Virus record (IMG/VR): IMGVR_UViG_3300031753_000002
Location: 1 to 64,000 of that record
Reading direction: 5' to 3' (one strand)
DNA: 64,000 nucleotides
DNA from: a virus
Shown here: in pieces, positions 1 through 64,000 of the stretch
How positions within the stretch are numbered: the first letter of the stretch is position 1
How the letters are laid out: each line of letters starts with the position of its first letter
Notes under the pieces: model-generated
The model's input: the letters and a program-made list of their open reading frames with translations, nothing else
Database searches by the model: none
What the model was told of the DNA's origin: nothing
Position numbers and translations under genes: made by a program

Positions 1-471
1 ATGGCCTTTGTGGCGCCCGCGATGTGGATGATGCTCGATCGCACGCCGCCGTATATCCGCGTATCCGGCTCGATCACACCGACCGAAGCTTCGCCGGGCG
101 AAACAGTCTCGGCTCATTGGACGATTCGTCCTATCCGGATTTGCGTTCCTCATGGCTACAAAAATACCGTGACTCGCTCGATCGTCGATAGTAAGGGTAT
201 CGTGCACCACTATGACCCGACTCCGATTACTGAGAGTGTCCAGCAAAACAGTCCGTCGATTGAAACGACGTTCCAACTACCGGCGTCGTTGCCGCCGGGG
301 CCTGCCCGCTACCATAGCGAGGCATGCTACGCCTGCAATCCGATTCAGGAATTCATGCCCGTATGCGTGACGGAGCCGGATATCACCTTTACGATCATGC
401 CCGCGCCGGTCGGCGAGGTCCCGCCCGACGTTCCGATCGTGACGGCACCTGTCACAGTGCTTCCGCCATGA
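1..471 (+). CDS. Hypothetical membrane-anchored protein (possibly 5'-truncated by the window edge; probably end of the late region)
   Basis: 156-aa ORF with a hydrophobic N-terminus, then a beta-rich domain with Cys pairs; converges on the minus-strand arm. Confidence 0.55.
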   Translation: MAFVAPAMWMMLDRTPPYIRVSGSITPTEASPGETVSAHWTIRPIRICVPHGYKNTVTRSIVDSKGIVHHYDPTPITESVQQNSPSIETTFQLPASLPPGPARYHSEACYACNPIQEFMPVCVTEPDITFTIMPAPVGEVPPDVPIVTAPVTVLPP

Positions 472-685
472 CGCAGCGATCCCACATCCGGTGAAAGCGC
501 TCTGGCGCAGGATCAATGCCCGCAAGCGGTTTTCCGTGTCGCATGCTCTCTTTGAGTTCCGCCTTAAGAGCTACCTCAAGGCGTGATATCAACGTGTCCA
601 CATCGGCAGCTTGCGCCCCGATATCGTGCTCAAGACATTGTGCAACCCAAAGACCGCCTTCCTGGAATACAATCACGCGAATCAT
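452..685 (-). CDS. HicB-like (partial RNase H fold) protein
   Basis: IRVIVFQEGGLWVAQCLEHDIGAQAADVDTL matches the HicB-like N-terminal pattern; ATGA overlap with the upstream gene. Confidence 0.6.
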   Translation of the reverse strand: MIRVIVFQEGGLWVAQCLEHDIGAQAADVDTLISRLEVALKAELKESMRHGKPLAGIDPAPERFHRMWDRCVMAEAL

Positions 686-1932
686 TTCGCACCCCTTGTA
701 ACGTCAAGGATGGCTTCTCGCGCCCGGCCAGTCTCGCCGTAGTCGCGATGATAAGTGATCGTTTGCATTGAGCGGCCGGATAGATAACCGGACCCCCAAT
801 GCCACGCGTCGAGCGGGATGGGTGCTTGATGGGACTCACAGATGACGCCCCCGCCTTCGGTCGCGAGCATTTCCTTGTGGTGAATATGGAAGCCGTGAAC
901 GTAGCGAAATTTGGTCAAACCCCAATCCTCCGCGCGGCGGTGCGCCATTATTTGCGGCATCTGCGACAGCTTCACCGTATGGCCGTGCGTAGCCCCCAGC
1001 AAAACCTGCCCGAAGCGATGCCACCAAAACAAGGACGCGTCCAAGTCCACCGTCACGCGCGGCTCGTTGCGATACCACGCCGCGAGAAAGTGCCCGATCG
1101 CGACGCTTGAGTATTCGTCGTGATTGCCTTGGAGGACTCGCACGATGACTTGTTCGTGGTGCTGTAGGGCGGTGTCGATCGTGAGGACCTTAAGCCGTTG
1201 GGCGGCTTCGACGCCCTTCATGAAGCGGCCGTCGCAGTCGAGCACGTTGCCTGACTTAGCGGTGCGTCCGGTGTTGTCGTCATTGTGCATCAAGTCGCCG
1301 CCGCCGAGAACCACGGCGAGCTTGGCCGGCTTCGTGCGGAGAATAACCTCCGTAATCGCCGCACCAATGACTCGCTCGGCGATCTTCACATCCCAATTCT
1401 CGCCGACCTCGCGTTCCCATGCCATCATGTTTATATGCCAATCATTGCACGGAATGAGATTGAGAAGGTCGGCTTCCGACTTGGCCGGCGCGAGGATCGG
1501 CGCTGCGTGCCCGTCGAATCGTTTGAACGCCCTCTTGAAAAGCTTCTCCCAATCGACCGGATTCTGCGTGTCTTTGCGAGTGAGGACCCATTCCTGCTTC
1601 ACTTTGCCGTCTTCGTCGAGCAAAGCCGAGACACCCCTGACCATAAGCCCTTTCGGGACTTTGAATTGCTTCGACGGCTCGGGCTGTGTCTTGATGAAAT
1701 CACCCTTGGGGCCATTGCTGATGCTTTTGATTTGGAAACCGGGAAGGACCGGGGGCTTGAAGCCGAACAGGCCGCGCTGGGATGCTGTCTTCAAACGCCG
1801 CTGAATCTCACCATGCGACATACCGGTCGCTTCTTCCATTTTTCGGCCGGACCCGTGCGCCTTGTATTGCTCGACAGTGGCTTGGAGTTCTTCATCGGAC
1901 AGTTGCTCGATTCGCTTGCTCACTTTCAGCAT
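682..1932 (-). CDS. Calcineurin-like metallophosphoesterase with N-terminal HTH
   Basis: Motifs DWH, GGDLMH, GNHD, THGH, FHIHH in the expected order. Confidence 0.8.
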   Translation of the reverse strand: MLKVSKRIEQLSDEELQATVEQYKAHGSGRKMEEATGMSHGEIQRRLKTASQRGLFGFKPPVLPGFQIKSISNGPKGDFIKTQPEPSKQFKVPKGLMVRGVSALLDEDGKVKQEWVLTRKDTQNPVDWEKLFKRAFKRFDGHAAPILAPAKSEADLLNLIPCNDWHINMMAWEREVGENWDVKIAERVIGAAITEVILRTKPAKLAVVLGGGDLMHNDDNTGRTAKSGNVLDCDGRFMKGVEAAQRLKVLTIDTALQHHEQVIVRVLQGNHDEYSSVAIGHFLAAWYRNEPRVTVDLDASLFWWHRFGQVLLGATHGHTVKLSQMPQIMAHRRAEDWGLTKFRYVHGFHIHHKEMLATEGGGVICESHQAPIPLDAWHWGSGYLSGRSMQTITYHRDYGETGRAREAILDVTRGAK

Positions 1933-2213
1933 GGTGTTCTCCCTCGCGGATAAGAATCAGGATTTGGCGTTTTCCGTGGACGCGTAGGGAGGCGAGTGCC
2001 GTCTCGGCTCAGCGCATAGGCGATCTTCTTAAGTTCTTTGATGGTCATCCGGCATTGATTTCCCTTGTGTGGGCCACCATACGTGATGGTGCGGCGAATA
2101 AGTTTGCGGCGAATACTTTCGTAACTGGAACCAACCTCGCGCCCGTCGTCGCCGATGCGCTCGACCCGCAACAGTAGCTCAATGGCATAGGCGCGGATCG
2201 TCTTGTGACGCAT
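1926..2213 (-). CDS. Hypothetical protein
   Basis: Tightly packed in the operon; start MRHK placed just after the upstream stop. Confidence 0.5.
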   Translation of the reverse strand: MRHKTIRAYAIELLLRVERIGDDGREVGSSYESIRRKLIRRTITYGGPHKGNQCRMTIKELKKIAYALSRDGTRLPTRPRKTPNPDSYPRGRTPC

Positions 2214-2214
2214 G

Positions 2215-2637
2215 CTACCATCCTTGAGCCGCGCGCAATAGAATCTCATACGGGGAAGCGGCTGGGTCGTTGACGGCCAGAAGGGCAAGCATGTCTTCAG
2301 TATCCGTGATTAGCTCGTAATGTATGCCGGGAATCAAGTACAGCTTGGCCTTGTAGCTTTCACCGACTTGTATCAGAACCCATCCGGTTTTGCAACCGGC
2401 GTTGGCGCGACGTGTCTGCCATTCGGCTTGCTTCTCGCGCTTCGCCGGGCGGATCGGCGTGGTAGGCCGCATCGGGCGCTTGCAGGACTTTAGCTCAATC
2501 CAGATTTGCGCGCTCGCGACGAAACCCTCCACATCGGGGGTCCCCTCGCCGGCTGTATTTTCCAGCCGATTCAATTCGAGGTCATGATCCTTTTTCACTC
2601 TGGCGAGGCGCCCCCAAAGAGATTTCTCTTTAGCCAT
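2215..2637 (-). CDS. VRR-NUC / Holliday junction resolvase-like PD-(D/E)XK nuclease
   Basis: RLEN..GEGTPDV...WIELK...Q.EW motif set. Confidence 0.75.
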   Translation of the reverse strand: MAKEKSLWGRLARVKKDHDLELNRLENTAGEGTPDVEGFVASAQIWIELKSCKRPMRPTTPIRPAKREKQAEWQTRRANAGCKTGWVLIQVGESYKAKLYLIPGIHYELITDTEDMLALLAVNDPAASPYEILLRAAQGW

Positions 2638-3133
2638 CGAAATTCTCCGGGAGTGGGGTCCGCGGCGGCTCGCGCCGGATCACGCGCACTCGCGACGGTT
2701 CTTTTGGAGTGGTGGTCGGGGCGAGCATGCCGGACGGCACCGGGTAGGCTGCAACGAGCGCGTATAACGCGCCGCGATAATAGTCGTCCCATTGCTCGCC
2801 GGGAAGCGCGTCATCCGGCACGACCTCGCGGAGCACATTGCGCACTGCCATGCCGACGCCGAAATGGAAGCGAAGGTCTGTGCTCCCGATACGGACGCCT
2901 CGCGCAGCTTGATCCTGCCATTCGGCGCGAGCGGTGTTGGGTACCTTCACGCGAAGATAGGCGATACACCGCTCTTGCTGATCCTGAGTGAGCCGGGCAA
3001 AGTTCTTGCGCTGCCATTCGTCATCGGCGTCTTGCTGATGTTCGGGCTCATACCAGTTCGGGCAGAATGCGCGCATCGCGCGCTTTTCTAATTGGCACTC
3101 GCACGCCTCGCCGTCGCTTCGCTTGCACGTCAT
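2630..3133 (-). CDS. Hypothetical protein
   Basis: ATGA-coupled ORF with a Cys-rich N-terminus and an FHFGVGMAVRN motif. Confidence 0.55.
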   Translation of the reverse strand: MTCKRSDGEACECQLEKRAMRAFCPNWYEPEHQQDADDEWQRKNFARLTQDQQERCIAYLRVKVPNTARAEWQDQAARGVRIGSTDLRFHFGVGMAVRNVLREVVPDDALPGEQWDDYYRGALYALVAAYPVPSGMLAPTTTPKEPSRVRVIRREPPRTPLPENFDG

Positions 3134-3564
3134 TTCGGTTCTCCACGCGCACGGGCCGCTTCGATTTCCAACTGCAACGCGGCGAGGATGCGCCACGCCG
3201 CCTTCGCCATGTGTCGGCAACCGTCATCATCCATCTTGCCCCGTTCGATGATGTGGCGCCCTGCTTCGTCGATATTGTTGCCGCCCTTGCCGCGCGCCCA
3301 ATGTAGCGGTTCGCCGGTATTGTGCTTTTCATTGCCGACATGCGAGACCTCTGCAACGGCAATCAACGCGTCGGGGAAATAGTCGAGCAAGCCGGTGACG
3401 ATAGGGATGCGTTTCCGGGCGACGGAATCGGTCGGCATTGTCGCGCCGCCGCCCCACTGTTGCGTGTCCTGTTCGTCCGTCGTCTTGACGCCGACTTGAT
3501 ACGGTTCACACAACGATACGGAAGGCGCCGGGCAAGTCGTGACGGGGCGGCTGGGATTTGACAT
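3130..3564 (-). CDS. dATP/dGTP diphosphohydrolase domain protein (DUF5664-like)
   Basis: FPDALIAVAEVSHVGNEKH...HWARG...RH...HMAKAAWRILA; start uncertain. Confidence 0.7.
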   Translation of the reverse strand: MSNPSRPVTTCPAPSVSLCEPYQVGVKTTDEQDTQQWGGGATMPTDSVARKRIPIVTGLLDYFPDALIAVAEVSHVGNEKHNTGEPLHWARGKGGNNIDEAGRHIIERGKMDDDGCRHMAKAAWRILAALQLEIEAARARGEPK

Positions 3565-3711
3565 GTGTGATCCTATGATAGTGCTGGCAAATTCCAGGGG
3601 TCGGCGGTTCGGGAAGGTGTAGGCAATGGCAGCGCGAGCCGAGCGCGCACAACCATTTGGTCGGGCGCGCGGCCTCAATTACTGCGTCGAAGATTTCCTC
3701 AGGGGCGCTCA

Positions 3712-3927
3712 TTACAGCCCCGTCTTGCGGATCATCGCCAACAAGCCGTCCGCGAATCCCAGCGCAAAGCTCGCAATTTCATCCGGCACGTCGGAAGCTT
3801 GCATCGCTGCGTCGGCATCCGCTTGGATTTTCTCGGCGCGGACATACACATCGCGAAAGCTGGCATTTTGCGTGAATGCGATGCGGCCTTCATTGTACCT
3901 CGCGTCGATAATTCGGAATTCTGACAT
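3712..3927 (-). CDS. Hypothetical protein
   Basis: GGAGG RBS upstream of a 71-aa ORF. Confidence 0.55.
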   Translation of the reverse strand: MSEFRIIDARYNEGRIAFTQNASFRDVYVRAEKIQADADAAMQASDVPDEIASFALGFADGLLAMIRKTGL

Positions 3928-4074
3928 GGGGACCTCCCGCTAGGAAGAAAACAAGGAACATCACGGCGGAGGCGATAGCGCTACGGGTCACAATCCAGAA
4001 CAAGAAACTCGGGGCCAGTGCGGCTAACAGCCTATTCATGACGTTCTCCTACGGGGGTCCGTAATAAAAGTCAA

Positions 4075-4102
4075 CCCCGGCGGGGGCGAAATCCCGCCGG
4101 GG
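4075..4102 (-). terminator. GC-rich hairpin downstream of DUF932, probable terminator
   Basis: CCCCGGCGGG / CCCGCCGGGG 10-bp inverted repeat, with a T run a few nt after it on the minus strand. Confidence 0.55.
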
Positions 4103-4129
4103 TCTCCATAATCGGGTCACCACTCCCGA

Positions 4130-5227
4130 TTACGCCGAAAGGCTAGGACGGAAGGGCTGCTTCAAGATCGCCCCTACGTCGGCAGTGGCGGCGGTCTTCG
4201 CGGCCACGGCTTTGAGCAAGGCACCATCGGTCAAGTCGTCCAGGAAGCTGACCGCGGTCGCCTTCATAACAGAGCCGGAACCAAACTGAGCGGACAAGAA
4301 GCGCTTTTCGTCTGCCCCGTCCGGGCCTTTGCTGTGGTCAACGTAGCGGGTCACTGCATTGAGCGCGGCCCAAGCGGTGCCCGGTTCGGTCCCTTCCCGA
4401 ACGGTTGCAGCGTATGCCTTGCCAAGGTCTTCGAATTGGTTCATCTTTCGACTGGAAATGTCAGTGCGCGGAGCATCGAACGGGATATCCAAGCACGTCT
4501 TGAACAGCCGAGAGATTTGATCCTTGGTCAAATGGGTCTGCACCATCGCGTCGCCCATGTTCTTGTACGCGGTGAAGCCCTTCACGATGGTCGCCAACTC
4601 ACGCCCGACCGCATACTTGTCAAACTTGGTGTTGTGCCGGGTCCGAACCTCGCAGCCCTTCTCGGCGAGCGCGCTGTCGAGCGTGTTGCTGCAGACAACG
4701 CGGGTCGCAACGGCCTTGTTGATCGTGGCGCCGGAACCGTCGAAGGTCGTGGTTGCGAGCAAGTGCGCCTTGTGCTTGTCGCCGCCGACAATCAGTTCAT
4801 CCCGATAGCGCAACGTGATGAAGATGATTTCACCCTGCTTAAGGCAGCCGGCCGTGTCGATTTCGAAGCGGTCGTCAACGGAGGCGTATTGGTCGGCCCA
4901 TTCAAGAAGCTGGACCGGCTGATGCGGCTGGTAGATTTTGGAGACCGACCGCGGAGCGAGGATGTGGCCATTGTCGCCGCGGACGATGAAACGGGTTCCA
5001 TCAACCGCAACCATGCCGAGATTGAGCGCGGCCAATTCCGGGTGACTAAAGTCGGCGAAGGCAGAGACTTTGATCGCGTGCCAGTCGAGACCAGCATCGT
5101 GCGCCCAAGAGGCGATGCTCTGGCCGGACTTCTTCTCTTGCCCGAAATGATGCCACCAATTCTTGCGAGACCCGAGGGCTGCGAAGCTGTGGCGACCGTC
5201 TGCGGTCGTACCGATGTTGTGTGCCAT
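4130..5227 (-). CDS. DUF932 family (phage/plasmid TIGR03299-like) protein
   Basis: MAHNI...WHHFG...AGLDW...TTFDGS...RVVCSNT...RH...GTAWAALNAVTRYVDH; AAGGA RBS. Confidence 0.85.
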   Translation of the reverse strand: MAHNIGTTADGRHSFAALGSRKNWWHHFGQEKKSGQSIASWAHDAGLDWHAIKVSAFADFSHPELAALNLGMVAVDGTRFIVRGDNGHILAPRSVSKIYQPHQPVQLLEWADQYASVDDRFEIDTAGCLKQGEIIFITLRYRDELIVGGDKHKAHLLATTTFDGSGATINKAVATRVVCSNTLDSALAEKGCEVRTRHNTKFDKYAVGRELATIVKGFTAYKNMGDAMVQTHLTKDQISRLFKTCLDIPFDAPRTDISSRKMNQFEDLGKAYAATVREGTEPGTAWAALNAVTRYVDHSKGPDGADEKRFLSAQFGSGSVMKATAVSFLDDLTDGALLKAVAAKTAATADVGAILKQPFRPSLSA

Positions 5228-5314
5228 GTTCTGTCCTTTCAATTCGCCGCTATCGGCGACGCCCCCTACATGGCATGGGCGGCGGCCGGGTGCAAATCCA
5301 TTCTGCGGTCTTGG

Positions 5315-5605
5315 TTAAGGAAGGATTGGCTCATAATTGAGCCATGGCCCCGGTCGCCTGGGCTTGAAGCCCGGCGGCAGCTTCGGGAGGCTGGCGGCAG
5401 TGAGGACTCCGCCTGTAGCCGCTGTCTCAGGACCGGGCGCGACGAAGCTCGCCCACGGGCTTCCTACGGGCATCTGGCCGGTCAAAAAAGCCTCCATAAT
5501 CATCCTATCGAGGTCGCGCGTCATGTCGGCCGTGATCCGGGCAGCCGTCGCCTCGATCCGGCGCGGCTCGGGGTCTTCACCGGTCGGAACCTCGAATTGA
5601 ATCAC
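5315..5605 (-). CDS. Hypothetical protein
   Basis: GTG start overlapping the upstream TGA. Confidence 0.4.
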   Translation of the reverse strand: MIQFEVPTGEDPEPRRIEATAARITADMTRDLDRMIMEAFLTGQMPVGSPWASFVAPGPETAATGGVLTAASLPKLPPGFKPRRPGPWLNYEPILP

Positions 5606-6153
5606 CAATCCCAGCCGGTCATACCGCACAAGTTCACCCGGTTCATGCTCGGCGTGGCCCACCGCAAATTGCCCCGCCGGCAGTTCATCGCGTCGCTGTC
5701 CCGATGGTCTACCATCTTGTGCAACAGGGATGGCGGTTCGATTCCTGTCCGCTGCATCACCGCCACGTGCAACCAAATCGTTCGCTGCACCCGGCAAGCT
5801 CCGGTACGGTCGCTCCCGACACGCCTGAGATAGAAGCGCCGCCCACCGCGGGACCATTTGACTGACCATCGCCATCGGATTGCCCACTCGTAATCGATTT
5901 CATCAACAACCGCCCAAACCGAGGCGCGGTCATCCCCATAGATGCGCCGCTCGGGCGCTGTCAGTTCCCAGGTGCGCGGGTCGAAGGGATCGTCGGCAGT
6001 TTCATATGGGCCGGGCCTGTCGCCTGAGAAAGTCCTGGGCCTGGGCAGCGCGAGCGTGGGGTGAGTCGTCAACGATGTGCCAAAGCCGGGTGTAGAAGCT
6101 GCGACCGTCGTGAACGACGAAGACCTCGCTAAAAGGGCATTGCTTGCCATCAA
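5602..6153 (-). CDS. HNH homing endonuclease (HNH_3-like); true start probably downstream of 6153
   Basis: AVVDEIDYEW...LHVAVM...VDHRDSDAMNCRRGNLRWATPSMN. Confidence 0.75.
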   Translation of the reverse strand: MMASNALLARSSSFTTVAASTPGFGTSLTTHPTLALPRPRTFSGDRPGPYETADDPFDPRTWELTAPERRIYGDDRASVWAVVDEIDYEWAIRWRWSVKWSRGGRRFYLRRVGSDRTGACRVQRTIWLHVAVMQRTGIEPPSLLHKMVDHRDSDAMNCRRGNLRWATPSMNRVNLCGMTGWDW

Positions 6154-6190
6154 TCACGCGTTCCCGTTGCTCGATCCGTACCTCGGGCAT
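6002..6190 (-). CDS. Hypothetical protein
   Basis: 62-aa ORF in operon context. Confidence 0.4.
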   Translation of the reverse strand: MPEVRIEQRERVIDGKQCPFSEVFVVHDGRSFYTRLWHIVDDSPHARAAQAQDFLRRQARPI

Positions 6191-6464
6191 TGTCAGCCTT
6201 TCTTTGGGTCATATTGCGCGCCCGGTCGCCAGCCGACTCGACCGCGGTCCACATGGCTTTCTTGCCGGCGTCCCTCGGGAGATGGGTTGCGCACGCCGTC
6301 GCGCAAGTGCGCCCGCATGTCTTTTTGCAGGCCGTTGTCGTCATCTCGGTCACGTCTCGGATCATCTTTCATGTCGTCCTCCAAAAAGTCGCCGGGGGAC
6401 AACCACGGGAGGCTCCGCGCTGGTTCGCGATCCTCGGGCTACCAGCCCCCGGCGCCGGCTTGGG

Positions 6465-6719
6465 CTAATTCATCCCAAGCGCGTTCATGTACGTCTCGAC
6501 GATGGCTTGCTTCCGCAGGCGGATGATCGTACGCAGCGCCGCCACGTCGAAGCAGTTGCCTTTGGCTTCGGCGAAAATATCGCGAATGTCGTCCGCGATG
6601 CCCTTGCGTTCGCTGTCGAGCAACTCGATCCGCTCGACGAAGGCTTTCAATTGCCCTTTCGAAAATTCGGCGCTCTTGTCCACAACATTGTCTTTCTCAG
6701 CGGTTGCTGTCTTGCTCAT
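6465..6719 (-). CDS. gapR: GapR / DUF2312 nucleoid-associated protein, internally shortened
   Basis: GQLKAFVERIELLDSERKGIADDIRDIFAEAKGNCFDVAALRTIIRLRKQ is the DUF2312 signature. Confidence 0.85.
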   Translation of the reverse strand: MSKTATAEKDNVVDKSAEFSKGQLKAFVERIELLDSERKGIADDIRDIFAEAKGNCFDVAALRTIIRLRKQAIVETYMNALGMN

Positions 6720-6727
6720 GGGGGACC

Positions 6728-7306
6728 TCATGCCATGTGGAGTTCCATCTTCGCCCGAAGGCGCCGATCCATACGGTCGGCTCCGCCGTAGGGTGTCATG
6801 TCGAGAGTGCTCGGCACATGGCGTATCCGTTCGTCTTCGGCATGCTTGATTTGCGTTTGCATAAATCGGTTGTAGCTGTCAAGACCCGCTTGCCCAAATT
6901 CCAGCTTCACCGCGTATTCCTCCACTGCCGTTGCGACGCCGTGGCAGTGATAGTAGATTTGATCGTCCTTGGCTTTCATACGCAACAAGTGAAGCAGTAT
7001 AACAAGCGCATGGCCTTCGCTCTCTCGAATCGCATCAATCAAGGACTTTTCGACATGCTCATGTAGTTCGAGGAAACGGTTGCAAGTAATCGTGCGGGCG
7101 CGAAATGGCCATCCGGCGAGGTCACGATCAATAAAGATGATCGAACCGTCCTGACTGTAGCCGGCGAGGTAGGGTATATCCCAATCACTCGAATTCAGCG
7201 TATAGGAGCGTTTCATCATCTGCGCTACACTAGGCAGTGCGAGAATTATGTTAGCTTCGGCGATTGTGAATGGGTCTGGGTTATTCGATTTGTCTCCGGT
7301 GCTCAT
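6728..7306 (-). CDS. Hypothetical protein, possibly metal-binding (HExxE...H)
   Basis: DIPYLAGYS...IFIDR...LHEHVEKSL...HCHGVATAVE. Confidence 0.6.
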   Translation of the reverse strand: MSTGDKSNNPDPFTIAEANIILALPSVAQMMKRSYTLNSSDWDIPYLAGYSQDGSIIFIDRDLAGWPFRARTITCNRFLELHEHVEKSLIDAIRESEGHALVILLHLLRMKAKDDQIYYHCHGVATAVEEYAVKLEFGQAGLDSYNRFMQTQIKHAEDERIRHVPSTLDMTPYGGADRMDRRLRAKMELHMA

Positions 7307-7309
7307 GAT

Positions 7310-7680
7310 TTATTCTTCCCTACGGCCGATTGCGACCTGCTGCGTATCGATATTAAGACCCATGTTGTTCTTTTCTTGATTGCGTACAGAGAAACTCTCG
7401 TGGGGGCTTCGCCAGCACGCGGCGAAGCTCGGTTTCAAATAGTGCATCAGGGTCCTTATCGTTCGCCGCGCAGAACAGATAGATCGACATAAGGACTTGC
7501 CCAAGCTCGGTATCCATTGAACCTGTCGGCCGCGCATAGACGGCGTCAACAAGTTTGTGCATTGCGCAAACTCGGTCATTTCCTCGGCGGCGCGCAATGC
7601 ACGCACGGGTACGTTGAGCATGTGCACAATACCAAAGCACCACACCGCCCAATCGAGCGCGAGCCTATGAAGGATCGGAC
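7310..7680 (-). pseudogene. Frameshifted MazG-like (all-alpha NTP-PPase) gene
   Basis: RALRAAEEMTEFAQ in one frame continues as LVDAVYARPTGSMDTELGQVLMSI...ETELRRVL in another; 5' end uncertain. Confidence 0.5.
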
Positions 7681-7934
7681 CTTGGAAGGATTTCTTCAGG
7701 ATAACATTGGATTGCGAGCCATTTGCCCGGTCCTTCGAATGCAACCAAGGTATGAGCGTGAACAGGTTCATTGGTTTCATCTCCAAATACATCAAACAGA
7801 TTCATAACTGGAAGCAAGCGTCCTTCATAATCAAATAGCCATCGGTAATCAGGCGGACAATGCTGTGCGTAATTGCCGGGCGTCTCGACTTGGATAGTCA
7901 AGGTGCAACCTCCCGCGGACCGGTCATCATTCAT
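7665..7934 (-). CDS. Hypothetical protein
   Basis: ATGA-coupled ORF. Confidence 0.45.
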   Translation of the reverse strand: MNDDRSAGGCTLTIQVETPGNYAQHCPPDYRWLFDYEGRLLPVMNLFDVFGDETNEPVHAHTLVAFEGPGKWLAIQCYPEEILPRSDPS

Positions 7935-8122
7935 TTCGCGAATCCCTTTCGAAGCCGCCGTATTTTTCCCGAGATTACATTCTTTGAACACTCAAGTTGA
8001 ATAGCAATTTGCAAAAAACTGTATCCGGCTTGATGCAATGATTTCAACAAAACGAGTTTTTCCTGTGTCCATTCAACTCGGCGGTCATAGGGACTGTAAT
8101 GACGGAAATCATGCAGTCTCAT
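7931..8122 (-). CDS. gcrA: GcrA-like N-terminal HTH domain protein
   Basis: WTQEKLVLLKSLHQAGYSFLQIAIQLECSKNVISGKIRRL matches the GcrA N-terminus (WT.ER...L..LW..G.S..QIA..LG..RNAVIGK..RL). Confidence 0.7.
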   Translation of the reverse strand: MRLHDFRHYSPYDRRVEWTQEKLVLLKSLHQAGYSFLQIAIQLECSKNVISGKIRRLRKGFAK

Positions 8123-8206
8123 TCTTTCCTCCCTCGATCTGTTCTAGAAAGCGATCTTCATTCATCTTATCAGTTTGGATATTAGTTCGCAGCCATTTAC
8201 GCTTTT

Positions 8207-8413
8207 TCATCGGAGTGAAGCATCTCCATTGGTCGATTGAGAGCGGACCTTTTGCGCCGCCGCTAGGGCAGCCCAAGCTTCTAGCCGGCATCTCCCCTTT
8301 ACGCTCACATTCGCGTATATCCAATTTTGAGGATTCCACCATCGCCGTCTCCATCTGTAGATGGCCATTGCCGCTGCTTCTACCTCCAAAAACATCATCT
8401 CGTCTCGTGTCAC
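8207..8413 (-). CDS. Hypothetical protein
   Basis: 68-aa ORF overlapping the upstream stop. Confidence 0.4.
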   Translation of the reverse strand: MTRDEMMFLEVEAAAMAIYRWRRRWWNPQNWIYANVSVKGRCRLEAWAALAAAQKVRSQSTNGDASLR

Positions 8414-8709
8414 GGCACAAACGCCTTTCGCTGTCGTTTGTCATAGACCAGATTTTTCGGATCATGTCCAGTCATTCGTGCAAGTCGGTCCTTGGCGCGT
8501 CCGGCGCGCCCCATAGCCTCGCGTTCGCGGCCATGCGCTGTCAAGTGGCCTTGGGCATCAACCGAGCCCTGTTGCTGCAATATCTCGATCGCAAGTTGAT
8601 GTGCAGCAACCGGCGCATGACCCTTGGCGCGAAGCTGCCCCTCAAGGCTATCCACAAGTCCGTGCGTGAAGCGCCCATGGTCATCGCGGGGCTGATCGGG
8701 ATTTGCCAT
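8410..8709 (-). CDS. Small basic protein with N-terminal PRDDHGRFT motif
   Basis: MANPDQPRDDHGRFTHG; GAGG RBS. Confidence 0.65.
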   Translation of the reverse strand: MANPDQPRDDHGRFTHGLVDSLEGQLRAKGHAPVAAHQLAIEILQQQGSVDAQGHLTAHGREREAMGRAGRAKDRLARMTGHDPKNLVYDKRQRKAFVP

Positions 8710-8887
8710 CTAACCTCACTCCACCTTGACGCGGAAGAGATAACGCATCCTCAAGAGAAAGTCCAGCCCGGAGCCGTTCATAAACCGTCGAATACGGCAC
8801 GCCGCGTGCCCGTGTTATGCTTTGCAACGAGTCTGGATTTGGTTTGCGACCTGCAATCGGTCCGCGCTTCTTGTTCCATTCCATCAT
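8681..8887 (-). CDS. Stand-alone HTH DNA-binding module of the type found in homing endonucleases
   Basis: RARGVPYSTVYERLRAGLSLEDALS resembles the two HTH repeats of the adjacent endonuclease. Confidence 0.55.
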   Translation of the reverse strand: MMEWNKKRGPIAGRKPNPDSLQSITRARGVPYSTVYERLRAGLSLEDALSLPRQGGVRLDGKSRSAPR

Positions 8888-8896
8888 ACATCTCCA

Positions 8897-9409
8897 TCAT
8901 ACATCCGTTGCTAGGAGAAGATCGCGCAGACCGCGGCCGGACACCGAATCAGCGAGCGCAGCCTTGCCGTGCTTTAGCAGATAGGCTATGGCCTTTGCAA
9001 GCCTCTCGGGATCATCTCCAAATTGGCCTAAACCTAGGTTGCACTCCGGGCATAGCCAACCCCGGAATTTTCCGGTTGCGTGGTCATGATCCGCGTGAAG
9101 CCGCGCCACCGCCTGCCCGCAACATTCACATTGACCATTTTCAGAAAGCGCTTGATCTAAAGTCAATCCGTATCGATTGCGTCGCTTATAGATGGTCGTT
9201 CGGTGTACTCCCGCCGCATCACATCGTCTCGAAATCTCGCCTTGCACCCGCAAGGGAATTGCGATGGCTTCGGCTACGGAAAGCCCTCGGTCAGTAATTC
9301 GTCGCCAAATCGTTTTTGGGTTGAACCCGGCGGCAATCGCCGCAGCGTGATACCCGCGCGTTCGCGGATCACCACAAAATCGGCCGTTTGCATCGCGTTT
9401 CTTAAACAT
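8897..9409 (-). mobile_element. Endonuclease VII-family homing endonuclease, C-terminally fused to a copy of the helicase C-terminus
   Basis: CECC...HADHDHATGKFRGWLCPECNLGLG...DD...L.KAIAYL; two HTH repeats; last 19 aa identical to the helicase end. Confidence 0.85.
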
Positions 9410-10847
9410 CGGTCGCCAACAATAAGTCTCGTAATCCTCTTCCACTTACACTGTCCGCAAGCGTTGCTTTAGAGTCAACTATGGCCCAATTTCTATCGTC
9501 CACCGTGCCGGGCGTCGTGATTCGTACGATGCTCACTGTCTTGCCGCCCTTCACAGTCGCCCGTTCCTCCGATTGCCTGATTCGAATCGCATCCGGAATT
9601 GATGAAAAGTATATAACCGCATCTGCGGCCGAAAAGTCAAGCCCCTCGCCCCCGGCGCCCGGCTGGCCGACCTGGACTAGCTTACGCGGATTGTTCTGGA
9701 ATGCGAGTCGAGTCGGCTCGCGCTGGTCCTGCGGCACACCGCCATGGTACTCCAAGATGCTGTTCTTGTACCCATGGGATTGCAGGAACAAGACCACGCG
9801 GCGAATATCCTCCCGATAGCGGCACCACACAAGCGACTTGCCGGGAAGCGTCCCGTCTACTTGCTCTTTCAGCGCCCAATAAATCGGTGCGTCCGGGTCC
9901 ACCGTCACGATGCACCCATCCTTCATCATGTAGCCGTTGATGATTTGCTGTAGCTTCTGGACGCGGGCGCCCCCGTCGAGCGCTTCGACCTCGGTGCCCT
10001 CAATCTCGACAAGATGGTGGGAGACCATGGTCAGGTAGGCGCGTCGCTGAACCTCGCTCATGATGACCGGCCGCTCAGTCCGAATCAGCGCCGGCATATC
10101 GTGAAGCTCGCTGCGTAGGACGACAGAAGACCACGGAGCGAGCCGACTGCGCAATTCATCCATGTTTTTGTACTCGGCGAGCTTCCAATAATCCCGCCCG
10201 GAGTTGCGCTTCTGTTTCTCATATGTGGCATAGCGCGCCTGGAATTCGGTAAATGTTCGGAAGCCAAGCGCTTCCTTTTCGAGTAATTCGTATTGTGAAA
10301 AGGCCCTCAGAGGGCTGTTCAGCAATGGCGTTCCACTCTCGATCGTGCAGAATGTGGCGTGACGGGCGAGGCTACGGGCACGGAACGTACGTTTCGCCCC
10401 TGGCCGGCCAAAGTGGTGCGCCTCCGAAACAATCATCATGAACTTGCGATTGCAGGCTTTCAGAAACTCTCGAACGGCCTTTCTATTGTCATGATGTTCC
10501 AAAGCCTCTATATTAATCGCGAACCATTTGAGACCGCGGTGCGCCAGCAATGCACGCCACTTGTCAATCTGTGCGTTGTCGGCGCGGCGCCCTGTTTGCC
10601 ATGCGAAGCCTACGTGGCGCCCGTTCTCAGGCCACGCCCATTTAGGAACCTCATTTTGAATCCAATTGATATGCACGCCGTTCGGGGCGATGATGATGAC
10701 GCCTTCGATCGCGCCCTTACCATGTTGCCAACACGCCTTATCGATGCACGCCTTGCTTTTTCCTGAGCGCATCGGCCATATCAAAGCGCGAGATTTCTTC
10801 TCGCGATGGCGCTTGAATTCACGGGCTTGGTGAGGCCAGTCTTTCAT
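9402..10847 (-). CDS. SNF2-family (SF2) DNA helicase
   Basis: MRSGKS Walker A, SEAHH Walker B variant, SGTP, GGEGLDF, QSEERA. Confidence 0.88.
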   Translation of the reverse strand: MKDWPHQAREFKRHREKKSRALIWPMRSGKSKACIDKACWQHGKGAIEGVIIIAPNGVHINWIQNEVPKWAWPENGRHVGFAWQTGRRADNAQIDKWRALLAHRGLKWFAINIEALEHHDNRKAVREFLKACNRKFMMIVSEAHHFGRPGAKRTFRARSLARHATFCTIESGTPLLNSPLRAFSQYELLEKEALGFRTFTEFQARYATYEKQKRNSGRDYWKLAEYKNMDELRSRLAPWSSVVLRSELHDMPALIRTERPVIMSEVQRRAYLTMVSHHLVEIEGTEVEALDGGARVQKLQQIINGYMMKDGCIVTVDPDAPIYWALKEQVDGTLPGKSLVWCRYREDIRRVVLFLQSHGYKNSILEYHGGVPQDQREPTRLAFQNNPRKLVQVGQPGAGGEGLDFSAADAVIYFSSIPDAIRIRQSEERATVKGGKTVSIVRITTPGTVDDRNWAIVDSKATLADSVSGRGLRDLLLATDV

Positions 10848-11043
10848 GGGGCACCTTGCACGCGTCTAGGAACGTGTCGCGTTTGAATCCGCCGGCTCCG
10901 CGCTCGCCCGCCAATTCGTCGGCGAGATGGTTCGCTATATACCGGCGGAGCGCTTCGCCGTCAACCGGGAGAGTCCCTCGGTTGCATCGCTTTTCAGCCT
11001 CACGAAGCACTCGAGCAATCAAATCATAATCGCGTCGATTCAT
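10819..11043 (-). CDS. Hypothetical protein
   Basis: MNRRDYDLIARVL...F.RD.FLDAC, a pattern typical of small phage proteins. Confidence 0.6.
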   Translation of the reverse strand: MNRRDYDLIARVLREAEKRCNRGTLPVDGEALRRYIANHLADELAGERGAGGFKRDTFLDACKVPHERLASPSP

Positions 11044-11051
11044 TTCTTCGC

Positions 11052-11903
11052 CTATCCGATGTAGAGGTTAAACCTACCATGCACCCATTTCCAGGCGGGG
11101 GCTGGTGACGGCGCCGCGTTCCGATCGCGCTCAAGCATTCCGTCCGGAGAGCGCAGCTTGACGCGGCCGACACCGCCGCGGAGGTCAACCTCGATCACGT
11201 CCTCAATAACCGGATCGTCGGACGACGCCACCGCCGATTGCAAACTCGGAAAGAAGCGCCAGTCATCGCGGAGATATTGGTGCTGCTTGTCGTACACCGC
11301 ATACGAGTATGCGGCATAGAGCATCAAGAATTGCTGTTCAGCCCAAGCGGAGGTCCAGGGCTTGATTCGAATTCCGAGAGGTTTACCGGCGTGTTCCCAA
11401 TCGTTGCCGCTAGGATACATAAGCTGCGCCCGTTCGTCATGGATGATGCGACTGTCGATTTCATCCTGCCAAGGTGGGAACGGAATCGACTCCATGCCGA
11501 GCCACGACCGCACGACCATTTGAATGTCGTACTCAAGCCCGCGGAAATCCGGGAGGTACTGCTTGATCGGACGCTGCAAGTCCACAAGGTAAGCTTCGGC
11601 CGCGTCATGCATCAGGATTTGCAGGCAGTCGAGCGCGCTGGCCTTGAGAACATTCTGAGCGTAGTTCGCGAGCAAGCAACAGTGCTGTGCTGTCGGATAG
11701 AAAATATTCGTGTGTCCGCCATAGCGCGCCTGATTCGATAAGGCATGGGCGATATCGATGATCGTGACCATCGCCGGGTCCGGCGTCAGGATTTTGAACG
11801 GCCGCCCGGTGTAAGTCTCGATATAGTCGCACGCCGTGTATGCGGTGTCAGTCACTTTTGGTAGGTGCGCCACGGGATAAGCACGAGGCAGCATTCTAAT
11901 CAC
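11052..11903 (-). CDS. HD-domain phosphohydrolase (YfbR-like 5'-deoxynucleotidase)
   Basis: DIAHALSNQARYGGH...AQH...LMHDAAEAYLVDL..PIK. Confidence 0.8.
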   Translation of the reverse strand: MIRMLPRAYPVAHLPKVTDTAYTACDYIETYTGRPFKILTPDPAMVTIIDIAHALSNQARYGGHTNIFYPTAQHCCLLANYAQNVLKASALDCLQILMHDAAEAYLVDLQRPIKQYLPDFRGLEYDIQMVVRSWLGMESIPFPPWQDEIDSRIIHDERAQLMYPSGNDWEHAGKPLGIRIKPWTSAWAEQQFLMLYAAYSYAVYDKQHQYLRDDWRFFPSLQSAVASSDDPVIEDVIEVDLRGGVGRVKLRSPDGMLERDRNAAPSPAPAWKWVHGRFNLYIG

Positions 11904-12336
11904 CTGTTGAACCTAAGCCGCCTGCGCCTCGCTCTGTCTCCGACAGAATTCGGCTTGATATGACTCGCACTCTGGTCACGGGACTGATCACCAATTGAGC
12001 GATTCGAGCGCCTCGAATGATTTGGTAAGGGCCGGTCCCTAAATTGATCAACTGACAGAAAATCTCCCCACGGTAGTCAGAATCGATTGTTCCCGGAGCA
12101 TTAACGATCGAAATTCCGTACTTAGCGGCAAGCCCTGACCGTGGTCTTACTTGACCTTCGAAACCCGAAGGAATTTCAACCACTACACCCGTAGGAACAA
12201 GATAACTCTGAGTTGGCGCTAGCACGATACGCTCTCCGGCCTTTACAGCCGCGTAAAGGTCAAGACCAGAAGCTCCAGCGCTTTGATATTTTGGAACATG
12301 CCAGCTATGGGGCAACAACATCATTTTCAGGTTCAT
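11896..12336 (-). CDS. dut: dUTPase
   Basis: ASGLDL, LVPTG, RPRSGLA, GTIDSDYRGE, RIAQLV, RGAGGLGSTG. Confidence 0.95.
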   Translation of the reverse strand: MNLKMMLLPHSWHVPKYQSAGASGLDLYAAVKAGERIVLAPTQSYLVPTGVVVEIPSGFEGQVRPRSGLAAKYGISIVNAPGTIDSDYRGEIFCQLINLGTGPYQIIRGARIAQLVISPVTRVRVISSRILSETERGAGGLGSTGD

Positions 12337-14288
12337 AGATCACATCCTCCCGCAGTGCATGTCAGCTCTTGACTCCCGCTTGTCGAATCGTTTTCTTCAT
12401 ATCTTGGCAATGCGCTCCAGTCAATAGCGGGAATCTTAGATGTTAAAGCTGTATATTCAGCCTCCGTCAAATCCTGGTATGGAGCTTGTTCGTAAATATG
12501 ATCGGAGTTTGGCAAGAACGATACACCGCTCATATATTCGAAATTATCGAATACCCATGCACCGACGCGAAGCCACTCATGATCCTTCACACTAACCGTG
12601 ATCGATGGTTTATGGTCGGTCCAATACATTTGATAAAGCAACCATATTTTCAGTTGGCTGATAGCATCTCTGTCGTCACGAGTCAACGCTCCCCCAGGCG
12701 AACGCTGTGGAAACGAGAACACCCAATTATGATCTGGACGCATCTTGTCGGATTCATATGGCATGCCCGCATCGATCATGAGCGCCGCAACCGGGTCTTT
12801 TTTGTCAGACCTGATGCGCCTCAAATAATACGCAGAATGGCGTCCATGGATACCGGCAGCCGCATTCACTAAGGATGAAACTGTTCCGCTTGGTTTAACG
12901 CACGTCGAAGCTGTTGCCGAATGGATTCCGAGTGCCTTAGCCTGCGCAATATTTACCCTGATGACCTCACTGCGAAGAGCGGTCAGCCAGTCTTTTAATA
13001 ATGTTTCACCCTGTCGGCCCGACATTATGTTATGATCCATTTGACCTGTGAGGGACACCCCGAGAAGACGTTCATCTTCTGCGTTGAATTGCCATTTCTT
13101 CGGTAAGAACCGATAATTTGTCAAGGTCGATTGAAAGGTTCCAAGTATCGTCGCCGCTTTAGCCTTACGTAGTAAGTCATCCAATGTATCAGTTGCCCGC
13201 ACGACGATTTCTGTCAAATTACATACCTCGCGGTCCCGCAGAAGGATTTCAGAGCATGGATTGCAGCCCCATTCGTGGTCTAGATCACGATAGCGAATGC
13301 CATCTACACCACCAAAATTCAGCTTACGAAAAGCATTGCTGCGTTCAATGACGTTTCGTGCCGCGAAGCGTGAGAAAATTCCGCGTTCTCCGCTCTTAGA
13401 CTCGTATAGAGCCAGCCACTCATGCATGAACACATCCATCGACGGACGCCGATCAGTGTAGACTGCTGAATTATTAGCCAAAGACCTCCACGGCGTCATA
13501 GTCCACCATTGCCCGCTTTTAGCAGCTCGCATGCGATCGTCTGATAAGTTAGACAACGATATCAGAGCTGATCGCCTTACTCCACCGACTACAACAGCCT
13601 CTCCGATCATACATATAAGATCATGACATTCGATTGATGTGAGCTTTCGACCGACCGCTTGACGAAATATAGTGATGGCAAAGCTCAATAGCCGTCGCAA
13701 AGGCTCCGGACCAGAAGCCCGACCACCGAATATTCGGAGAATAGTACCTGCCGGCCGCACCCTGGAAAGATCGAGTCTCGGTATAGACCCGTTATATAGC
13801 ATCGTGATCAATTCATGCAGCGCTTTGGCCCACCCTATTTTAGAATCTGAGACTACGATGGTCGTATCGGAGTCATAGAGCTTCTCCGGAACCTCTGGCA
13901 ATTTTGAAATGAACTGTCTCTCGACAGAGAAACCAACTCCGGTTCCCACCATAAGAACATAAAGAATCTCCGAGAACGTTCGCGGCGAATCAACCATAAG
14001 GAATGAACAGTTAAAACCCGCCATCTCGTCGCGAGCTAAAGCTGCCCCGGCACTCATTAGGCAGCGCATCGATGGCATTACGCCGAGCATCATAACCTCA
14101 ATCCTCAACGCATCCAAGAGTTCCGAAGGCAGAATATACCCGCATCGATCTTTCAAATGCGCAGCCATAAAATCAAAATACCGATTAACCGTTTCAGGCC
14201 AAGTCTCGCGGCGTTTCTGATCATGCAGATATCGTGCATATCGGGAGATATACACATAATTCTGGAATTCAGTCGGGAATCTGGTCAT
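12333..14288 (-). CDS. nrdJ: Class II (B12-dependent, monomeric-type) ribonucleotide reductase
   Basis: PSMR, FNCS, GGVRRSALISLS, NPCSEI, CNLTE, TCVKPSGTVS, C-terminal CTAGGC; no adjacent beta subunit. Confidence 0.92.
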   Translation of the reverse strand: MTRFPTEFQNYVYISRYARYLHDQKRRETWPETVNRYFDFMAAHLKDRCGYILPSELLDALRIEVMMLGVMPSMRCLMSAGAALARDEMAGFNCSFLMVDSPRTFSEILYVLMVGTGVGFSVERQFISKLPEVPEKLYDSDTTIVVSDSKIGWAKALHELITMLYNGSIPRLDLSRVRPAGTILRIFGGRASGPEPLRRLLSFAITIFRQAVGRKLTSIECHDLICMIGEAVVVGGVRRSALISLSNLSDDRMRAAKSGQWWTMTPWRSLANNSAVYTDRRPSMDVFMHEWLALYESKSGERGIFSRFAARNVIERSNAFRKLNFGGVDGIRYRDLDHEWGCNPCSEILLRDREVCNLTEIVVRATDTLDDLLRKAKAATILGTFQSTLTNYRFLPKKWQFNAEDERLLGVSLTGQMDHNIMSGRQGETLLKDWLTALRSEVIRVNIAQAKALGIHSATASTCVKPSGTVSSLVNAAAGIHGRHSAYYLRRIRSDKKDPVAALMIDAGMPYESDKMRPDHNWVFSFPQRSPGGALTRDDRDAISQLKIWLLYQMYWTDHKPSITVSVKDHEWLRVGAWVFDNFEYMSGVSFLPNSDHIYEQAPYQDLTEAEYTALTSKIPAIDWSALPRYEENDSTSGSQELTCTAGGCDL

Positions 14289-14291
14289 TTT

Positions 14292-14618
14292 TCAAATACC
14301 CTCTAGCTTATCAAAGGCCCGCATCAGTTCCTCGGCTAGGCTTGATCCGGTGAGAGAATCGAGCACAACGAAAGAGAGTTCGCCACCTTCGTCATCGAGC
14401 AACATCAATCGCATCTTCTGGCCGGGCAGGTCAACATCAACGCGGACATCCTGCGCGGGAAAAACATCCCCGGATTCCAGAGCTTGTTCATTTCGCCCGA
14501 GCCGGCGCACCGCATCGGATGCAAGCTTCAAGACCATTTGATAGCAGGGCTCAAGGTCGTCCGCGCGTCGAATACGGTCCAGCCGGCGCGCGAGAGTTTG
14601 CGCAGTAGGGTCCATCAT
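14292..14618 (-). CDS. Hypothetical protein
   Basis: ATGA overlap with the polymerase stop. Confidence 0.55.
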   Translation of the reverse strand: MMDPTAQTLARRLDRIRRADDLEPCYQMVLKLASDAVRRLGRNEQALESGDVFPAQDVRVDVDLPGQKMRLMLLDDEGGELSFVVLDSLTGSSLAEELMRAFDKLEGI

Positions 14619-17600
14619 TTTCGCAACCGGTGCCCTATCCAGCCTTCCGCCGCAATGGGCATCCCAGGCGCCCACCCCACGTCAGCCGCCATCATGGCTT
14701 CGAATTCCTTGACTGTGGCCGTGCCGATGGGGGCCTCGGCTATGACCTCGTCATGTATCGACAAGAGTAAGTCGAAATCGGGTTCCATGTCAACCCGGAA
14801 CATGGCCTCGGCCAATAAATCACGCGAAGACGCCTGATCCGCGTTTTCCACCAAAGTTCCGCCATGCGTGCCGCACCGCTGCCACTGCTTCGTGATGATA
14901 TTGCGGCCCATGAAACTCAGGTGTGGCGAGAGAAAATTCTCAGGTGGGTCCTGCGTCAGCCGCTTGCGCTGCTTATCAGCTAGCTTCTCGGCATGGTAGC
15001 GGGCGCTCGCTGTCGAGACGCCGATCTTCGCCTGGAAATTAACCTTGCACGGCTTGCTGCGCTCATTGATGGCGTTGAAGCGCCATGTGCATCGCGTATG
15101 AACCTCCGGATACAGATAGGCGAGTAATCGACCACTCGGCAGGCGGCAATGCAGGAAAGGGCCGGACACAAAATAGCTGACGGCGCCGATGCCTGTTTCG
15201 TCGCCTCCCGCGTAGCGCTCGCCACCAAGCATCACAGCATCGATCGCCGCGGCGTTGTAGTCTTTCCACAACCTGGGGACCTCGGGGCACTTGTCCTTGC
15301 GATAGACCTTCACGACCATCTGACAGAATTCGTCTTCAAGCCATATGCCTTCTTCTGCCCAAACGGTAGCCTGGAATTTCTCCCATCCCATGGAGTTATG
15401 AACGATCATAGGACCATCACAGGTCAAAATCATATATCGATTCCGTGGCCCTGAATCGATTAAATCATATACTTTTTCCTTTCTGCCGACGCGTATTTCT
15501 ACATTGCTCACTCCGAGTCGTGAAGCGAATATTGCCCGGCTCATAGCCGCAATCATTATCCCTTCGATCCATTTCAAGGTGTGAATCATCCCAACCTGGC
15601 AACGTCCGAATATGTCTGAGAAAAGCGGCTCGATCTTTGTACCAATCCAAGCAGACCTCGATCCCTCGGGCGCCGTAATCTTTGAATTTAGGATTTCGTG
15701 TGTTGTGGCATCGTCCGATTGCCGCGGATAATCGATTAAGGTGTCGTTCTCGGTGCTCACTTTCTGGCATTGCGGCTTTGTATGCCGCATGTCTTCGATC
15801 CGCTGCCGCATGTTTCGAACAGATGTTGCAACGCGTTGAGCGACCGGCGCGCCAATTCGCCAAATCGATTTGATGTTCCGGCGCTCCGCATTTGCACCGC
15901 ACCACGATCCGTTTGACGCCGTTGCGAGGACCGACGATATACCCAACAACGGTAAGGCTTCCTTGCCGGCTGCCAATGCGCGGGAGCGCAAGGTCTCGTT
16001 GGCGACCACTTTCCCGGCATGGTGGAACCGATCCTCGCACCATATGGGATGATCCATCGTCGAGAATGAATCGCCCAAATTCGTCACGGATTTTTCGCCG
16101 TTGCATACAAGTCCTTTATGACTCACCCATTCGATCCCATCCCATAGCATATCTGAATCGGCTTTGTCAATCCGAACCCATCCACGTTTCGTCAAGATAA
16201 GAGTGTCAGCGGCATGGCAATAGCCGAGACCAAGTATGGCTCGCTTGCCTAGAGCGCGCTTATCAGGATGATTGTTCTTGAACCACTTGATTTGCTCTTT
16301 GTCCGTGGCATCGCATTCCATCTTGTAGATGCCGCACGCCATATCGATATACGGGTCGCCGCCAGTTCGGAACAGAAGCAATTGCGATGCGCAACCAGAA
16401 AGCCACGCCAGTTTTCGGGCCTCGATTGCGTTGAAATCGGCGGCATAGAGTTCCTTTCCAGGCGACGCGACCAACGCGCCCCGACACGCCTTGGCAAGCG
16501 CGGGCAACGGCTCACCCCATATGAGCGTGATGTATTCGCGGTCTAACGTGAGAATGTCGTCCCACGCCTTGCACATATCCTTCGAATACCCGCGGACAAA
16601 GTTGTGAGGCTGTACGCCCTTGCCGGACCACCGGCCAGTTCGGTCGGCGCCGTTGTAGAGCATAATGTCGTGAAGGCGCCCGTCCGGGCACATCGATTCG
16701 ACCATCTGCTTATACTTGCTGACTGAGGTCCTGTTGACCTCAAGGCAGATTTCCAGCGCGCGATGCAGCGGCTCGCCGGCTTCGCCGAATTGTTCCCATT
16801 TTGCGTCAGTTGCCGGTCGTGCAGCATCCTTGGCTTCGTCACCGGCCTTCGTCGGCACACCGTATAACTCGAAGCTTAGCGTGTCGGCCTTGGTGTCGAG
16901 AAGCCCGACCGCTCCGGGATTTATCACTTGGATCGTTTCGTTAGCCCACTTTTTGAACACCGCTCGACGCGAACCGCGGTCAACTCGGCCGCCAGTGATT
17001 TCGAAAAGCTCCGAATTGAGCCTGTCAGTTTCGAGGCGGGCAAGTTCCAGCGCCTCTCGCGCCGCGGTTTCGTCGAGTAGGATGCCGCGCTGATTCATGC
17101 GGAAATCCATGCGCCAGTATTCTAGCTCTCTTTCTGTCATTTCGGGGCACCAATTGCTGTACTCGCGTTCGGTGCGCACGTCCTGTTTGCAGTAGTCCCA
17201 ATTGCGGCGATGCTCGATTTCTTCCTCGCAGAAACGAGCTATCTGCGGCTGACCGCGGCGGCGAGGCATCGGCTTACTGAGCTTGTTTATCAGTCGGCGC
17301 CCATCAACGAGCTTCTGGTTATCCAGGCCGATCGCCTTGGCCGCGTCACCGAGCGCGCGAGGCAGAGACATGCACGACCCTTTCGCAGCGGAGCACCGCA
17401 TTTGTTCTAAACGCAACGCCACGCGGAATTCCGGGAACTCGCGTAGGAGCGGGCCATTCCATATCGAGAACTCGAAATAGGAATTGTGAGCTTCGAAAAT
17501 CTCGCCGTCCGCGACGCGTTCGATTAATTCGAGAAAGTCAGGATCATCTTCAGGGGTCTTGTCAATCCAGGGATGACCACGATGCCAAAGTCTAATTCGA

Positions 17601-17722
17601 CCCTCTTGCCCGTAGGTCCAGCAGGCACAAAGAGCTTGAGTTTGATCATCGGTAGCGTAGCGTGTCGCCCCGAGCTTAATCAAGTCCACAACGCCCCGAG
17701 TCTCAAAATCAAAAAAGATCAT
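14615..17722 (-). CDS. polA: Family A DNA polymerase with 3'-5' exonuclease domain and an intein
   Basis: DFET (ExoI), AHNSYFE, YCKQDV, RTGRWSG, ADFNAIEAR (motif A), R..GK..ILGLGY (motif B), IHDEVI (motif C). Confidence 0.93.
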   Translation of the reverse strand: MIFFDFETRGVVDLIKLGATRYATDDQTQALCACWTYGQEGRIRLWHRGHPWIDKTPEDDPDFLELIERVADGEIFEAHNSYFEFSIWNGPLLREFPEFRVALRLEQMRCSAAKGSCMSLPRALGDAAKAIGLDNQKLVDGRRLINKLSKPMPRRRGQPQIARFCEEEIEHRRNWDYCKQDVRTEREYSNWCPEMTERELEYWRMDFRMNQRGILLDETAAREALELARLETDRLNSELFEITGGRVDRGSRRAVFKKWANETIQVINPGAVGLLDTKADTLSFELYGVPTKAGDEAKDAARPATDAKWEQFGEAGEPLHRALEICLEVNRTSVSKYKQMVESMCPDGRLHDIMLYNGADRTGRWSGKGVQPHNFVRGYSKDMCKAWDDILTLDREYITLIWGEPLPALAKACRGALVASPGKELYAADFNAIEARKLAWLSGCASQLLLFRTGGDPYIDMACGIYKMECDATDKEQIKWFKNNHPDKRALGKRAILGLGYCHAADTLILTKRGWVRIDKADSDMLWDGIEWVSHKGLVCNGEKSVTNLGDSFSTMDHPIWCEDRFHHAGKVVANETLRSRALAAGKEALPLLGISSVLATASNGSWCGANAERRNIKSIWRIGAPVAQRVATSVRNMRQRIEDMRHTKPQCQKVSTENDTLIDYPRQSDDATTHEILNSKITAPEGSRSAWIGTKIEPLFSDIFGRCQVGMIHTLKWIEGIMIAAMSRAIFASRLGVSNVEIRVGRKEKVYDLIDSGPRNRYMILTCDGPMIVHNSMGWEKFQATVWAEEGIWLEDEFCQMVVKVYRKDKCPEVPRLWKDYNAAAIDAVMLGGERYAGGDETGIGAVSYFVSGPFLHCRLPSGRLLAYLYPEVHTRCTWRFNAINERSKPCKVNFQAKIGVSTASARYHAEKLADKQRKRLTQDPPENFLSPHLSFMGRNIITKQWQRCGTHGGTLVENADQASSRDLLAEAMFRVDMEPDFDLLLSIHDEVIAEAPIGTATVKEFEAMMAADVGWAPGMPIAAEGWIGHRLRK
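15395..16219 (-). mobile_element. Intein (275 aa) in motif B of the DNA polymerase
   Basis: LGLGY|CHAADTLILTKRGW...TMDH...VYDL...IVHN|SMG: Cys1, block B TxxH, block F, terminal His-Asn, Ser+1. Confidence 0.92.
15465..16106 (-). mobile_element. HNH-type homing endonuclease encoded out of frame within the intein
   Basis: RCKCG...CNIC...RCHN.RN..FKDYGARGIEVC..W...MDRRDNDCGYEPGNIRFTTRSEQCRN; AAGGA RBS 5 nt upstream. Confidence 0.85.
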
Positions 17723-18135
17723 TTGGATTTCTCCAAATAATCAGCCATTCGCCGGAGTAGCTGTGGATCGTCTTTGACGCTGCCAAGAGTTAAGTTGCAC
17801 GCTCTACAAATCCAACCACGAAACCGCTTTGATGTATGGCAATGATCTAGCGCTAGAGATATGCGCTTGTCATAAAGCTCACACTTATCCGGCATCGGAC
17901 GATTTGGAATTTCACAACCCAAGCGACGCGCGATAATCTCGGGTCGCTTTCGATAAGCCTGTTGTTTCTCTCTATACCCGGAGTCATTGTTATAGTTGGT
18001 TTTCATCCAGGTTCGGTGCTTTTCTTTTACATCTGGACGCTGATTATAAATTATTCTTTTTGCTCGATACCGCTGAGCATAGAACTGGCGTTTTCGTTCT
18101 ATCATCTGATCGTATGAGAGGCCAAGAGATCGCAT
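17719..18135 (-). mobile_element. Endonuclease VII-family homing endonuclease, possibly degenerate
   Basis: LDHCHTSKRFRGWICRACNLTLG..KDD...LRRMADYL; the first CxxC reads CELY; AT-rich DNA. Confidence 0.8.
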
Positions 18136-18620
18136 CAATACAGCGATGGATAGACGTAGCAGAACACATCGCGTCCAGTGGAGGTCATCCAAACCCAGCC
18201 GTGCCCCGTTATATTCGGATGCGCCGGGTCCGGCGGAACAATGCGGTCCTTCGGAATGAGGATGCGCGTGCCGGCCGGGATGCGAGTCTTGCAATCGCGT
18301 TCGCCGTCATTCTGACAATATGGCTGTTCGGCCTCTGCCGCGGCGGCCTTTTCCGGGGTGTCGCCCTCAGTGATGATCGCCCAAAGCTCGCCGCCCTGCG
18401 TATCCAGTTCGTCGGCCTCATAGGCATCGGCCGGACCGCAGCACGAATCGTGATTCCAATCGCCGGTCCATGGGCGCGTATTTGGCCGCTTCTGATTTGA
18501 GAGGAAATCTCTTGTCGCGTCGGCGATCCTATCCCAGGCGCCGGGATAGAGCGGACGCGCGGGTGCGTAAACGACTCCGATCACGAGACAGACCACAGTG
18601 CATATCGACAACACTTTCAT
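18135..18620 (-). CDS. Exported protein with a CC motif
   Basis: Signal-peptide-like N-terminus; SCCGPADAY...G.GWVW...VFCY. Confidence 0.65.
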   Translation of the reverse strand: MKVLSICTVVCLVIGVVYAPARPLYPGAWDRIADATRDFLSNQKRPNTRPWTGDWNHDSCCGPADAYEADELDTQGGELWAIITEGDTPEKAAAAEAEQPYCQNDGERDCKTRIPAGTRILIPKDRIVPPDPAHPNITGHGWVWMTSTGRDVFCYVYPSLY

Positions 18621-18811
18621 TGAGCTATCCTCAAAACCGGCTGTAGAAACTCGGTCAAGGCAGTTTTGATTTCCTCGCGGGCATCCTTTACCCGTTCGAA
18701 ATTCTTGGCCGGGCGCTTCGTGTCCATCACGGACACTGCGGTTGCTAGCGTGAGGCTTTCGATCGCCTCTGTCAAGCGCTCGATCTTGGTGTTGGTCGGC
18801 TCAATAGCCAT
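18617..18811 (-). CDS. Hypothetical protein
   Basis: AAGGT RBS; 64-aa helical ORF. Confidence 0.55.
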   Translation of the reverse strand: MAIEPTNTKIERLTEAIESLTLATAVSVMDTKRPAKNFERVKDAREEIKTALTEFLQPVLRIAQ

Positions 18812-18825
18812 GGATTTACCTTTGC

Positions 18826-18890
18826 TTTTGCACCGGGGAGAAAATCAGGCCGCAACCTGATTCCGCAAGGAAATCTCCCCGGCGCAAAAA
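18826..18890. promoter_or_regulatory. Branched intergenic RNA structure downstream of the SSB gene (terminator or processing site)
   Basis: Outer stem TTTTGCACCGGGGAGA / TCTCCCCGGCGCAAAA enclosing ATCAGG/CCTGAT and TCC-GCAA-GGA hairpins. Confidence 0.55.
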
Positions 18891-18895
18891 CCTCT

Positions 18896-19513
18896 TTACG
18901 CGGTCGGATCATCCCCGAATTCGGAGCCGTCCGTACCGTCGCTTTCGTCGCCGTACTCAGCCGGATCGTCACCGAAATCATCCTCGGCATTCGTCCGGGC
19001 ATCAAGGCGCGGTCCATCGGCCAACTTTTGAAGGTTGTTCATGCCGATCGCAATGCTTTTCCATTTCACGTTTACAAACGGATTCACCGACGCGCGGGCA
19101 TAGCACCCGGCGTAGAATTCTTCCGCTCCGTCCTGCGTGATCCGGTTGCCGTCACGGTCCAAAATGCCGGGACGCGACGTGTAAGCGCTCATAGTAAAGT
19201 AGATGATGCCGGGACCGTAGCCTGCATACTGCTTTTCCTCGCCCTTGTGGAAAGGCACCTTCCAGCCGAGGTCCCTAGCCTCCTTCATGGTGGGCTTCTT
19301 GGCATACTCCCGCGCGAGCGCGTTACATGCCGCCAGAATCGCCTGCCACTTTTCCTTGTCCTTGTCCGTGAATTCGGCCGGATTGAACAAGGCGACGCAA
19401 CTGTAGCGTCCGGCTTGGCCCTCTTGAAAGGACCGCTTTTCCCAAACCTCGGGGAAGCTCACCCGGAACTTGGGAGTCAGTAGCACCTTCTTCGGTGCGG
19501 TCTTGTTTGCCAT
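18896..19513 (-). CDS. DUF2815 family single-stranded DNA-binding protein
   Basis: RVSFPEVW...YSCVALF...FYAGCYARASV...NNLQKLADGPRL; acidic tail. Confidence 0.85.
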   Translation of the reverse strand: MANKTAPKKVLLTPKFRVSFPEVWEKRSFQEGQAGRYSCVALFNPAEFTDKDKEKWQAILAACNALAREYAKKPTMKEARDLGWKVPFHKGEEKQYAGYGPGIIYFTMSAYTSRPGILDRDGNRITQDGAEEFYAGCYARASVNPFVNVKWKSIAIGMNNLQKLADGPRLDARTNAEDDFGDDPAEYGDESDGTDGSEFGDDPTA

Positions 19514-19554
19514 GTCGTTCTCCTATTCACATGATGTTGGCAACGAACTATCCC

Positions 19555-19956
19555 TTAACCCTGCGATTCAGTCGTGTCAATCCCCTTTTCGGGCACTAAG
19601 ACCGACAGTGAGCCGATGCGAGTACGAACTCGCATAGCTTCTTCTGACGGACTTTGCGGCCGGTCCTCTAAAACAAGAACGCCAGCCACGAGCTTCGCGA
19701 CGCTAGCTATAAGCTCGCGATCAATGTACTCCATGTAGAGGCCGTTCACTGCCATCTCGGAAAAGTACATATGAGCGATGGAAACGTTGCGGAGTCGGCC
19801 GCGCTGTTTCAGTTCGTCAATCAAGACCTGAGTGTCGGCGGCATGGACACAGCGGTTTATGATCGCTGTTGTTGAGTACGCTTCGGCGCCGGGTCCGGGA
19901 GTGTACGGCTTTTCGAGTTCTGCACCCGGGTAGCTAACGGCTGGGATCGCAGTCAT
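19555..19956 (-). CDS. Hypothetical protein
   Basis: ATGA-coupled ORF. Confidence 0.5.
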   Translation of the reverse strand: MTAIPAVSYPGAELEKPYTPGPGAEAYSTTAIINRCVHAADTQVLIDELKQRGRLRNVSIAHMYFSEMAVNGLYMEYIDRELIASVAKLVAGVLVLEDRPQSPSEEAMRVRTRIGSLSVLVPEKGIDTTESQG

Positions 19957-20198
19957 AGCCCTAAGACCTTCATGGCGACCGGCGGCTGAATACCGACGCA
20001 TGTCAGTTCGATAACGGCGCCGGCTGCGAGGCGACGACATTCTTCGGGTGATGGCATCCACGTGCTGATGTGATGCACATGTCGGCCGATCCTTTCCTGC
20101 CGAACGGATAGCACGCCACACCGTCCATCTCGTTCCGGGTCCCATCCTTCGGGTTCAAAATAGCTCCAAGCAGCGCCTCTGGTCTCGACGGGGATCAT
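19953..20198 (-). CDS. Hypothetical protein
   Basis: PEGWD..RDG.CG.L.V...S.W.PS.EE...L..G..I.L...G..PPV; GAGG RBS. Confidence 0.6.
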   Translation of the reverse strand: MIPVETRGAAWSYFEPEGWDPERDGRCGVLSVRQERIGRHVHHISTWMPSPEECRRLAAGAVIELTCVGIQPPVAMKVLGL

Positions 20199-20319
20199 GT
20201 CGCTTCCTCTCCAAGAATCATGATGATGCCGGCAATCGTGCCGAGCACGTAGGTTTAGTACCAGAACGCCAAGGTCGTGATCGTCGCTATCATGACGATC
20301 TTCAATAGCTGTTATCCGG

Positions 20320-21606
20320 TCATTCCTCGGGTTCCTCCGCGAAATCTTCCGCGGCGATCGTGGCCGGATCAACCGCCGGCCGTGGGTCGCTATCCGGCGC
20401 GACTGTTAGTCGCCCTTCGGGTTTGACCGCCAGTTCCTTGACGGCTTCTTTGACTAGGGCACGTTGCTCTTTGCCGACGCCTAGCTTCTCGACTTGAGCC
20501 GGGGATTTCACTTTCGGCTCGGTAAGGAATGCGTCGATATCCATGCCGGTCATGTCGCGGAGCGCAAGCGCGGTCGTTTCGTGATCCTCTCGCCATTTTC
20601 GATTCGACTTGCCGCGAACCAGCTTATTACCGGCGACCGGGTTGCCACTCATAAGCTCGGCTTGAATGGCTGCGTTGATGTTGCGTGCCCACTGATCGAA
20701 CAACGGCACCCACCGTGCCTTTTCGGCGAGGTCGCGATTGTCCTTTGGCACGGGTAGCCCTTCGGCCACATAATCGTCCGGATCGTCCTTAAAATCCATT
20801 TGCGCTTGATCCATAAGCGCCTTGTCGAACTCGGGACAGCGCAGTTGCGCTGGGCACCACTTGCACCAGTCACCTGCGCGAAGCAGCGCATTCGGCTTGA
20901 CAGTCTCGGCGGCGGCCTCGCGCAATCGAATTTCAAATAGCTTCAATTCGTCGCGCGTGTATTCTACAGTGCGGACGGTGCCTTCTTCATGGAACGCATT
21001 CGGCTGCACGATCGTCACACGAACGCCTTCCGCATCCGGGTGCTCCCGCAAAATTCCGACTGCGTACGTCATGCACTGTTCGTTGTCGATATGCTCGACT
21101 ACGATATAGCCGTTCTTGTAATCGAGCAAGTGTGCCCATCCGAATGGCTCGACAAGCGTATAGTCCGCGGTACCGCCAAGCCGCGAGTCAAGCCAAGACA
21201 TATCGAGATAGCGTTCCGTGAATACCTCGGGATGGAACATGGTTTCACGGAGCCGATCGCATTCATCGATCGCGAGTTGCACGCCGTCGCACATCTGGTC
21301 ATCGACCACAAATGCGAACCAGCCGGAATTCGGCGCCACGTACTTGACCGGCAAAGCATCCCGCGAAGAGTAGATCATGGATTCTTCGTTGCCGTCCGCT
21401 TTAACCATCACGATCTTGCCGTGATAGGCCCTCGCGTCGTGCTGCCCGAGAAGGATCATGGTTTCGATGATCCTATGCGCGGCCGTACCCCGCATCGCGG
21501 CCTGACTTGCCGGCGACGACGCATCACCGATTAGCCGGATGCTACCTGGGCAATTCATCCACCGGCTTGCAGCCGATGGCGAGAGCTTAGCGTGAGTTTG
21601 AGGCAA
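20320..21606 (-). CDS. DUF2800 / Cas4-like PD-(D/E)XK exonuclease
   Basis: HAKLSPSAASRWMNCPGS, GTAAH, GGTAD, LDYKNG, NEQCMTYA, IVQP, C.WCPA...C. Confidence 0.88.
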   Translation of the reverse strand: MPQTHAKLSPSAASRWMNCPGSIRLIGDASSPASQAAMRGTAAHRIIETMILLGQHDARAYHGKIVMVKADGNEESMIYSSRDALPVKYVAPNSGWFAFVVDDQMCDGVQLAIDECDRLRETMFHPEVFTERYLDMSWLDSRLGGTADYTLVEPFGWAHLLDYKNGYIVVEHIDNEQCMTYAVGILREHPDAEGVRVTIVQPNAFHEEGTVRTVEYTRDELKLFEIRLREAAAETVKPNALLRAGDWCKWCPAQLRCPEFDKALMDQAQMDFKDDPDDYVAEGLPVPKDNRDLAEKARWVPLFDQWARNINAAIQAELMSGNPVAGNKLVRGKSNRKWREDHETTALALRDMTGMDIDAFLTEPKVKSPAQVEKLGVGKEQRALVKEAVKELAVKPEGRLTVAPDSDPRPAVDPATIAAEDFAEEPEE

Positions 21607-21808
21607 CTCGATCCTCCAAGAATTCGACGTAATGGGCCTTCGTACGCCACACCGCGCCGCACGTCAAGCATTCACATGTGGAATACTTGCTCGGTGTTCG
21701 ACGATAGCCGTTGAAGGCGGAGTGATTACAGTTCCGATCGATAACGCGCCACTGATACGACGGCGCGTTACAGTGGAACTGCGTCTGCGGATGCTTGATC
21801 ATTCCCAT
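21587..21808 (-). CDS. Small zinc-ribbon hypothetical protein
   Basis: CNHSAFNG...S.YS..ECLTCGAVWRTKA.YV. Confidence 0.55.
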   Translation of the reverse strand: MGMIKHPQTQFHCNAPSYQWRVIDRNCNHSAFNGYRRTPSKYSTCECLTCGAVWRTKAHYVEFLEDRVASNSR

Positions 21809-22428
21809 ATCCCCAAGGCGGCCGTCGTGGCGAATGTGATCTCGGTCGCCCTAGCCGGGCGTGGTTCTGCGTCAACCCACTGCCCGCCGCTAGGCCAGAA
21901 CACGCGGGCATGATCACCATCCGGCAGTCTTGTTCGATCGTTGAGCGTCACGGTCCCGTCATCATAATAGCTGGCATGGATTTCCGACGCTTCTTGGTGG
22001 TAAGTGTCCCCGGTGACGTAGTGCTCGGCGGAAGCACGAGAGATTAGGCGGATAGTACCGCTATCCCCTTCGGGACCGCCGCCGGGGCCGGTCTTGATAA
22101 CCTGCCAGTCATAGAGCGCGTCGCCAGCGCGAGGCGCATCCGAAATGCCGTAACGGACATTCGTGAACCGGCCGTTGACAATCCAGGAATCAAACGACCA
22201 CGGATGGTCGTGTATGATGCTCACGTTTGGAATCGTGAAGGCGCTGTGCCAGATATTCAAACGGAAGCGTTTGTCATCGTCCAAGTAGGTCCGCAGCATG
22301 CCGAAGCCTTGCACGGACCACTCATAATTAAGCGGCTTTTCTAGCATCGATTTGATCGTCGCGCGAAACGCCTCGGGTATCCATCTGTGCCAATGACAAG
22401 GGATATGCTCTTCTCGCCATGCGGTCAT
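21799..22428 (-). CDS. Cupin-fold (double-stranded beta-helix) protein
   Basis: RLNIWH...IHDHPWSFDSWIVNG...IH, an HxH...H metal site. Confidence 0.6.
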   Translation of the reverse strand: MTAWREEHIPCHWHRWIPEAFRATIKSMLEKPLNYEWSVQGFGMLRTYLDDDKRFRLNIWHSAFTIPNVSIIHDHPWSFDSWIVNGRFTNVRYGISDAPRAGDALYDWQVIKTGPGGGPEGDSGTIRLISRASAEHYVTGDTYHQEASEIHASYYDDGTVTLNDRTRLPDGDHARVFWPSGGQWVDAEPRPARATEITFATTAALGIWE

Positions 22429-22435
22429 TTAGGTT

Positions 22436-22699
22436 TTATCTCCCTTCATGCGGGAACACGTTGCGGTTTTCCGGGTAGTAGACTAGTTCGAATCCGCCGT
22501 CAACGCCACGCTCTATACCGAGCTTCTGGCCGGCGGGTGGCGGCTCAATCTTGAGCCGGGTTGTTTCTGAAAAGTGCCGGTCAAGGACGACGCATTCGGC
22601 GCCGCCATCGTGGTGCCGGAACATGACAAGCTCATATCCCGTTTCGGCCGTGATGCGGATACGATCGCGCGAGACGGGGCGGACGCTGGCGACGCTCAT
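22436..22699 (-). CDS. Hypothetical protein
   Basis: GAGG RBS; operon context. Confidence 0.5.
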   Translation of the reverse strand: MSVASVRPVSRDRIRITAETGYELVMFRHHDGGAECVVLDRHFSETTRLKIEPPPAGQKLGIERGVDGGFELVYYPENRNVFPHEGR

Positions 22700-22760
22700 T
22701 TGACGACCTCTTGAAATACGGCCCCGAACGCGAAGCCGATCGCGACCACGGTTAGATAGC

Positions 22761-23144
22761 TCATTTGATTCTCACATCGTACGCGGCTCGGCGCTGAGGA
22801 ACGGCAATGGCCTTTTGTGGCACGGCGAGCGACGGACCGCCGAGACCGGGCAGTAATTTATTGCGCGCCTCGATCTTCTTTTTCAGGCCCGCGATTAGCT
22901 CTTGCTGCGCCTTGCACGCCGCTTCAAAAGCGACAAGGTAAGCGCCCCACGCTGTCGCGTTTGTATGGGTCGAGAGCGACCGCCACGTCCGCTCAAGCGG
23001 CATAAGCTGTTCCACACGGAAGGTCTTTTCGCTCGAATCGACGATGACTCGGATGATCCGAGTGGGTACCATGAACAACCAGACGCGCCAGCCCTCGGGG
23101 ACCGTGTCGAGCAATGCTTGCATTGCTGGGATGGGCGCGATCAT
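22761..23144 (-). CDS. Hypothetical protein
   Basis: 127-aa ORF in operon context. Confidence 0.5.
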   Translation of the reverse strand: MIAPIPAMQALLDTVPEGWRVWLFMVPTRIIRVIVDSSEKTFRVEQLMPLERTWRSLSTHTNATAWGAYLVAFEAACKAQQELIAGLKKKIEARNKLLPGLGGPSLAVPQKAIAVPQRRAAYDVRIK

Positions 23145-23357
23145 GATATTCTCAGGAGCCGGCGCTTGCTATTGTCCGGCCGCGCGAGCCGGCGCCAGTA
23201 ACACAGCTTGTGCGCCGCGCGGGCCGCGTTGCGTCTTGCCGATCGGTAGCTCGATGCGTGTCGCATTTCAACCTCTTTACAATGCGGATCGATTCGCACT
23301 CCGCCCCGCTCCATAGCAGAGCGCGCACGACTGCGTCAATAGCGTCGTTCCATTCAC

Positions 23358-23663
23358 TCATTTGAAATGCGTCGCCGTGAGTCGATGCGAACCGGGCGTG
23401 AGTTCAATGACAGTCGCACCGCATATGTGCAACTTTTTCCAAAGCCATTGCGGAATCGGGGGGTCTTTCACCTCAATGAATGTGATGTGATCGTATCCAA
23501 CAAGGTCTTTCGCGTATTTGATGACCCGAAGATGGGAATGAGAAGCGCTCGATCCAACCTCATGCAAGAAAGCCTCCACCGCGTCGCGGTGGAGATCGTA
23601 GCAGAATAGGTGCCGGGCGCTGGTCACGTTAGCCCTGTCGTTCGAAGTCTTCGCGTTCGACAA
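23358..23663 (-). CDS. Hypothetical protein
   Basis: ORF in operon context; start uncertain. Confidence 0.45.
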   Translation of the reverse strand: MSNAKTSNDRANVTSARHLFCYDLHRDAVEAFLHEVGSSASHSHLRVIKYAKDLVGYDHITFIEVKDPPIPQWLWKKLHICGATVIELTPGSHRLTATHFK

Positions 23664-23985
23664 TGCCGCGGGCTTCCATGGCGTGCACCGCGATGCCGGC
23701 GATCTTACGAATGATGCTCATAGTCCGATACTCGGGATACTCGGGCGGCTGTTTTTCTTGCGACCATGAAAGCTTGGCTCGGGTGACGTATTCGTCGAGC
23801 AAGAGAATAAACTCGCCGATCCTTAGCGGCGGGTTGTGGCCCCAGCGTATGTCCTGATACTCGCGCTCGCCATCGATTGCATTGTACACCATGTCGCGGC
23901 GTTCGCTCCGCGTCACTCTTGTCGGGAATTTTCCCGATACGCGCGATGCGGATCGGTGGGGCTGTGTAGCGTTCTCTATCGTCAT
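23629..23985 (-). CDS. MazG-like all-alpha NTP pyrophosphohydrolase-like protein
   Basis: AIDGEREYQD.RWG...ILLLDEY...IRKIAGIAVHAME. Confidence 0.55.
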   Translation of the reverse strand: MTIENATQPHRSASRVSGKFPTRVTRSERRDMVYNAIDGEREYQDIRWGHNPPLRIGEFILLLDEYVTRAKLSWSQEKQPPEYPEYRTMSIIRKIAGIAVHAMEARGIVEREDFERQG

Positions 23986-24266
23986 TGGGGGACCTCGTAT
24001 GTTATCGTGATGGTACAGCCGGCAATGGCAGCCTTCGCCGCCTTGATCGGCATTCCTCTATCCATCAGCGGTGCCAATTCCTCAGCGAGGCCGCGCGGCA
24101 AATAGCCGAGTATGCGATTACCCCACTGCACCGCGATGGCGTTCTTGTCGTACTTATTCGTCGGCTCACGCTTAAGCGCCAAACCAGTGCCAATCTTCAA
24201 GCTCTGCACAAAGTCAGTGGCGCCTCTGTGGAACGACGTGCCTACGATCGCTGCGTTCTTGATCAT
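23982..24266 (-). CDS. Stand-alone HIRAN domain protein
   Basis: IVGTSFH...LKREPTNKYDKNAIAV...LGYLPR..AEELAPLMD. Confidence 0.85.
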   Translation of the reverse strand: MIKNAAIVGTSFHRGATDFVQSLKIGTGLALKREPTNKYDKNAIAVQWGNRILGYLPRGLAEELAPLMDRGMPIKAAKAAIAGCTITITYEVPQ

Positions 24267-24378
24267 CGCGGGACCTCGTTAGGCGTATGTAGGCGCCCAA
24301 TCGTTGACCTTGATAAAGAAGACCTTCGTGAAGGGTTCATCATCCTTCAAGCCGGAACCGTACACGCCCCCTACCGGC

Positions 24379-24864
24379 TCACGCGAGCGGGTCGTCGTCG
24401 TTGGCGTCGTCCGCCCCGTCAGGGTCACCGAGAAGACCAGCGCAAGCCTCATAAACCGCATCGTAAAACTCAGGCTTCAATTGACCAACGTTGGTCACGT
24501 TCCCGATTTCGTCGAGCAAATTCAGCGCCAGCTTCGTGCCTTCGCCCTTCTTGCCTCCGGTGCTTTCGTTGCCCTTTTCGATCACGACTCGACGTATGAT
24601 ATCGCGAACCTCGTCTTGAGTATGCTTGCCGCCCGGACCCTTGGTCTGACCGGAGGGCGCCGAACCTGATGCGCCCTTGCCTGCCGCCGGCTTCGCGGCG
24701 GGCTTACCGCCCGGCGTACCGCCCGGCGCTGCACCGGCCGGCTTGTCAGGCTTGACCGTCGCCGCTTTTGCGGGGGCTGCCTCGGGCACGTCTAAGGCGC
24801 GTGGCCTTTTCGCAGCAATCGTTTCGAGAGCGGCTGCGATTCGCTCCAAGAGTTTGTCGGACAT
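24379..24864 (-). CDS. Conserved phage protein heading the DUF2800-DUF2815-PolA module
   Basis: LERIAAALE N-terminus, A/P/K/G linker, C-terminal DEVR...LL..IG...VGQLKPEFY.AV domain. Confidence 0.65.
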   Translation of the reverse strand: MSDKLLERIAAALETIAAKRPRALDVPEAAPAKAATVKPDKPAGAAPGGTPGGKPAAKPAAGKGASGSAPSGQTKGPGGKHTQDEVRDIIRRVVIEKGNESTGGKKGEGTKLALNLLDEIGNVTNVGQLKPEFYDAVYEACAGLLGDPDGADDANDDDPLA

Positions 24865-24900
24865 TTGAAAAGGGACCTTTCGTTGGATTCGATATCGGCT

Positions 24901-24929
24901 TCCTAACCGCTGAATTTCAGCTTGTCAAG
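24901..24929 (-). promoter_or_regulatory. Sigma70-type promoter of the leftward replication operon
   Basis: CTTGAC-N17-TTAGGA on the minus strand, overlapping the palindrome GCTGAATTTCAGC. Confidence 0.5.
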
Positions 24930-25101
24930 TGCGTTCGCAAAATCGGATAGGGTACCGGCATGCATGAGGATGACCATGAAGCTGGATCGCGCGGCATATC
25001 CGGTCGGCCAAGGTCTTACTCATATGTGTTGAGTCCTCTACAGCCGACGCCGGGTAAAAGTCAAGACTTGCAATCTGTAAATCGGAATGATAAGGCGGAT
25101 C

Positions 25102-27336
25102 ATGGGAACTCTCGATATCGCCCTCGATTGGTTGCGCCGTCATCCCGGCCACCACCTGTTTCCGACGAAAAACAAGTCGCAACCGCTTCTCGCGGAATAC
25201 TTGAAAGCGTCCAGCAACAACCCTACGCAAATCCGCACATGGCACGCCTATTGGACTCAGCGGCTAGGCGAGGAACCGTGGTGGGGCCTCGCGCCCGAAC
25301 TGTCCAAGATCGTGCCTGTTGATATTGATACCAAGCCGGGCAAGAGCGGGCAAGAAACATATGAGGCGCTCAACCTCGCCTATGGACCTTGGCCGCCGAC
25401 GCTCGCCGTCGAGACGCCAAGTGGCGGCCGGCATCTGTGGTATGAGGGACCGCACCTATTCGCGCTTGGCTCTCCCAAATCTCAGCACCCTGGCATCGAC
25501 TTTGCGCAGTTCATTCTCCTTCCCGGTTGCGGCGCTTACAAAGCGCTTAACGCTCGCCCAATCGCACCCGCGCCTGAGTGGTTTTACACTATCGCCAAGA
25601 AGCCCGAACGCGACATTGCGGAAACGCAAGAGCCTTCGACAGACCTCGATACCGACGCGGCGATCAAAGAAGCCACGTATTATCTGATCCATGACGCTAA
25701 GCCGTCCGTCCTGTATCAAAATGGCGAGAAGGCGCTGTATAATACGGCGTGTTGGCTCAAGGACCATAGCATCTCGTTTCAGACGGCGTGCGAACTGCTT
25801 CAAGAACACTACAACGTTTTCCCCACATGCGACCCGCTGTGGAATTACGACGATGGTCCGGCGGCTGACCAGCTTGTCGTCAAAGTCCGCAACACCTACA
25901 CCTACGCCAAAGAGAACGCGCCGGGCGAGAAGACGCCTGAGTCAGAATTCCGCGATGATGCGCCCGAACCGTTGACGCCGGCAGAGAAGAAAGCCGAGAA
26001 GAAAGCCACCAAGGAAAAGGCGCAAACTGAGAAGCTAGTCAAGCGCCCTCCCGAGGAACGTAGCCGCATCTGGACCTTCGCCGAGCTTTGCGATGAATGG
26101 GTTTGGCTGACCGTAATTGACCGCTTCTTGTTGCGCGCCGAGCCGGACATGATGTTGAAAACGGAAATCTTCGACAAGGCGTTCGCGTATGCTCGACCGG
26201 GCAAGGCAACGAAGCTCTCAAAGGCCATGTTCGATAAAGCGACCAAAACAATCCGAAAGCTCAAACGATCTGTGTTCATGCCCGGCAAACCAGAATTCCT
26301 TAATCACGGCCTCGATTACAATCTGTGGCGCCCTTCGTTGATCGTGCCCGCGCAAGGCGACACGACGCTTTGGAATGCGCATCTCGACTATCTCTTTCCT
26401 GATTCAGTGGACCGCGACCATGTGCTGAATTGGCTGGCGTGGTTCCTACAAAATATTGGCTTGAAACCGAAGCATGCATTGCTGATTGCCGGCCGTATCC
26501 AAGGTACAGGCAAGAGCTTCATCGCCGAGGTTCTATCGCACATTATCGGAACAAAGAACGTTTCACCTATCGGTTCTGCCGAACTGTCTAGTACGTTCAA
26601 CAAATGGGCCATGGGATGTAAGCTTTTGTTATGCGAGGAACTGCGCGCGCTTGAAAGGGGCGAGGTCGCAAAGAAGCTGCACCCGATCATCACGCAAGAG
26701 GCAATCCCGATCAACAACAAGAACCAAGAGACGTTTGTTGCCGACAACTGCTTTGGCGTGTTTGCGATGACAAATGACGATGCCGCCATTCCACTTGACG
26801 GGACAGACCGCCGCTACCTTGTCGTGCGGACCAAGGCCAAGCCGAACCCCGATGCCTACTACAAGACGCTCTATGGTATTCTCAAAGATCAAAGCGCACT
26901 TGGCGCTATCGCCTGGGAGTTGATGCACCGCGACGTTGGCGCTTACGACGGTCAAGCCAAGGCGCCCTACACGGTCGCTAAGGGCGATATGATAGAGGCT
27001 GGCCTGAGCGATCTTGAACATTGGATAGTCGAGCATTCGAAGCAGCCACCATTCACGCGGCGCGTCATCTGCATTGACGACGTGATCGAAATACTGCCAG
27101 CGCGCTTGCATCGGCAACAGCGTCTTGGCAATACGATTGCCTCGATCTTGCGTTCACGATTCCAAGGGGAAAAGATAGGGCAATACCGCTGCGGCGGGGA
27201 ATTCAAGATGTTGTGGGGTATCAACGGATTTAAGCCGTGGAAGGAAGATGGCAGCCTCGGGAAAATCTATATGAAAGACCGCCAGGACGGTCCCGCCCCG
27301 GCGGCCCAAGACTTTGCAGAAGATGCCGGCGCCTAG
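25102..27336 (+). CDS. Bifunctional primase-polymerase / SF3 (DUF5906) helicase
   Basis: VDIDTK, TPSGGRHLWY (Prim-Pol); GIQGTGKS-type Walker A (GRIQGTGKS), LLCEE, MTN, DRRYLV. Confidence 0.88.
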   Translation: MGTLDIALDWLRRHPGHHLFPTKNKSQPLLAEYLKASSNNPTQIRTWHAYWTQRLGEEPWWGLAPELSKIVPVDIDTKPGKSGQETYEALNLAYGPWPPTLAVETPSGGRHLWYEGPHLFALGSPKSQHPGIDFAQFILLPGCGAYKALNARPIAPAPEWFYTIAKKPERDIAETQEPSTDLDTDAAIKEATYYLIHDAKPSVLYQNGEKALYNTACWLKDHSISFQTACELLQEHYNVFPTCDPLWNYDDGPAADQLVVKVRNTYTYAKENAPGEKTPESEFRDDAPEPLTPAEKKAEKKATKEKAQTEKLVKRPPEERSRIWTFAELCDEWVWLTVIDRFLLRAEPDMMLKTEIFDKAFAYARPGKATKLSKAMFDKATKTIRKLKRSVFMPGKPEFLNHGLDYNLWRPSLIVPAQGDTTLWNAHLDYLFPDSVDRDHVLNWLAWFLQNIGLKPKHALLIAGRIQGTGKSFIAEVLSHIIGTKNVSPIGSAELSSTFNKWAMGCKLLLCEELRALERGEVAKKLHPIITQEAIPINNKNQETFVADNCFGVFAMTNDDAAIPLDGTDRRYLVVRTKAKPNPDAYYKTLYGILKDQSALGAIAWELMHRDVGAYDGQAKAPYTVAKGDMIEAGLSDLEHWIVEHSKQPPFTRRVICIDDVIEILPARLHRQQRLGNTIASILRSRFQGEKIGQYRCGGEFKMLWGINGFKPWKEDGSLGKIYMKDRQDGPAPAAQDFAEDAGA

Positions 27337-27563
27337 TCAGTCAAGACGCCGACCGCCAAAATCCAATCGTCGAAATTCTCGATGACCTCCGCGATGGCAT
27401 CGGCCGCTTCCAACGATTCGGTCGCTTCGTCTTCCCGGCCTTCCTTGGATTCGAGCCGCTCGGCGCGCTCCCGTTCGCTGGCCTCCGCCTTTTCCAGCTT
27501 GCCCTTGGCCTTCTCCAAGAACGCGCCGGCTTCGTTGATTGCCTTCACACTGCTAGCCTTCAT
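27333..27563 (-). CDS. Small acidic helical protein with its own promoter
   Basis: GGAG RBS; E/D-rich; CTTGAC-N17 promoter at 27602-27630. Confidence 0.6.
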   Translation of the reverse strand: MKASSVKAINEAGAFLEKAKGKLEKAEASERERAERLESKEGREDEATESLEAADAIAEVIENFDDWILAVGVLTD

Positions 27564-27601
27564 GATCTTCTCCCATTGGGGTTTGAGTGCAACGGCGCGA
27601 A

Positions 27602-27630
27602 CATGACGCGCCGTTTACGTTTTTGTCAAG
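27602..27630 (-). promoter_or_regulatory. Sigma70-type promoter
   Basis: CTTGAC-N17-GTCATG(TT) on the minus strand. Confidence 0.45.
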
Positions 27631-27764
27631 TCGCTTTCACACAGCGACTTGTCTCATTTGGTCCGCCGCGCTCTTAGCGATGAACCCCCTGTGCACGCTC
27701 CAAGGTTCAATCCTCGGGCTTGGCGTTTTGAATTTCTTGATTTTGGCGGTGCGTAATAGCTATG

Positions 27765-28016
27765 TCAAGACCGTCGAGAGAACTGGCGCAGTCGGGTGCC
27801 GGCCCCGGTGTAAAGCTTGAGCATCTCTTGGACCGCCGCGGTGTCGATTCGAAGGCGGGTTACCGCCTCGCCGACCGTCTCGCCGGATAGCAGGCAAACG
27901 GAGGCGAGCGCCCCGGCGGCCATGGAAAGGGCATGTTCGCGGTTCCAGGGCTGGCATGTCGCGGCCCGCCGCAGGAAGGCGAGCGTTTGCTGTTCGGAGG
28001 TTTTTTGCGTCCTCAT
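27765..28016 (-). CDS. Hypothetical protein
   Basis: GAGG upstream of MRTQKT. Confidence 0.45.
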   Translation of the reverse strand: MRTQKTSEQQTLAFLRRAATCQPWNREHALSMAAGALASVCLLSGETVGEAVTRLRIDTAAVQEMLKLYTGAGTRLRQFSRRS

Positions 28017-28158
28017 AGGATGAAATCCTCGCGAAGCTTTTTGGCTAGACCGATATTCGCTCCGCCAGGTCTTTGTTGACTTGGGCATCGGTCCCTGGTC
28101 AGCGCGAGCGATGAGTGAGATCAACATTTTGGTGGACTTGGACCCTTCGGTGACTATG

Positions 28159-29325
28159 GCATCTAGCCGATTTTTTAGCAGATCACCGGGCAAATTCATG
28201 AATGATTTCAGAGTGCATCTAGCCGATTTTTTAGGTGGTGTCAACGGCGTGATCGCAGGTCACCGGGCAAATTCATGAATGATTTCGGCGTAGTGCATAT
28301 GCTGTCCGGTTCTATGGTCACCATAAATTCGTTTGTTATTTCAATTGGCTATCATATGGGTGACCCTGTTTACCCTATATTACTATATATAGGAATTATA
28401 ATATATGTATGTATGAAGTGGAAATTCGCACTCTGGGTCACCTATACGTTAAGTTATTGTTTTATCAGAGTAAAATATGGTGACCTAGGGCCAAGCTCTG
28501 GGTACGACATCGGGCGCCTCGACTAAAAGTGGATTTTATGCCATGTTAACCATTTTTGTTCACCATTTACACCTGCGTTAACCATTTTTGTTCACCATTT
28601 ACACCCATGTGTACCCACTTAAATCACTGATTTTGCTCACGAAATCGGTTCTTTAGGTACCTCGGGCGGGTCCTGGCGTACCGGAAAGGCTAAAAATTAA
28701 CATTAATGACCATGGCTCCCCCGTCGTTAACCATGCAGGAGCCGGGGCAGGCGGTCGCGCATTAACGTTAATTTTTAGTCTTATCTTGCGATATGCCATA
28801 GCACCCGTTAAGGTTAATTCGCGGCCCCACCTCCGGCCAGCCGCGCATTAATATTAATTTTTAGTCTTACCTTGCGATGCCATAGCACTCGTTAAGGTTA
28901 ATTCGGGTCCTGGCGTACTATAAAGGCTAAAAATTACCGTTAATGACCATGGCACCCCGTCGTTAACCATGTTTAATAAGTTTAATTTTTAAGGTTACCA
29001 CGGAAGGCCCGGGGCAGGTAAAGGCTCTACCGCCGGCCAGCCGCGCATTAACGTTAATTTTACACTGCGATGGCCATAGCACCCGATACTTAAAGATTGA
29101 TGCATTAACCCAAGCGAGGCACCCCGTACGGGGAGCAGCCCAAGTTGGGGTCAGTTTGGGGGTGTCTGCGAGCTACGGGGTAGGACCCAATTAACCACAT
29201 CGAGCGAAAAATGCTATGTGCCCTACGGTATGCTCTCTTTCAGAAATTCCTAAAAATAAACGAAAAATAATAAAAATGAAAAGTGGAAAAATCTCGCCCC
29301 CTCGTTGTCTAAAAATTAACAACGA
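28159..29325. repeat. AT-rich non-coding region with several repeat families (candidate origin or genome terminus)
   Basis: 20-nt repeat at 28159/28215; 27-nt repeat at 28183/28260; GGTNACC palindromes; 29-nt tandem at 28545/28577; about 65-nt repeats at 28668/28905 and 28758/28844. Confidence 0.85.
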
Positions 29326-29337
29326 ATCCAGGTCTCG

Positions 29338-29366
29338 CTTGACGCGCGCCTAACCGGCTGCCATAC
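29338..29366 (+). promoter_or_regulatory. Sigma70-type early promoter
   Basis: CTTGAC-N17-CCATAC (alphaproteobacterial consensus CTTGAC-N17-CTATAT) after an A-rich UP-like tract. Confidence 0.55.
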
Positions 29367-29472
29367 GTTGAATCCGTTGCAACCCGGAACAGGGCGGCGC
29401 GTTGTGGTGCCCTCCTAACAACTCTCTGGTGATGATCGAGGGCTCCGTTGAAGCGTTAAAAGGGAGCATGCT

Positions 29473-29649
29473 ATGAGTCGATATATCGTTTCAACTGAAG
29501 ATGTGCACCACTCGTGCTGCTACGCGGCGGAGGTTCTCGATACAGAGACACTCGATCGCCACGACAATCCGGAGCGGATTTGCGAGTGTTTCGACCGTGC
29601 CACTGCGGAGAAAATCGCAGCGGCGCTCAACACAACGGAGGTGACATGA
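29473..29649 (+). CDS. Hypothetical early protein (58 aa)
   Basis: GGGAG RBS; MSRYIVSTEDVHHSCC...ICECF...AEKIAAALN; below the ORF-track cutoff. Confidence 0.55.
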   Translation: MSRYIVSTEDVHHSCCYAAEVLDTETLDRHDNPERICECFDRATAEKIAAALNTTEVT

Positions 29650-29855
29650 CTCGTATCGTTAAACGTGGTGCGAACCTTCTCGACTGCCAACGTCTCGCGC
29701 GCGAGCTTGGCGCCGAGATTTCTTTTTACCGCAAAACGGGCGAGCTTCGTTTTTGGCATCCGGCAGTGCCTGTCACGATGCGCGTCAATAGCCGGCGCAA
29801 GGACGCGCCGCGGGCCTTGACACATTGGCTCAATCGTGTAGGGAGTGCGTTATGA
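29646..29855 (+). CDS. Small basic protein, possibly HicA-like
   Basis: GGAGG RBS; helix (RLARELGAEI), three strands (GELRFWHP), terminal helix. Confidence 0.5.
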   Translation: MTRIVKRGANLLDCQRLARELGAEISFYRKTGELRFWHPAVPVTMRVNSRRKDAPRALTHWLNRVGSAL

Positions 29856-30061
29856 GTTTTGATCGTGATCAATTTTGGCTTCAACCCCGTGTCGAAGGCG
29901 CGACTGGTATTACCTCGTACAATCACGAGCTTGACATATCAATCGGATGTCTGCTTGATTCACTCTTGCGCGACTCGGCGCGACTGACTGGCGACAATGC
30001 GACGTGGTTTCGAAGCCGCTTGAAATTCATCAAGCAAGCATGGGAGCATCAGCATGGATAG
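29852..30061 (+). CDS. Hypothetical protein, paralog of 30849-31421
   Basis: GATG...ELDISIG.L.D...FR.RL.FI.QAWEHQ. Confidence 0.6.
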   Translation: MSFDRDQFWLQPRVEGATGITSYNHELDISIGCLLDSLLRDSARLTGDNATWFRSRLKFIKQAWEHQHG

Positions 30062-30202
30062 GCAGATCATTCAAATCGCGGCTGCGGACAAGAACTTGTA
30101 CGCGTTGTGTGATGACGGCACCGTATGGGTTTTCCTAGACGCGCCGGTTAGTGGAGGATGAATTTGGGAGCGGATAGTGCGCATTCCGCAGGGGAGGCGC
30201 CA

Positions 30203-30592
30203 ATGAGTGCCGCCCTGGACAAGCTGCACGTCGCGGCCGTGCGCCGTATGTACGGAGTGAAGCGGCAAACAATCAGCACGGACACGCCGTGGGCTGTAGT
30301 CGAGCAAGGCCGTGAGATAAAGCTCGTGCGGACGCGGCGGGAAGCGCGGCGCATTGCAGAGTATCTCAACTCAATGCGGGCTACTCGCTTGCGGGCGCAG
30401 TTCGGTGTTCCTGATCCTGCACTGATGCGTGAGGCGGCTGCGGCGCTGCGGGCGTTTAGAGAAGACGGCGACGACCCCGGCGATCGTTACAAGAATGTTG
30501 CGGAGTGGATCGACGAAGAAGCGTATGACCGCGAACGAATGATCGAGGAAGCGCGAGCGTTCGTCGCGTCGATCGAACCACCACTGGTTTGA
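30203..30592 (+). CDS. Hypothetical early protein
   Basis: GGAGG RBS before MSAALD. Confidence 0.55.
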   Translation: MSAALDKLHVAAVRRMYGVKRQTISTDTPWAVVEQGREIKLVRTRREARRIAEYLNSMRATRLRAQFGVPDPALMREAAAALRAFREDGDDPGDRYKNVAEWIDEEAYDRERMIEEARAFVASIEPPLV

Positions 30593-30848
30593 TCTTCGCG
30601 GAGTGGCGGTCCGGGCCGGCGCGCTGAATCACGTCCGGACCGTCCTGATGATTCGGTGACAGTGGCTCGCCTCGCGCAGATCGTCAAGCAGTACGGAACA
30701 CGCGTTCAGATTTTCTTCTACAAGGATGGCGACGTGATCGAATCGTTAACGATGCTTCCATGATCCGCTTGCGCGTCCGAAGAATGCTTACTATCTTCGG
30801 ACTGCCTTACTGGGCGCCAGTGAAGCCCATACCGCAAAGGAAAATCTC

Positions 30849-31421
30849 ATGACATGGGGTGCAACCGGATGGATGTTCCGTGGCGGCGCGACCGGTCCGA
30901 CCACCTGTTGGCCCGCGAGTGGTCCCTCGCAAGAGGCGCTCGACCAAGCTGGTGTGCAGTCGCCCGATGTGGAGGTCAGCGTGGGCGCGACCGGAATCGT
31001 CATGGGCAACGGTGAGCTTGACATATCGATCGGCTCGCTTATTGACTTGGCGCTGTACGATGGGGCCAACACAGACAGCGCCGAATTCTTTCGCCAACGT
31101 CTCAGATTCATTAGGCAAGCATGGGAACATCAACGTGGCAACAGCCGCGGCTGGTATCGGCGCTTTGCGTTCCCCTGGCCTGTCCCTGTCCGAATTATGC
31201 GGCATCCTTCGGACGTGACACTTGACCGAATCGAATATGTGTGGTTTGGAGCCTTCTGGCGTCGCTATGTCACGACTACTGAAGGGAATGGGGCCGGCGG
31301 CGACCGCTACATTATCGAGCACGTGCCGGCCTGGAAGAAAGAAGGTTTGCATTGGCTCGCAATTGAGCCGCACCACACTCATAAGAGCGAACGCTGGCGC
31401 AGTGAGGAAAGGGAAGGCTAA
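30849..31421 (+). CDS. Hypothetical protein containing the ELDISIG...QAWEHQ domain
   Basis: AAGGA RBS; shares a domain with 29852-30061. Confidence 0.6.
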   Translation: MTWGATGWMFRGGATGPTTCWPASGPSQEALDQAGVQSPDVEVSVGATGIVMGNGELDISIGSLIDLALYDGANTDSAEFFRQRLRFIRQAWEHQRGNSRGWYRRFAFPWPVPVRIMRHPSDVTLDRIEYVWFGAFWRRYVTTTEGNGAGGDRYIIEHVPAWKKEGLHWLAIEPHHTHKSERWRSEEREG

Positions 31422-31648
31422 TGGGCAAGCCCACGAATCTCCCGATGAAAACGGCTCAGATCATGGGCCGCAAGACCTTCACTGCCTCGCCGTGCTTCTG
31501 TGGCTGTACGGAATTCTATGCGTCGAATGGCGGATGCGTCGAGTGCGCCAAGGCGCGCTCTCGCGCCCGCTATGCAACTCCCGAGGGGAAGCGGGCGCAA
31601 CGGGAAGGCGACAAGCAGCGGTATCGCGTAAGGACCGGCAAGTCATGA
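31421..31648 (+). CDS. Small zinc-finger protein resembling the N-terminus of phage HNH endonucleases
   Basis: PCFCGC..FYASNGGCVEC followed by a basic helix. Confidence 0.5.
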   Translation: MGKPTNLPMKTAQIMGRKTFTASPCFCGCTEFYASNGGCVECAKARSRARYATPEGKRAQREGDKQRYRVRTGKS

Positions 31649-32376
31649 CGTGCACTGGCACCGCTGTTTTGATCAGGGCCTTGGTGTACTATACCCGAAA
31701 GATGGCGCGCGACGTGTACGGACTCAAGTGATGGGACGAAAGATCGTAGGTCAGCTTCAAGCGCCGATAGCGATCGACAAAAACTCGGCGCTCTACCACT
31801 ACGTTCGATCGCTTACGCATCAGTGGATAGGAAACATGGAGGTCCCGCGGATCGACGCAACCGAAGCAGTGTGCCGCGCTCTTATCGAGGAAGGTATTCG
31901 AGTGAAATGAACCGCCGAAAGGTCTTAACTGGACTAGCAGCCGTAGGTGTCGCCGGCGTGCGTCGCTGTAGTGTTCGCAGGACCGATCGAGACGTTCTGG
32001 CCGCTGGGCAATTGCTACAGCAAGATCATAGCGAGCTTCGGCGCGGCACCCGCAATCCGGTATTCGAGCGAGCCCTTGGCACTGGACTGAAAAATAAAAT
32101 TTCGCGCTAGGAAGCTTTAACTATATCCAGCGGTACGTGTTGCACCGGGCTGCGCAGGTGCTAATCTAGCTTGTGTAGCGAACAGGAGGACACCATGATC
32201 GACAGTCGGGTACAGCGACAAGAGCCGCAACATCCCACTTTCGAACAACGGATAGTGGCGTTGCAGCGGACGGCGGAGCGCTTCCACGAAGCCTACATTG
32301 AGCAAGTTGCGGACTTCCATGCCGAGCGGTGTATAGCGCGACAACGTGCCAATCGGCCTTGGGATGCGAATGGTCA

Positions 32377-32524
32377 GTGAGTGTGGCGGAAATGGTAAAC
32401 GCTGAAAGTCGGTTGCCGCCGGCAAAGCTGGACGCGGGTGAGATGACATGGCTTCAGCCCTCCGGAGCCACAAGCCCAATGCGGAGGACCAGCGTATTGC
32501 AGAGTTCGAACCCTGCCGCTCATT
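32377..32524 (+). ncRNA. tRNA-like structured RNA with an approximately 95-nt insert and no anticodon arm or CCA
   Basis: Acceptor GTGAGTG/CGCTCAT; D-arm TGGCG-GAAATGGTAAA-CGC; T-arm GCAG(A)G-TTCGAAC-CCTGC. Confidence 0.6.
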
Positions 32525-32614
32525 GACCGTTAACCACGACCGCCGATTTTCCTTGTGAAAGTCGGCGGTCGTGTCATATTCGGGGCGATGACCAAGCGTA
32601 TCGGAGGGACCTCT

Positions 32615-34465
32615 ATGACCAAGTTTAGAGAACGGCGGGAATCATGGCCGGCGAATGCGCCGCGCCTGAGCGACCGGGAGCGCGGCTATCGGCAACGAGA
32701 AGATATCCGTATGGTCGCCTCGCTAGTCTTCGCCTTCGGGATCGCATGCGTTCTGTGGATCGTTGGCTGGGGTTTAGGTCAATGGTAGCACCGCCATTTG
32801 AGAGGAATACGGGACATGATCAAGTGCAAGAATGCCGACCAATCAAATGCCGATACGGTCAAGCCGGGCGATATCCTAATCGCGGATGCTGGCTTTACTT
32901 GCCTCAAGGAAGGCCGCCCGCTGGTAGTCCAGGAAGACCCAACCAAGGTCGGTGAGCGCATTTCGCGGCTCTATGTCCAGTGTAACGACGGGCGGCATTA
33001 CCTCGATGGGCAACTCGGTGAAGAAAGCGCGCTGATCGGGTTCTATTTCGCGTGAGGGAATTTGAATTCAGTTCCGGGGCCTATCAGGACGACCCCGCCT
33101 CGCCGGCCATGAGCTTCCGTGCGGACACCATGCACGGACCTGCCGCGGTGTGGACTCTCAAAGACGTGCATGCTGCAATCCAAGCGTATGCCCGAAAGTT
33201 CGGCCCGTACCGCACAACCGCAGCGCTGGTTTTGGTCACAGACCTTTATGACGCCAACAAGATACCCACTAGGCTCTATGGGGTGCTAATCTGCTATCTT
33301 TGTCAGAACATGACTAGTCGGCCACACAGGAGACGTGAGAATGTCAGGACTTGAAGAACGAATTCGGGACTTAGCTGAGCGCGGAAATCTCACGCATATC
33401 TCCCTCACGCCGCGGCATGATGGCCGGAAGCTCTTGGGCTGGGCAGCCTCCTACTCCCCAGCGACGGGGTGGGGTCAAGGATTTGGACTTGACGCCGACC
33501 CGGTTACGGCTATCTTGACGGCGATCGACGATTGGAAGCCGGCGAGGAAGCCGCGGAAAACTAAGGTGGTGCCCGACGATGACGACCTCCCCGACCCCAC
33601 GGCGTAAGCGACCCGGCTTTACACAAGTCATTCATGGCGACACGATCGTCATGGGCGACCGCAAAGTCGAATACAAGGGTAAGTATGTTCGGCTCGAATC
33701 TGTGCGGTGCTGCGATTGCGGTTTGACGCACGTGTTGTTATTCAATCGCGCAGTCAAGATGCAGGTTCTTGTCAATACTGTTTCGACTCGGCTTGCTCGC
33801 CGATCGAAGAAATGTCGAAAGCGCATCGCCGCGCTTGCGACCAAGGTCAAGAGGGCGAAATGAGGTACGCCAACTTTGAGCATAGACGTGCGCATGCACG
33901 AGCAATGTCAGGCACGACTCAATGCGCCCGGACAGAACTGAGCGCTCGCCTGAACCGCTGAGATGCCAGTGCGGTGGGACCATCAACGTCCAGGACTCGC
34001 AAGGCCGGTGGATCGTGTGCCCCCTGCTTCGCGGCAAGCACTGTGACGGCGCACCGAAGGCACGGGAGCCTAAGCCATGGGAGTGAGCATCAAAGATCGT
34101 GTCGCGGCACAGCACAGGCGGATCACGGCTGCGAAGCGCGCTGTGGAGGTAGCCTGGGCAGAGCTTCGCGTGATCCAAGCCGATTGCCCACATGAGAGGA
34201 TCGTCGGGACGATGACCATGGGCGAGAGTGGAAGCAAGTGTGTCGAATGCGGTCAGGTGTTCTCATGAAGCATTTCAGCACGTGCCGACCGAGAAGCACG
34301 AGAGCCGCTAACACTTTCTTAACCGGCGTGTGCTATGATGCTCCCTATTTGGAGGAGCCTGCAAACATGGATGCCGCCTTGATTGCGTTATTGAAGCAAA
34401 TCGAAAAAGAGAAGGCCGCGAAGATTAAGGAAAAGTTCACGAAGCTTCGGGAGAAGACCAAATGA
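32615..34465 (+). other. Cluster of short, translationally coupled hypothetical ORFs (e.g. 32615-32788 membrane protein, 32816-33055, 33052-33354, 33341-33607, 33579-33863, 34077-34268)
   Basis: Overlapping start/stop codons and RBSs; several CxxC motifs; no family recognised. Confidence 0.55.
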
Positions 34466-34767
34466 AAATCTTTCTGATGATCATGATCTTACTCGCCCTC
34501 TATGGCGAGTATAATCGACCATCTTGCGGGACGGCCGCGGTGTGCGGCGCTCCGGTTCATGATTTCCTGCATCAGGTGATCGGATGACCGTCGAGCAAGC
34601 GCGCAACGCGGACTACGCCGCGATCGAGGCGCGGGTCTTGGCGCACTTTGCCGCCACGGACCTACCGCGCCCGGAGCGCCGCCTGAGCGAGGGTGATCGC
34701 CGGGCGATCGAGCGATGGTTCCCCGGAAGGCGAGCCGAACACGAACACTGAAAGGGAGAAAAGCAAA

Positions 34768-35067
34768 ATGCCACGCAATGGACACTCGGGCCGATGTTTC
34801 CGTGATCGGCGCCGGACCTATGCCCGCAAGGAACGTCAAGGCGTAATCACTGACCAGCGCAAGTTCGCTGAGCTAGCTGTCAGCGCCGGGTTTTTCAAGA
34901 CAATCTCGTCGGCGCTCTGGTATGCTCCCCGGTTCGATACCGACTTTTTCAGGTGGATCGTCAAGCAGGCGCCGGGCATCGTGCGGAAGCTTGATGGCAA
35001 GCTCGGGGTCTTGCATCCCAAGAACAAGTTCACAGCCGCACCGGCTAAAAACCCGGTTGCCGGGTGA
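34768..35067 (+). CDS. Hypothetical basic protein
   Basis: GGAG upstream of MPRNGH. Confidence 0.45.
   Translation: MPRNGHSGRCFRDRRRTYARKERQGVITDQRKFAELAVSAGFFKTISSALWYAPRFDTDFFRWIVKQAPGIVRKLDGKLGVLHPKNKFTAAPAKNPVAG
35046..35060 (+). promoter_or_regulatory. Late-promoter motif, copy 1 (TAAAAACCCGGTTGC)
   Basis: One of five near-identical 15-mers upstream of late genes. Confidence 0.65.
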
Positions 35068-35121
35068 GGTGATTCGGGCTAGGAAAGCCATGGTCCCCCT
35101 CCCCAATTTCGGGAGTATGCC

Positions 35122-35355
35122 ATGGCTACCCTTACAACGAAGGCTCGCAACAAGCTTCCCGCGTCCAAGTTTGCGCTGTCCGGCGAGCGCTATCCGGTCG
35201 AAGACAAGGCGCACGCTCGCGCCGCGCTCTCGCGTGTGAGCCACGCGGCCAAGGTCGGCAATGTGACGCCCGCCGAAGCCGCGAAGGTTCGCCACAAAGC
35301 GGAGCATGTTCTCGGCGAGACAGATTCCACTTACCATAATACTCCCGGAAGATGA
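35122..35355 (+). CDS. Small basic protein (DUF6582-like head-associated domain)
   Basis: RNKLPASKFAL..ERYPVEDKAHARAALSR. Confidence 0.65.
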   Translation: MATLTTKARNKLPASKFALSGERYPVEDKAHARAALSRVSHAAKVGNVTPAEAAKVRHKAEHVLGETDSTYHNTPGR

Positions 35356-35425
35356 CAGCGAAGATATCGGTTGCGCTTCCGTGAGCGCGGTGTTAGTGTC
35401 TACGGGCAAGGCGAAAGGAACGCCA

Positions 35426-35755
35426 ATGTTCAAGACAAACCGCCGCATCGCGGCACTGGAAAAGTGGAGAAGATTCATGGATGCTCAAGTGCAAGCCCTG
35501 ACCGACAACGAGAAGGCTCTCGCCGACAATGTGGCTAAGCTGATCGCCGATGTCGGCGATTTGCAAAAGCAACTCGCCGCTGGTATCGACGCGGGCGATG
35601 AAGCCGCAATCGCGGCCGTCAATGTCGGCTTGACCGATTTGGTGACTCGCACCGCCGCCGCTCTGGCGACCGGTGCCTCTGGCGCCTCCGGTGCCTCTGG
35701 CGCCTCCGGTGCCTCCGGTGCCTCTGGCGCCTCCGGTGCCTCTGGCGCCAGCTAA
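35426..35755 (+). CDS. Coiled-coil protein ending in (Gly-Ala-Ser)9
   Basis: AAGGA RBS; 9-nt tandem repeat at 35672-35752. Confidence 0.7.
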   Translation: MFKTNRRIAALEKWRRFMDAQVQALTDNEKALADNVAKLIADVGDLQKQLAAGIDAGDEAAIAAVNVGLTDLVTRTAAALATGASGASGASGASGASGASGASGASGAS

Positions 35756-35765
35756 GGCGAGAACG

Positions 35766-35987
35766 ATGGCAAAGGACGCCAAGGGTCACGGTAGCGAATC
35801 GCGGCGCGATGCAGTCGCAGCGGGCCGTGCCTTGGCGTCCCATCAACTCAAAATTCAGCATCTCGACACGTCGCTGCTTGGCAATCCATGGCGCACGGTC
35901 GGGGCGAAGACGAACCGAGCCACTGCCGAGCGCATTGCGCAGCATATGCGCACGGACAACGCTGATACTCTTGTGAGGGTACGATAA
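35766..35987 (+). CDS. KDAKGHGS-tagged small protein 1
   Basis: MAKDAKGHGSESRRDAV... Confidence 0.7.
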   Translation: MAKDAKGHGSESRRDAVAAGRALASHQLKIQHLDTSLLGNPWRTVGAKTNRATAERIAQHMRTDNADTLVRVR

Positions 35988-36334
35988 TGGCCAAGGATGC
36001 AAAAGGACACGGCTCCGAAAGCCGCGGCATCGCCTCGATTACCGGCGCATCGACAACGATGCTCGACGGTCAGCTTCACGGCTCCGTCAGTTGGAAGGAT
36101 CACGGCGGCCGAACCGGCACGACCTCCGGACTCATGGACAACGCGCACATGCAAGCGCTTATGGCGCGAGCCGGTCGCGAAGGCATCACCGATCGGAACG
36201 CAGCCGGCGCGCTTGCGCAAGGTCACCCCAAATCAGCGCCCGTGGCAGTGCATCCGGCTATCAAAGCGGATAACGATGCGGCAATTTCCAGATTGAGGCC
36301 TGCCTACGGAGCCGGCGTCGGATATCGAAAGTAA
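35987..36334 (+). CDS. KDAKGHGS-tagged small protein 2
   Basis: MAKDAKGHGSESRG...ALAQGHPKSAPV; TAATG coupling. Confidence 0.75.
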   Translation: MAKDAKGHGSESRGIASITGASTTMLDGQLHGSVSWKDHGGRTGTTSGLMDNAHMQALMARAGREGITDRNAAGALAQGHPKSAPVAVHPAIKADNDAAISRLRPAYGAGVGYRK

Positions 36335-36374
36335 ACTGGCATCACGGCCATACCGAGGCATCTAGGAGTGTGAA

Positions 36375-36665
36375 ATGGCCAAGGACAGGTTCGGACATGG
36401 AAGCGACGGACGCGGCGGAAGCCGCGGGAGCTTTGGGCAGGGCAATGCACGGTACGGCGGCTATCAGGGGCCGGGCACGCAACGGCTCATGGATTTGCTT
36501 CACGGCACGCACGCCGAGCGCTACGGCGCGGGCCTTAGCCGGGCCTCGGGTGATTCCGATTTCTCTCGCAAGGGCGGGAATCTCTATCTAGGGCCTACCC
36601 CGCCCCCGGCGCATGTCAGCACGCGAGAGCAATTCGCCTCGGCATTGAAGGGAATACGGTCATGA
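36375..36665 (+). CDS. KDxxGHGS-tagged Gly-rich protein 3
   Basis: MAKDRFGHGSDGRGG; AGGAG RBS. Confidence 0.7.
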   Translation: MAKDRFGHGSDGRGGSRGSFGQGNARYGGYQGPGTQRLMDLLHGTHAERYGAGLSRASGDSDFSRKGGNLYLGPTPPPAHVSTREQFASALKGIRS

Positions 36666-36938
36666 AAGACGCAAAGGGTCACGGCAGCGCTTCAGCGGCC
36701 GGGTCCGGTACCACCGAATTCCATGGATGCCATCCGCGCGCATGTCGGCGCTGGCGGAGTTGTCAGTGTCTTGACGCAAACCCGATCGACCGTGATGGAG
36801 AAGAAACATTTTGACAAGTGGGACAAGGCAGGCACGCCGCTCTTGAAGCCCGAGGGCGAGGGCTATCGAATGCACACTGAAGGGGAGCGTGGCGTCTATT
36901 TGCTGCCCGATCAGTTGCGTTACGGAGTTCGGCAATGA
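36662..36938 (+). pseudogene. KDAKGHGS-tagged protein 4, tag out of frame with its cargo ORF (36723-36938)
   Basis: ATG at 36662 reads MKDAKGHGSAS.. and stops at 36814; the cargo ORF is in the +1 frame. Confidence 0.55.
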
Positions 36939-37375
36939 AGGACGCGAAAGGACATGGTAGCGATGCACACGGGGCCGGGGTTGCGCAAGTCGGGCAACCG
37001 ATTCCGGTAGCTGCGAAGGTGGCGGGCGTTATCCAACGTAACCCGAACGGTTTCTCTGTGACGCCAAGCGGGCAAGTGCCAACCAACGGCTTCATGGTTT
37101 CTGTGCCGGGCCGGACGCGCTTCTTGAACCCAGGCGAGGTCACGCCTCAACACGTGGCGGAGTTCGCCAATCAGCACGCCGACCTCTTTCGGGACAACCC
37201 GAATATGCACGTCGGCATGTGGCACGATCCGGCGACCGAAAGGGTCCATCTTGACCCATCCGAGAATTTCAAGAGTCGATCATCGGCCGAAACCGCCGGA
37301 AAGTCGCGTAACCAGATTGCGATTTGGGACGTGCAGAACCGGCGGTCGATTCCGACCGGAGGTACAGGCGGCTAG
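36935..37375 (+). CDS. KDAKGHGS-tagged protein 5 with a globular cargo domain
   Basis: MKDAKGHGSDAHG...GFMVS...HVGMWHD...VHLD...RNQIAIWD. Confidence 0.75.
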   Translation: MKDAKGHGSDAHGAGVAQVGQPIPVAAKVAGVIQRNPNGFSVTPSGQVPTNGFMVSVPGRTRFLNPGEVTPQHVAEFANQHADLFRDNPNMHVGMWHDPATERVHLDPSENFKSRSSAETAGKSRNQIAIWDVQNRRSIPTGGTGG

Positions 37376-37413
37376 CAGAAAGTCTTGCGCACGTGAAAGT
37401 TAGGAAGGTTCCG

Positions 37414-37575
37414 ATGAATGGATGCTATCAAGACGGCGGAGAGCCGACCACAAAGTCGGCCGCCGCGGCGCTCGCTCAGGGTCATCCGAAGGCGACGCCC
37501 GTGCCTGTCAAGTGGGGCATGAAGGATCAACAGGACCCGAGTATAGTCAAGCCCAAGGGGAAACGTGAGGGCTAG
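37414..37575 (+). CDS. 53-aa mosaic peptide (ALAQGHPK + PVKWGMKDQ modules)
   Basis: AGGAAGG RBS; shares modules with 35987-36334 and 38721-39230. Confidence 0.55.
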   Translation: MNGCYQDGGEPTTKSAAAALAQGHPKATPVPVKWGMKDQQDPSIVKPKGKREG

Positions 37576-37576
37576 C

Positions 37577-37825
37577 ATGTTATCTTTTGTCGGATATGGT
37601 CTCACGACTGCCGACATTCTGTATCATCGGCCGGATCATCTGTGGCTTCTCCAAAGGTACCTCTGGCAAGCATTCGATCAAGCCCCGAGTTTCCCTCGCT
37701 TGCATCGATTCCTGGATTTCTGGCAGAGCAATCTCGACGGTCCGCTGCATTCGGTCACGATCACGCATGCGACGTTGGTTATGCCAGCGGAGTTGCGATA
37801 TGCGAGTAATCATTTTCTGATGTGA
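37577..37825 (+). CDS. usg: Usg family protein
   Basis: GYGLTTADILYHRPDH.WLLQ.Y.WQ..D.AP.FP.L..FLDFWQ.NLDGPLHSV...H..L. Confidence 0.85.
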   Translation: MLSFVGYGLTTADILYHRPDHLWLLQRYLWQAFDQAPSFPRLHRFLDFWQSNLDGPLHSVTITHATLVMPAELRYASNHFLM

Positions 37826-37832
37826 GGGGCAC

Positions 37833-38057
37833 ATGCCTGTCGTCAGTCGAGCCCAAGCTGGCTTTGTCGCCATGAGTAAGACCGCTCAGGGCCGCGCCAA
37901 GTTGCGCGCTCATGGCAAGCGGCCAATGCCGGTCAAGGTCGCGACCGAGTTTCAGACGGCAAGCCGAGGCTTGTCGGTCAAGAGCTTGCCTATGCGCAAG
38001 AAGCGGCCGGCGCACGAAGCCGGCATACACACTGCAACGCGGAGGTCCCGCCTATGA
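37833..38057 (+). CDS. Small basic protein
   Basis: MPVVSRAQAGFVAM...PVKVATEF...LP.RK; GAGG RBS. Confidence 0.6.
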   Translation: MPVVSRAQAGFVAMSKTAQGRAKLRAHGKRPMPVKVATEFQTASRGLSVKSLPMRKKRPAHEAGIHTATRRSRL

Positions 38058-38275
38058 CGACAAAGATCAAGATCGAGAATGATGGTACCAGCAACGGCGA
38101 CGTTGTGGTGCGTGCTTTCAATTCGTGCGAGGGTACGATCGCATTCGAGTTGCTCCCGGGCGAAGCTCGGGAGTTGTGGATCACAGACAATACCGGACTG
38201 TTCGTGACGGAGACGTGGCCGACCAAGAAGCCGAATCCCGATAGTCCGGCGCCAGCCGAGCCCGGCGAGGATTGA
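38054..38275 (+). CDS. Hypothetical protein
   Basis: GGAGG RBS; MTTKIKI...L.PGE. Confidence 0.6.
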   Translation: MTTKIKIENDGTSNGDVVVRAFNSCEGTIAFELLPGEARELWITDNTGLFVTETWPTKKPNPDSPAPAEPGED

Positions 38276-38284
38276 TCCGACCGC

Positions 38285-38299
38285 TAAAAGCCCGGTTGC
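38285..38299 (+). promoter_or_regulatory. Late-promoter motif, copy 2
   Basis: TAAAAGCCCGGTTGC. Confidence 0.55.
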
Positions 38300-38312
38300 A
38301 TATAGAGCCGCG

Positions 38313-38642
38313 ATGGTGAATCAGCGTAAAGTTCGTGCTCGCTCTGTTCGATATCGGGCTGCACATCCGCAACGCGTGCGCGATTCGGATAGATCACGCC
38401 GCGCTCGAAAAATGGGCTATGAACCGCCACCTTCTGAAAAGGATTGTTCGGCACGACCACGTGATGGTCGATGCGATTGTTGTTTACGGCCGACAATACG
38501 ATTTCATTTAGATCACGACCATGTAACCGGCGCGTTTCGCGGCTGGGTTTGTGGTCCGTGCAATCAATCAGCTTTTCCTGATGATCCGGTGCGATTGCGA
38601 GAACGCGCCGATTTTCTGGATCGTAAATTACCTTGGCAGTGA
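38313..38642 (+). mobile_element. Endonuclease VII-family homing endonuclease flanked by the duplicated promoter motif
   Basis: RP.DGRCDCC...HLDHDHVTGAFRGWVCGPCN...DDP.RL...ADFL. Confidence 0.8.
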
Positions 38643-38646
38643 CGGC

Positions 38647-38661
38647 TAAAAACCCGGTTGC
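38647..38661 (+). promoter_or_regulatory. Late-promoter motif, copy 3
   Basis: TAAAAACCCGGTTGC, with TTGCGC-N17-TAAGTT. Confidence 0.65.
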
Positions 38662-38720
38662 GCATAGCTTGGCTCCCAGCTAAGTTATCGCGACGGTTTT
38701 TCTTTATTTTGGAGGTCACC

Positions 38721-39230
38721 ATGGCTGTATCTGGCAGTGGCACGGCAGTCCGTGCAAATAACCCCGACCCGCCGATGGTGGATCAGACCAAGTATGACGC
38801 ACGTTCCGGTGCTCCGAAGCGTCCGCAGACCACGTACCCGGTCAAGTGGGGCATGAAGGATCAGACAACCATGTCCGGCCTCGGCGTAGGTATTGGCGGG
38901 CCAGCCGGCGCGCCGGATGCAAGCTCGCCGAATCCGCTCGACCCGGAGCCCCGCGTCAAGAATTTGCGACGCCAGCCGGTCAAACTCGAAGCCAAGTGGG
39001 GAATGCGCGGAGCGTCGCAGACGGACGGCATGAGTGATAGTCATGTCACCGGCAAGACTCTCGAAACCACGATGCCAGATGGCAGCAAGCTCGGTGCGGA
39101 GGCGATGGCAGGCAAGGTTCTCGGTGAGGCAATTCTCTCGGGATCGAGCAAGCTCCCGGCTTCGCAGAGCGCGAAGACCGACAGTGGTACCGCCCCGAAG
39201 CCTTGGCCGGCGCAAGATCGCGGCGGGTAA
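38721..39230 (+). CDS. Low-complexity protein with two KWGM motifs
   Basis: GGAGG RBS before MAVSGSG; YPVKWGMKDQ and EAKWGMRG. Confidence 0.7.
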   Translation: MAVSGSGTAVRANNPDPPMVDQTKYDARSGAPKRPQTTYPVKWGMKDQTTMSGLGVGIGGPAGAPDASSPNPLDPEPRVKNLRRQPVKLEAKWGMRGASQTDGMSDSHVTGKTLETTMPDGSKLGAEAMAGKVLGEAILSGSSKLPASQSAKTDSGTAPKPWPAQDRGG

Positions 39231-39233
39231 CGT

Positions 39234-39536
39234 ATGCGCGCCGTCCGCAGTACGCGGCCGGGCTACGCGGACCCGAGCAATCCTTGGGCGATCGCCAAGC
39301 AGCCGGCATCTCAAGGCGCTGAGGCGGTCAGTGTCATCGGGCACGGGCATGTTGCGCCTGAATTCGCCGCGGCCGTCATGCATAACGATTTGTCGGATGA
39401 CGAACGCAATTTGATGCAGGGCTACAAACCTACGCCGTTGCCTTGGTCTCAAGTGCCGACCGAAGGGTCAGATACAAATGAGACCGAGGGAGACGGGAGT
39501 GTAAGAGACCCTACAGGACAGGGATTCGGGACATGA
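39234..39536 (+). CDS. Hypothetical low-complexity protein
   Basis: 100-aa ORF in operon. Confidence 0.55.
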   Translation: MRAVRSTRPGYADPSNPWAIAKQPASQGAEAVSVIGHGHVAPEFAAAVMHNDLSDDERNLMQGYKPTPLPWSQVPTEGSDTNETEGDGSVRDPTGQGFGT

Positions 39537-39676
39537 GCCTCATTATTTTGATTATCGTGCTTTTGCTGCTTTTCGGCGGCGCCGGGCATTATTATGGCGG
39601 CCCGGCTTGGGGCGGGGGCGGCATCGGGCTTGTGCTCCTGATTTTGCTTATCCTGTTTTTGTTCGGTCGAATCTAG
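39533..39676 (+). CDS. DUF3309-like small membrane protein (47 aa)
   Basis: MSLIILIIVLLLLFGG..YYG..WGGGGIGLVLLILLILFLFGRI; below the ORF-track cutoff. Confidence 0.7.
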   Translation: MSLIILIIVLLLLFGGAGHYYGGPAWGGGGIGLVLLILLILFLFGRI

Positions 39677-39685
39677 GAGGACGCC

Positions 39686-39838
39686 ATGGCGCCTATCGCA
39701 GCCGTCAAGTTCATTGGTTCGTGGGGATGCATCGTCGGCGCCGTCGTGCTCATGGTGCTCGGGCATGAGACGTTCGGGCTGCCCGGCGTGCTTGCGCTTC
39801 TCTCGATAGCATTTTCTCAAGCCCCGGTGACGTGGTGA
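39686..39838 (+). CDS. Small two-TM membrane protein (50 aa)
   Basis: AGGAGG RBS; two hydrophobic segments. Confidence 0.55.
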   Translation: MAPIAAVKFIGSWGCIVGAVVLMVLGHETFGLPGVLALLSIAFSQAPVTW

Positions 39839-40032
39839 AAGACGCAAAGGGACATGGCAGCGATCCGCGTAATGCCGGCGGATCGAAAGCGTCGCATGAG
39901 CGCGCGGCACCTTCGGTTCGTCCAGCGATTCAGATGATGGCTAAGCACGGGGACCTCTTTGACCCAGCGACGATATCTGAGGCACCCACTACGCACCTAG
40001 CCGCGCACATCGCGCACTTTATGGGACTGTGA
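39835..40032 (+). CDS. KDAKGHGS-tagged small protein 6
   Basis: GTG-KDAKGHGSDPRN; GTGA overlap with the upstream stop. Confidence 0.65.
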   Translation: MKDAKGHGSDPRNAGGSKASHERAAPSVRPAIQMMAKHGDLFDPATISEAPTTHLAAHIAHFMGL

Positions 40033-40038
40033 ACGGCT

Positions 40039-40503
40039 ATGATCCGCGGAAAACGACAATATGGAGCACGGCAGCAATATGGCATTCCCTTTGGAGGATT
40101 GAATTCTACGCGCCCGGCACAGAGCCCCGAAAGTGATTTGCAAAATTTAGGCGGCACGGCGCCGGGGGGATTAGTTGGGTTTCCTGGTGGAAATTCACAA
40201 TGGAACACACCAAACGCCGCAGTGCATGCCGATGCAAATTTGCCGCCCGGCGCAACAGTCAATCCGTTGCACAAGGCGTTGGCGTATAGCCATGCGACGG
40301 CTGCGGATGGCGCACCGGATGTGGCGCGCAACGTACCAATTCACCCCGGCCTTCGGCCGGGCCTGTTCCGCACGGCGAGCGATGCCAATCCGCGCGCCCC
40401 GGACGGGCAGATAACAACGCAGGGGCCGATCGCTCCGAATGGTAGGTACCGCGGCGACTCGCCTGAGATACCGAAGCAGCCGAAAGGCACGTACGTCCGA
40501 TGA
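40039..40503 (+). CDS. G/P-rich low-complexity protein
   Basis: 154-aa ORF in operon. Confidence 0.6.
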   Translation: MIRGKRQYGARQQYGIPFGGLNSTRPAQSPESDLQNLGGTAPGGLVGFPGGNSQWNTPNAAVHADANLPPGATVNPLHKALAYSHATAADGAPDVARNVPIHPGLRPGLFRTASDANPRAPDGQITTQGPIAPNGRYRGDSPEIPKQPKGTYVR

Positions 40504-40892
40504 TAATGCTCTATGTGGCATATGTCGCGACGATACAGGCAATGTGGGAGATTGTGATGGCACAAGAAATCGTTGGTTCTCGGATGCCGACGTTGGCGTC
40601 CGATGCGCTTCACCCGTCCGATCGCGGCTATGGACAGAACGGCTTTGCCGGGCCGTCGAGTGATGAACCGGGACAGAACAGCAAGAGCGGTTTCCTGCCC
40701 GGTGTCGATCTAGCCGCGGCTGTGGCCGATAATGGGCTGCGATCGGCTCCGCAAGAGCTTTCGCGTTCGGGAATGGAGCGTCCGCGGGGTGAGAAGGGCG
40801 GCCACATTCAAGGGCCGCAGACGCGCCACGTCAGCGATGCCGGTTATCCGCCGTCGTTTGGGATGACCTCGCGGTCGCCTCGCGACCGATAA
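40500..40892 (+). CDS. G/P/S-rich low-complexity protein (start may be 40557)
   Basis: GGAG RBS before MAQEIVG. Confidence 0.55.
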   Translation: MIMLYVAYVATIQAMWEIVMAQEIVGSRMPTLASDALHPSDRGYGQNGFAGPSSDEPGQNSKSGFLPGVDLAAAVADNGLRSAPQELSRSGMERPRGEKGGHIQGPQTRHVSDAGYPPSFGMTSRSPRDR

Positions 40893-41088
40893 GACGCGTC
40901 TTATCTTTGCCGCTAACCCTGATAAGGGAAACGTTATCATGCGAAAAGCTCCGCCCCGCCCGGCAACCCCTCAACCTCAAACCCAAGCGGGTCAAGCTGC
41001 GGGCGCGGGCAAGCTAAACCTCGCGAACGCGAGCGCGGCCGGGACAACGGCCGGCTACGCGCTATCGTGAGAGGATGAGAGGCGTTAG

Positions 41089-41391
41089 ATGAGCAAAAAT
41101 AAATCGGCATTGCAAACGGCTTCATCTCCGACTCGTATGACTTTAGCTAACGCCTCAGCGGCGTCAACTACCGCTGGGGCACCGACTCCATTAAGTATGG
41201 GACCACAAGGCGGCCCCGCACTTAGTGTCGGACCGCAGACAAGCCCGAGCCCAAAAGGTTCGAATCAACCACTGCCCGCTTCAGCGCCACGGCCGCCCGT
41301 CGCGCCGCATGGCGGCACCAAGTCTCTCGGGACGCACCAATCCGCCTCGCCGAACAAGAAGGGCAATCCGGTACACGGTATGTCAAAATAA
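41089..41391 (+). CDS. P/S-rich basic disordered protein
   Basis: GAGG RBS; directly upstream of terS. Confidence 0.6.
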   Translation: MSKNKSALQTASSPTRMTLANASAASTTAGAPTPLSMGPQGGPALSVGPQTSPSPKGSNQPLPASAPRPPVAPHGGTKSLGTHQSASPNKKGNPVHGMSK

Positions 41392-41392
41392 G

Positions 41393-41427
41393 GCGCGCAT
41401 GGGCGCGCACGTCGGCATGGGCCGGCG
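41393..41427 (+). promoter_or_regulatory. Tandem C-AUGG-G hairpins in the terS leader
   Basis: GCGCGC-ATGG-GCGCGC and CGTCGGC-ATGG-GCCGGCG. Confidence 0.6.
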
Positions 41428-41447
41428 CAGAAGATTAGGAGGCTGAC

Positions 41448-42182
41448 ATGGGTCAGAACCGGCAAGCCAAATATAGACCCGGCTTTGATAAAAGTTCGCA
41501 TGGGCACGTTCGATCTTCGCAGGCTATCATCGGAGTTGACGCCCGCGGTCGGCCAGTAATTCAGAAGCGTCCCGGCGCCCCCACCAAGTACACCCCCGAA
41601 CTATGTCAACGTATTCTAACCGCTATTGAGCGATGGGCAAACGTGACGCATGCGTGCGCCATGAACGGCATCATATATCCGACGTTTCGGCATTGGCTCC
41701 TAAAAAGTAGGAACGGTCGGGTCGGCGACGGATTCGATGTAGAGTTCGATGGCCGCGTTGATAGGCTCCACGTTCATTATGACGATTGCCTGGACGCGTC
41801 AGTGCAGCGAATCGAAGAAAATCTCATGGATCGTGCAATCGGCTGGAAAGAGGTCCTGACGGATAAGGGCCGTGTGCAATACCAGTTCGATGAAGACTTG
41901 CTTAGTCTCGGGTTCACGGGATACGAGGCGTATCTCCGCGATGAAAACGGCAAACCTATTCCCGAGACTGTGGACAAGCAGGACCCCGAGGTCATGCTCA
42001 TGGTTTTGAAACATTTCCGTCCTGAGCGCTGGACGACGAAGATCGATATGGATGTGACGCACAAGGGCGGCGTCCTTGTAGTCGGTGTGAAGGCAACATC
42101 CGAAGAACTGACTGACCTCGCCAAGAAGGCGCGTGACAACCCGGTTGAGATCGAGTTTCGTGAAGACGGGGAGGACGTGTGA
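41448..42182 (+). CDS. terS: Terminase small subunit
   Basis: GAPTKYTPELCQRIL HTH; AGGAGG RBS; directly upstream of terL. Confidence 0.8.
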   Translation: MGQNRQAKYRPGFDKSSHGHVRSSQAIIGVDARGRPVIQKRPGAPTKYTPELCQRILTAIERWANVTHACAMNGIIYPTFRHWLLKSRNGRVGDGFDVEFDGRVDRLHVHYDDCLDASVQRIEENLMDRAIGWKEVLTDKGRVQYQFDEDLLSLGFTGYEAYLRDENGKPIPETVDKQDPEVMLMVLKHFRPERWTTKIDMDVTHKGGVLVVGVKATSEELTDLAKKARDNPVEIEFREDGEDV

Positions 42183-43729
42183 TGCACACCATCCACGCCT
42201 TTCGCAAAGTCGGGAATGAATACATCCCGCTGGTCTATGACGATCATGGCAAGGAAATCGAAGCTGTGTGGGCGCCGCAGCCCGGTTCGCAAGAGCTATT
42301 TCTCAAGGCGTCTGAAATCGAGGTTCTGTACGAAGGAACACGCGGTCCCGGCAAGACCGACGCTCTGATTATGGATTTTTGTCAGGACGTGGGCAAGGGC
42401 TGGGGCGCGGAATGGAAGGGCGTGCTGTTTCGGCAAACGCATCCACAGTTGAGAGACGTGATCGAGAAATCAAAAAAGTGGATCAAACGTATCTGGCCCG
42501 GCGCTTTCTACAACGAGATCAAATTCTTCTGGGAGTGGGAATCGGGCGAACGCTTGTATTTTTCACATTTCAACGTTCCGTCGCAGTATTCCGACTATCA
42601 CGGCCATGCGTACCCGTGGATCGGCTGGGAGGAATTGACAACGTGGCCGAACCCAGACTGCTTCAAAGTCATGTTCGCATGCTCGCGCTCGACGATAGCA
42701 AAGATGCCGAGAAAAGTCCGGGCGACAACGAATCCCTACGGAGTCGGGCATAATTGGGTAAAGTCACGCTACCGACTGCCTGTGCCGCCGGGCGATATCG
42801 TTGGGCCGGTCATTGCTGATAGCATTGACGATCAAGGAAACCCGGAGCCGCCGCGCCGCGCAGTTCACGGCTACCTCGACGAAAATAAAATTCTTGCGCA
42901 TACGGACCCCGGCTACAAAAGTCGGATTCGGGCTGCGGCTCGAAACGAGAGCGAGCTTCGGGCGTGGCTCGACGGATCGTGGGATATCGTCGCAGGCGGC
43001 ATGTTCGACGATATTTGGTATGAATACAGGCACGCAATCGTGGTGCAGCCTTTCGAGGTTCCGCCGGGATGGAAGATCACGCGGGCGTACGATCACGGGT
43101 CTTCGAAGCCGTTTAGCGTCGGCTGGTATGCTGAGAGCGACGGCACTGATTTGGCATTCCCGGATGGTACTGTGCGCGCCACACTCCGCGGCGATATCTT
43201 TCGGATCAAAGAGTGGTACGGCTGGCGCGGGCAACCGAACGAAGGCTCACGCATGTTGGTCCCCGATATCGCCAAGGGTATCGTCGAGCGGGAAATCAAG
43301 TGGGAATGGCGGGCGCCTGATGGTTCATCCAATCGTGTCAAGCGTGGCCCCGCCGACAGTTCGATCTTCGACGATTCGAACGGCATCAGCATCGCCGAAG
43401 ATTTCGAGAAGCCGATCATGTTCAACGGCGTGAAGCACAAGGGCATCGTGTGGGAGAAAGCCGACAAGGGACACGGGTCGCGCGAACAAGGATGGGAGCA
43501 AATCCGAAAGAGGCTCAAGGCCACGAAGCGTCCGCCGGGCGGCTATCGCGAGGTTCCTGGCCTATTCATTACGAAGGATTGCGTCCATTGGCTTCGCACG
43601 GTTCCTACTCTGCCGCGTGATGAAAAGAAGATCGATGATGTTAATGATGAAGCCGAGGATCACACTGGCGACGAAACCCGATATCGATTGCGTTTTGAAA
43701 GTCGCACCGTGACAAGTAGGAGGGCATAA
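42179..43729 (+). CDS. terL: Terminase large subunit
   Basis: WAPQPGSQ, YEGTRGPGKT, GWEEL, ATTNPYG.GH.WVK, AYDHGS, EDH..DETRY. Confidence 0.93.
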   Translation: MMHTIHAFRKVGNEYIPLVYDDHGKEIEAVWAPQPGSQELFLKASEIEVLYEGTRGPGKTDALIMDFCQDVGKGWGAEWKGVLFRQTHPQLRDVIEKSKKWIKRIWPGAFYNEIKFFWEWESGERLYFSHFNVPSQYSDYHGHAYPWIGWEELTTWPNPDCFKVMFACSRSTIAKMPRKVRATTNPYGVGHNWVKSRYRLPVPPGDIVGPVIADSIDDQGNPEPPRRAVHGYLDENKILAHTDPGYKSRIRAAARNESELRAWLDGSWDIVAGGMFDDIWYEYRHAIVVQPFEVPPGWKITRAYDHGSSKPFSVGWYAESDGTDLAFPDGTVRATLRGDIFRIKEWYGWRGQPNEGSRMLVPDIAKGIVEREIKWEWRAPDGSSNRVKRGPADSSIFDDSNGISIAEDFEKPIMFNGVKHKGIVWEKADKGHGSREQGWEQIRKRLKATKRPPGGYREVPGLFITKDCVHWLRTVPTLPRDEKKIDDVNDEAEDHTGDETRYRLRFESRTVTSRRA

Positions 43730-43884
43730 TGGCTGCGTTGTTAGGTTCTGTAGCTCTTACGGGCGCGGAAAAGAGTGCTCGATATGATGTTAAGCATCGT
43801 ATCGAACGCGCCGAAGACGGCACCGCCGAAGAACATGAAGCGATTGCCGCATGGATGAAAGGGTACTCTCATGGCTCTCGATGA
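43729..43884 (+). pseudogene. Internally deleted homing-endonuclease remnant
   Basis: 51-aa ORF coupled to terL; DGTAEEHEAIAAWM resembles an endonuclease C-terminal helix. Confidence 0.45.
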
Positions 43885-45514
43885 TCGTCATCCTGAATAT
43901 GTGCAAAGACTCGGAGAGTGGATACAATGCCGAGATTGCTACGCTGGGGAGCGAGCAATCAAGCGTAAGCGCTTAGATTATCTTCCTCCAAGTGAGGCGA
44001 TGGTGCAAGACGGAATGACTACACCAACATCCCCAGGCTGGAAAGACTATGAAGCATATCTGACCAGAGCTTACTTTCATGACGTTATGCGAGATGCTGT
44101 GAAAGCAATGGTTGGAATTATGCATATGAAACCCGCCGTCATCAAACTGCCGCCGAAGCTTGCCCCAATGGTGGACAAGGCTACGATCCAAGGCGAGGGC
44201 CTGCAAATGCTCATGCGCCGAATCAATGAGGCGCAGCTTGTGTTCGGCCGCTGCGGCTTGCTTGTTGATGCGCCAACCGGAGTGGACCCCTACAAGGCGC
44301 TTCCCTACATCGCGTTTTACGAACCCGAGCGCATCATCAATTGGGATGCCGGCCGACGCGACGAAGGCCGCAATTTGCTTGAACTTGTCGTGCTCGACGA
44401 AAGTGGGTTTCAGCGCGAGGGCTTCACATGGGTCAACGAGCGCAAACATCGCGTCCTGACGCGCGGCATTCCTGGTTCTCTCGAAAGTGGATGGACCCGC
44501 CCAGAACCTACCGACAAGTTCGCATTGTGCGTCAAAGTCAACGATATGTCGATGCCGATTCCCGACGATTTCATCGTGCCATCGATAGGCGGCCGGCCGA
44601 TGGATGAAATCCCATTCGTCTTCATCGGCGCGACCGATCTTGTGCCTGAGCCGGACCTGCCGCCCTTGCTTGGACTCAGCAATCTCGCGCTTGCGATCTA
44701 CCGCGGCGAAGCCGATTATCGGCAGACGCTTTTCATGCAAGGACAGAGCACTCTCGTTATCATCGGCGGCGCCGCCGACGATGACGACAAGCAGCTTCGC
44801 GTCGGCGCGAAGGGCCTCATTTCCCTCCGCATCGGGGGCGACGCCAAATACATCGGCGTCCCTGCCGCTGGCCTCGGTGAAATGCGGACCTCGCTCAAGA
44901 CTGATCAAGAGAACGCAGCTATGATGGGCGTTGCATTCATGGACGTGGGCAACGCTCGTGGCGAGTCAGGCGAGGCGCTGCGTATCCGCGTCGCTGCACG
45001 CACGACAACGATTTCCGCCATCGCTCAAGCGGCTGGCGCCGGTTTGGAGCAAGTTCTCAAGCTGTGCGCCATATGGGTCGGCGAAGACCCGGACACCGTG
45101 AGCGTGACGCCGCAGACCGATTTCGCGGACCAGAACGTCGCGGGTGCGAGCCTGTTGGCCTTCATGCAAGCGAAGCAACTCGGCTTGCCGCTCAGTCTCA
45201 AGAGCTTGCATCGCATGATGCATCTCAACGACATGACTGAGATGGATTTCGACACCGAGAACCAACAGATCGAAGAAGAAGCCGAGAGCTTGATCGGCAC
45301 AATGGTTCACGGCGCCGCGTTCGGCGTGACCGACGAAACCTTCCTCGATACCCAACAGGGAAGCGGAGCGGACCCGGTAGACCCCGAAGATGCTGCCGCG
45401 ACCATTCCGCCTATCCCGCCGAATCAAAACGTTCCGATCAAGCCGCACACACGCGGCTCGCCCGTTCCGCTCAAACGCAAGGTAGGCAAGAAGGGCGCGT
45501 CCAATGGTAAATGA
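43871..45514 (+). CDS. Portal protein (DUF4055-type)
   Basis: HPEY...W...RD.YAGE..IK...YLP...Y..YL.RA; GRCGLLVD; IPFVF; PPLL.L..L.L; ESGEALRIR. Confidence 0.88.
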   Translation: MALDDRHPEYVQRLGEWIQCRDCYAGERAIKRKRLDYLPPSEAMVQDGMTTPTSPGWKDYEAYLTRAYFHDVMRDAVKAMVGIMHMKPAVIKLPPKLAPMVDKATIQGEGLQMLMRRINEAQLVFGRCGLLVDAPTGVDPYKALPYIAFYEPERIINWDAGRRDEGRNLLELVVLDESGFQREGFTWVNERKHRVLTRGIPGSLESGWTRPEPTDKFALCVKVNDMSMPIPDDFIVPSIGGRPMDEIPFVFIGATDLVPEPDLPPLLGLSNLALAIYRGEADYRQTLFMQGQSTLVIIGGAADDDDKQLRVGAKGLISLRIGGDAKYIGVPAAGLGEMRTSLKTDQENAAMMGVAFMDVGNARGESGEALRIRVAARTTTISAIAQAAGAGLEQVLKLCAIWVGEDPDTVSVTPQTDFADQNVAGASLLAFMQAKQLGLPLSLKSLHRMMHLNDMTEMDFDTENQQIEEEAESLIGTMVHGAAFGVTDETFLDTQQGSGADPVDPEDAAATIPPIPPNQNVPIKPHTRGSPVPLKRKVGKKGASNGK

Positions 45515-45746
45515 GCGAGCGCGTCGGGTCTCGGTTTGGAATGCAGTCATCGCCATCATTGACCAAACCGAGCTTGAAATGCGCGATATCATAGAGCGAG
45601 AGTTCGTCAACACCGCGGGCCTGGACGGGCTTCGGCTCGGCGAGGCCATGACGGCAGCGAACCGCGCCATGAAGCAAATCACGCCGTTGCGCGTTCGGGC
45701 AATCAAGCGCGCGTTCCGATTGATCCGTGACAAGGGCATGGCATGA
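45504..45746 (+). CDS. Hypothetical protein (possible minor head protein fragment)
   Basis: Overlaps the portal stop; helical. Confidence 0.5.
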   Translation: MVNERARRVSVWNAVIAIIDQTELEMRDIIEREFVNTAGLDGLRLGEAMTAANRAMKQITPLRVRAIKRAFRLIRDKGMA

Positions 45747-46627
45747 CCTTCGACCCGAACGAAGCACGTGACTATCACGGCCGCTGGACGGCTGGGAGCG
45801 GGAGCGTGGCGGAAGCACAGGCGCAGGCCATGAAGATTGCCGGCGGGCGCCAGCCGCTCGCCGGACTGCTGCAGAAGCCTATCAAGCTCGGCGACGAATG
45901 GTATGTGCCCGGCCCGAACGCGCGTATCGCCGACGCGGCTGAAGCGTACATGAAGGCCGCGGGCCTGCCGTATGATCCGCCAAAGACTTACCAGAAGGTT
46001 GACTCCGAGCGCGCCACGAAGATCGCGCAAGCCTTTGAAGACATGAAGCATGATCCGAACGACCCGGCCGTCAAGGCATCTTATGAAGCGATGGCGCGTG
46101 AAACCCTCGCCCAATGGCAGGCGCTCAAGGCGACTGGCCTTCAAGTCGAGTGGATCAAGCCCGGCCAGCCGGACCCCTATGCAGACAGTCCACGTCGCGC
46201 CGCGATGGATATGAGTCTGCATAATCATTGGTGGGGCTTTCCGACCGACATGGGCTTTGGCACTGGACCCGAAGCCGAGAAGGCCATGAAGGATAACCCG
46301 TTACTCGCGCCGACCAATGAGGTTGTAGGTGGGCGCCACTTGGTCGTCAACGATGTGTTCCGAATCGTGCATGACCAGTTCGGGCATTTCAAAGAGGGCA
46401 ATGGCTTCCGGGCGGACGGCGAGGAAAACGCGTGGCGCTCGCACGTGGCGATGTATTCGCCGCTTGCCCGCGGCGCGATGACCTCCGAAACTCGGGGGCA
46501 AAATTCGTGGGTAAATTTTGGGCCGTATGGGGCGGCGAACAAGCACGCGAGCGCGGCCGATACTCACTACGCCGATCAAAAGGTCGGTCTCATGCCGGAA
46601 TGGACCCGGACTGAGGGTGCGAAATGA
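45743..46627 (+). CDS. RDxHGRWT-tagged protein with an HDxxGH metallo-domain
   Basis: MTFDPNEARDYHGRWT; NDVFRIVHDQFGH...GF...GEENAW..H..M. Confidence 0.75.
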   Translation: MTFDPNEARDYHGRWTAGSGSVAEAQAQAMKIAGGRQPLAGLLQKPIKLGDEWYVPGPNARIADAAEAYMKAAGLPYDPPKTYQKVDSERATKIAQAFEDMKHDPNDPAVKASYEAMARETLAQWQALKATGLQVEWIKPGQPDPYADSPRRAAMDMSLHNHWWGFPTDMGFGTGPEAEKAMKDNPLLAPTNEVVGGRHLVVNDVFRIVHDQFGHFKEGNGFRADGEENAWRSHVAMYSPLARGAMTSETRGQNSWVNFGPYGAANKHASAADTHYADQKVGLMPEWTRTEGAK

Positions 46628-47541
46628 ATGATGTGACAACCGAACCGCGTGACGAACACGGTCGCTGGACCTCTGGCAGCGGGAGTACCAAGCCGAGCGA
46701 CAAGCTTTGGGCGACGCTTCACGGCGATCCTAATGGGCCGTTCGTGAGTCTCGCAGACCCGGAGAGTAACGCCGCGCATGCGAGAGCCATTTCTGACATT
46801 GCCGGGAGTGTCGCCAAAGAGCTTGGGTTCAATCCATCTAAGATCAACATCACGGATGGCGAGCATAAGTTCACAGTCAACGGGAAAGACATGACGGCGG
46901 CGGGCCTCGCGCATCGGGAAACAGGATTGATAACGCTCTACACGAAGCAGCTTACCGAGTCCTTCACTCCTGGCGCCACGGCGCACGAAATCATGCATCA
47001 AAAATGGAACGCATACCTCGAAGATTATCGAGCGGAGGCGGCCAAAGTCATGACGGACCCGGATGGTGCAAACTCACCGTACCGCGGGCCAGATGCCTTC
47101 ATGAAGGCTGACGGAACCCTTGGCGAAAAGTACGCCGCTCGGTATCCGATCTATCAAGAATACACGAAGCTCATGATGAATTCGGAGAAGATGCGCGCCG
47201 AGGATGGGGTATCCGATTACAGCCGGGAATATTGGAATGCCGTCAACAGCGGCGAAGCTAACCGTGTCAAGGGCACGTACATCAACTCGCAAGGCAATGT
47301 GCAAGAATACACGACAAGCCGCATCACTCTCGACCAGTGCTACCATGAGACGCTCGCAGAGATGGCGAGGCTCGACTATGAGAATAAGAAGGCCAAGGAA
47401 AAGGGCAGCGCGATCTTCAATCCAGTTGCCCCGCCGGCCCGGCTGAAAAGCGGCAAGGCTTCGACGGCTCGGAGGTCGAAGGATTGGGAGGCTTTGTACG
47501 AAGCGATCAACCGCAACTGGGATAAGCGGAGCAAAGCATGA
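46624..47541 (+). CDS. RDxHGRWT-tagged zincin-like metallopeptidase
   Basis: EPRDEHGRWT; AHEIMH; GVSDYS..YW; HETLAE. Confidence 0.75.
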   Translation: MNDVTTEPRDEHGRWTSGSGSTKPSDKLWATLHGDPNGPFVSLADPESNAAHARAISDIAGSVAKELGFNPSKINITDGEHKFTVNGKDMTAAGLAHRETGLITLYTKQLTESFTPGATAHEIMHQKWNAYLEDYRAEAAKVMTDPDGANSPYRGPDAFMKADGTLGEKYAARYPIYQEYTKLMMNSEKMRAEDGVSDYSREYWNAVNSGEANRVKGTYINSQGNVQEYTTSRITLDQCYHETLAEMARLDYENKKAKEKGSAIFNPVAPPARLKSGKASTARRSKDWEALYEAINRNWDKRSKA

Positions 47542-48020
47542 TCGAGCGACAGACCATCAACGGTCGCCCCGCGACCGTCGCCTACATGACAGCCGATTTC
47601 GTGCCGGCCGACAAAGACACCGCGCCGTATGCGAAAGTGCTGTTCGATGACGGTGAGATGCTATTGCTCGCGAGCGGGAACGCTGATGACGGCGCCGAGG
47701 AAGCCGCCGCGTGGAATCGGCACCGCATGCAACAACAGAAGCCATATGGGCAGCCGCCGCGAAAAACCTTGCTGGGGTACAGCCTTGCGAGATGGGCAGC
47801 TTTTTTCGCCAAGACCGACATAGCCCGGATTGACAACGCGATCAAAACAGGACTTATCGCTGGCCTAGACAACACTGAAATCGCCCGCCGCGTCATTGGC
47901 AGTATCGGACTACGCGGTATTGATGGCGTAACGGAGGTTACTAGGCGCCGCATAGCTGAATTAGGGCGTCTTGCTCTCAAAGAACGTAAAGGACGTGGAG
48001 TGCCTTATGTCACTAAATGA
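47538..48020 (+). CDS. Protein with a MuF/minor-head-like C-terminal segment
   Basis: RIDNAIKTGLIAGLDNTEIARRVIG...G.DG; portal-scaffold position. Confidence 0.55.
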   Translation: MIERQTINGRPATVAYMTADFVPADKDTAPYAKVLFDDGEMLLLASGNADDGAEEAAAWNRHRMQQQKPYGQPPRKTLLGYSLARWAAFFAKTDIARIDNAIKTGLIAGLDNTEIARRVIGSIGLRGIDGVTEVTRRRIAELGRLALKERKGRGVPYVTK

Positions 48021-48254
48021 TCTAGCCGCTAGACGAAATTATAACCGGGCATATCGAGCAGTCCATCGTGAGCAAATCAATGCTCAGGGCCGGTCGCATC
48101 GCGCGGCTAATCGTGAGCAAATAAATGCTCGGGCACGAATCAACTTAAAAGAGATGGGACCTTAGCAGAGTTTCAAGCTATCGTTCGCTACATCACCCGG
48201 CAGCAAATTGCCCACATCGGCCGAATTGCCCTCAAGTCTCGGAGAAAATCATGA
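48007..48254 (+). pseudogene. Deleted and frameshifted endonuclease remnant fused to the displaced 3' end of 47538-48020
   Basis: Basic repeats (HREQINA/NREQINA), then in another frame NQLKRDGTLAEFQAIVRY-ITRQQIAHIGRIALK. Confidence 0.6.
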
Positions 48255-48676
48255 GCGGGAACCAAATTGGCTTATTGGTAAGCGTTGCAGTTGTCATTGG
48301 CATCCTTGCGTTCTCGCATGACGGCTTGCGACCCGCATCGGCGCCTGTCGAGCTTCCCGAAATCGTGGTTGATCCCGAGGTCACTCCGCTGCCTACGCCA
48401 GCGCCCATGCCCGAAGCGGTCTCGCCCGAGAGTGTTGTCGGGCCCCTGCCCGTACCGGCACCCGGCGCACCGAAAAAGATAGGTCCGAAAGTCGTCCCGG
48501 TCGTGCCGCCGGTCTACCACAAAGTCCTGCCCGGCGGGAAGATCGGGCCGAAGATTGATTGTGCGCGAGTCCCAGCGGTTGCGTGGCTTTATCCGCAGGC
48601 CGCTGTCGAGCAATATGCGCGTTCCTACGGGCTGACGGAATCACAGATTCGGCAACTACGCGTTTGCCTGAATTGA
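48251..48676 (+). CDS. Membrane-anchored Pro-rich protein
   Basis: N-terminal TM, P/V-rich linker, C-terminal Cys pair. Confidence 0.6.
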   Translation: MSGNQIGLLVSVAVVIGILAFSHDGLRPASAPVELPEIVVDPEVTPLPTPAPMPEAVSPESVVGPLPVPAPGAPKKIGPKVVPVVPPVYHKVLPGGKIGPKIDCARVPAVAWLYPQAAVEQYARSYGLTESQIRQLRVCLN

Positions 48677-48679
48677 AAG

Positions 48680-48716
48680 GCGGCATGGGCCGCGCTCGGT
48701 AGCATGTGCTCCCGAG
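48680..48716 (+). promoter_or_regulatory. Tandem C-AUGN-G hairpins in the scaffold leader
   Basis: GCGGC-ATGG-GCCGC and CTCGGTAGC-ATGT-GCTCCCGAG. Confidence 0.6.
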
Positions 48717-48734
48717 AAACTGACGGAGAGTACA

Positions 48735-49592
48735 ATGCCTAAGCTCAAGACCATCTATGAGAAAGAGGAAGACGTTCCCGAAGGTTTCGGCGAGTTGTAC
48801 GTCGAGCGCAACGGGAAATGGGAGTTGACCGGAGTCGAAGGCGTGAAGACGCAGGCTGATATCGACCGGGTGAATGAAGCCCTCCGCAAGGAAAAGGCCG
48901 ACCACAAAGCGCTCAAGGAAAAACACGTCAAAGTAGCTGATCTTGACCCCGAAAAGGTCGCTGAACAGGCTGCCGAACTTGAAGCTGCGCAAGCACAGCT
49001 TGCCGCATTCACGAAGGATGGCAATCTTGACGAAACGAAACTTGAGCCGATCATTGAGGCGCGAATCAAGCGCGCCCTCGGGCCGATCGAGCGCGACAAG
49101 GCCGCGCTTGAACGCAAGCTCGCCGATGAAGCCAAGGCTAAGGAACTGGCACTCGGCGAGGTCGTGTCCCTGAAAACTAGCATCACGCAGCGCACGATCG
49201 AGAACGCGCTTCGCGATGCCGCAACCGCCGGCAAGGTCCTGATCACCGCGGTTGACGATGCCGTATCCATCGGTTCCCGGTATTTCGAGACAACCGAAGA
49301 CGGCCGCGTGTTGACTCGTGACAACATGGGAATCACGCCGGGCTTGAAACCGACCGAGTGGCTCAAGGACATGCAAGAGCACAAGCCGCATTGGTGGCCT
49401 GCTTCTCAGGGCGGTGGTTCGCGCGGCGGTTCTGGCGGCACTGGCGGCCGGGCCGACAATCCGTGGATGCCTGAGAATTGGAACGTCACCAAGCAGGGCG
49501 CCTATATCCAGCAACACGGCATTGAGAAAGCCGCGCAAGCGGCTGCGACCGCTGGCAGTAAGGTTGGCGCCACTAAGCCGAAAGCTGCGTAA
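48735..49592 (+). CDS. Capsid scaffolding protein
   Basis: LY.E.NGKW.L..VEG, coiled coil, PHWWPASQGGG, C-terminal NPW....WN.T.QG. Confidence 0.82.
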   Translation: MPKLKTIYEKEEDVPEGFGELYVERNGKWELTGVEGVKTQADIDRVNEALRKEKADHKALKEKHVKVADLDPEKVAEQAAELEAAQAQLAAFTKDGNLDETKLEPIIEARIKRALGPIERDKAALERKLADEAKAKELALGEVVSLKTSITQRTIENALRDAATAGKVLITAVDDAVSIGSRYFETTEDGRVLTRDNMGITPGLKPTEWLKDMQEHKPHWWPASQGGGSRGGSGGTGGRADNPWMPENWNVTKQGAYIQQHGIEKAAQAAATAGSKVGATKPKAA

Positions 49593-49653
49593 ACCGCCTA
49601 AGGACCTTCGCGTGCCCTTAAAAGTACGCGAAGGTTGTCATTCAGGGATGTAA

Positions 49654-50019
49654 GTGATGATTAACCCGTGGGCGGCCGATACTTGGAATCTCACCAAACA
49701 AGGCAGCATTGTCAGCAATTTCGGTTTTGCTGCGGCTGAGAAAATGGCGAGAGAGGCGGGCACGACAGTCGGCGGCTTGAAGCCTAAGATCGCGCCCGCA
49801 AAGCTCACGGTTCTAATTCAGCGGAGATTTTTGGGCGCAAGTGGGGGCAGCGGGACCGGAGCGACTGGCGCAACGGGCGCAACGGGCGCCACGGGGGCAA
49901 GTACAAATTGGCTTGAGGGACACGGGGTTCCTAGTGATTCGATCGGAAATAATGGTGATTTGTATCTTGACCTCGACACGGGAAACGTCTACCAGAAGGC
50001 AGGTGGAACGTGGTTCTGA
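49654..50019 (+). CDS. Chimeric protein: copy of scaffold C-terminal domain + GAT collagen repeat + fibre-type domain
   Basis: NPWAADTWNLTKQG; (GAT)n; G.GVP....G.NGD.YLD..TGN.YQK. Confidence 0.7.
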   Translation: MMINPWAADTWNLTKQGSIVSNFGFAAAEKMAREAGTTVGGLKPKIAPAKLTVLIQRRFLGASGGSGTGATGATGATGATGASTNWLEGHGVPSDSIGNNGDLYLDLDTGNVYQKAGGTWF

Positions 50020-50026
50020 GGTCCTC

Positions 50027-51133
50027 ATGCGCTTTCATGTGTTGGCTATTCCCCATACGATTTCGATGCCTGAATATTCTTCTTGCGCCTTCACGTCGAA
50101 GGTCGTGAAGCTATGCAAGATGCTCATGCGTCGGGGCCATACCGTCATCCACTATGGGCATCAGGACTCGCAAGTGGAGGCGACGCAGCACGTCACGGTC
50201 ACGGGGCGGTACGACCTAGACAAGAGCTACAAAAACCACGATTGGCGCAAGCTCGGCTGGCCCAAGTACAACGAGAAAGAGGATTGGGTCTATCAGGTGT
50301 TCTATAAGAACGCCATAGAGGCTCTCGCGGGCCATAAACAGCCCGGCGATTTCCTGCTTTGCCAGTTCGGCTTCATGCACAAGCCGGTCGCCGATGCGCA
50401 CAAGGACCTGATCATTGTAGAGCCGGGCATCGGGTACCCGGACGGGGGCTTCGCGCCCTACCGCGTGTTCGAGAGCTACTCGATCCAATCAGCCTACCAA
50501 GGCAAGAACGCGATCGGGTGGGCCAAGAACAATTTCTGGTACGACACGGTTATCCCCAACTATTTTGACCTCGACGAATTTGACTTTAGCCCATGTGTCA
50601 AGCGAGACTATTTCCTGTTCTGTGGCCGTGTTAATTCCGGTAAAGGCATCCACATTGCGGAGCAAATCTCCGCAGCGACGAATGTGCCACTAATCGTGGC
50701 AGGTGCCGGGGATTTCAAGCTCAAGCCGACTACGCAGAGGGTCGGGGTCGTCGGTCCTGTCGAGCGTGCTTCACTCATGTCCGGTGCACGGGCTCTGCTT
50801 TGCCCCTCGACTTTTATGGAGCCGTTCTGTGGCGTGCAAGTCGAAGCCTACCTGTCGGGCGTCCCCGTAATATCGTCCGATTGGGGCGCGTTCGCTGAAT
50901 ACAACATCCATGGTGTCACCGGCTTTCGATGCAAGACGTTTGAACAATTCGTGTGGGCTGCGAATCACGTCGGCGAGCTAAATCCGCAGGACTGCCGCGA
51001 TCATGGCGTCGCGTTCTCCCTGGAACGAATCGGACCCATGTACGAAGAATTTTTTGAGAACATCGCTCGCGGCGGCTGGTATGCCGAGAACCCCGATAGA
51101 AAAGACTTGACGCGCACAGTTTTTCGGCCGTAA
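50027..51133 (+). CDS. Glycosyltransferase (GT-B, GT4-like)
   Basis: VIPNYFD..EF, LFCGRV..GKG, PS.FMEPFCGVQVEA.LSG.PVISSD.GAF.E. Confidence 0.88.
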   Translation: MRFHVLAIPHTISMPEYSSCAFTSKVVKLCKMLMRRGHTVIHYGHQDSQVEATQHVTVTGRYDLDKSYKNHDWRKLGWPKYNEKEDWVYQVFYKNAIEALAGHKQPGDFLLCQFGFMHKPVADAHKDLIIVEPGIGYPDGGFAPYRVFESYSIQSAYQGKNAIGWAKNNFWYDTVIPNYFDLDEFDFSPCVKRDYFLFCGRVNSGKGIHIAEQISAATNVPLIVAGAGDFKLKPTTQRVGVVGPVERASLMSGARALLCPSTFMEPFCGVQVEAYLSGVPVISSDWGAFAEYNIHGVTGFRCKTFEQFVWAANHVGELNPQDCRDHGVAFSLERIGPMYEEFFENIARGGWYAENPDRKDLTRTVFRP

Positions 51134-51236
51134 GATAATCGTAGCGGAGAAGGCCGGTTTGAGTCCGGCCCGGCAATTCGGGCCGGGTAGTGTCAGTGGC
51201 GCACGCCCCGCACTTTTTCGCCCTATGGAGGCACCC

Positions 51237-51611
51237 ATGCGCAAGTACACAATTATGCTACTCGCGGCTGCGACATTCTCATGGATACCAAGCAGTGTTC
51301 AGGCGGCTGGGTGCGACGGCAGCCCGACGTTCACAGTGCAGCGGGAAGCGATAGAGGCGGCGAATCCAGGCTATCAGCACATCGAGTTGACCGCCGAACA
51401 GCGTGCCGTTTTTCTCAAAGCGATGGCCGAATATGCTGGGCACAATCTCAATTTCGCTCACGTGTGGGTCGGTGTGAACGTCAATCCGAGCGAGGTTGCC
51501 ATCGCATTCGTTGAGGAAAATGATTGCGTCAATGGGGCGGCGCTCATGCCATTGGACATATTCGAACAGATGCTCGGGTACGACTCCGGACCGGAGAAAC
51601 GGAGTCTCTAA
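51237..51611 (+). CDS. Exported protein
   Basis: GGAGG RBS; signal peptide ending VQA. Confidence 0.65.
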   Translation: MRKYTIMLLAAATFSWIPSSVQAAGCDGSPTFTVQREAIEAANPGYQHIELTAEQRAVFLKAMAEYAGHNLNFAHVWVGVNVNPSEVAIAFVEENDCVNGAALMPLDIFEQMLGYDSGPEKRSL

Positions 51612-51735
51612 AGCCATGGTAGGCAGCGCTTGATGTAACCATGTTGCATCATCGGCCCACCCTTGACCAGTGTTGCAAGTAGCGTGGCACCATCCAAGAA
51701 ATTGTCCTGTATCGTGACAGTGGTCCATATGTAGG
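51610..51735 (-). pseudogene. Endonuclease VII remnant (antisense)
   Basis: LHMDHCHDTGQFLGWCHATCNTGQG..DD; no N-terminal half. Confidence 0.6.
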
Positions 51736-51750
51736 GCGGCTGGGTCCGCA

Positions 51751-51765
51751 TAAAAGCCCGGTTGC
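51751..51765 (+). promoter_or_regulatory. Late-promoter motif, copy 4 (capsid)
   Basis: TAAAAGCCCGGTTGC. Confidence 0.65.
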
Positions 51766-51821
51766 GTTACAGCTTGCTGCATGATACCTCTATCCAATAA
51801 TTGACGTGATCCCTCTGTCTT

Positions 51822-51895
51822 GAGCGGCCCATGCGGGGCGACTCGGCGAGGCTTTCCCGACAATATTCCGCGACCCCCATGGGGGAGGTTGACGG
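51822..51895 (+). promoter_or_regulatory. Two C-AUGN-G hairpins in the capsid leader
   Basis: GAGCGGCCC-ATGC-GGGGCGACTC and CCGCGACCCCC-ATGG-GGGAGGTTGACGG. Confidence 0.55.
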
Positions 51896-51929
51896 TCCCT
51901 GACCAGTCAGCAACCCAAGGGGCTTTGTC

Positions 51930-53069
51930 ATGACAAACGTTTCGACGCAAATCGCGGATGTGATCGTCCCCGCAATTTTCACTCCCTACACACAGCAATT
52001 GACGATGGAGAAGACCGCCATCGTTCAGTCCGGAATCGCGGCTCGGGATGACTTTCTCGACAACCTGCTTGCCGGCGGCGGTCTGACGTTCACCGTTCCG
52101 TCCTGGCAGGATATCGGGGACCCCGCCGAGAACATTTCGAGCGATGACCCGAACACCAATTCTCAGCCGAACATCACGCAAACCTCCGCCGAGGTCGCGG
52201 TCCGGCTGTCCCGCAACAGTTCGTGGAGCACCATGCGGCTCGCAACAGCCCTGGCCGGCGCCGACCCGATGCAGAGCATCGCCTCGCGCGTTTCCGACTA
52301 TTGGGTCCGTCGTCTTCAGCGCGCGTTTGTCGCCGTCGCTCAGGGCGTGTTCACGACCAACGCCGCGGCCAACGCGGGCGCGACTCCGGGCCTGGGCCTC
52401 ACCGCTCAGTACGGCACGCAGAATGACCTGACGAACGACATTTCGGCCGGCGGGTACTCCAGCGGCGTCACCGACTTTTCCGCCTCCGCGTTTATCGACG
52501 CATGCACTCTGTTGGGCGATGCGGCCGAAGACGTGACTGCCGTCTTCATGCACTCGATCGTGTATGCGAAGGCGCAGAAGAACAACCTCATTGACTTTAT
52601 TCCGGACGCTGAAGGCCACATCAACATCCCGACTTTCTTGGGTCGGCGCGTGATCGTTGACGACGGCATGCCGAATCCGTCCGGCGACAACAGCAACGGC
52701 GCTGCCACCGCCTCGGGTGTCTATCACACTTGGCTTGTTGGCCCCGCCAGCTTCCGACTTGGTGTCGGCACCCCCGTCGTCCCGACCGAGGTCTTCCGTT
52801 ACCCGGATCGAGGCAACGGCGCCGGCTCCGATATCCTGTACAACCGCGTCGAATGGTGCATCCATCCGGTCGGCCATGCGTACAGCGGTTCGACCGCAAG
52901 TAAGGGCGGACCGTCCAACAACACTCTCTCGGCAAACGGCGCCTTCGTGCGTGTGTTCCCCGAGCGCAAGCAGATCAAGCTCGCTCGCCTGATCACCGCC
53001 GAAAGCATCGCGACTCCGGGTCCGTATCGCGCTGATCCGTTCGTGAGCGGCGGCAACGCGGAGGTCTGA
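51930..53069 (+). CDS. Major capsid protein
   Basis: T.IADVIVP.IFTPY...QSGI...GG.TF.VP.W...LAGADPM..IA.RV..YW...FMHS.VY...IPTFLGRRVIVDD...HP.G; strongly biased codon usage. Confidence 0.9.
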   Translation: MTNVSTQIADVIVPAIFTPYTQQLTMEKTAIVQSGIAARDDFLDNLLAGGGLTFTVPSWQDIGDPAENISSDDPNTNSQPNITQTSAEVAVRLSRNSSWSTMRLATALAGADPMQSIASRVSDYWVRRLQRAFVAVAQGVFTTNAAANAGATPGLGLTAQYGTQNDLTNDISAGGYSSGVTDFSASAFIDACTLLGDAAEDVTAVFMHSIVYAKAQKNNLIDFIPDAEGHINIPTFLGRRVIVDDGMPNPSGDNSNGAATASGVYHTWLVGPASFRLGVGTPVVPTEVFRYPDRGNGAGSDILYNRVEWCIHPVGHAYSGSTASKGGPSNNTLSANGAFVRVFPERKQIKLARLITAESIATPGPYRADPFVSGGNAEV

Positions 53070-53084
53070 GGTTTGAATTCTGCC

Positions 53085-53122
53085 CCGGAAGCGTAATTAG
53101 ACTACGCTTCCGGCCACTTTTT
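53085..53122 (+). terminator. Rho-independent terminator after the capsid gene
   Basis: CCGGAAGCGTA / TACGCTTCCGG stem, then a T run. Confidence 0.75.
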
Positions 53123-53141
53123 CAAACCGGGAGTTCCCAAC

Positions 53142-53351
53142 ATGACCGACGCCAACGCGACTCCCCGTCTCTATCGTCGCCATCAGCGTCATGCGAGTCT
53201 TGCTCGTATGCGCTACAGCGATCAAGCGGATGCGTTCCTGGACAAGCAGGCGACGCGCCTTGGACTGACCGAAGCGCAAGTGTTCGCCGACTTGAAAAAG
53301 AACACTGCACAACGAATCAAGGACGCGCCCAATTCGGGCGCCCTGAGTTAA
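53142..53351 (+). CDS. Hypothetical virion-associated protein
   Basis: GGGAG RBS; 69 aa. Confidence 0.6.
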   Translation: MTDANATPRLYRRHQRHASLARMRYSDQADAFLDKQATRLGLTEAQVFADLKKNTAQRIKDAPNSGALS

Positions 53352-53356
53352 AGCTT

Positions 53357-53490
53357 GGCGTCCCGGTCCCGCGGGGGACCGTACGGGCCGGGACGCCGAC
53401 CGCTGGCACGGGTGCTTAGTCGCCCACCGCCCGCACAGGCGGGGTCGCCGGGGGCGCTTCGGCGGCCTTGGGCGGCCCCGCCGCATTTTT
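53357..53490 (+). terminator. GC-rich multi-hairpin element ending in a cUUCGg hairpin and T run
   Basis: GGCGTCCCGG/CCGGGACGCC; GGCGGGGTCGCC...CGC-TTCG-GCG...GGCGGCCCCGCC, then ATTTTT. Confidence 0.55.
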
Positions 53491-53514
53491 ACTCAAGCCC
53501 CCTGAGAGGATACT

Positions 53515-54192
53515 ATGAACGACGCACAACGAGAGAAGATTCGAGCCGCACTAGCGCAGCTTGACAACGATGACAATGCGCACTGGACCGATGATGGCCT
53601 TCCGCGCACCGGCACCGTCCAGAAGCTCGCCAATGATACCACGATCAAGCGGTCGGATATCCATGAGGCGTACCCCGGCTTTGCGCGCAAGGTCGGCGAT
53701 GCGATGGGCGACCCGCCCGAAAGTGTCACCGGAGCCGAGGTTCCCAGTGCCAAGCCGGTGACCGAAGGCGCGGGCGAGTTGATGACCGAAGCCGAGGTTC
53801 ACGCGATTCTCACGCAGAACATCGTCGCAGCTACCGAAGCCGTCAAGGCGGCTCAGCGCAAGATTTTCGAAGGCCACGCCGACGAAAAGAAGGCACTTGC
53901 CGCCCTCACCGCGGCCCGGCAGGACCTCGCGCAAAAATTCCCGCCGATGACCCCGATGGAAAATATCAAGCAGTTCCTCGCCACCGAAAACGCGCGCCGC
54001 GCCGCGGCAGCCGGGGTGCCGGGCCACTACCAGCCGGCACAGGTCGATATGGCGGCAGCGCGGGGTAACTCCCGCGGATGGAAGCGGCCGGTACGCCCCG
54101 CGATGGGTGTTGATGGCAAGCTAGTCATGCCCGAGAAGCGCGAGACCCGATCGTTCCCGTCGCAGGGCGTGGGGGCTGTACCGCAGAGGTAA
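53515..54192 (+). CDS. Conserved post-capsid protein
   Basis: I..AL.QLD.D...HWT.DGLP....V.......I.R.DI....PGF.R. Confidence 0.7.
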   Translation: MNDAQREKIRAALAQLDNDDNAHWTDDGLPRTGTVQKLANDTTIKRSDIHEAYPGFARKVGDAMGDPPESVTGAEVPSAKPVTEGAGELMTEAEVHAILTQNIVAATEAVKAAQRKIFEGHADEKKALAALTAARQDLAQKFPPMTPMENIKQFLATENARRAAAAGVPGHYQPAQVDMAAARGNSRGWKRPVRPAMGVDGKLVMPEKRETRSFPSQGVGAVPQR

Positions 54193-54198
54193 TCCACC

Positions 54199-54468
54199 GT
54201 GGCTTTCACCGCCCGCACTCAGGCCGGCCTCTATTACCGGCGAAAAAACAACCGCTCGCGAGCCTTAGTGGGAAACCTCACTAAATGGCGCACGGGTCTT
54301 GTCGTTACGGCTGGTCACTATGTACAAAGCTTCGGTCAGGCTTACGTCGCATTGACTAGCGCCACGGCTGGCTCGACTCCGCCGTCAGGAACCGGCCGGA
54401 TATCAGATGGCGCTGTCACTTGGCAATTCGTTGACACTCAAGCCATTCTCGTCCCTCCGGTGACCTAA
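54199..54468 (+). CDS. Small protein with a CBM5/12-like module
   Basis: W......AG.YV...G.AY.A..S...G..PP......DG.VTW.FV; GAGG RBS, GTG start. Confidence 0.6.
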   Translation: MAFTARTQAGLYYRRKNNRSRALVGNLTKWRTGLVVTAGHYVQSFGQAYVALTSATAGSTPPSGTGRISDGAVTWQFVDTQAILVPPVT

Positions 54469-54870
54469 ATGACCGCCCCGGCCCCGACTGTCAGCATTGT
54501 CAATCTCGCTGTTTTGAACAATGCGTGGTTTCTCCAGTCATTTCGATTCGGAACGACTGGCGACTTGTCGTGGAGTTTTGCACATCAGGAATTCTTGTGC
54601 GACTGGAAGCTCGATCCTACCTCGGCGCTGCCTGACCTTGCACTATCATCTGTGGCCGTCCCGGCCACGATTGTCGTGGATGATCCGATTGCTCGTATTC
54701 TTCATTTCGAGGTCAATGATGAGGTTTTCGATTCGATGACGGCGGCGCCCGATCCAGGCATTCCCTACAATTACGATTTGCTCATGGTCGATTTGACGAC
54801 TGGTGTTCGCATCGCGCTCATGCGCGGCCTGATTTATCTAGTTCAAGGGATAACCATAGAGGACAGCTAA
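54469..54870 (+). CDS. Structural adaptor-like beta protein
   Basis: YNYDLLM.......LMRG.I....GIT. Confidence 0.6.
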   Translation: MTAPAPTVSIVNLAVLNNAWFLQSFRFGTTGDLSWSFAHQEFLCDWKLDPTSALPDLALSSVAVPATIVVDDPIARILHFEVNDEVFDSMTAAPDPGIPYNYDLLMVDLTTGVRIALMRGLIYLVQGITIEDS

Positions 54871-54874
54871 GCGA

Positions 54875-55153
54875 ATGGAAATTACAACTGTTCAAGTTCC
54901 GGTCCCGTCGAGCGCACCGATAGTTGTAGCCGGCGGCGCGGTGTCGCCGACGTTGCCGCCGGTCATAGGCGCGTTGCCTGTTCCAGTCCTCGCGATGGGG
55001 CCGGCCGGATCGCCGGGCGCATCTGGAGCATCGGGCACAACATGGTATGAAGGTTCGGGAGTGCCAAACAACACGTTCGGAATAAATGGTGATTTTTATC
55101 TCGATACATCAACCGGGAATATCTACCAAAAAGCCGTAGGAACTTGGTTCTAA
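54875..55153 (+). CDS. Short fibre-like protein
   Basis: GPAG..GASGASG, then WY.G.GVP....G.NGDFYLD..TGNIYQK. Confidence 0.65.
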   Translation: MEITTVQVPVPSSAPIVVAGGAVSPTLPPVIGALPVPVLAMGPAGSPGASGASGTTWYEGSGVPNNTFGINGDFYLDTSTGNIYQKAVGTWF

Positions 55154-55216
55154 AATGCCCCTAATTTGTAATCTACCGTGAATATCTACTGAAAAGCCGT
55201 AGAAAGTTGGTTCTAA

Positions 55217-55666
55217 ATGCCTCTGATTGGCAATATACGCGGCGCAAGTGGCGCAAGCGGTGCAGTCGGCGCTGACGGCGAAGACGGAGAGGACGGCCAA
55301 CCCGGACCGGCGGGAGGCGGCGCTACGGGTGCATCCGGCGCCAGCGGCGCGACCGGCGCCAGCGGCGCGACCGGCGCCAGCGGCGCGACCGGCGCCAGCG
55401 GCGCCAGCGGCGCGACCGGCGCGACGGGCGTGGCTGGTACGGCCGGGGCGAGTGGCATTCCGGGACTCGACGGGCAAGACGGAGAGGACGGGTTGCAAGG
55501 TGGCACGGGTGGCGTCGGCGCTACGGGTGCATCCGGCGCCAGCGGCGCGACCGGCGCCAGCGGCGCGACCGGCGCCAGCGGCGCGACCGGCGCGACGGGA
55601 CCAACGTCCTCGTTTATTCTTGCGATGTGTTGTGATCTTGCGAAACTTTGTCCAGGAGGTATATAA
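55217..55666 (+). CDS. Collagen-like (Gly-X-Y) fibre protein
   Basis: IGNIRG, then GAS/GAT/GED triplets; 9/18-nt repeats; internal duplication of the block. Confidence 0.8.
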
Positions 55667-56091
55667 TGTCTACAACTCCGAATTCTGTAGTTTCTGTTCA
55701 AACCCCAAATCACGGATTAATCCAAATTGCGAATGCGGATGCGCAAGCGCAAAAAACGGTTTATACTGGAGGTTCAAACGGCAGCAAAATTACGAGTTTA
55801 GTTCTTCAATCAACTGATACATCGGCTCGGGATGTTCAGATATCCATTACAAAATCGGGCACGTCTTACCCGCTCGGAACTGTTACTGTTCCGATTGGTG
55901 CTGGTAATTCTGGTACTGTGCCAAGTGTTAATGCGTTGAATAGTTCTCAAATTCCCGGACTTCCTCTTGATAGCGATAATAACCCATATATTTTTCTAGC
56001 TGGCTCTTCTGAAACTTTGACGATTTCAGCACTGACAACTGTCACATCAACTAAATTGATTACTGCAAACGCCTTTGCAGGAGATTTCTAA
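55666..56091 (+). CDS. S/T-rich structural protein
   Basis: AGGAGG RBS; TAATG coupling; ends in GDF. Confidence 0.7.
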
Positions 56092-56092
56092 A

Positions 56093-56869
56093 ATGTTTAC
56101 TATGCCGGGTGGGAAGGTTGTATCTAGACCGCGACTTGGCGTGGTAAAAACCTATGCCGCATCCGTAGACCCGGGAACTGCGAACGACAATACGCAGGGC
56201 TATTCGCCCGGATCGATCGGAGTTAATACTGGAACAGGGCGCGCTTTTATTTGTCGAAGTGCTGCTACAGCCTCGGCTAAATGGGGTGCGCTTGATTCAA
56301 CGAATTTTGATACTTACGCGGCGAACAATTGGTATCCATCCTTTTTTGCTCCACTACCCGTTAACGGGTCAACGCTAGCTACCGGTACATCAAGTTTTTC
56401 TCCGTTCCTTGTTAAGGAGCGATCAACTTGGGGGTCGCTTGGAATCCATATTGGCACTCTAAAAGCGTCGGGTAATCTTCAACTTGCTCTATATAACGAT
56501 TCAGCAAGTCAGCCAAGTACTCTTGTCGATAATACCGCGAGTATTACAACTGGTGCGACTGGATTTGTTTCGGCATCGTTTTCCGGCGGAAATCATACAT
56601 TAGAACCGGGTCTTTATTGGTTTGGTCTCGCTTATGATGCGACTGCCAGCAGTTCAGCGATTTGTGATTCATGGCCAAATATTGCATCATCATTTGTTGC
56701 AGGGTTACTTGGTTCTGCCACAGGAGATACGGTTGCAGGGTTTACTCAATTGCCTACCGGCTGGACTTTTGGTCAGACGTTCGGTACTTGGGCTACTGTC
56801 TCTAGTGCGACGGCGACTACTGTCAAGAACACCCCATTTGGCGTCATGCAAAATGTGAGTAGTCCTTAA
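56093..56869 (+). CDS. Fibre/receptor-binding-like protein, tandem paralog A
   Basis: A.VDP..AND.TQGYSPGS..VNT.TG.AFIC..A....A.W module plus beta domain. Confidence 0.75.
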   Translation: MFTMPGGKVVSRPRLGVVKTYAASVDPGTANDNTQGYSPGSIGVNTGTGRAFICRSAATASAKWGALDSTNFDTYAANNWYPSFFAPLPVNGSTLATGTSSFSPFLVKERSTWGSLGIHIGTLKASGNLQLALYNDSASQPSTLVDNTASITTGATGFVSASFSGGNHTLEPGLYWFGLAYDATASSSAICDSWPNIASSFVAGLLGSATGDTVAGFTQLPTGWTFGQTFGTWATVSSATATTVKNTPFGVMQNVSSP

Positions 56870-56870
56870 A

Positions 56871-57647
56871 ATGTTTACGCTTCCCGCCGGAAAAATTATA
56901 CCTAAACAACAACTTGGTGTATTGAACACCTATGCCGCATCCGTAGACCCGGGAACTGCGAACGACAATACCCAGGGCTATTCGCCCGGATCGATCGGAG
57001 TTAATACTGGAACAGGGTGTGCTTTTATTTGTCGAAGTGCTGCAACAGCCGCCGCTAAATGGGAAGCAATTGGTGCGAATAATTTTGATACCTATCAAGT
57101 GAATAATTGGTATCCATCACTATTTGCACCATTACCTACCAGCGGGACAACGCTAGCCACCGGTACATCGAGTTTTGCACCATTTATCATAAAGGAGCGA
57201 TCAACTTGGGGGTCGCTTGGAATCCATATTGGCACTCTAAAAGCGTCGGGTAATCTTCAACTTGCTCTATATAACGATTCAGCAAGTCAGCCAAGTACTC
57301 TTGTCGATAATACCGCGAGTATTACAACTGGTGCGACTGGATTTGTTTCAGCGGCTTTTTCTAATGGAAATCATCAACTAGAACCAGGTCTTTATTGGTT
57401 TGGTCTCGCTTATGATGCGACTGCCGGCGGTTCAGCCATTTGTAATTCATGGCCAAATGCTACATCGACAATTATTCCAGGATTACTTGGTTCGGCCACT
57501 GGAGATACGGTTGCGCATTCTTCTGCTCTACCTACGGGTTGGACCTTTAACCAGACGTTCGGTACTTGGGGTACTGTCTCTAGTCCGACGGCAATTACTA
57601 CCAAGAATGTGCCATTTGGCGTCCTTCAAAATGTGAGTGTCCCATGA
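56871..57647 (+). CDS. Fibre/receptor-binding-like protein, tandem paralog B
   Basis: Colinear with 56093-56869, with long identical DNA blocks. Confidence 0.75.
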   Translation: MFTLPAGKIIPKQQLGVLNTYAASVDPGTANDNTQGYSPGSIGVNTGTGCAFICRSAATAAAKWEAIGANNFDTYQVNNWYPSLFAPLPTSGTTLATGTSSFAPFIIKERSTWGSLGIHIGTLKASGNLQLALYNDSASQPSTLVDNTASITTGATGFVSAAFSNGNHQLEPGLYWFGLAYDATAGGSAICNSWPNATSTIIPGLLGSATGDTVAHSSALPTGWTFNQTFGTWGTVSSPTAITTKNVPFGVLQNVSVP

Positions 57648-58021
57648 GTATCAATTATAGACATGACGGTACGATTCTTTTCATCTCCGACGCGGATTCA
57701 ACTGTTACACAGATTGAACCGGCAGGAAAAACGCCAGCGCAGATTTTGGCGGACTATACCACCTTCCAGAATAGTTGGCCTCTTGCGTGGTGGAAAACCT
57801 ATTGGCAGTTACAGCTTGATACGCTTTTAGATAATAATTTTGATTTGAAAGCGTTTATACGCGCAGGTAATTCTACTAGTGTGACAGGAACCCAAGTTGG
57901 AAATTTTTTGGCGACGATAACTGATAATTATCGCTCGTTGCGTGCGTCCATTGCAGCGGCGGCGAGTGTAGCCGCAGTGCAAGCAATTAATATCAACAAT
58001 GGGTGGCCCTCTAATCCGTGA
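57644..58021 (+). CDS. Fibre assembly/chaperone-like protein
   Basis: Follows the fibre genes; L.A.I.AA.SVAAV.AI....GWP C-terminus. Confidence 0.55.
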   Translation: MSINYRHDGTILFISDADSTVTQIEPAGKTPAQILADYTTFQNSWPLAWWKTYWQLQLDTLLDNNFDLKAFIRAGNSTSVTGTQVGNFLATITDNYRSLRASIAAAASVAAVQAININNGWPSNP

Positions 58022-58035
58022 AAGAAGAAACCTAA

Positions 58036-58953
58036 ATGACTCAAACCACAATTTTCTGCGTTCAAGACCGCAGTGGGACCTCGGCTCAACTCGTAATGGC
58101 TTCGGCGATGCCTCACCCCATCGCCGTCGGCGACACGGGCGTCTATGCTGGTACGGATTCCGTTGATGACATTGGACAAGGCGTTACCGACACTCCGGTA
58201 TCGCTCGCATTCACGGTTGGGCAGATTCTAGACCCGCTTAACTTTGGCATATACACCAAGGCCGCGTTAGCCTCGGGATGGCCACCGTCCGGCGTCGTAA
58301 CGTGGAAGACTGGAGCTAACACGACCTCACCAAACACATCGTCCATTATTCAGATGGTCCCAGCGAATGCGTATATAACTGTGGCGTTTCTCAAGGAATA
58401 CCATGCGAGCCGAGGTAATGCTCTCGGGTTCCCGCTCACATCGGCTGCGCAAGCGGCCATCGTTCAATCGAGTGATTATATAGACCAGCGTTACCGGTTC
58501 AAGGGCATTAAGCTACTTCAATTTCTTACAAACCCAACGCTCGATCCTATGTTGCCATTTATAGACCCGTGGCTTTCACCTTTCGGGTTTGCGCAGATGA
58601 ATTTTTTCACTCCGAGCACTACGCAGCAACACACAGAATGGCCGCGACAGGGCGTCGTCGATTGGAGTGGAGATTCGGTCTATGACGTGCCCAAGGCTGT
58701 CAAGTTCGCATGCGCCGAGCTTGCCTTTCGAGTCCTCGCCGGCACCATCTTGATGCCGGATTATGATCCAAACGTCTCATCTGGGGGCGGAGTCATTCAA
58801 ACTCGGACAGAAGATGTGGGGCCGATTCGAACAACTTACACGTATGATACCAAATTCGGTCTTGGCTTCTTCCCGGACTTTCCGCAAGTTACCCGGATGC
58901 TGTCCAGCGCGGGCCTTTTGGTCGCGGCCGGCGGCCGGACAATTATCCGCTGA
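58036..58953 (+). CDS. Head-tail adaptor (DnaT-like domain) with N-terminal extension
   Basis: ANAYITVA....YH..RG...AIV...DYID..Y.FKG...Q..EWPR...VP..VK.A.AELA...VGPI...Y. Confidence 0.78.
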   Translation: MTQTTIFCVQDRSGTSAQLVMASAMPHPIAVGDTGVYAGTDSVDDIGQGVTDTPVSLAFTVGQILDPLNFGIYTKAALASGWPPSGVVTWKTGANTTSPNTSSIIQMVPANAYITVAFLKEYHASRGNALGFPLTSAAQAAIVQSSDYIDQRYRFKGIKLLQFLTNPTLDPMLPFIDPWLSPFGFAQMNFFTPSTTQQHTEWPRQGVVDWSGDSVYDVPKAVKFACAELAFRVLAGTILMPDYDPNVSSGGGVIQTRTEDVGPIRTTYTYDTKFGLGFFPDFPQVTRMLSSAGLLVAAGGRTIIR

Positions 58954-58959
58954 CCCGGA

Positions 58960-58974
58960 TAAAAGGCCGGTTGC
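58960..58974 (+). promoter_or_regulatory. Late-promoter motif, copy 5 (neck/tail operon)
   Basis: TAAAAGGCCGGTTGC; TTAACCAT in the spacer. Confidence 0.6.
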
Positions 58975-58998
58975 GCCATTAACCATATGGGGCTAGAC

Positions 58999-59367
58999 AT
59001 GGCAGGATTCAACTACCTGGGTACACGGGCGACAGCGGACAAGTTGATCAAACGGTTCGGTATGAAGGCAGCCCTTCGCCGAGCCGGCGACACCCCAACG
59101 GATCGTGAGTGCTGGGTATGCATCTATGACTACATGCCGAGCGACAAAGCGACGGCGCTAGCGAACCCGACCGACCGCAAAGTCATCATGTCGGTAGGAC
59201 TAGGCGCGGTGCTCAATGAGCCGCCCGACAACGAGAAGGACCAGCTTGTGACGTTTATCCAGCCGGCAGGCACGGTTCAAAACGAGGTTCTGCCGTTCAC
59301 ATGCCCTCCGAAGCCGTTCGCCCCAGCGGGGGTTAATGTGCTTTGGGAGTTCACCGTTCGGCGTTAA
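58999..59367 (+). CDS. Head closure / head-tail joining protein
   Basis: Y...RATA.KLI.RFG...L.R...DRK...PAG..VLW...VRR. Confidence 0.7.
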   Translation: MAGFNYLGTRATADKLIKRFGMKAALRRAGDTPTDRECWVCIYDYMPSDKATALANPTDRKVIMSVGLGAVLNEPPDNEKDQLVTFIQPAGTVQNEVLPFTCPPKPFAPAGVNVLWEFTVRR

Positions 59368-59737
59368 GATAGGAGACCGCGCGCATCAGAGATTCGGCGT
59401 CATCGCCAAGCAGCCCCAAACCGGCATTGCAGTTGCGACAAAGCCATCCTCGAAACCGTCCGGTAACATGGTCATGATCTATGCAAAGCACCGCCCTCTT
59501 GTGGCAAAGCTCGCAACAGCCATCTTCGGGCGGGGAGCGAAGCGTGCTTTCATCGAGCAATGCATGCCCTTCATTAAGGGCACGCCTCTGAATTGCGGCC
59601 ACTCGTATCTTGACTCGGTTTATGGTCTGGTACGTATGATTTTTGGCGCGACCACGGGGCGTCTTCCCGTAGTCGCTTTGGCTCTTTCGAATGCGGTCGG
59701 GATGGCGCGCTTTGTATCGAGTATGCCGTTCGGACAT
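59351..59737 (-). mobile_element. Endonuclease VII-family homing endonuclease (antisense to the tail operon)
   Basis: CELC...LCIDHDHVTGRFRGWLCRNCNAGLGLLGDD...L.RA..YL. Confidence 0.85.
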
Positions 59738-59775
59738 GCTGCATTCTACATGGTCGGCTTGGGGCGGTCAAGCCG

Positions 59776-60282
59776 ATGACAACAATTCGCGACCGCCGTG
59801 AGGAAATTTTGGAACGACTCGACGCGCTTCTCGCCGGAACGACGATCATGTTGTCGAGTGGAACAATACCAGCCGGGAACTACGTGCACAATCGCAACGA
59901 GCTTCCGGCGTCCTTGGTGCCGGGGATCATTCTTCTGGACGGGGACGAAACGAATGACACCCGCCTAACGCGGGCACCGGGGCTGCAACAGGGTCAAGTG
60001 CCGACGCAGTTGGTCAAGATGACCCCGGAGATTTATGTGGTTCTCGACGTGCGAAAGCCCTTGAACCTCAATGTAGGAGCGGACTTGAACTTGGCGCGAC
60101 GTGTAATCCTGGCGGCCATTCTGCCGGACCCGTCCTTACAGGCCAGTGTGGGCGCCAACGGGAACATCGTGTACGACGGATGCGTCACAGACCTCGCACG
60201 CAACCGCCAAATGCAAGGGCAACTCGGGATAAGCATCACGTTCACTTATCCACTGCTTCCTTGGGAAACTGTCGGCCAATAG
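59776..60282 (+). CDS. Tail terminator / completion protein
   Basis: REEIL.RL..LL...RN..LP...P.I.L.DGDE; position before the tail tube. Confidence 0.65.
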   Translation: MTTIRDRREEILERLDALLAGTTIMLSSGTIPAGNYVHNRNELPASLVPGIILLDGDETNDTRLTRAPGLQQGQVPTQLVKMTPEIYVVLDVRKPLNLNVGADLNLARRVILAAILPDPSLQASVGANGNIVYDGCVTDLARNRQMQGQLGISITFTYPLLPWETVGQ

Positions 60283-60291
60283 GAGTGTTCC

Positions 60292-60861
60292 ATGCCCCAA
60301 AATTCCAATCGGCTTGTAGAGGGCAGCCTTACCAGTCCTAATATCGGAAATTATTACATCGGCAAAGGCGCGGTGTGGATCAAGGTGCTCGGCGAGACCG
60401 TGTTCACGCACGCTGGAAACTGCCCGATATTCGAATTCATGGCGAAGGTCACGCAGCTTGATCACTACAGTTCGATGACCGGCGTCAAGGTAAAAGATTT
60501 CGTGGCCGTGACCGAACTTTCAGGCACGCTGACCATGGTGCTTGAAGAATTGACTGCACGCAATGTCGGCTTCGGATTGCTTGGCCTGCCGTACGGCGGC
60601 CCATCCCCGGCTCAAGAGGAAATCGACATTTTCGCGAATCCGGTCATTTACGCGGCAATTCAGTTCATCGGCGCCAACGATATCGGCCCGGTGTGGACTG
60701 TCCATTTTCCGCTTGTGAAGCTGTCGCCGAACAAGGCCCTCAGCCTAATCGGCAACACGTGGGGTACCGTTGATCTCGAAGGCGACGTGCTCTTTGACCA
60801 CACGACAGGCACCTTCGGACAAGCCTACGTGTCCTTGCCGACCTCGCCGGTCCCGGACTAA
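60292..60861 (+). CDS. Major tail tube protein
   Basis: NYYIGKG.V...GNCP.FEF...L.HYSS..G...KD...LEE.T..N...F.G.N..GP. Confidence 0.82.
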   Translation: MPQNSNRLVEGSLTSPNIGNYYIGKGAVWIKVLGETVFTHAGNCPIFEFMAKVTQLDHYSSMTGVKVKDFVAVTELSGTLTMVLEELTARNVGFGLLGLPYGGPSPAQEEIDIFANPVIYAAIQFIGANDIGPVWTVHFPLVKLSPNKALSLIGNTWGTVDLEGDVLFDHTTGTFGQAYVSLPTSPVPD

Positions 60862-61095
60862 ACTAGCGTCTGCGTATATGTTGACGTTATGCGCGTTTTC
60901 GTATAGAGCGAATCATGTCGCGTCGCCATTCGCCCTATTCGCAAGCAGCTTATTCTCGGGCCAAATAGAAAACCCGAGCCATCTTGCATGAATTCCGCAA
61001 GGACGGGTGCGCAACATGCGGGGAGCGCGGTGCGGGCGTTCGATTCGTCCCGCCGGCTCTCCCTTTTATCTGCAACTCCCAAACGAGGCCCCCAA

Positions 61096-61569
61096 ATGGC
61101 AAAGGAACAAGGTCTTAGCTTGCTCGATATCGGCGTTCCTACTGAGCAAATCATGATCGGCAACCGACCCCTGAGAGTGACTGGAATCGCGGCTGAAGAT
61201 GTGTTCGCTCTGTTTCAGCGCTTCCCCGAGGTCCAAGCATTGATCGGAGGCCGCGTGAAGCTTTCCGACTTAGCGACGACAGCCCCCGAGGCTCTCTCCG
61301 CCGTAATCGCGGCCGGCTCCGGAAATCCCGGCGATGAGGCGGCCGAAGCAATTGCCCGCCGCCTCCCGGTCGAAGCACAACTCGATATCCTTGAGGCGAT
61401 CGGGAGGCTCACATTCAAGAGTGGCTTCGGCCCTTTCGTCGAGAGAGTGATAGTTCTCGCCAACGTAGTCGCCTCCGCAAACTTTGGAAGGGCGCCGGAT
61501 ATGAACTCGCCGCCTCAATCGAAGCCCTCATTGCCACCGGATTCGACTACCGAACCGTCTGGTCCTTGA
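61096..61569 (+). CDS. Tail assembly chaperone (G-like)
   Basis: GAGG RBS; follows the tail tube gene. Confidence 0.75.
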   Translation: MAKEQGLSLLDIGVPTEQIMIGNRPLRVTGIAAEDVFALFQRFPEVQALIGGRVKLSDLATTAPEALSAVIAAGSGNPGDEAAEAIARRLPVEAQLDILEAIGRLTFKSGFGPFVERVIVLANVVASANFGRAPDMNSPPQSKPSLPPDSTTEPSGP

Positions 61570-61718
61570 CGCCCCGTCAGATTGCTGCATACCTTTTTCT
61601 GTCGGAACGTCGGCGCGAACGCGAGAATTACGCGGCTCTTGCTATCGCCGCGCTAGGGGCAAGTGGGGACGGAAAACAGATTCAGAAGCAGCTTGATGAA
61701 TGGGAAAAACAACAATGA
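61431..61718 (+). CDS. Tail assembly chaperone -1 frameshift extension (GT-like)
   Basis: In-frame slippery heptamer C CCT TTC at 61431-61437; -1 frame open to 61718 (..G.DYRTVWSLTPRQI.AY..). Confidence 0.7.
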   Translation, partial: PFRRESDSSRQRSRLRKLWKGAGYELAASIEALIATGFDYRTVWSLTPRQIAAYLFLSERRRERENYAALAIAALGASGDGKQIQKQLDEWEKQQ

Positions 61719-62179
61719 CGCGGAGAAAAGTCTGGCCTCGGTTATTGTTCAATGAACACCGATGCGCCGCCCGAAAGCGCGGTATAGATTTTTATTTAAC
61801 ATTCACAGAATGGTGGAAGATTTGGCAGGATTCCGGTCACTGGAACGACCGCGGGATTTACTTAGGACAGTATGTGATGGCGCGGCCCGGAGATTCCGGC
61901 CCTTACGCAATCGAAAATGTGAAGATCATAACCTGTTCTGAAAATCATTCGGAGGGAAATCTAGGACACCACCGCTCTACCCTCGCAATGGCGAAAGCTC
62001 AACAAGGGATGAAGCGCCCACTAAAAGCACGTCAACATATGTCTGAAGCACAACGCCGCCGTTGGGCATCACCTGCGGCTCGACAAGAATCTTCAATAAT
62101 CCAGCGCGGTAAGAAACGATCCGCTGAAACTCGTCAACGAATGGTAGCCGCCTGGGTTGAACGAAGGGCAGCCCTATGA
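61715..62179 (+). mobile_element. HNH-like endonuclease with NUMOD3-like basic repeats
   Basis: A.KRGI.F.LTF.EWW.IW..SG.W..RG...YVMAR.GD.GPY...NV.IIT..EN; G.K.S.ETR..M. Confidence 0.75.
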
Positions 62180-62703
62180 GGTTCATCGTTTCCAAAGCCG
62201 CCGCCCCAAAGTTCAAGCAGAACCTAGCTGGTCTCGCCGACCGTTTTGAACAAGCCCTGATCACGGCCGCCAATATGGCCGCGAGCATGATCGAAGCGGG
62301 CGCTCGCGCCAGCATTGCTCAAGCCGGAAATTTCGGCGGATCATGGATATCGGGATTACAGGTACGGGTCGAAGGGTCGCTCCAAAACATGCGCATAAGC
62401 ATGACCCATGAAGACCCTCGCGTTGCGATCTTCGAAACCGGGGGAGAGATACACGGTAATCCGCTTTTATGGATTCCCATCAGCGGCACCGATGCTGCGG
62501 GCCGATCGGCGTCAAGCTACGGCGGCCTGTATTCCGGCAATCCGCCCGGTCATCCGCCGTTGCTATTCTCTATCAGCGATCGGCAACCAAAGTATTTTGG
62601 TATAAGTCGCGTCATCATCCCGCAAAAATTCTTCTTGCGAGAACGGCAAATGGAGGTCATGAGCAATTTTCGCTCGATCTTCGAAACGGCATTTAGAGGC
62701 TGA
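62176..62703 (+). CDS. Neck/tail-completion-like protein (HK97 gp10-like)
   Basis: AR.SI..AG.F...W...IFE.GG.I.G.PLLWIP...V.IP.KF. Confidence 0.55.
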   Translation: MRFIVSKAAAPKFKQNLAGLADRFEQALITAANMAASMIEAGARASIAQAGNFGGSWISGLQVRVEGSLQNMRISMTHEDPRVAIFETGGEIHGNPLLWIPISGTDAAGRSASSYGGLYSGNPPGHPPLLFSISDRQPKYFGISRVIIPQKFFLRERQMEVMSNFRSIFETAFRG

Positions 62704-62705
62704 TC

Positions 62706-64000
62706 ATGGCCGGCTTGGAAGACGTTATCCAAGGTATAGGCATCGAAGGTGGCACCGAGGTTCTCGAAACGTTGCGGCGTATCGAGGAAACCGGCGTACG
62801 CACTTTCGAGAACATTGCGCAGGCAGCGGAAGCCGGCGGCGGAGGCTTGGAGAAATTCGAGTTGGTGGTTGCCGGCATTGAAGCCGCCATGGGGGTCGCC
62901 GCGGGCGCAGCGCTCCTATTTGTTGAGTCGCAAGATCGCCTTATACAGCGCCTCAGCGCTTTGAGCGAGGCGTTCGGCGGATCGATAGATCAAATTGAAG
63001 GTATCAAGGAAGCCTTTGCGTCGATCGGCGTCGGCGGGCAGATGTTGGAACGGTCCTTGAACCGATTGGCGATAAGCATCGGCCAGCAATGGGCTGAAAT
63101 CCAGCGAGAAATGAGTGGGGCGGCCGACGTACAAGAACGCGACATGATGCGAGTGCAAGAGGCAGCTTTGGGCCTCGAAAAGGCTTATGATCGGGTTCAG
63201 GAAGCCGCAACCTCAGCGGCTCAAACGTCCGCCCACGACGCGCTGTCGCAGCGCGGTGCCGCGCTCGCACTTGAGGCGGCGCAAAATAAATTGTACGAAA
63301 CTCCCGGTGCGAAAAAGTACGGGGATGTTGCATCGAAAGCCGCGAAAGAGGAACTGCAATATAAGCAGGATAGCTTCGCTGTTGACAAAGCGATCCAGGC
63401 CGTCGCCGATGCGAACCTGAAATCGGCAGAGGACTCACACAAAGCGATGATGGCGCAGAAGGAAGCTGCGCTTGGGCTCAAGAAAGCGAGGGAGGCCGAA
63501 GCTGAGGCAGCGGATAAACAGCGTGAGGACGACCTTAAGAACCTTCCGAAGATTGCCGAGAAGGTGGACCAAATTTCCAAAGGCTACGGGAACATAAAAG
63601 ACGGCCTTGATCTCAGTTTGGTGCCCGCGCAGAAATTGGCGCAAGCAGTCATTCAATCGGCGTCGGCGGGAGGCGAGAAGCCGACTGGCCTCCAAGTCTT
63701 CACGAAGATGACGGAACTGTTCCATCAACTCGGCAATTCCGCCGATGATATGAGCATCAAGATGGAACTGGTCCAGCGCCTCATGGGCGCCGGTTTCCGG
63801 GCGGGCACGTCTTCGGCTTCGGAGTTGGTCGCGGCCATTAGCAAAGGGCCGGAAGCAATCGAGGCGATGGTAGAGAAGGCGAAGAATTCCGCATTCGCGT
63901 TGTCGGGGGCGAACGTCACCGCTGCAAAAGATACGGTCTCGGCATGGGCGAGTTTCGGCGCCGAAATGGACCGAGTTCAAAACAAAATTTCGGCTGAACT
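62706..64000 (+). CDS. Tape measure protein (3'-truncated by the window)
   Basis: ATG at 62706 (MAGLEDVIQGIGIEGG..); Ala/Glu/Lys-rich helical frame apparently open to the window end. Confidence 0.8.
   Translation, partial: MAGLEDVIQGIGIEGGTEVLETLRRIEETGVRTFENIAQAAEAGGGGLEKFELVVAGIEAAMGVAAGAALLFVESQDRLIQRLSALSEAFGGSIDQIEGIKEAFASIGVGGQMLERSLNRLAISIGQQWAEIQREMSGAADVQERDMMRVQEAALGLEKAYDRVQEAATSAAQTSAHDALSQRGAALALEAAQNKLYETPGAKKYGDVASKAAKEELQYKQDSFAVDKAIQAVADANLKSAEDSHKAMMAQKEAALGLKKAREAEAEAADKQREDDLKNLPKIAEKVDQISKGYGNIKDGLDLSLVPAQKLAQAVIQSASAGGEKPTGLQVFTKMTELFHQLGNSADDMSIKMELVQRLMGAGFRAGTSSASELVAAISKGPEAIEAMVEKAKNSAFALSGANVTAAKDTVSAWASFGAEMDRVQNKISAE

Follow-up and report, generated by a model that had tools for sequence, protein, structure and literature searches.

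A probable Endonuclease-VII-type homing cassette in the 3' end of a phage SNF2 helicase gene, with two differently spelled copies of the gene end

Introduction

How can a nuclease gene lie inside the end of a conserved helicase gene and still leave the helicase complete? The question is raised by a virus record in IMG/VR (IMGVR_UViG_3300031753_000002), of which positions 1 to 64,000 were analysed; this stretch of 64,000 nucleotides is called the window below. When the open reading frames of the window are compared, an SNF2 helicase on the minus strand and the Endonuclease-VII-type reading frame that follows it are found to share one ending, LADSVSGRGLRDLLLATDV and then a stop. An earlier note, made from the DNA letters, had read this as the trace of an element that entered the helicase gene about 20 codons before its stop, supplied a synonymous replacement for the lost end and took up the old end as its own.

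The helicase gene and the two copies of its end

The helicase has Pfam matches to SNF2-rel_dom (1.3e-8) and Helicase_C (6.3e-7), and it also matches PHROG 62, DNA helicase (1e-69). The features of the locus are as follows.

9402..10847, minus strand: SNF2-family phage helicase gene, 481 aa, complete, with the conserved C-terminal family tail at its end
9405..9494, minus strand: low-GC3 tract of about 30 codons (helicase codons 452-481), from sliding GC3
9405..9470, minus strand: upstream ("new") tail, 22 codons, KATLADSVSGRGLRDLLLATDV, which now completes the helicase; rare, AT-ending codons, GC3 0.33
9402..9410, minus strand: stop/start overlap GATGTTTAA, the bases common to the helicase D-V-stop and the nuclease ATG
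8897..9409, minus strand: free-standing Endonuclease-VII-type (HNH-like) nuclease reading frame, with no stop before the old tail
9143..9346, minus strand: two helix-turn-helix-like repeats in the N-terminal half of the nuclease, weakly indicated, presumed DNA-binding modules
8975..9145, minus strand: nuclease catalytic domain (CxxC ... DHDH ... CxxCN region), placed by the PF02945 match
8900..8968, minus strand: downstream ("old", probably native) tail, G + KAALADSVSGRGLRDLLLATDV, the in-frame nuclease C-terminus, with its stop at 8897-8899
8880..8905, no strand: perfect 13-nt tandem duplication, units 8880-8892 and 8893-8905, 100% identical (DNA repeat finder)
8681..8887, minus strand: next gene, 68 aa, with one helix-turn-helix-like module, from its position and its likeness to a nuclease repeat

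The two endings agree in 19 of 19 residues and differ in 18 of 19 codons, as the earlier note had read them, and 30/57 nucleotides of this stretch are identical. The likeness extends beyond the 19 residues first noticed. K-A-x stands before each copy (SKAT vs GKAA), which brings the agreement to 21 of 22 residues, and only one of the 21 codons for a shared residue is the same in both. The DNA repeat finder detected no repeat between the upstream and downstream tails. The upstream copy is the AT-rich one and the downstream copy the GC-rich one (GC 47% vs 61%), again in line with the first reading.

The helicase has the tail motif and stop position of all 120 listed relatives, and the upstream copy completes the protein exactly where these end, which bears out the suggestion of a replacement tail that restores the gene. 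The downstream copy is in frame with the nuclease, as it should be if the old tail was absorbed. The proposed site of entry was right in part: the nuclease gene does lie inside the helicase 3' end, but the duplicated block measures at least 22-23 codons and the low-GC3 tract about 30, not 20. In this tract, sliding GC3 drops from 0.6-0.8 to 0.2-0.5 from helicase codon 452 on, and 9405..9494 probably marks how much of the helicase moves along with the nuclease gene.

The old tail starts with GK, like the family consensus DGK, and the present helicase has DSK. The 13-nt duplication spans the end of the old tail (two codons and the stop) together with the start of the next gene, and it puts 9 nt between a stop and a start that formerly overlapped; in relatives the native junction of helicase and downstream gene is the same kind of stop/start overlap as that at 9402..9410. 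The next gene is the counterpart of the gene found directly after the helicase in nuclease-free relatives, and it has no Pfam or PHROG match. A promoter and terminator scan, otherwise uninformative, found no terminator at the junctions between helicase, nuclease and next gene.

The nuclease

The nuclease is 170 aa long from the ATG at 9409, or 182 aa if translation begins at the GTG at 9445 (reading frame 8897..9445). It matches the Endonuclease_7 profile PF02945 at 8.2e-19 with 67.7 bits (cut-off 23.6; 69.3 bits in the genome search), and its PHROG matches are endonuclease VII families (1e-23). Invariant in a four-member nuclease alignment are C94, C97, D107, H108, H110, C120, C123 and N124, catalytic and zinc-binding residues which we take to correspond to those of T4 Endo VII. 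The helix-turn-helix-like repeats of the N-terminal half are conserved in the family alignment, and the second resembles the product of the next gene (13/25 residues, E 7e-5); in Pfam this half has only sub-threshold helix-turn-helix matches (E 0.04-0.14). GC3 of the nuclease gene is 0.50, compared with 0.645 +/- 0.058 for the genes of the genome.

An intein was considered and rejected because the nuclease is read in another frame than the helicase, which is complete with its own stop. A group I or group II intron was likewise rejected, since 8300-11000 contains no Rfam match at E <= 1. The insertion thus needs no splicing, as had been proposed.

Relatives and further instances

Among 14 helicase relatives in IMG/VR (51-64% identity), 13 lack the nuclease and have a single uninterrupted tail followed directly by another gene, the arrangement that an insertion in the window would predict. 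In a protein search, JGI helicase relatives reached at most 64% identity and the nuclease clade gained no JGI member, and blastn of 8600-11000 against 50,697 phage records gave no match. The exact 19-residue tail of the window is absent from the 119 other listed helicases. With the closest nuclease-free relative only 72% identical in protein, relatives do not reveal how the native tail was spelled; the 14 distant IMG/VR relatives share 65/212 codons with the old tail and 55/212 with the new one.

The layout recurs. In a second instance, L007, which is the remaining one of the 14 IMG/VR relatives, the helicase ends in IIDGKISLADTVSGTGLRDLLMKTDI and a nuclease gene, 54% identical, begins on its stop. 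That nuclease has a stop codon ahead of the old tail: a TAG is followed in the same frame by GIVDGKVTLADTVSGTGLRDLLRSTDI, which finishes on the ATG of the next gene. The duplicated block is 27 codons long, and GC3 shows the same fall about 30 codons ahead of the helicase stop. The old tail agrees with the related helicase P0114 in 23/26 residues, and the new tail bears derived residues. The L007 tails have 8/21 identical codons and 13/28 possible differences, slightly below saturation, and near-maximal recoding is therefore not general. A third instance, P0001, is represented by protein only, a 63%-identical nuclease that ends in TTLADSVSGRGLRDLLRATDI. The three nuclease-bearing lineages belong to separate helicase sub-lineages, and the distribution is patchy, with an uninterrupted helicase gene in related genomes.

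Duplicated gene ends have also been found elsewhere in this nuclease family. From 446 genes with PF02945 confirmed in IMG/VR, 80 loci were taken and 57 were examinable. At nine of these 57, the last residues of the host gene are repeated at or just after the nuclease end; mismatched pairings gave 1/3036, or 0.02 expected by chance. The host genes encode a gp44-type clamp loader, a family A DNA polymerase and DUF3310, and the 5-codon duplications in the screen are identical in 14-19/21 nt. This suggests that duplication of a host-gene end is common among Endonuclease-VII-type nucleases.

Codon divergence and composition of the two tails

Over the 21 codons that encode the same residue, the tails of the window differ at 29 of 32 possible synonymous nucleotide positions, where 16.8-18.7 differences are expected. 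The probability of 29 or more differences is 9e-7 to 8e-5 and that of at most one identical codon 0.0015-0.0115, the ranges covering codon usage of the genome, of the nuclease gene, of four nuclease genes, or uniform usage. Seven of the nine six-fold-degenerate codons changed codon box, compared with 2.1 expected (P 6e-4). As an empirical control, 136 natural tail pairs were compared; the pair in the window is the most diverged, with 1.38 differences per same-residue codon, and the others average 0.81 (sd 0.19, maximum 1.27). The divergence of the tails exceeds both chance and synonymous saturation.

A side observation from the control is that real tail pairs across genomes reach 1.27 per codon, in a small sample, and the model P-values may overstate the case. 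Import from a low-GC donor was rejected as the sole cause of the codon pattern: with GC3 tilted to 0.2-0.5, 6.2-6.3 identical codons are still predicted.

In codon typicality the new tail falls in the lowest 0.05% of 3944 windows of 22 codons in the genome, and the old tail lies at the 5.6th percentile, inside the range of the genome. By composition, then, the upstream tail looks foreign and the downstream tail resident, and the pattern in L007 is alike. Because of its rare codons, and because the low-GC3 tract runs on without a break into the low-GC3 nuclease gene, the upstream tail is probably the imported copy and the downstream tail the native one.

Proposed explanation

What has been observed at this locus is its architecture, the family of its nuclease, a patchy distribution among relatives, recurrence in other records and an extreme divergence of codons. 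Taken with the sequence features above, these observations make it probable that a free-standing homing-endonuclease cassette with an Endonuclease VII motif sits within the final 22-30 codons of this soil phage's SNF2 helicase gene. What moves would be the low-GC3 block, in which a replacement helicase tail is joined to the nuclease gene. That tail completes the helicase with the same amino acids, and the displaced native tail would remain downstream, where it should be translated onto the nuclease since no stop codon lies between them.

Cleavage, homing, immunity and a selective cause for the recoding are proposed by analogy, the steps being modelled on the WHO elements of yeast and on the mobile ORFs of fungal mitochondria. 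In a mixed infection the nuclease would cut a nuclease-free helicase allele near the junction of gene body and tail. The break would be repaired from the cassette-bearing genome, with the helicase body as left arm and the old tail plus the next gene as right arm; repair between these two arms would bring in the nuclease gene along with the recoded tail. The differing codons of the new tail could then serve in several ways. They would shield the carrier from its own nuclease, they would prevent a broken end from pairing at a point upstream of the nuclease gene, where transfer would be aborted, and they would block deletion between direct repeats.

It is possible, although we lean somewhat against it, that the near-maximal silent re-spelling (29/32, with box switches at 7/9 Leu, Ser and Arg codons) is an adaptation of the selfish element itself. 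The tail would have been driven as far from the native allele as the protein allows, which would bar pairing upstream of the nuclease gene and confer immunity to a nuclease whose recognition falls on first and second codon positions. Each homing event would renew the old tail, retained in its native spelling to serve as right homology arm.

As to where the replacement tail came from, a local origin fits at least as well as a diverged donor, given that the exact 19-residue tail is lacking in the 119 other listed helicases and that the tails of L007 share sub-lineage residues.

Alternative explanations

A static local duplication would account for part of the record. The nuclease would have entered once, and the helicase end of this same phage would have been copied along with it, a side effect of repair or of a duplication of the gene junction with its overlapping stop and start, and the upstream copy would have been re-spelled in place by selected point mutations; there would be no travelling tail, and the element would no longer be mobile. 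The agreement of the tails in 19/19 residues, with a 19-mer found in none of 119 relatives, fits this reading, as do the sub-lineage residues shared by the L007 tails (T at tail positions 4 and 8 and a terminal I) and the short clamp-loader duplications, which at 14-19/21 nt are nearly identical in DNA, as if fresh. The empty allele, moreover, was not seen: three soil runs contain the stretch (shares 0.49, 0.13 and 0.11), and their contigs, at a depth of only 2-4x and with the stretch partly uncovered, yielded neither an empty-allele joint nor a variant. This history would, however, require about 29 silent changes, including seven codon-box switches by way of non-synonymous intermediates, and the amino acids of both copies would have had to stay unchanged. 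Decay would also be expected of an old tail that has no use, but all three known old tails are intact and family-typical although the nucleases differ by 37-46%, and the low-GC3 tract begins about 8 codons upstream of the duplicated block and continues into the nuclease gene, which resembles one imported block. We regard a static duplication as unlikely. Tail identity might instead reflect selection on both proteins if the helicase C-terminal peptide were a docking motif for a replication partner and the nuclease copy recruited that enzyme to the same partner. Within the helicase C-terminus no part is better conserved than the tail (A, D, S, G, G, L, R, D, L, L and T are invariant in a six-sequence alignment), and it is near-universal in 120 listed proteins. 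Two of three nucleases read into it in frame through different junctions (...LLKH here, ...YLSR in P0001), the third, in L007, is in the same frame but for one TAG, and the old tail is without amino-acid decay. Yet the old tail of L007 is still well preserved behind a stop codon, the proteins P0002 and P0003, which belong to the same nuclease clade, have no such tail, and the clamp-loader nucleases read into five host residues or end out of frame, which resembles a by-product. A shared docking peptide is accordingly given a low probability, lower than that of a static duplication.

The polarity of the event might also be the reverse, with the AT-rich upstream tail native and the GC-richer downstream copy a newcomer from an earlier host, carried in fused to the nuclease and placed directly behind the helicase stop. 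Comparison with distant relatives favours neither copy (65 vs 55 of 212 shared codons), and in the 5-codon repeat of L120 the AT-richer copy is the downstream one. In the window, by contrast, it is the upstream copy that is the codon outlier of the genome (0.05th percentile), the downstream one being ordinary, and it is the upstream copy that is joined to the nuclease gene by the low-GC3 tract. The downstream copy has the family-consensus GK where the helicase has SK, preserves the native overlap with the next gene's start and, in L007, fits its sub-lineage, all of which makes reversed polarity very improbable. Strain variants can be joined in metagenome assemblies, and the tails of two strains could in principle have been merged by the assembler. 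But Logan contigs from three soil studies bridge the helicase, the new tail and the nuclease start (9304-9551, 9313-9485) as well as the nuclease end and the old tail (8910-9060, 8921-9071), each with 0-1 differences, and the unrelated record L007 has the same layout. Since independent contigs carry both tail regions, the layout is not an artefact of one assembly, and the chance of a chimera is negligible. The homing cassette thus remains the preferred reading.

Comparison with known systems

Synthetic "home-and-rescue" or recoded-rescue gene drives place a nuclease gene in an essential gene together with a silently recoded, uncuttable remainder that restores function. The design logic is the same as that proposed for the phage; the drives are engineered with Cas9 in insects, whereas the phage case is natural.

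The layout matches those of the mobile ORFs (mORFs) of fungal mitochondria and the WHO elements at the yeast aldolase gene FBA1, and the splicing-free design has thus already been published (PMC3630166, PMC7282813). WHO elements are described by Coughlan et al. 2020 (PMC7282813) as mobile units of an endonuclease gene and, upstream of it, a resistance-conferring 3' end of an essential host gene; splicing is unneeded, and the 3' part of the host gene evolves as a chimera. They differ in having intein-like LAGLIDADG/zinc-finger nucleases and a eukaryotic nuclear setting, where the phage has a nuclease with the Endonuclease VII motif. In that account (PMC7282813) about 400 bp are replaced, alleles are 85% identical and the elements form tandem clusters, compared with 66-90 bp and about 54% identity here, and it is in the phage that the old end is translated onto the nuclease. 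Cleavage has been demonstrated for WHO6 (PMC7282813); for the phage nuclease it is a prediction.

Mobile ORFs with a foreign C-terminus have been reported in Glomus atp6, atp9, cox2 and nad3 (Beaudet 2013, PMC3630166) and in Allomyces macrogynus atp6 (Paquin 1994, as cited in PMC3630166). As described there, the endonuclease ORF lies between two copies of the host gene's C-terminal portion, of which the inserted one is expressed together with the gene and the native one, downstream, resembles close relatives; differences between the copies are largely synonymous (64-81% nucleotide and 91-100% protein identity). The mORFs (PMC3630166) encode LAGLIDADG or GIY-YIG nucleases in organelles and are often in phase with the upstream gene; the phage nuclease, in contrast, begins at an overlapping start of its own and shares its frame with the old tail downstream, and the divergence of the phage tails is near the synonymous maximum.

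In phages, intronless homing is represented by the free-standing SegB, SegF, SegG and MobE of T4-type phages, reviewed in PMC2988022 and PMC13565253. These too are free-standing nuclease genes between or in conserved phage genes, spread by break repair in mixed infections, with self and non-self told apart by sequence differences in a nearby conserved gene. The cases described in the two reviews, however, are intergenic or divide a gene so that it yields two polypeptides (mobE/nrdA, mobA/gene 60, seg/gene 43), and the words "duplication" and "duplicated" are absent from the article text of PMC2988022. F-CphI of cyanophage S-PM2, a member of the DHHRN family with the Endo VII catalytic motif (Fang et al. 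2018, PMC6083498), is likewise a phage-encoded free-standing nuclease with the T4 Endonuclease VII motif in its C-terminal part, the motif matched here by PF02945. Likened by description, it differs in targeting psbA next to an intron site, and its abstract mentions no duplication of a host-gene tail. Full-text literature searches, which included Barth 2023 (PMC10448857), PMC3706429 on Cluster J mycobacteriophages, the T4 mobile DNA review PMC2988022 and the OMEGA review PMC13565253, found no phage case of a replaced gene end.

Implications

If the re-spelling is adaptive, the locus would be a natural counterpart of the recoded-rescue design in synthetic gene drives, and the divergence of the repeats should rise with repeat length across phage nuclease cassettes. 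The comparison of long recoded with short unrecoded repeats offers a way to gauge the homology that phage recombination tolerates. The old tail would be the mark of the former allele and the junction the probable target site, which makes the specificity of the nuclease directly testable. For annotators, nucleases may carry borrowed C-terminal peptides, and the last 20-30 codons of their host genes may have a separate history. Phage homing endonucleases, then, can probably settle within a conserved replication gene's coding sequence with neither intron nor intein, by way of a spare, silently re-spelled gene end, the same solution as that seen in fungal mitochondria, in yeast and in the rescue-type gene drives of engineers.

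The helicase-nuclease locus

The source, an IMG/VR virus record, has 86,784 bp and direct terminal repeats, the window being its first 64 kb. A helicase, a nuclease and a 68-aa gene lie head to tail in it, all on the minus strand:

10847..9402, minus strand: SNF2-family helicase, 481 aa (Pfam SNF2-rel_dom and Helicase_C; PHROG 62 'DNA helicase', 1e-69)
9405..9470, minus strand: upstream copy of the helicase end, now finishing the helicase (new tail)
end at 8897, minus strand: nuclease ORF (Pfam Endonuclease_7 PF02945, 67.7 bits, cut-off 23.6; endonuclease VII PHROGs)
8900..8968, minus strand: downstream copy of the helicase end, in frame at the nuclease C-terminus (old tail)
8887..8681, minus strand: next gene, 68 aa, the ORF 3' of the nuclease

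The nuclease most likely starts at the ATG at 9409, within the final codons and stop of the helicase (GATGTTTAA). An alternative GTG start at 9445 would make the protein longer by 12 residues, which no homologue in the family alignment has. A perfect 13-nt tandem duplication (8880-8905, two copies, 100%) spans the final two codons and stop of the old tail and the start of the next gene, leaving a 9-nt gap where relatives have an overlapping stop and start; slippage and a repair scar are candidate causes. Of the helix-turn-helix-like repeats in the nuclease, the second (9143-9217) resembles the product of the next gene (8738-8809) at 13/25 residues (E 7e-5), and in nuclease-free relatives the gene 3' of the helicase opens with a similar module. 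The presumed DNA-binding part of the nuclease may be related to this neighbouring gene.

Four further PF02945 matches are found in the genome, at 59351-59737 (-), 17719-18294 (-), 38313-38642 (+) and 51627-51740 (-). The end of one falls on the DNA polymerase gene start (14615..17722); the match at 51627-51740 scores weakly (32.5 bits) and is carried by the opposite strand to the major capsid region. Inspection by eye revealed no tail duplication at the other three (59351-59737, 17719-18294 and 38313-38642). A nuclease of a different type, HNH_3 (E 1.9e-5; 24.7 bits, cut-off 24.8), occurs a few kb from the helicase at 5602-6153 (-). In L014, another IMG/VR record with a related helicase, the helicase stop carries the start of a similar ORF (4478-4861; HNH_3 only at E 0.1), and a second tail copy was not found there. 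Nucleases of more than one family seem to insert preferentially at the helicase 3' end.

Recoding of the duplicated tail

The earlier note had reported that helicase and nuclease share an ending written in different codons, and the likeness proves stronger than claimed. Both proteins end in LADSVSGRGLRDLLLATDV, with 18 of 19 codons different and 30 of 57 nt in agreement, and the similarity extends upstream (helicase ...DSKAT, nuclease ...HGKAA) to give 21 identical residues of 22. The 21 same-residue codons include one identical codon and 29 nucleotide differences, where the genetic code sets a ceiling of 32 synonymous differences. Random codon choice, modelled on the codon usage of the genome, of the nuclease gene or of four such genes, or on uniform usage, leads one to expect 16.8-18.7 differences and 5.5-6.4 identical codons. 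Across these models the probability of at least 29 differences is 9e-7 to 8e-5, and that of at most one identical codon 0.0015-0.0115. A switch of codon box is the sole silent route to altering the first and second codon positions of Leu, Ser and Arg codons; it is seen in 7 of 9 such codons (expected 2.1, P 6e-4).

The tail comparisons as a whole cover stretches of 19-27 codons. An empirical control was provided by all 136 pairs among 17 natural tails (the window's two, two from the related record L007 and those of 13 other IMG/VR relatives). The window's pair is the most diverged, with 1.38 differences per same-residue codon against a mean of 0.81 (sd 0.19) and a maximum of 1.27 (on 11 codons) for the others, although the pairs are not mutually independent and the margin is smaller than the model P-values imply. 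An assembly artefact was ruled out by Logan contigs (assembled from public sequencing runs) of three soil-metagenome studies, which carry the same sequence with 0-1 differences. Those covering 9304-9551 and 9313-9485 span the helicase, the new tail and the nuclease start, and those covering 8910-9060 and 8921-9071 the 3' part of the nuclease and the old tail.

Probable resident and foreign copies

Codon usage was taken from 77 ORFs (longest-ORF heuristic, 74% of the genome). GC3 is 0.645 ± 0.058 for the genome's genes, 0.656 for the whole helicase and 0.50 for the nuclease gene, and it falls to 0.2-0.5 in the final 30 codons of the helicase, from codon 452. Among the genome's 3944 windows of 22 codons, the new tail is in the lowest 0.05% for codon typicality and the old tail at the 5.6th percentile. 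The old tail retains the family-consensus G-K; the present helicase end has S-K. A similar pattern is found in L007 (helicase GC3 0.66, nuclease 0.44), where the drop comes about 30 codons ahead of the helicase stop. Its old tail matches the related helicase P0114 at 23/26 residues, and its new tail has derived residues. Also preserved in the downstream copies is the native stop/start overlap with the gene that follows. Taken together, these features point to a single block of foreign composition, made up of the upstream tail and the nuclease gene, with the downstream tail as the resident copy. The relatives available for a codon comparison are distant and share 65/212 codons with the old tail and 55/212 with the new.

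The nuclease is patchily distributed. Helicases 51-64% identical to the window's occur in 14 IMG/VR records, of which 13 have a single tail with the same family motif, its stop overlapping or closely preceding another gene; a loose search found no second tail copy in the 13. The nearest helicase in a collection of 5.8 billion proteins is 72% identical. All 120 helicase relatives listed share the end point and the motif [LV]AD.[VLI]SG.GLRDLL..T[DN][VI]; the tail is therefore a conserved part of the helicase and presumably needed by the enzyme.

Recurrence in the nuclease family

The architecture recurs in the same clade. In L007 (64.5 kb) the helicase, about 56% identical to the window's, ends ...IIDGKISLADTVSGTGLRDLLMKTDI. 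The nuclease (54% identical) starts on the helicase stop and ends at its own TAG, after which the same frame runs on as GIVDGKVTLADTVSGTGLRDLLRSTDI, with a stop overlapping the ATG of the next gene. A single TAG thus stands between nuclease and in-frame old tail (3585-3671). The clade is rare, with only three close homologues in the protein collection. P0001, known as a protein only, is a 152-aa nuclease from Logan/ENA assemblies (63% identical) that ends ...YLSRTTLADSVSGRGLRDLLRATDI, so here too the nuclease is fused to a helicase tail; that tail and the native one of helicase P0044 have 20/21 residues in common. P0002, on a 623-bp contig, has no tail. The junctions are unlike, falling after ...AIAYLLKH in the window, after ...AIEYLSR in P0001 and after the stop codon in L007.

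A screen with the four-member clade alignment gave 446 confirmed loci in IMG/VR. Of the best 80, which were examined, 4 lacked the catalytic-motif pattern and 19 a co-oriented upstream ORF of at least 70 aa. Nine of the remaining 57 repeat the final residues of the upstream gene, stop-anchored, at or just past the nuclease end. With mismatched pairings, 1 of 3036 was positive, which puts the chance expectation among 57 at 0.02. Judged from these sequences, tail duplication can be regarded as a habit belonging to this nuclease family.

One positive, L051, is record L007 again. Another seven (L064, L075, L079, L090, L091, L106 and L124) come from marine, low-GC records of T4-like phages, and in them the nuclease is flanked by a gp44-type clamp-loader gene (Pfam Gp44_lid, AAA) upstream and the next gene downstream. 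These clamp-loader genes end ECEF[KQ], and the five codons and stop recur at or near the nuclease end. Four loci (L064, L075, L079, L090) have the copy in frame and three in another frame: in L106 and L124 it ends 10 nt past the nuclease stop, and L091 has its scored copy 131 nt beyond that stop and a further one overlapping the nuclease end. These clamp-loader repeats agree at 15-19/21 nt. The ninth (L120, 186-946) has the nuclease behind a family A DNA polymerase gene, with IERVK repeated and 4/5 codons re-spelled, including an Arg codon-box switch. L113, L114 and L100 fall below the counting criterion; L100 also groups with the clamp-loader loci, and L113/L114 (2077-2719, DUF3310 gene; LEYEYGKTI vs LEWEYGTT, stop lost) likely have the same layout.

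Short repeats at family loci are identical at 14-19/21 nt. The L007 repeat of 27 units (26 codons and stop) is identical at 60/81 nt, with 8/21 codons identical and 13 of 28 possible differences, slightly below saturation. Extreme recoding is therefore a property of the window's copy and not of the layout generally.

Proposed homing and its alternatives

The best-supported reading is a homing cassette comprising the replacement tail and the nuclease gene. Observed directly are the architecture, the nuclease family, its patchy distribution and the recurrence of the layout; beyond these, the nuclease would cut the empty allele (a helicase gene without the insertion), the recoded copy would be immune, and the cassette would be copied into the break. 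All three old tails are intact and resemble working helicase tails, while the three nucleases are 37-46% diverged; each new tail is closer in protein to the old tail of its own genome than to the new tail of the other. Both features fit an element that still homes between close relatives: every event would turn the recently functional tail of the recipient into the old tail, and the new tail would travel with the nuclease, held by helicase function to the local protein sequence. A static history, each duplication having arisen locally, fits the same two features and is considered unlikely.

That the fused tail has a function is less probable still: two of the three nucleases read into the tail in frame, but the L007 copy is well kept behind a stop, and two clade members, as proteins, have no tail. 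Within the homing reading, the near-maximal divergence of the window's tails may tentatively be attributed to selection for unlikeness, an idea that is somewhat doubtful because L007 lacks such divergence. Unlikeness could confer immunity to a nuclease reading non-wobble positions, keep the ends under repair from pairing 5' of the nuclease gene, or avoid repeat deletion.

Relation to known elements

In WHO elements, as described by Coughlan et al. (PMC7282813), the functional unit pairs a nuclease gene with an FBA1 3' end that lies upstream of it and confers resistance, and the 3' fragment displaced downstream gives homology for repair. The cassette proposed for the window is similar, with a replacement gene end, a nuclease gene and the displaced end downstream. 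Beaudet et al. report the same arrangement for mitochondrial genes of Glomus and cite Paquin et al. 1994 on Allomyces atp6 (PMC3630166). The principle has been published for fungal mitochondria since 1994 and for yeast nuclei since 2020. In type, the window's nuclease falls within the Endo VII-motif family that was proposed for F-CphI (PMC6083498). In its main text, a T4 review (PMC2988022) covers insertions between genes and gene splitting alone, and full-text literature searches found no description, in main texts, of a replaced gene end in a phage. The present analysis adds a quantified, near-maximal recoding and a family-level count of tail duplications.

Follow-up and report, generated by a model that had tools for sequence, protein, structure and literature searches.

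A contiguous intein in a family A DNA polymerase (PolA) gene of the window (the whole 64,000-nt stretch of viral DNA that was analysed) harbours a second gene, which lies on the same strand in another reading frame, and this intein-with-nested-gene arrangement is both real and widely distributed. Over the central ~140 intein codons, constraint acts in the nested frame only, and over the splicing ends in the polymerase frame only. An intein with an out-of-frame nested endonuclease gene is an architecture already described; the family analysed here differs from the described cases in its host gene, its phages and its nested protein, in which the catalytic histidine of HNH enzymes is replaced by arginine.

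Polymerase gene and its intein

The PolA precursor ORF (family A DNA polymerase with the intein included) was called at positions 14615-17722 on the minus strand and codes for 1035 aa. It matched the DNA polymerase family phrog_17 with an E value of 4.7e-73, and its match to Pfam DNA_pol_A (E 8.4e-8) lay under the curated cut-off. By tblastn against phage polymerases, Roseobacter phage RDJL3 was the best for the window PolA, with 41.9% identity in two pieces. The source genome is a metagenome-derived virus record.

The class-1-type intein (15395-16219, minus strand; 275 aa, 825 nt) sits after the LGLGY motif of the window PolA and extends from Cys1 (16219-16217) to the terminal His-Asn (15400-15395), which is followed by Ser at position +1 (15392-15394). 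The intein-less allele of RDJL3 reads ILGLGYQMGWEKF and the window reads ILGLGY[C...HN]SMGWEKF; because the RDJL3 allele is without exactly this insertion, the intein boundaries are confirmed. The preliminary description had given the 275-aa intein frame, with the pattern C...TMDH...VYDL...HN-S, as open throughout, and 15395-16219 was indeed found to be stop-free. Block B is represented by TMDH (16060-16049; T54 and H57) and block F by VYDL (Y251 and D252). C1, T54, H57, D252, H274 and N275, together with G257 and G269, were invariant in 26 inteins, and Y251 was conserved in at least 90% of them. The intein ended with (H/A)N followed by C or S in all 35 bounded loci, the window counted.

A profile of the 26 inteins matched the solved mini-inteins Spl DnaX, PI-MtuI and NEQ068 only at E values from 4e-4 to 1e-3, over the N-terminal region, and weak matches to Pfam Hint and Vint were obtained for one or two of the 26 members. 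The polymerase-frame translation of the intein had no Pfam match at E<=1, in agreement with the earlier statement that the middle of the intein contains no recognisable LAGLIDADG or HNH motifs in this frame. The PolA intein is most likely a contiguous class 1 intein that splices, since none of its essential residues is lost and an unspliced polymerase would not function.

Position, start and stop of the nested gene

The nested ORF (15465-16106, minus strand) encodes an endonuclease-like 'D-R-x-D' protein of 213 aa followed by a TGA. Its register relative to the polymerase, (17722-16106) mod 3 = 2, places it in frame 3 (= -1). As described previously, it overlaps block B and ends beside block F: the ATG at 16106 is located upstream of TMDH, and the TGA (15467-15465) is made from TAT GAT, the codons for Tyr-Asp in block F. 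The AAGGA seen earlier before the nested ATG was found at 16112-16116 on the minus strand, with a spacing of 5 nt, and of the candidate nested starts in the window only ATG 16106 has a Shine-Dalgarno-like motif of this kind. Two upstream ATGs (16145-16143 and 16130-16128), which correspond to the starts used by most relatives, are closed in the window by a frame-3 TAA (16116-16118, minus strand). In relatives, the first ATG lies within the Leu-Trp or Glu-Trp codons of a conserved LWDGxEWV motif, and GGAG or GGAGG is often present upstream of the in-frame nested starts. No sigma-70-like promoter was detected on the coding strand inside the intein; the only promoter-like site there is on the opposite strand, and promoter counts equalled those of shuffled sequences.

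The window protein keeps 20 of the 20 residues that are invariant in 26 sequences, and it is missing the C-terminal coiled-coil-like tail (~35-45 aa) of most relatives. Two homologues of the same length, P0001 (76% identity, 213 aa) and P0002 (64%, 210 aa), start and end as the window ORF does. Because start, end and length are shared with these homologues, the short form of the nested protein is itself conserved.

These observations bear on whether the nested ORF of the window phage could be a relic, neither expressed nor active, inside a decaying mini-intein with a long spacer. The missing tail, the closure of the usual upstream ATGs by TAA and the lack of an internal promoter in the intein would be compatible with decay, as would the sister locus L008 (75% nt identity), in which a 108-nt deletion has removed part of the nested gene with the polymerase frame still open. 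Decay of the window gene is nevertheless improbable, given its 213 uninterrupted codons, the retention of every family-invariant residue, the AAGGA before its ATG, and the identical layout of P0001 and P0002 at such levels of sequence identity.

Distribution among relatives

Homologues of the nested protein were found at 86 loci, and 37 of these are inside an intein-bearing ORF (31 in frame 3, four in frame 2 (+1) and two cut by contig ends). Every locus with at least 38% identity to the window nested protein was nested. An in-frame (canonical) version of the nested gene was found at none of the 86 loci, and no long fused in-frame protein was found at E<=1e-10, the latter being weak evidence. 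The nested ORF was always within the intein, where the first ATG is located 77-137 nt downstream of the intein start in 30 of 32 loci and the stop 1-70 nt short of its end in 31 of 32; in six loci, the stop is a TAA inside the block-G codons CAT AAY. The insertion positions in PolA vary, and were found before or after LGLGY, after GK..ILG/ELA, and at TNH-C..HN-CVQG. Isolate genomes with this layout include those of Salmonella Jerseyviruses, Pseudomonas phage MR14, Vibrio phage 97.13 and EBPR siphovirus 2.

Presence/absence polymorphism of the intein is shown in relatives. The polymerase of the Jerseyvirus Ent1 matched 404 phage records, with the intein in 151 of them; others, such as that of phage skrot at 96.8% identity, are without exactly the 897-nt element. 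The link to fractured phage genes that had been drawn earlier proved real, in that locus L057 is a true fractured PolA: it consists of three ORFs (2255-3547, 3381-4181 and 4178-5257), with a member of the same nested-gene family between an N-part that ends in the N-intein and a C-part that begins with the C-intein.

The preliminary description had named compensating indel errors as a finding that would overturn it. Such an artefact, in which two indels displaced a canonical in-frame HNH domain, has a negligible probability: the same frame offset was found in 31 independent loci, isolate genomes among them, polymerase-frame stops are absent from all 31, and none of the 86 loci is in frame. A sequencing artefact and an in-frame HNH domain are both rejected on the strength of these loci. 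The predominance of one offset (the -1 frame in 31 of the 35 complete nested loci) is also what a programmed -1 frameshift would give, by which a fusion of N-extein, N-intein and endonuclease would be made in place of a free protein. This is very hard to credit, since no slippery heptamer is conserved, the canonical X_XXY_YYZ being absent from the relevant stretch in 28 of the 31 loci, the window included, and present in three; four loci are in the +1 frame; in-frame starts exist, often behind GGAG or GGAGG; and such a fusion could not splice.

Open polymerase frame and frame-specific constraint

That the polymerase frame stays open over the nested gene is more than chance would give. When synonymous codons were sampled according to the usage of the phage's extein and RNR genes, 5.3 stops were expected in the polymerase frame and the probability of zero stops was 0.0018; with synonymous permutation within the ORF, it was 0.035. 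The third frame contains 11 stops over the nested ORF. Among relatives, no host-frame stop occurs over the nested gene in 31 of 31 frame-3 loci, as against a mean of 6.0 stops in non-nested homologues (matches of at least 400 nt), one of which was stop-free among 39 and has 72% GC.

Codon-position diversity was calculated from 30 sequences at the family level, in place of lineage-specific dN/dS; single-protein scans of viral and metagenome contigs for close relatives suitable for dN/dS returned just free-standing homologues of ~30% identity. The N-terminal splicing region with blocks A and B (15935-16219, minus strand; intein residues 1-95) showed constraint in the polymerase frame. Over residues 0-70, polymerase-frame position 3 was the most variable (0.61-0.64) and amino-acid identity was 0.38-0.53, and residues 70-95 form a transition zone. 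In the central spacer (15515-15934, minus strand; residues 96-235), the polymerase frame is merely kept stop-free: the most variable position was polymerase-frame position 2 (0.63-0.71), which is position 3 of the nested frame, and amino-acid identity in the polymerase frame was 0.15-0.29. In the C-terminal splicing region with blocks F and G (15395-15514, minus strand; residues 236-275), polymerase-frame position 3 was again the most variable (0.61), with an amino-acid identity of 0.50. The preliminary description had stated that about 640 nt are dual-coding. Physically 642 nt are shared by the two frames; across the family, amino-acid constraint acts on one frame at a time, bar the short transition zones.

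Mean pairwise identities of the splicing regions, the nested core and the polymerase-frame centre were 0.45, 0.48 and 0.23, respectively. The divergence of the splicing regions was correlated with that of the nested protein (r = 0.68), and none of 2000 Mantel permutations reached so high a value. Co-inheritance of the splicing regions and the nested gene in the family is shown by these data, and maintenance of the nested gene by selection is supported at the family level.

The nested protein and the HNH question

The nested ORF matched PHROG families that carry an HNH endonuclease annotation (phrog_374, with an E value of 8e-32). The 'HNH' label is weak, as it comes from PHROG annotation alone. 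No Pfam or NCBIfam family matched the nested protein at E<=1, and none of the 26 members matched the curated HNH models (Pfam PF01844, PF13392 and PF02945; NCBIfam). No invariant His was found in the 26 sequences, the corresponding position being D180-R181. Canonical HNH-containing inteins and HNH_3 homing endonucleases such as I-HmuI carry a defining His. Compared with these, the C-terminal motif of the nested protein is similar by a weak alignment, whereas the nuclease-like part is out of frame here and the His is replaced by an invariant Arg: among 272 motif instances in 269 related proteins, 262 were DR, eight were ER, two were other and none was DH. The catalytic histidine, which in HNH (His-Me finger) enzymes is the general base and closes the first beta strand, is absent throughout the 269 related proteins. 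The preliminary description of a 213-aa HNH endonuclease ORF at 16106-15465 was correct as to position, strand and frame and is not upheld as to HNH identity.

D180, N192 and N204 were invariant in the 26 sequences, and E189 and N201 nearly so. By hhalign, D-R-x-D was aligned onto the HNH_3 D-H-x-N weakly (probability 1.5%, E 0.035), the motifs compared being DRxD..N.RF.T....N..N in the nested family and DHxN..NLR..T...N..N in HNH_3. A zinc-ribbon-like CxC...CxxC (15819-15896, minus strand) is formed by C71, C73, C93 and C96, all invariant in the 26 sequences. A search of the PDB with the sequence profile of the nested protein gave no nuclease match, and the one similarity found, to the cytochrome oxidase 5B zinc ribbon, lacked significance (E 0.05-0.7).

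The C-terminal module (15489-15755, minus strand; residues 118-206) has the invariant columns RC.NP...Y.GRGI.V...W...F...L.GWD..LE.DR.D...GYEPGN.RF..R..N..N.R. It was aligned by hhalign with a probability of 99.4% to the region of P0114 that comes after a canonical HNH domain. P0114 and L063 carry the module behind a canonical HNH or HNH_3 domain, P0119 and P0024 have it alongside AP2 domains, and two to three copies of it are present in P0066, P0071, P0148, P0176 and P0239. Its occurrence after true HNH domains and in multiple copies is the pattern expected of a DNA-binding module.

The nested protein might accordingly be no endonuclease, being either a catalytically dead HNH_3 derivative that only binds DNA, as a targeting or regulatory factor dependent on a separate nuclease, or a protein with a non-homing function. 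The lack of a conserved His and of any Pfam, NCBIfam or PDB nuclease match, the position of the module behind true HNH domains, its AP2 companions and its repetition in some proteins all speak for this. An Endonuclease_7 ORF (PF02945, E 1.9e-14; 17719-18294) that abuts the polymerase start speaks for it as well. This free-standing gene for an endonuclease VII, which immediately precedes the polymerase gene, is an example of a possible separate nuclease. On balance a protein without nuclease activity is rather unlikely, though clearly less so than decay of the gene: D180, N192, N204, E189 and N201 sit at the HNH_3 metal-ligand positions (in the weak alignment), the gene moves with inteins to several insertion sites, and in the fractured L057 it sits exactly where homing endonuclease genes sit.

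The nested protein may be part of a very large superfamily, for which the cluster representatives number 122,981 (E<=1e-3) or 78,099 (E<=1e-10). Proteins of this kind occur in homing-like settings, namely on their own, inside inteins (in two different frames) and within fractured genes.

Comparison with known systems

Of the features of out-of-frame nested inteins, those found here are a complete ORF in another frame, a contiguous intein and a stop-free host frame (in the window and in 31 of 31 loci), together with, at the family level, purifying selection in the nested frame and a relaxed host frame in the overlap; the nested product is a putative homing endonuclease. The proposal of a 'third architecture' as something new does not stand, because separate-frame inteins are reported by both Gosselin et al. 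and Phillips et al. Gosselin, Arsenault and Gogarten (bioRxiv 10.1101/2025.01.02.630785) present actinobacteriophage inteins whose homing endonuclease is encoded in a frame of its own, in a survey described as limited to actinobacteriophages. As in the window, the splicing blocks enclose an endonuclease gene of the same strand that is 'in reading frame 3 relative to the intein'; no structure is recognisable in the in-frame spacer, and the proposed origin is that a free-standing endonuclease gene invaded an intein. In their account, the out-of-frame case is an endonuclease VII-like enzyme in actinobacteriophages and the polymerase host is DNA polymerase III alpha, whereas here the host gene is a family A polymerase, the phages are those of Proteobacteria and metagenomic viruses, and the nested protein is D-R-x-D, HNH_3-like and without an Endonuclease_7 match.

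A cyanobacterial dnaX intein with an out-of-frame LAGLIDADG endonuclease is presented by Phillips, DeSimone and Gogarten (bioRxiv 10.64898/2026.09.14.751524), in which Gorbalenya 1998, 'Non-canonical inteins', is credited. According to that account, it shares with the present family a contiguous intein overlapped by the ORF of its mobility gene, an overlap under purifying selection in the nested frame and relaxed in the host frame, a sporadic distribution, and the failure to find an in-frame ancestor; unlike here, the host gene is cellular, the enzyme is LAGLIDADG and the offset is another one (a +2 ORF in their naming). ShiLan, described in mycobacteriophage DNA methylases (Arsenault, Gosselin and Gogarten, Genes 2025, PMC11855218), likewise has a hidden frame-3 HNH-type ORF with a stop-free host frame; it is presented there as having no splicing domains and staying in the mature protein, in contrast to the insertion here, which is bounded by intact intein blocks.

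In the fractured genes presented by Dassa et al. (NAR 2009, PMC2677866), a mobility gene is similarly located between N- and C-intein parts, with an overlap of tens of bases. Their layout is matched exactly by L057, with the nested-gene family in it. Unlike those genes, the window polymerase frame is unbroken and a contiguous, cis-splicing intein is predicted, and the endonucleases given by Dassa et al. are GIY-YIG and Vsr-like, not of the nested-gene family. In the accessible text of a Jerseyvirus paper (PMC8425127), inteins and homing endonucleases are mentioned in general terms. The literature search found no paper on this PolA intein family with its nested gene.

Proposed model and its significance

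What we infer from the sequences is that the intein splices and the nested ORF is expressed as a protein, along with the nuclease activity and the homing of this product; we consider it fairly probable that the intein splices, that the nested frame-3 gene is translated, that its product is a homing protein and that intein and gene spread together. The intein lacks an in-frame endonuclease domain; its central ~140 codons are a spacer whose sole discernible polymerase-frame constraint is the lack of stops, and the nested gene covers this spacer and the inner edges of both splicing regions. The 213-aa protein is probably made by internal initiation at ATG 16106 behind AAGGA, and a putative decoupling of nuclease expression from polymerase splicing is a reasonable inference. 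The product is most likely the mobility (homing) protein of the element, which would recognise intein-less polymerase alleles and break them directly or indirectly, whereupon intein and nested gene would spread jointly. What speaks for a homing endonuclease is the context, namely the variety of insertion sites, the fractured L057 and the polymorphic presence of the intein. Probably, a free-standing family member invaded a mini-intein and left the host frame unbroken; a stop arising within the spacer would then turn the locus into a fractured gene whose intein is split, the state seen in L057.

Selection can hold a host frame open across ~420 nt whose amino acids are dictated by another gene. 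The family spans contiguous-nested, decayed (L008) and fractured (L057) states, and these three states could be used to test the model that a free-standing endonuclease invades an intein, a model for how intein endonuclease domains and split inteins arose. In genome annotation, the nested gene is usually overlooked or the polymerase-frame spacer called 'endonuclease', and the family name 'HNH' is not backed by the catalytic residue. Tentatively, the relatives may make up a large uncharacterised homing-like superfamily with Arg for the catalytic His, which would represent either a cutting chemistry undescribed for His-Me finger enzymes or nuclease-free factors that recruit another nuclease or a replication or recombination process. 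The large family includes cultured, tractable phages (the Salmonella Jerseyviruses Ent1 and SE2, Pseudomonas MR14 and Vibrio 97.13), and the Salmonella Jerseyviruses would make either reading of the superfamily, new chemistry or nuclease-free homing, directly testable.

Intein of the DNA polymerase and the nested reading frame

The window is contained in an IMG/VR virus record of 86,784 bp, which has direct terminal repeats and is rated complete. A family A DNA polymerase ORF of 1035 aa is located at 14615-17722 (-) (PHROG phrog_17, E 4.7e-73; Pfam DNA_pol_A, E 8.4e-8, below the curated cut-off), and its residues 502-776 (16219-15395, -) form an intein of 275 residues, with Cys at the start, His-Asn at the end and Ser as the next residue. 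Among phage polymerases, that of Roseobacter phage RDJL3 was the closest (41.9% identity) and was matched in two pieces; the junction reads ILGLGYQMGWEKF in RDJL3 and ILGLGY[C...HN]SMGWEKF in the window. Since RDJL3 is continuous at the junction and the termini in the window are of intein type, the 275 residues are a precise in-frame insertion. C1, T54, H57 (block B), D252 (block F), H274 and N275 were invariant across 26 aligned insertions, and solved mini-inteins were matched by the profile of this alignment with an E of about 4e-4.

The nested ORF (213 aa) lies in polymerase frame 3 (= -1) and runs from the ATG at 16106 to the TGA at 15467-15465 (-), with AAGGA 5 nt upstream of the ATG and with the stop codon formed by TAT GAT, the Tyr-Asp codons of block F. 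The ATGs at 16145 and 16130, further upstream, fall within the conserved LWDGxEWV motif of the intein, at its Leu-Trp and Glu-Trp codons, respectively, and both are closed by a frame-3 TAA at 16118-16116. Across the nested ORF, 0 stops were found in the polymerase frame and 11 in the third frame. The preliminary description of an ORF nested in another frame of an unbroken PolA intein was correct in every particular, including coordinates, frame, AAGGA and the stop at block F. All 20 family-invariant residues are present in the nested protein and the copy is intact. Two related proteins, P0001 (76% identity, 213 aa) and P0002 (64%, 210 aa), have the same start, end and length, and therefore this short form, which lacks the C-terminal coiled-coil-like tail, is itself conserved.

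The polymerase-frame translation of the intein including the spacer also matched the PHROG 'endonuclease' family phrog_93 (E 3.6e-17, residues 21-224). This family probably includes spacer-frame translations of such inteins, and its functional label is suspect for that reason. An ORF of 191 aa at 17719-18294 (-), overlapping the start of the polymerase ORF by 4 nt, matched Pfam PF02945 (E 1.9e-14) and, judged from its sequence, is a free-standing gene of the recombination endonuclease VII type (HNH superfamily). This gene may represent another mobile nuclease adjoining the intein-bearing polymerase, or a partner nuclease.

Conservation of the layout among relatives

The nested protein was compared with 50,697 phage records by tblastn and 674 records were matched, the best matches falling inside polymerase genes, namely those of Pseudomonas phage MR14, of EBPR siphovirus 2 and of numerous Salmonella Jerseyviruses. 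In every polymerase examined, that of Vibrio phage 97.13 included, the match lay in polymerase frame 3 and the polymerase frame was open. GenBank annotations under the polymerase match include 'endonuclease' in Salmonella phage Ijeoma and 'HNH endonuclease' in Sodalis phage SO-1 (hits H28 and H119, respectively), so the nested ORF has already been called by some annotators without comment.

For the census, a profile-guided IMG/VR scan confirmed 577 loci, of which the best 80 were taken; the set comprised 87 loci, 86 of which carried a homologue of the nested protein (RDJL3 being the exception). At 31 of the 86 loci the gene lay within a long ORF with intein N- and C-blocks, in frame 3 of that ORF, and it lay in frame 2 at four (L041, L060, L061 and L064, of which L061 and L064 are identical) with 0 stops in the host frame, which implies independent invasions or a register shift. 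Two nested loci (L037 and L039) were truncated at the end of a contig, four were fractured-looking (L057, and by census only L079, L081 and L082), and the remaining 45 had neither intein blocks nor a long ORF bearing them according to a census-level rather than locus-by-locus classification. Every locus with at least 38% identity to the nested protein of the window in this census was nested. A canonical in-frame version of the nested gene was found at 0 of the 86 loci; no long fused protein with the nested family in frame was found either, which is weak evidence. The layout as first described is not a sequencing error, given the same frame-3 nesting with an open polymerase frame in 31 relatives in the scan of homologous inteins.

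With the window counted, the first nested-frame ATG was 77-137 nt into the intein in 30 of 32 frame-3 loci (exceptions L018 and L030), and the nested stop was 1-70 nt ahead of the intein end in 31 of 32 (exception the decayed L008), being a TAA within the block-G codons CAT AAY at 6 loci. Production of a fusion of the polymerase part and the nested protein by -1 frameshifting is unlikely, because a slippery heptamer is absent from 28 of the 31 loci.

Selection on the two frames

In all 31 frame-3 loci, 0 stops were found in the polymerase frame over the homologous stretch, and 1-27 in the remaining frame. The same relative frame of non-nested homologues (n = 39, matches of at least 400 nt) had a mean of 6.0 stops, and the only stop-free one had a GC content of 72%. 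In simulations for the window, the polymerase frame was stop-free in 0.18% of 20,000 draws of synonymous codons from the phage's own usage, and in 3.5% by within-ORF permutation.

Codon-position diversity was computed on 30 sequences. Polymerase-frame position 3 was the most variable (0.61-0.64) at intein residues 0-70 and 235-275, polymerase-frame position 2, equal to nested-frame position 3, was the most variable (0.63-0.71) at residues 95-235, and over its initial ~25 codons, whose sequence the intein dictates, the nested frame was most variable at position 1. For the splicing regions, the nested core and the polymerase-frame centre, pairwise amino-acid identity averaged 0.45, 0.48 and 0.23, respectively. 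From these diversities and identities, the ~140 codons in the centre serve the polymerase as a spacer that is kept free of stops, and the constrained product there is the nested protein; genuine two-frame constraint is confined to short transition zones. The splicing regions and the nested protein were correlated in their divergence (r = 0.68; a value this high arose in 0 of 2000 Mantel permutations), and the two are inherited as a unit.

Identity of the nested protein

The assignment as an HNH endonuclease is weak. PHROG families annotated 'HNH endonuclease' were strong matches of the nested protein, but no Pfam or NCBIfam model matched it, HNH models were matched by 0 of 26 family members, and the aligned family (26 members) had no invariant histidine. 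A PDB profile search with the family gave a zinc-ribbon resemblance only, which was non-significant. The conserved C-terminal motif, LE.DR.D...GYEPGN.RF..R..N..N.R, was aligned weakly by hhalign (E 0.035) with the HNH_3 stretch of L063, ..DHINHDG...NLR..T..QN..N.R, and this weak alignment sets an invariant Arg opposite the catalytic His of HNH_3. Motif instances in 269 related proteins were DR (262), ER (8), other (2) and DH (0). Since the HNH-defining features are lacking, the product was named 'endonuclease-like'.

The genomic context suggests that it is a homing enzyme. A DNA-binding or partner-dependent factor is a serious rival, to which the missing HNH features and the contexts of the D-R-x-D module point alike: the module comes after a canonical HNH or HNH_3 domain in P0114 and L063, stands ahead of an AP2 domain in P0119 and P0024, and is present in 2-3 copies in some proteins. 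The D-R-x-D superfamily comprised 122,981, 78,099 and 842 cluster representatives at E<=1e-3, E<=1e-10 and E<=1e-30, respectively. No Pfam model was found in the D-R-x-D proteins tested (among P0122-P0269) with a Pfam copy that lacked PF26783, a precomputed assignment on one homologue. A free-standing paralogue of the C-terminal module (157 aa; motif ER, not DR) is located outside the window at about 78810-79283 (+) of the record (L090 1492-1965).

Signs of mobility and decay, and fractured relatives

The sites occupied by the element lay ahead of LGLGY, behind it (the window and L008) or behind GK..ILG/ELA. Intein and nested gene were also present at a distant second PolA site, TNH|C...HN|CVQG/CCQA (L032 and L036), and in ORFs without detectable match to the polymerase exteins of the window (L039 and L061; NEDLG|C... 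and PWYDMR|C...). A megablast with the polymerase of the intein-bearing Jerseyvirus Ent1 matched 404 phage records, of which 151 had a coverage of 80% or more, meaning that the intein is present in them; exactly the 897-nt element was missing from others, e.g. phage skrot (96.8% identity, 71% coverage, two pieces).

Among relatives with DNA available, L008 (3385-4104) is the nearest to the element of the window, with the same insertion site and 75% nucleotide identity over the intein. A 108-nt deletion takes out the core of the nested gene and the nested frame is broken; the polymerase frame is open because the deletion is a multiple of three. L008 is a decaying state. In L057, an N-part ORF (2255-3547) ending in an N-intein is overlapped by a gene of the D-R-x-D family (3381-4181, 266 aa), and a C-part ORF (4178-5257) starts with the C-intein MIVPVYDI...VHN|S. 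L057 is a genuine fractured family A polymerase, in which the same element family, at a different PolA site, is present with a split intein. The claimed continuum between nested and fractured states is supported by this locus, where the same gene family lies between the intein halves.

Relation to known systems and proposed mechanism

The proposal of a new 'third architecture' did not hold, since the same kind has been reported: an endonuclease VII-like gene lies in frame 3 of an intein (bioRxiv 10.1101/2025.01.02.630785), and a cyanobacterial dnaX intein is another case of an out-of-frame gene (bioRxiv 10.64898/2026.09.14.751524, which credits Gorbalenya 1998 with the first proposal). The ShiLan element (PMC11855218) differs in that its hidden frame-3 HNH lies in an insertion that is read through and has no splicing domains. 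Literature searches found no description of the PolA / D-R-x-D intein family, and this element is well supported as a further case of the reported kind.

The polymerase mRNA would be translated through the intein with the spacer tolerated as a loop, and the intein would then splice. Ribosomes would also start internally at the nested start, upstream of which GGAG or GGAGG from intein Gly-Glu-Glu codons is found in many relatives and AAGGA in the window. The nested product would then promote the invasion of intein-less alleles.

What the first reader, a model, noticed from the sequence alone, without database searches (positions are those of the whole stretch)
35766..40032. Array of unrelated small proteins sharing an N-terminal 'KDAKGHGS' tag: candidate virion-loading (address-label) system
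Seen: six ORFs begin M(A)KDAKGHGS or a close variant: 35766 MAKDAKGHGSES, 35987 MAKDAKGHGSES, 36375 MAKDRFGHGSDG, 36662 MKDAKGHGSAS, 36935 MKDAKGHGSDA, 39835 (GTG)KDAKGHGSDP. Beyond about 10-13 residues they share nothing. Tag codons vary synonymously (aag gac gcc aag ggt cac / aag gat gca aaa gga cac / aag gac gcg aaa gga cat), so selection is on the peptide, not a DNA repeat. The genes follow the putative late promoter and precede terS. Known analogy: T4 internal proteins share a roughly 10-aa N-terminal capsid-targeting sequence. Inference: a modular tag that loads interchangeable cargo into the head, or docks it on one phage protein, for delivery at infection. I do not recognise this motif as described.
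Basis: partly seen in the sequence, partly recalled or inferred. Interest (0 to 1): 0.9.

Follow-up and report, generated by a model that had tools for sequence, protein, structure and literature searches.

The report
Shared N-terminal tag on phage proteins
A group of uncultured soil phages starts dozens of otherwise unrelated small proteins, all encoded just before the DNA-packaging genes, with the same 13-residue peptide, which is probably a portable label for proteins carried in the phage head, though packaging has not been shown.

Summary
Six + strand ORFs begin M(A)KDAKGHGS, or KDRFGHGS once, and share nothing else.

The tag is not local. It heads 193 distinct ORFs in 37 related viral genome groups, falling into about 104 cargo families. 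All synonymous codons are used, including both serine codon families.

In 24 loci that hold a TerL homologue, 119 of 119 tags lie upstream of it on the same strand. Most lie in a variable slot between two conserved genes.

The same cargo domain carries other headers elsewhere: RDxHGRW-like, WSDEAR-like and HDQxxHG-like. It also occurs inside proteins of 500 to 3601 aa. RDxHGRW repeats before modules of portal- and MuF-fused polyvalent proteins.

Tagged proteins have almost no cysteine and are mostly basic.

Best reading: a free-standing variant of the polyvalent-protein module header that acts as a head-cargo label, as the T4 capsid-targeting sequence does.

This scan has noted related junction tags on other DNA. 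I found none in print.

The parts
35122..35355 (+). Untagged DUF6582-like gene; conserved 5' flank of the variable slot
   Evidence: Pfam DUF6582, E 1.5e-4, below the curated cutoff. tblastn hits in 24 of 71 loci. In 16 loci that hold both flanks, 111 of 116 tags lie between this gene and the 38658 homologue.
35766..35987 (+). Tagged gene T1 (73 aa), MAKDAKGHGS
   Evidence: No credible Pfam match (one weak ATP19 line, E 0.046, far below its cutoff) and no PHROG. Cargo relatives with the tag in 6 loci. 0 Cys, net charge +6.
35987..36334 (+). Tagged gene T2 (115 aa), MAKDAKGHGS; also carries the peptide ALAQGHPKSAPVAVH at nt 36209
   Evidence: No Pfam or PHROG. 0 Cys, net charge +5.
36375..36665 (+). 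Tagged gene T3 (96 aa), variant tag MAKDRFGHGS
   Evidence: A singleton cargo. 0 Cys, net charge +6.
36662..36938 (+). Tagged gene T4, apparently frameshifted: the tag frame stops at 36814 and the body is open in the +1 frame from 36666 to 36938
   Evidence: 4 of the 6 cysteines found in all 193 tagged proteins lie in the tag-frame tail.
36935..37375 (+). Tagged gene T5 (146 aa), MKDAKGHGS followed by AHGAGVAQVG; the most widespread cargo domain
   Evidence: Found in 31 of 71 loci. 125 homologues. 7,327 representatives for its profile. Matches phrog_3170 positions 314-397. The Atlas model aligns to other models from residue 3 to 24 onwards, two of four rows from residue 24.
39835..40032 (+). 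Tagged gene T6 (65 aa), GTG start, KDAKGHGS; lies outside the main slot
   Evidence: No Pfam or PHROG. 0 Cys.
38658..39230 (+). Untagged conserved ORF; 3' flank of the slot; two KWGM[KR] peptides at nt 38844 and 38994
   Evidence: tblastn hits in 30 of 71 loci. Flank analysis. Motifs. No Pfam or PHROG.
40500..40892 (+). Untagged conserved ORF between the slot and terS
   Evidence: tblastn hits in 22 of 71 loci. Also present in the WSDEAR-header phage L306.
41448..45514 (+). terS (41448-42182), terL (42179-43729) and portal (43871-45514), directly downstream
   Evidence: PHROGs: terminase small and large subunits, and portal at 5.9e-110. Pfam DUF4055 in the portal. 119 of 119 tags lie upstream of TerL in 24 loci.
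45743..47541 (+). Two post-portal ORFs headed by RDYHGRWT and RDEHGRWT, about 8 to 11 residues from the start
   Evidence: The 45743 domain matches phrog_3170 positions 187-275, the same family that covers the T5 cargo. It is 51% identical to a module of a 2773-aa 'large polyvalent protein' of Planktothrix phage Pag-Yong1.
8410..8709 (-). Small ORF headed by MANPDQPRDDHGRFT in the replication arm

Best explanation
The peptide (M)(A)-K-D-A-[K/L]-G-H-G-S-[N/D/E]-x-[R/H]-G-G is a portable N-terminal header. It is the free-standing, lineage-specific form of the short header peptides that precede each module in the large portal- or MuF-linked polyvalent proteins of phages. In this clade, whose head genes resemble those of Mesyanzhinovviridae, the modules are encoded as separate small genes. 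They sit in a variable slot between a DUF6582-like gene and three conserved small ORFs just before terS, terL and portal. I think the flexible header is read by one common partner during head assembly, so that each small, basic, cysteine-free protein is enclosed in the procapsid and leaves with the DNA at infection. T4 does this with the capsid-targeting sequence of its internal proteins, and P1 with the N-terminus of DarB. Shown here: peptide-level selection, N-terminal position, cargo diversity, the fixed genomic slot, exchange of headers on one cargo domain, a genome-wide preference at tag position 4, effector-type domains, and the composition. Inferred: late expression, packaging, the identity of the partner, and ejection.
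For: (1) Recurrence. The pattern scan of viral contigs gave 71 loci and 145 matches, of which 133 directly follow a start codon. In one genome each of 185,579 prokaryote species, only 6 of 114 matches are such tags; the rest lie inside unrelated proteins.
(2) Selection on the peptide. In 193 unique tag contexts every synonymous codon is used, and Ser is AGY 146 times and TCN 47 times. Upstream there is only a purine-rich ribosome-binding-like signal.
(3) Cargo diversity. There are 56 loose or 104 strict cargo clusters.
(4) Position. 119 of 119 tags lie 2.1 to 9.6 kb upstream of TerL on the same strand, in 24 loci. 111 of 116 lie between the two conserved flanks.
(5) Header exchange. Of 120 T5-family proteins, 106 carry the KD tag, 3 start inside the cargo domain with no header, 6 carry an FNPNQPR..G.W or RD..GKW header, and 5 carry an MWSDEAR header on the same body. 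The T5 profile finds 7,327 representatives. Of the best 150, 74 are longer than 500 aa, up to 3601 aa, and the domain is often preceded by RD-, HDQxxHG- or RAPKG..GGxW-type peptides.
(6) Kinship to head cargo. RDxHGRWT occurs up to 5 times per ORF, about every 200 aa, in proteins that hold portal domains (9 Pfam portal-family matches among the 51), MuF (4), prohead protease S78 (2), ADP-ribosyltransferase toxin (6), Acb1 (2) and Zeta toxin (2). An XkdF-type prohead protease, L070, carries an RD-like header, a WSDAAR header and an internal KDAKGHGS.
(7) Tagged cargos include ART-PolyVal (2), an Arr-like ADP-ribosyltransferase (1), ParB_N (1) and GNAT (2), out of 150 scanned.
(8) Composition. 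There are 6 Cys in 22,938 residues, and 0 in 17,825 residues of the T5 family, against 1.27% in 20 other proteins of this phage. Net charge is positive in 168 of 193. Only 2 of 193 have a membrane-like segment.
(9) Tag position 4 (K or L) follows the genome, not the cargo family. Within-genome agreement between different cargo families is 0.523, against 0.36 to 0.39 in shuffles, and 0 of 2000 shuffles reach it.
(10) Precedents: the T4 capsid-targeting sequence (PMC3012670) and the first 30 residues of P1 DarB (PMC9024508).
Against: There are no virion proteomics and no cultured relative with the tag. The nearest cultured portal is 46% identical (PhiJL001, RDJL3, PaMx25), and PhiJL001 has no tag on its pre-terS ORFs. 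The 23-aa T5 N-terminus finds nothing in 50,697 phage records.
No receptor was found. Phage L306 has homologous TerL (67%), portal (71%) and scaffold (53%), yet uses four MW[ST]DEAR headers and only one RDAKGHGS in the same slot. So either the partner is not one of these proteins, or one partner accepts very different peptides.
In this genome the RD header sits on post-portal genes and the KD header on pre-terS genes. The two may therefore not do the same job.
The block is interrupted by untagged genes that do not look like head cargo: a Usg-like gene, endonuclease VII, and DUF3309 and another small hydrophobic ORF.
Most cargos have no recognised domain (144 of 150), and many look disordered.
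Low cysteine and basic charge also fit disordered proteins in general.
The position-4 test does not control for relatedness among the genomes.
A 2773-aa polyvalent protein that holds a relative of the 45743 module has no such motif.
Confidence: 0.5

Rival explanations
1. The header is a handling signal, not a loading signal. It marks the start of each module for something that happens after enclosure or after entry, such as cutting modules apart, keeping them able to unfold, or ordering their exit through the portal and tail. Free-standing genes keep it for that step, and loading depends on something else.
For: Headers repeat inside proteins already fused to portal, MuF or protease, where a loading signal would be redundant. 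Internal KD copies are preceded by a recurrent [V/L]-x-K-[A/E], as in VSKE, VSKA, VEKA, LAKA and VVKA, which looks like a cut site. In the L070 protease the stretch APVMFNDV..K recurs before the KD motif and at the C-terminus. Earlier notes of this scan on other genomes proposed a two-part 'cut site plus header' junction.
Against: No prohead protease was recognised in this window's head module. A mere cut-site remnant would not stay invariant at six positions in 193 separately encoded proteins. No cleavage has been observed anywhere.
Confidence: 0.2
2. The tagged proteins are not virion cargo. They are cytoplasmic accessory proteins, and the header docks them on one common hub in the infected cell, either a host machine or a phage protein. 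Shared clamp-binding or polymerase-binding tails work this way.
For: The slot also holds untagged moron-like genes: a Usg-like gene, endonuclease VII and small membrane proteins. The KD header is kept apart from the post-portal RD-headed genes. Headers of very different sequence replace one another without visible change of the head genes. A tag gene with relatives of the two conserved flank ORFs lies beside a primase-like ORF on megabase contigs of an Alphaproteobacteria MAG.
Against: The near-total lack of cysteine matches the phage's virion proteins and polyvalent proteins, not its cytoplasmic enzymes. The same cargo domain and kindred headers sit in portal- and MuF-fused proteins. The genes are always co-oriented with the packaging genes and directly upstream of them.
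Confidence: 0.2
3. The header is the recognition or modification site of an enzyme, for example glycosylation, ADP-ribosylation or acetylation. It would then work like the leader peptide shared by many precursors of one maturase.
For: Invariant Lys, Asp, His and Ser in a flexible Gly-rich peptide. A GT4 glycosyltransferase lies inside the head module. Earlier notes of this scan describe another phage N-terminal tag that travels with a radical-SAM enzyme.
Against: No enzyme gene is conserved in or beside the slot. The conserved flanks are small ORFs without a domain. The GT4 gene was seen in only 3 of 71 loci, although few loci reach that far.
Confidence: 0.07
4. The conservation acts at the nucleotide or translation level: a recombination linker for cassette exchange, or a start-region effect on translation.
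For: The slot is a mosaic of cassettes between conserved flanks, 1.6 to 6.7 kb long. Gene starts overlap the preceding stops.
Against: All synonymous codons are used and both Ser codon families occur. Tags within the window share only 13 to 22 of 24 bases. The motif also occurs inside long ORFs. Leu at position 4 is coded by CTC, TTG, TTA and CTT within one genome.
Confidence: 0.03

Closest known systems
Capsid targeting sequence of the phage T4 internal proteins (IPI, IPII, IPIII) and the variable internal-protein locus of T-even phages
   Same: A short shared N-terminal peptide sits on otherwise unrelated, small, basic proteins. They form a variable gene set, and the diversity is thought to serve counter-defence (PMC3012670, passages read).
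   Different: The host phage is a different type, with SPP1-like head genes. No prohead protease or cleavage motif was recognised here. Packaging is unproven. The tag belongs to a header class that also occurs inside giant proteins. I held no T4 sequence from a tool, so sequence likeness was not tested.
N-terminal packaging signal of phage P1 DarB
   Same: An N-terminal stretch of fewer than 30 residues is sufficient to send a reporter into the capsid (PMC9024508, abstract and passages read).
   Different: In P1 no consensus is shared among the Dar proteins (same paper). Here one peptide is shared by more than 100 cargo families.
Phage-type polyvalent proteins (Iyer, Burroughs, Anand, de Souza, Aravind 2017, PMC5512222)
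   Same: The domain repertoire overlaps (ART-PolyVal, ParB-like, GNAT). Both are linked to portal-terminase packaging genes, and both are predicted to be delivered with the DNA. The T5 and 45743 domains are modules of such giant proteins.
   Different: Here each module is a separate gene, so the defining multi-domain polypeptide is absent. Term searches of that paper found no mention of a repeated header peptide; I did not read the whole text.
Junction or header tags of phage cargo polyproteins, noted earlier by this scan on other genomes (unpublished AI notes)
   Same: Short His/Arg...Gly-x-Trp type peptides, followed by Gly-rich linkers, precede each module next to portal or MuF genes. I reproduced this here for RDxHGRWT.
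   Different: The KD variant lacks the aromatic residue and sits at a free N-terminus of stand-alone proteins. It also occupies a separate slot before terS, not after the portal.

Membership tests
T4-type capsid-targeting sequence / internal proteins | One short N-terminal peptide shared by otherwise unrelated small proteins | tested here: met
T4-type capsid-targeting sequence / internal proteins | The proteins are present inside virions and are injected | not testable with these tools
   No proteomics and no cultured tag-bearing phage.
T4-type capsid-targeting sequence / internal proteins | The tag is removed by the prohead protease at a defined site | tested here: inconclusive
   No protease domain in the window's head module. 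Internal KD copies elsewhere follow [V/L]xK[A/E], and one lies in an S78_2 protease.
T4-type capsid-targeting sequence / internal proteins | Sequence relatedness to the T4 tag | not tested
Phage-type polyvalent proteins (Iyer et al. 2017) | Two or more effector domains in one polypeptide | tested here: not met
   Tagged ORFs are 17 to 205 aa, median 123. Those scanned have at most one recognised domain.
Phage-type polyvalent proteins (Iyer et al. 2017) | Encoded beside portal-terminase packaging genes | tested here: met
   119 of 119 tags lie upstream of TerL in 24 loci.
Phage-type polyvalent proteins (Iyer et al. 2017) | Domain repertoire of polyvalent proteins | tested here: met
   ART-PolyVal 2, ParB_N 1, Arr-ms 1 and GNAT 2, out of 150. 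The T5 domain occurs inside proteins of up to 3601 aa. The 45743 domain occurs in an annotated 'large polyvalent protein'.
Module-header (junction) peptides of head-cargo polyproteins (RDxHGRW class; undescribed in print as far as I searched) | Short conserved peptide, then a Gly-rich linker, directly before a module | tested here: met
   The KD logo ends in G-G. RD copies are followed by GGG.
Module-header (junction) peptides of head-cargo polyproteins (RDxHGRW class; undescribed in print as far as I searched) | Interchangeable with other headers on the same module | tested here: met
   T5 family: 106 KD, 6 RD-like and 5 WSDEAR of 120.
Module-header (junction) peptides of head-cargo polyproteins (RDxHGRW class; undescribed in print as far as I searched) | Common descent or shared core [K/R]-D-x-x-G-[H/R]-x-[S/T] | tested here: inconclusive
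   A hybrid N-terminus, HDAKGRFASGSGG...GHGSNPKGG, occurs in the L070 protease, and the pattern matches. Eight residues are too few for a homology test.
Leader peptide of an enzyme-modified precursor family (RiPP-like, radical-SAM-linked tags) | A cognate modifying enzyme encoded beside the tagged genes | tested here: not met
   The conserved neighbours are small ORFs without domains, then terS, terL and portal.

The most novel reading that the evidence does not exclude
KDAKGHGS, RDxHGRW, HDQxxHG, RAPKG..GGxW and WSDEAR peptides are alternative words of one general address code for phage head cargo. Under this reading, any protein given the header of a particular phage is loaded into that phage's head and delivered to the next cell. 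Each lineage's receptor co-evolves with its header, as the genome-wide K/L switch at tag position 4 suggests. Giant polyvalent proteins and arrays of small tagged genes would then be two encodings of the same cargo system.
Probability: 0.3. Interest if true: 0.85.

Novelty: new variant of a known kind. Interest (0 to 1): 0.68.

Why it matters
It is known in detail for only a few model phages, such as T4 and P1, how proteins are loaded into the head for co-injection. It is not known how the many predicted polyvalent effector proteins are loaded, separated or released.

This clade offers a natural dissection of that problem. The same modules that are chained together in giant proteins elsewhere are here single genes with a 13-residue header at a free N-terminus.

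That gives four concrete things to test: a minimal candidate signal, more than 100 candidate injected effector families (ADP-ribosyltransferases, ParB-like and GNAT enzymes, and many unknowns), a variable position that tracks the genome and could point to the receptor, and headers that are swapped on one cargo. If the header alone suffices for loading, it would also be a simple tool for packaging proteins into phage heads.

Tried and rejected
TerL mimicry. The window's TerL holds KADKGHGS, but 15 distinct relatives read ADKGPGSREQGW or similar, without His. It is a coincidence.

Ordinary paralogues. Rejected: the best cargo-to-cargo E-value is 0.59.

Pfam and PHROGs on the six tagged proteins and their neighbours. 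Nothing came back except weak phrog_3170 and phrog_17808 matches for T5 and one weak Pfam ATP19 line for T1, E 0.046, below its cutoff.

Sequences of solved structures, queried with the two header regions. The only hit was a chance match at E 1.4.

Cultured phages. No hit for the 23-aa T5 N-terminus. PhiJL001 has no shared N-termini. The Planktothrix 'large polyvalent protein' holds the 45743-type module but no header motif under my regular expressions.

Literature. Full-text searches for KDAKGHGS, HGRW (33 papers, none on phages among the 15 listed) and six literal header strings gave nothing. Term searches inside Iyer et al. 2017 for cleavage, linker, GRW and similar found no header peptide.

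Rfam on 30000-44000: no family. The promoter scan was not informative.

Expression: no RNA holder was listed for 35000-43000.

Zincin-like ORF at 46624 as a common reader: its homologue was seen in only 1 of the 6 loci checked (L310), so it was dropped.

Receptor search by comparing the KD-type and WSDEAR-type phages: no head gene was visibly replaced.

The Atlas look-up for T5 gave only unnamed viral clusters.

My estimate of about 69 chance matches of the pattern in 596 billion bases is my own arithmetic, assuming equal base frequencies. It did not come from a tool.

Counts with limits. One search examined 95 of the 150 rows listed. The regular expressions are loose and count motifs anywhere in the protein.

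Full report
WHAT IS THERE

The window is bases 1-64000 of an 86,784-bp virus record with direct terminal repeats, rated 100% complete.

Six + strand ORFs start with M(A)KDAKGHGS at 35766, 35987, 36662, 36935 and 39835 (GTG), or with MAKDRFGHGS at 36375. The degenerate pattern for the tag matches 5 times, against 0.00 in 100 shuffles, and nowhere else in the record.

Behind the tag the six proteins are unrelated; the best blastp E-value is 0.59. Their tag-coding DNA shares only 13 to 22 of 24 bases. None has a credible Pfam family. Only T5 (36935) has weak PHROG matches.

The 36662 ORF is probably frameshifted. Its tag frame runs into a Cys- and Arg-rich tail, while the +1 frame is open from 36666 to 36938 and ends on the next gene's start.

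HOW FAR IT REACHES

Scanning IMG/VR contigs with the same pattern gave 71 loci and 145 matches. Of these, 133 directly follow a start codon: 110 as M-K and 23 as M-x-K. The other 12 comprise three copies of a non-GHGS chance match, one at a locus edge, one 12-residue fragment, and seven matches inside long ORFs (about five distinct sites).

With positions 3 and 4 left free, the loci and the window hold 259 tagged ORFs. These reduce to 193 unique ones in 37 genome groups after near-identical contigs are collapsed.

The logo is M-(A)-K-D-A-[K/L]-G-H-G-S-[N/D/E]-x-[R/H]-G-G, after which conservation falls away. Every synonymous codon occurs. Ser is coded by AGY 146 times and TCN 47 times. Upstream there is only a purine-rich ribosome-binding-like signal. 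Selection is therefore on the peptide.

Cargo falls into 56 clusters under loose single linkage, or 104 under a stricter rule.

In the genomes of 185,579 prokaryote species, the same pattern gave 114 matches. That is near my own rough chance estimate of about 69. Only 6 are real tags: two Hyphomicrobiales MAGs and one Alphaproteobacteria MAG. The rest lie inside unrelated proteins such as orotate phosphoribosyltransferase. This serves as a control for the N-terminal rule and hints at the host group.

WHERE IT SITS

The tag-bearing loci belong to one clade. TerL is 61-80% and portal 64-81% identical to the window's.

In the 24 loci with a TerL homologue, 119 of 119 tags are upstream of it on the same strand, at 2.1 to 9.6 kb. 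In 16 loci that hold both flanks, 111 of 116 tags lie between a DUF6582-like gene and a conserved untagged ORF (the homologue of 38658). That interval varies from 1.6 to 6.7 kb. It is thus a defined variable slot directly before terS, terL and portal.

In the window a terminator-like hairpin lies at 34866-34885, just before the slot. There is no strong + strand terminator between the slot and terS. This fits one late unit but does not show it.

The head genes are SPP1- or Mesyanzhinovviridae-like. The cultured relative PhiJL001 has no tag.

WHAT THE TAG IS RELATED TO

The consensus is K[YF][DSN]P..[QE]P-RDxHGRWT-xGGG, and most copies lie inside long ORFs.

Among 51 such ORFs, Pfam finds 9 portal-family matches, MuF (4), prohead protease S78 (2), capsid (1), DUF7178 (11), ADP-ribosyltransferase toxin (6), Acb1 (2), Zeta toxin (2) and topoisomerase IB (2). 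This is the portal- and MuF-linked polyvalent protein class of Iyer et al. 2017 (PMC5512222; passages read). One example, L204, runs portal, Acb1, MuF, RD motif, module, RD motif, module.

With a relaxed pattern the motif recurs up to five times in one protein, roughly every 200 residues. It heads modules.

The KD tag does the same in a few phages. A 982-aa ORF and a 376-aa ORF of a 197-kb contig each carry two internal copies, each preceded by [V/L]-x-K-[A/E]. An XkdF-type prohead protease (Peptidase_S78_2, E 5.6e-18) carries three headers: an RD/KD hybrid near its N-terminus, a WSDAAR peptide after the protease domain, and KDAKGHGS at residue 412.

HEADERS ARE EXCHANGED ON ONE CARGO

T5 is the commonest cargo, found in 31 of 71 loci.

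Of its 120 listed homologues, 106 start with the KD tag and 3 start inside the cargo domain with no header. Six start with FNPNQPR..G.W or NPNEPRD..GKW headers, and 5 with M(A)WSDE[AS]R..A..AR, all on the same body.

A sister phage, L306, has TerL 67%, portal 71% and scaffold 53% identical. It fills the same slot with four MW[ST]DEAR-headed genes and one RDAKGHGS-headed gene. WSDEAR-type headers also occur singly in KD-type genomes. Another phage, L315, has six ORFs headed by FDP..(H)PR.P.G....G.[FW] between portal and MuF and a seventh after the MuF gene.

A profile of the T5 family finds 7,327 representatives at E of 0.001 or better. Of the best 150, 53 are 501-1000 aa and 21 are longer, up to 3601 aa. 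The domain sits at many positions in them. In the 95 rows I examined, it is preceded within 70 residues by a KD header in 17, an RD-like header in 18 and WSDEAR in 1. By reading, most of the rest are preceded by HDQxxHG-, RAPKG..GGxW- or SEAGRYAA-type peptides (loose whole-protein counts).

phrog_3170 joins the 45743 domain and the T5 domain in one family model. The 45743 domain is 51% identical to a module of an annotated 2773-aa 'large polyvalent protein', which itself lacks these headers.

OTHER PROPERTIES

Pfam recognises ART-PolyVal (2), GNAT (2), Arr-ms (1) and ParB_N (1) among 150 tagged proteins. The other 144 have none.

Tagged proteins hold 6 cysteines in 22,938 residues, and 4 of those are in the frameshifted T4 tail. 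The T5 family holds 0 in 17,825 residues. For comparison, 20 other proteins of this phage hold 1.27%, the RD-bearing polyvalent proteins 0.32%, the capsid family 0.27% and the portal family 0.59%.

Cargo net charge is positive in 168 of 193, with a median of +5. Only 2 of 193 have a membrane-like segment. Structure matches to the Atlas's own model of T5 start between residues 3 and 24 (two of four rows at 24), so much of the header and the next peptide lies outside the matched fold.

A second peptide, [AGS]H[QASTE]xG[VI]xx[VILAM], occurs in 52 of 193 tagged proteins. That is 2.27 per 1000 aa, against 0.02 in the window's ORFs, and it usually comes right after the tag.

Tag position 4 follows the genome. 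Some genomes are all K (11 of 11, 10 of 10) and others mostly L (12 of 14, 6 of 8, with four different Leu codons). Agreement between different cargo families within a genome is 0.523, against 0.36 to 0.39 in shuffles, and none of 2000 shuffles reaches it. Cargo families found in both genome types carry the residue of their genome. Relatedness among the genomes is not controlled in this test.

READING

The tag is a portable header under peptide-level selection. It is the stand-alone counterpart of the module headers of head-linked polyvalent proteins.

The most economical function is a docking label that brings each small, basic, cysteine-free protein into the procapsid for delivery with the DNA. 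This would parallel the T4 capsid-targeting sequence (PMC3012670) and the P1 DarB N-terminus (PMC9024508). I put this at about 0.5.

The main rivals are two. One is a header needed for handling after enclosure, such as cutting or exit. The other is a cytoplasmic docking peptide. A modification site is less likely, and a nucleotide-level role is nearly excluded.

Against the simple loading picture: no receptor emerges, very different headers replace each other without visible change of the head genes, RD and KD headers occupy different slots in one genome, and untagged moron-like genes interrupt the block.

WHAT I COULD NOT DO

No co-fold of the header with portal, capsid or scaffold was obtained, and the contigs of the differently headed T5 homologues could be reached only in part. 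No RNA run was listed.

PRIOR WORK

My full-text searches found none of the header strings in print.

This scan has noted related junction or header tags in phage cargo polyproteins on several other genomes, and the RD tag on this window. What this finding adds is the KD variant, its use at a free N-terminus in a variable pre-terS gene slot, the header exchange on one cargo, the genome-wide position-4 preference, and the cysteine-free composition.

Noticed in passing
window 36662-36938: The fourth tag gene looks frameshifted. The tag frame stops at 36814 after a tail with 4 cysteines. The +1 frame is open from 36666 to 36938 and ends on the start of the next tag gene. This could be an assembly error, a real mutation or programmed frameshifting.
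   Followed up: partly
window 36209, 37468, 37510, 38844, 38994: Further short peptides are shared among the disordered proteins of this block. ALAQGHPK[SA].PV.V occurs in T2 and in the 37324 ORF. KWGM[KR] occurs in the 37324 ORF and twice in the 38658 ORF. Variants of the first are common in tagged proteins of other loci.
   Followed up: partly
window 36965; loci L006-L076: A second portable peptide, [AGS]H[QASTE]xG[VI]xx[VILAM] (for example AHQAGVQQV), occurs in 52 of 193 tagged proteins. It is usually right after the tag but also occurs mid-protein or at the C-terminus. It is about 100-fold enriched over the window's ORFs.
   Followed up: partly
L070:6087-7694 (minus strand): An XkdF-type prohead protease-scaffold protein carries three different header types: an RD/KD hybrid, WSDAAR and KDAKGHGS. 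The stretch APVMFNDV..K occurs twice, once just before the KD motif and once at the C-terminus, as if marking cut sites.
   Followed up: partly
L096 and L119 (Alphaproteobacteria MAG, contigs of 1.96 Mb and 469 kb): In L096 a tag gene is followed by ORFs that, read by eye, resemble the window's two conserved flank ORFs (38658 and 40500), with a VirE/primase-like ORF nearby. L119 holds a paralogous tag gene whose neighbours were not read. Possibly an integrated element or satellite that carries part of the slot.
   Followed up: partly
L306 (IMGVR_UViG_3300037261_000013) 4642-6475: A sister phage fills the same pre-terS slot with MW[ST]DEAR..A..AR-headed genes instead of KD-headed ones, while its head genes stay homologous.
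   Followed up: yes
window 37565-37825: A Usg-like protein (Pfam Usg, E 8.2e-34) is encoded inside the phage's accessory block.
   Followed up: no
window 38313-38642: An endonuclease VII gene (Pfam E 5.7e-14) lies within the block. Its relatives occur in 4 loci.
   Followed up: no
window 35306-35755: This ORF ends in a run of Gly-Ala-Ser repeats. It overlaps the DUF6582-like gene in another frame at its start.
   Followed up: no
window 49841-51133: A GT4-type glycosyltransferase gene sits between the scaffold and major capsid genes. It is also present in relative L028 at 59% identity.
   Followed up: no
window 43469: TerL contains KADKGHGS, which resembles the tag. Relatives read ADKGPGSREQGW, so the likeness is a coincidence.
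   Followed up: yes
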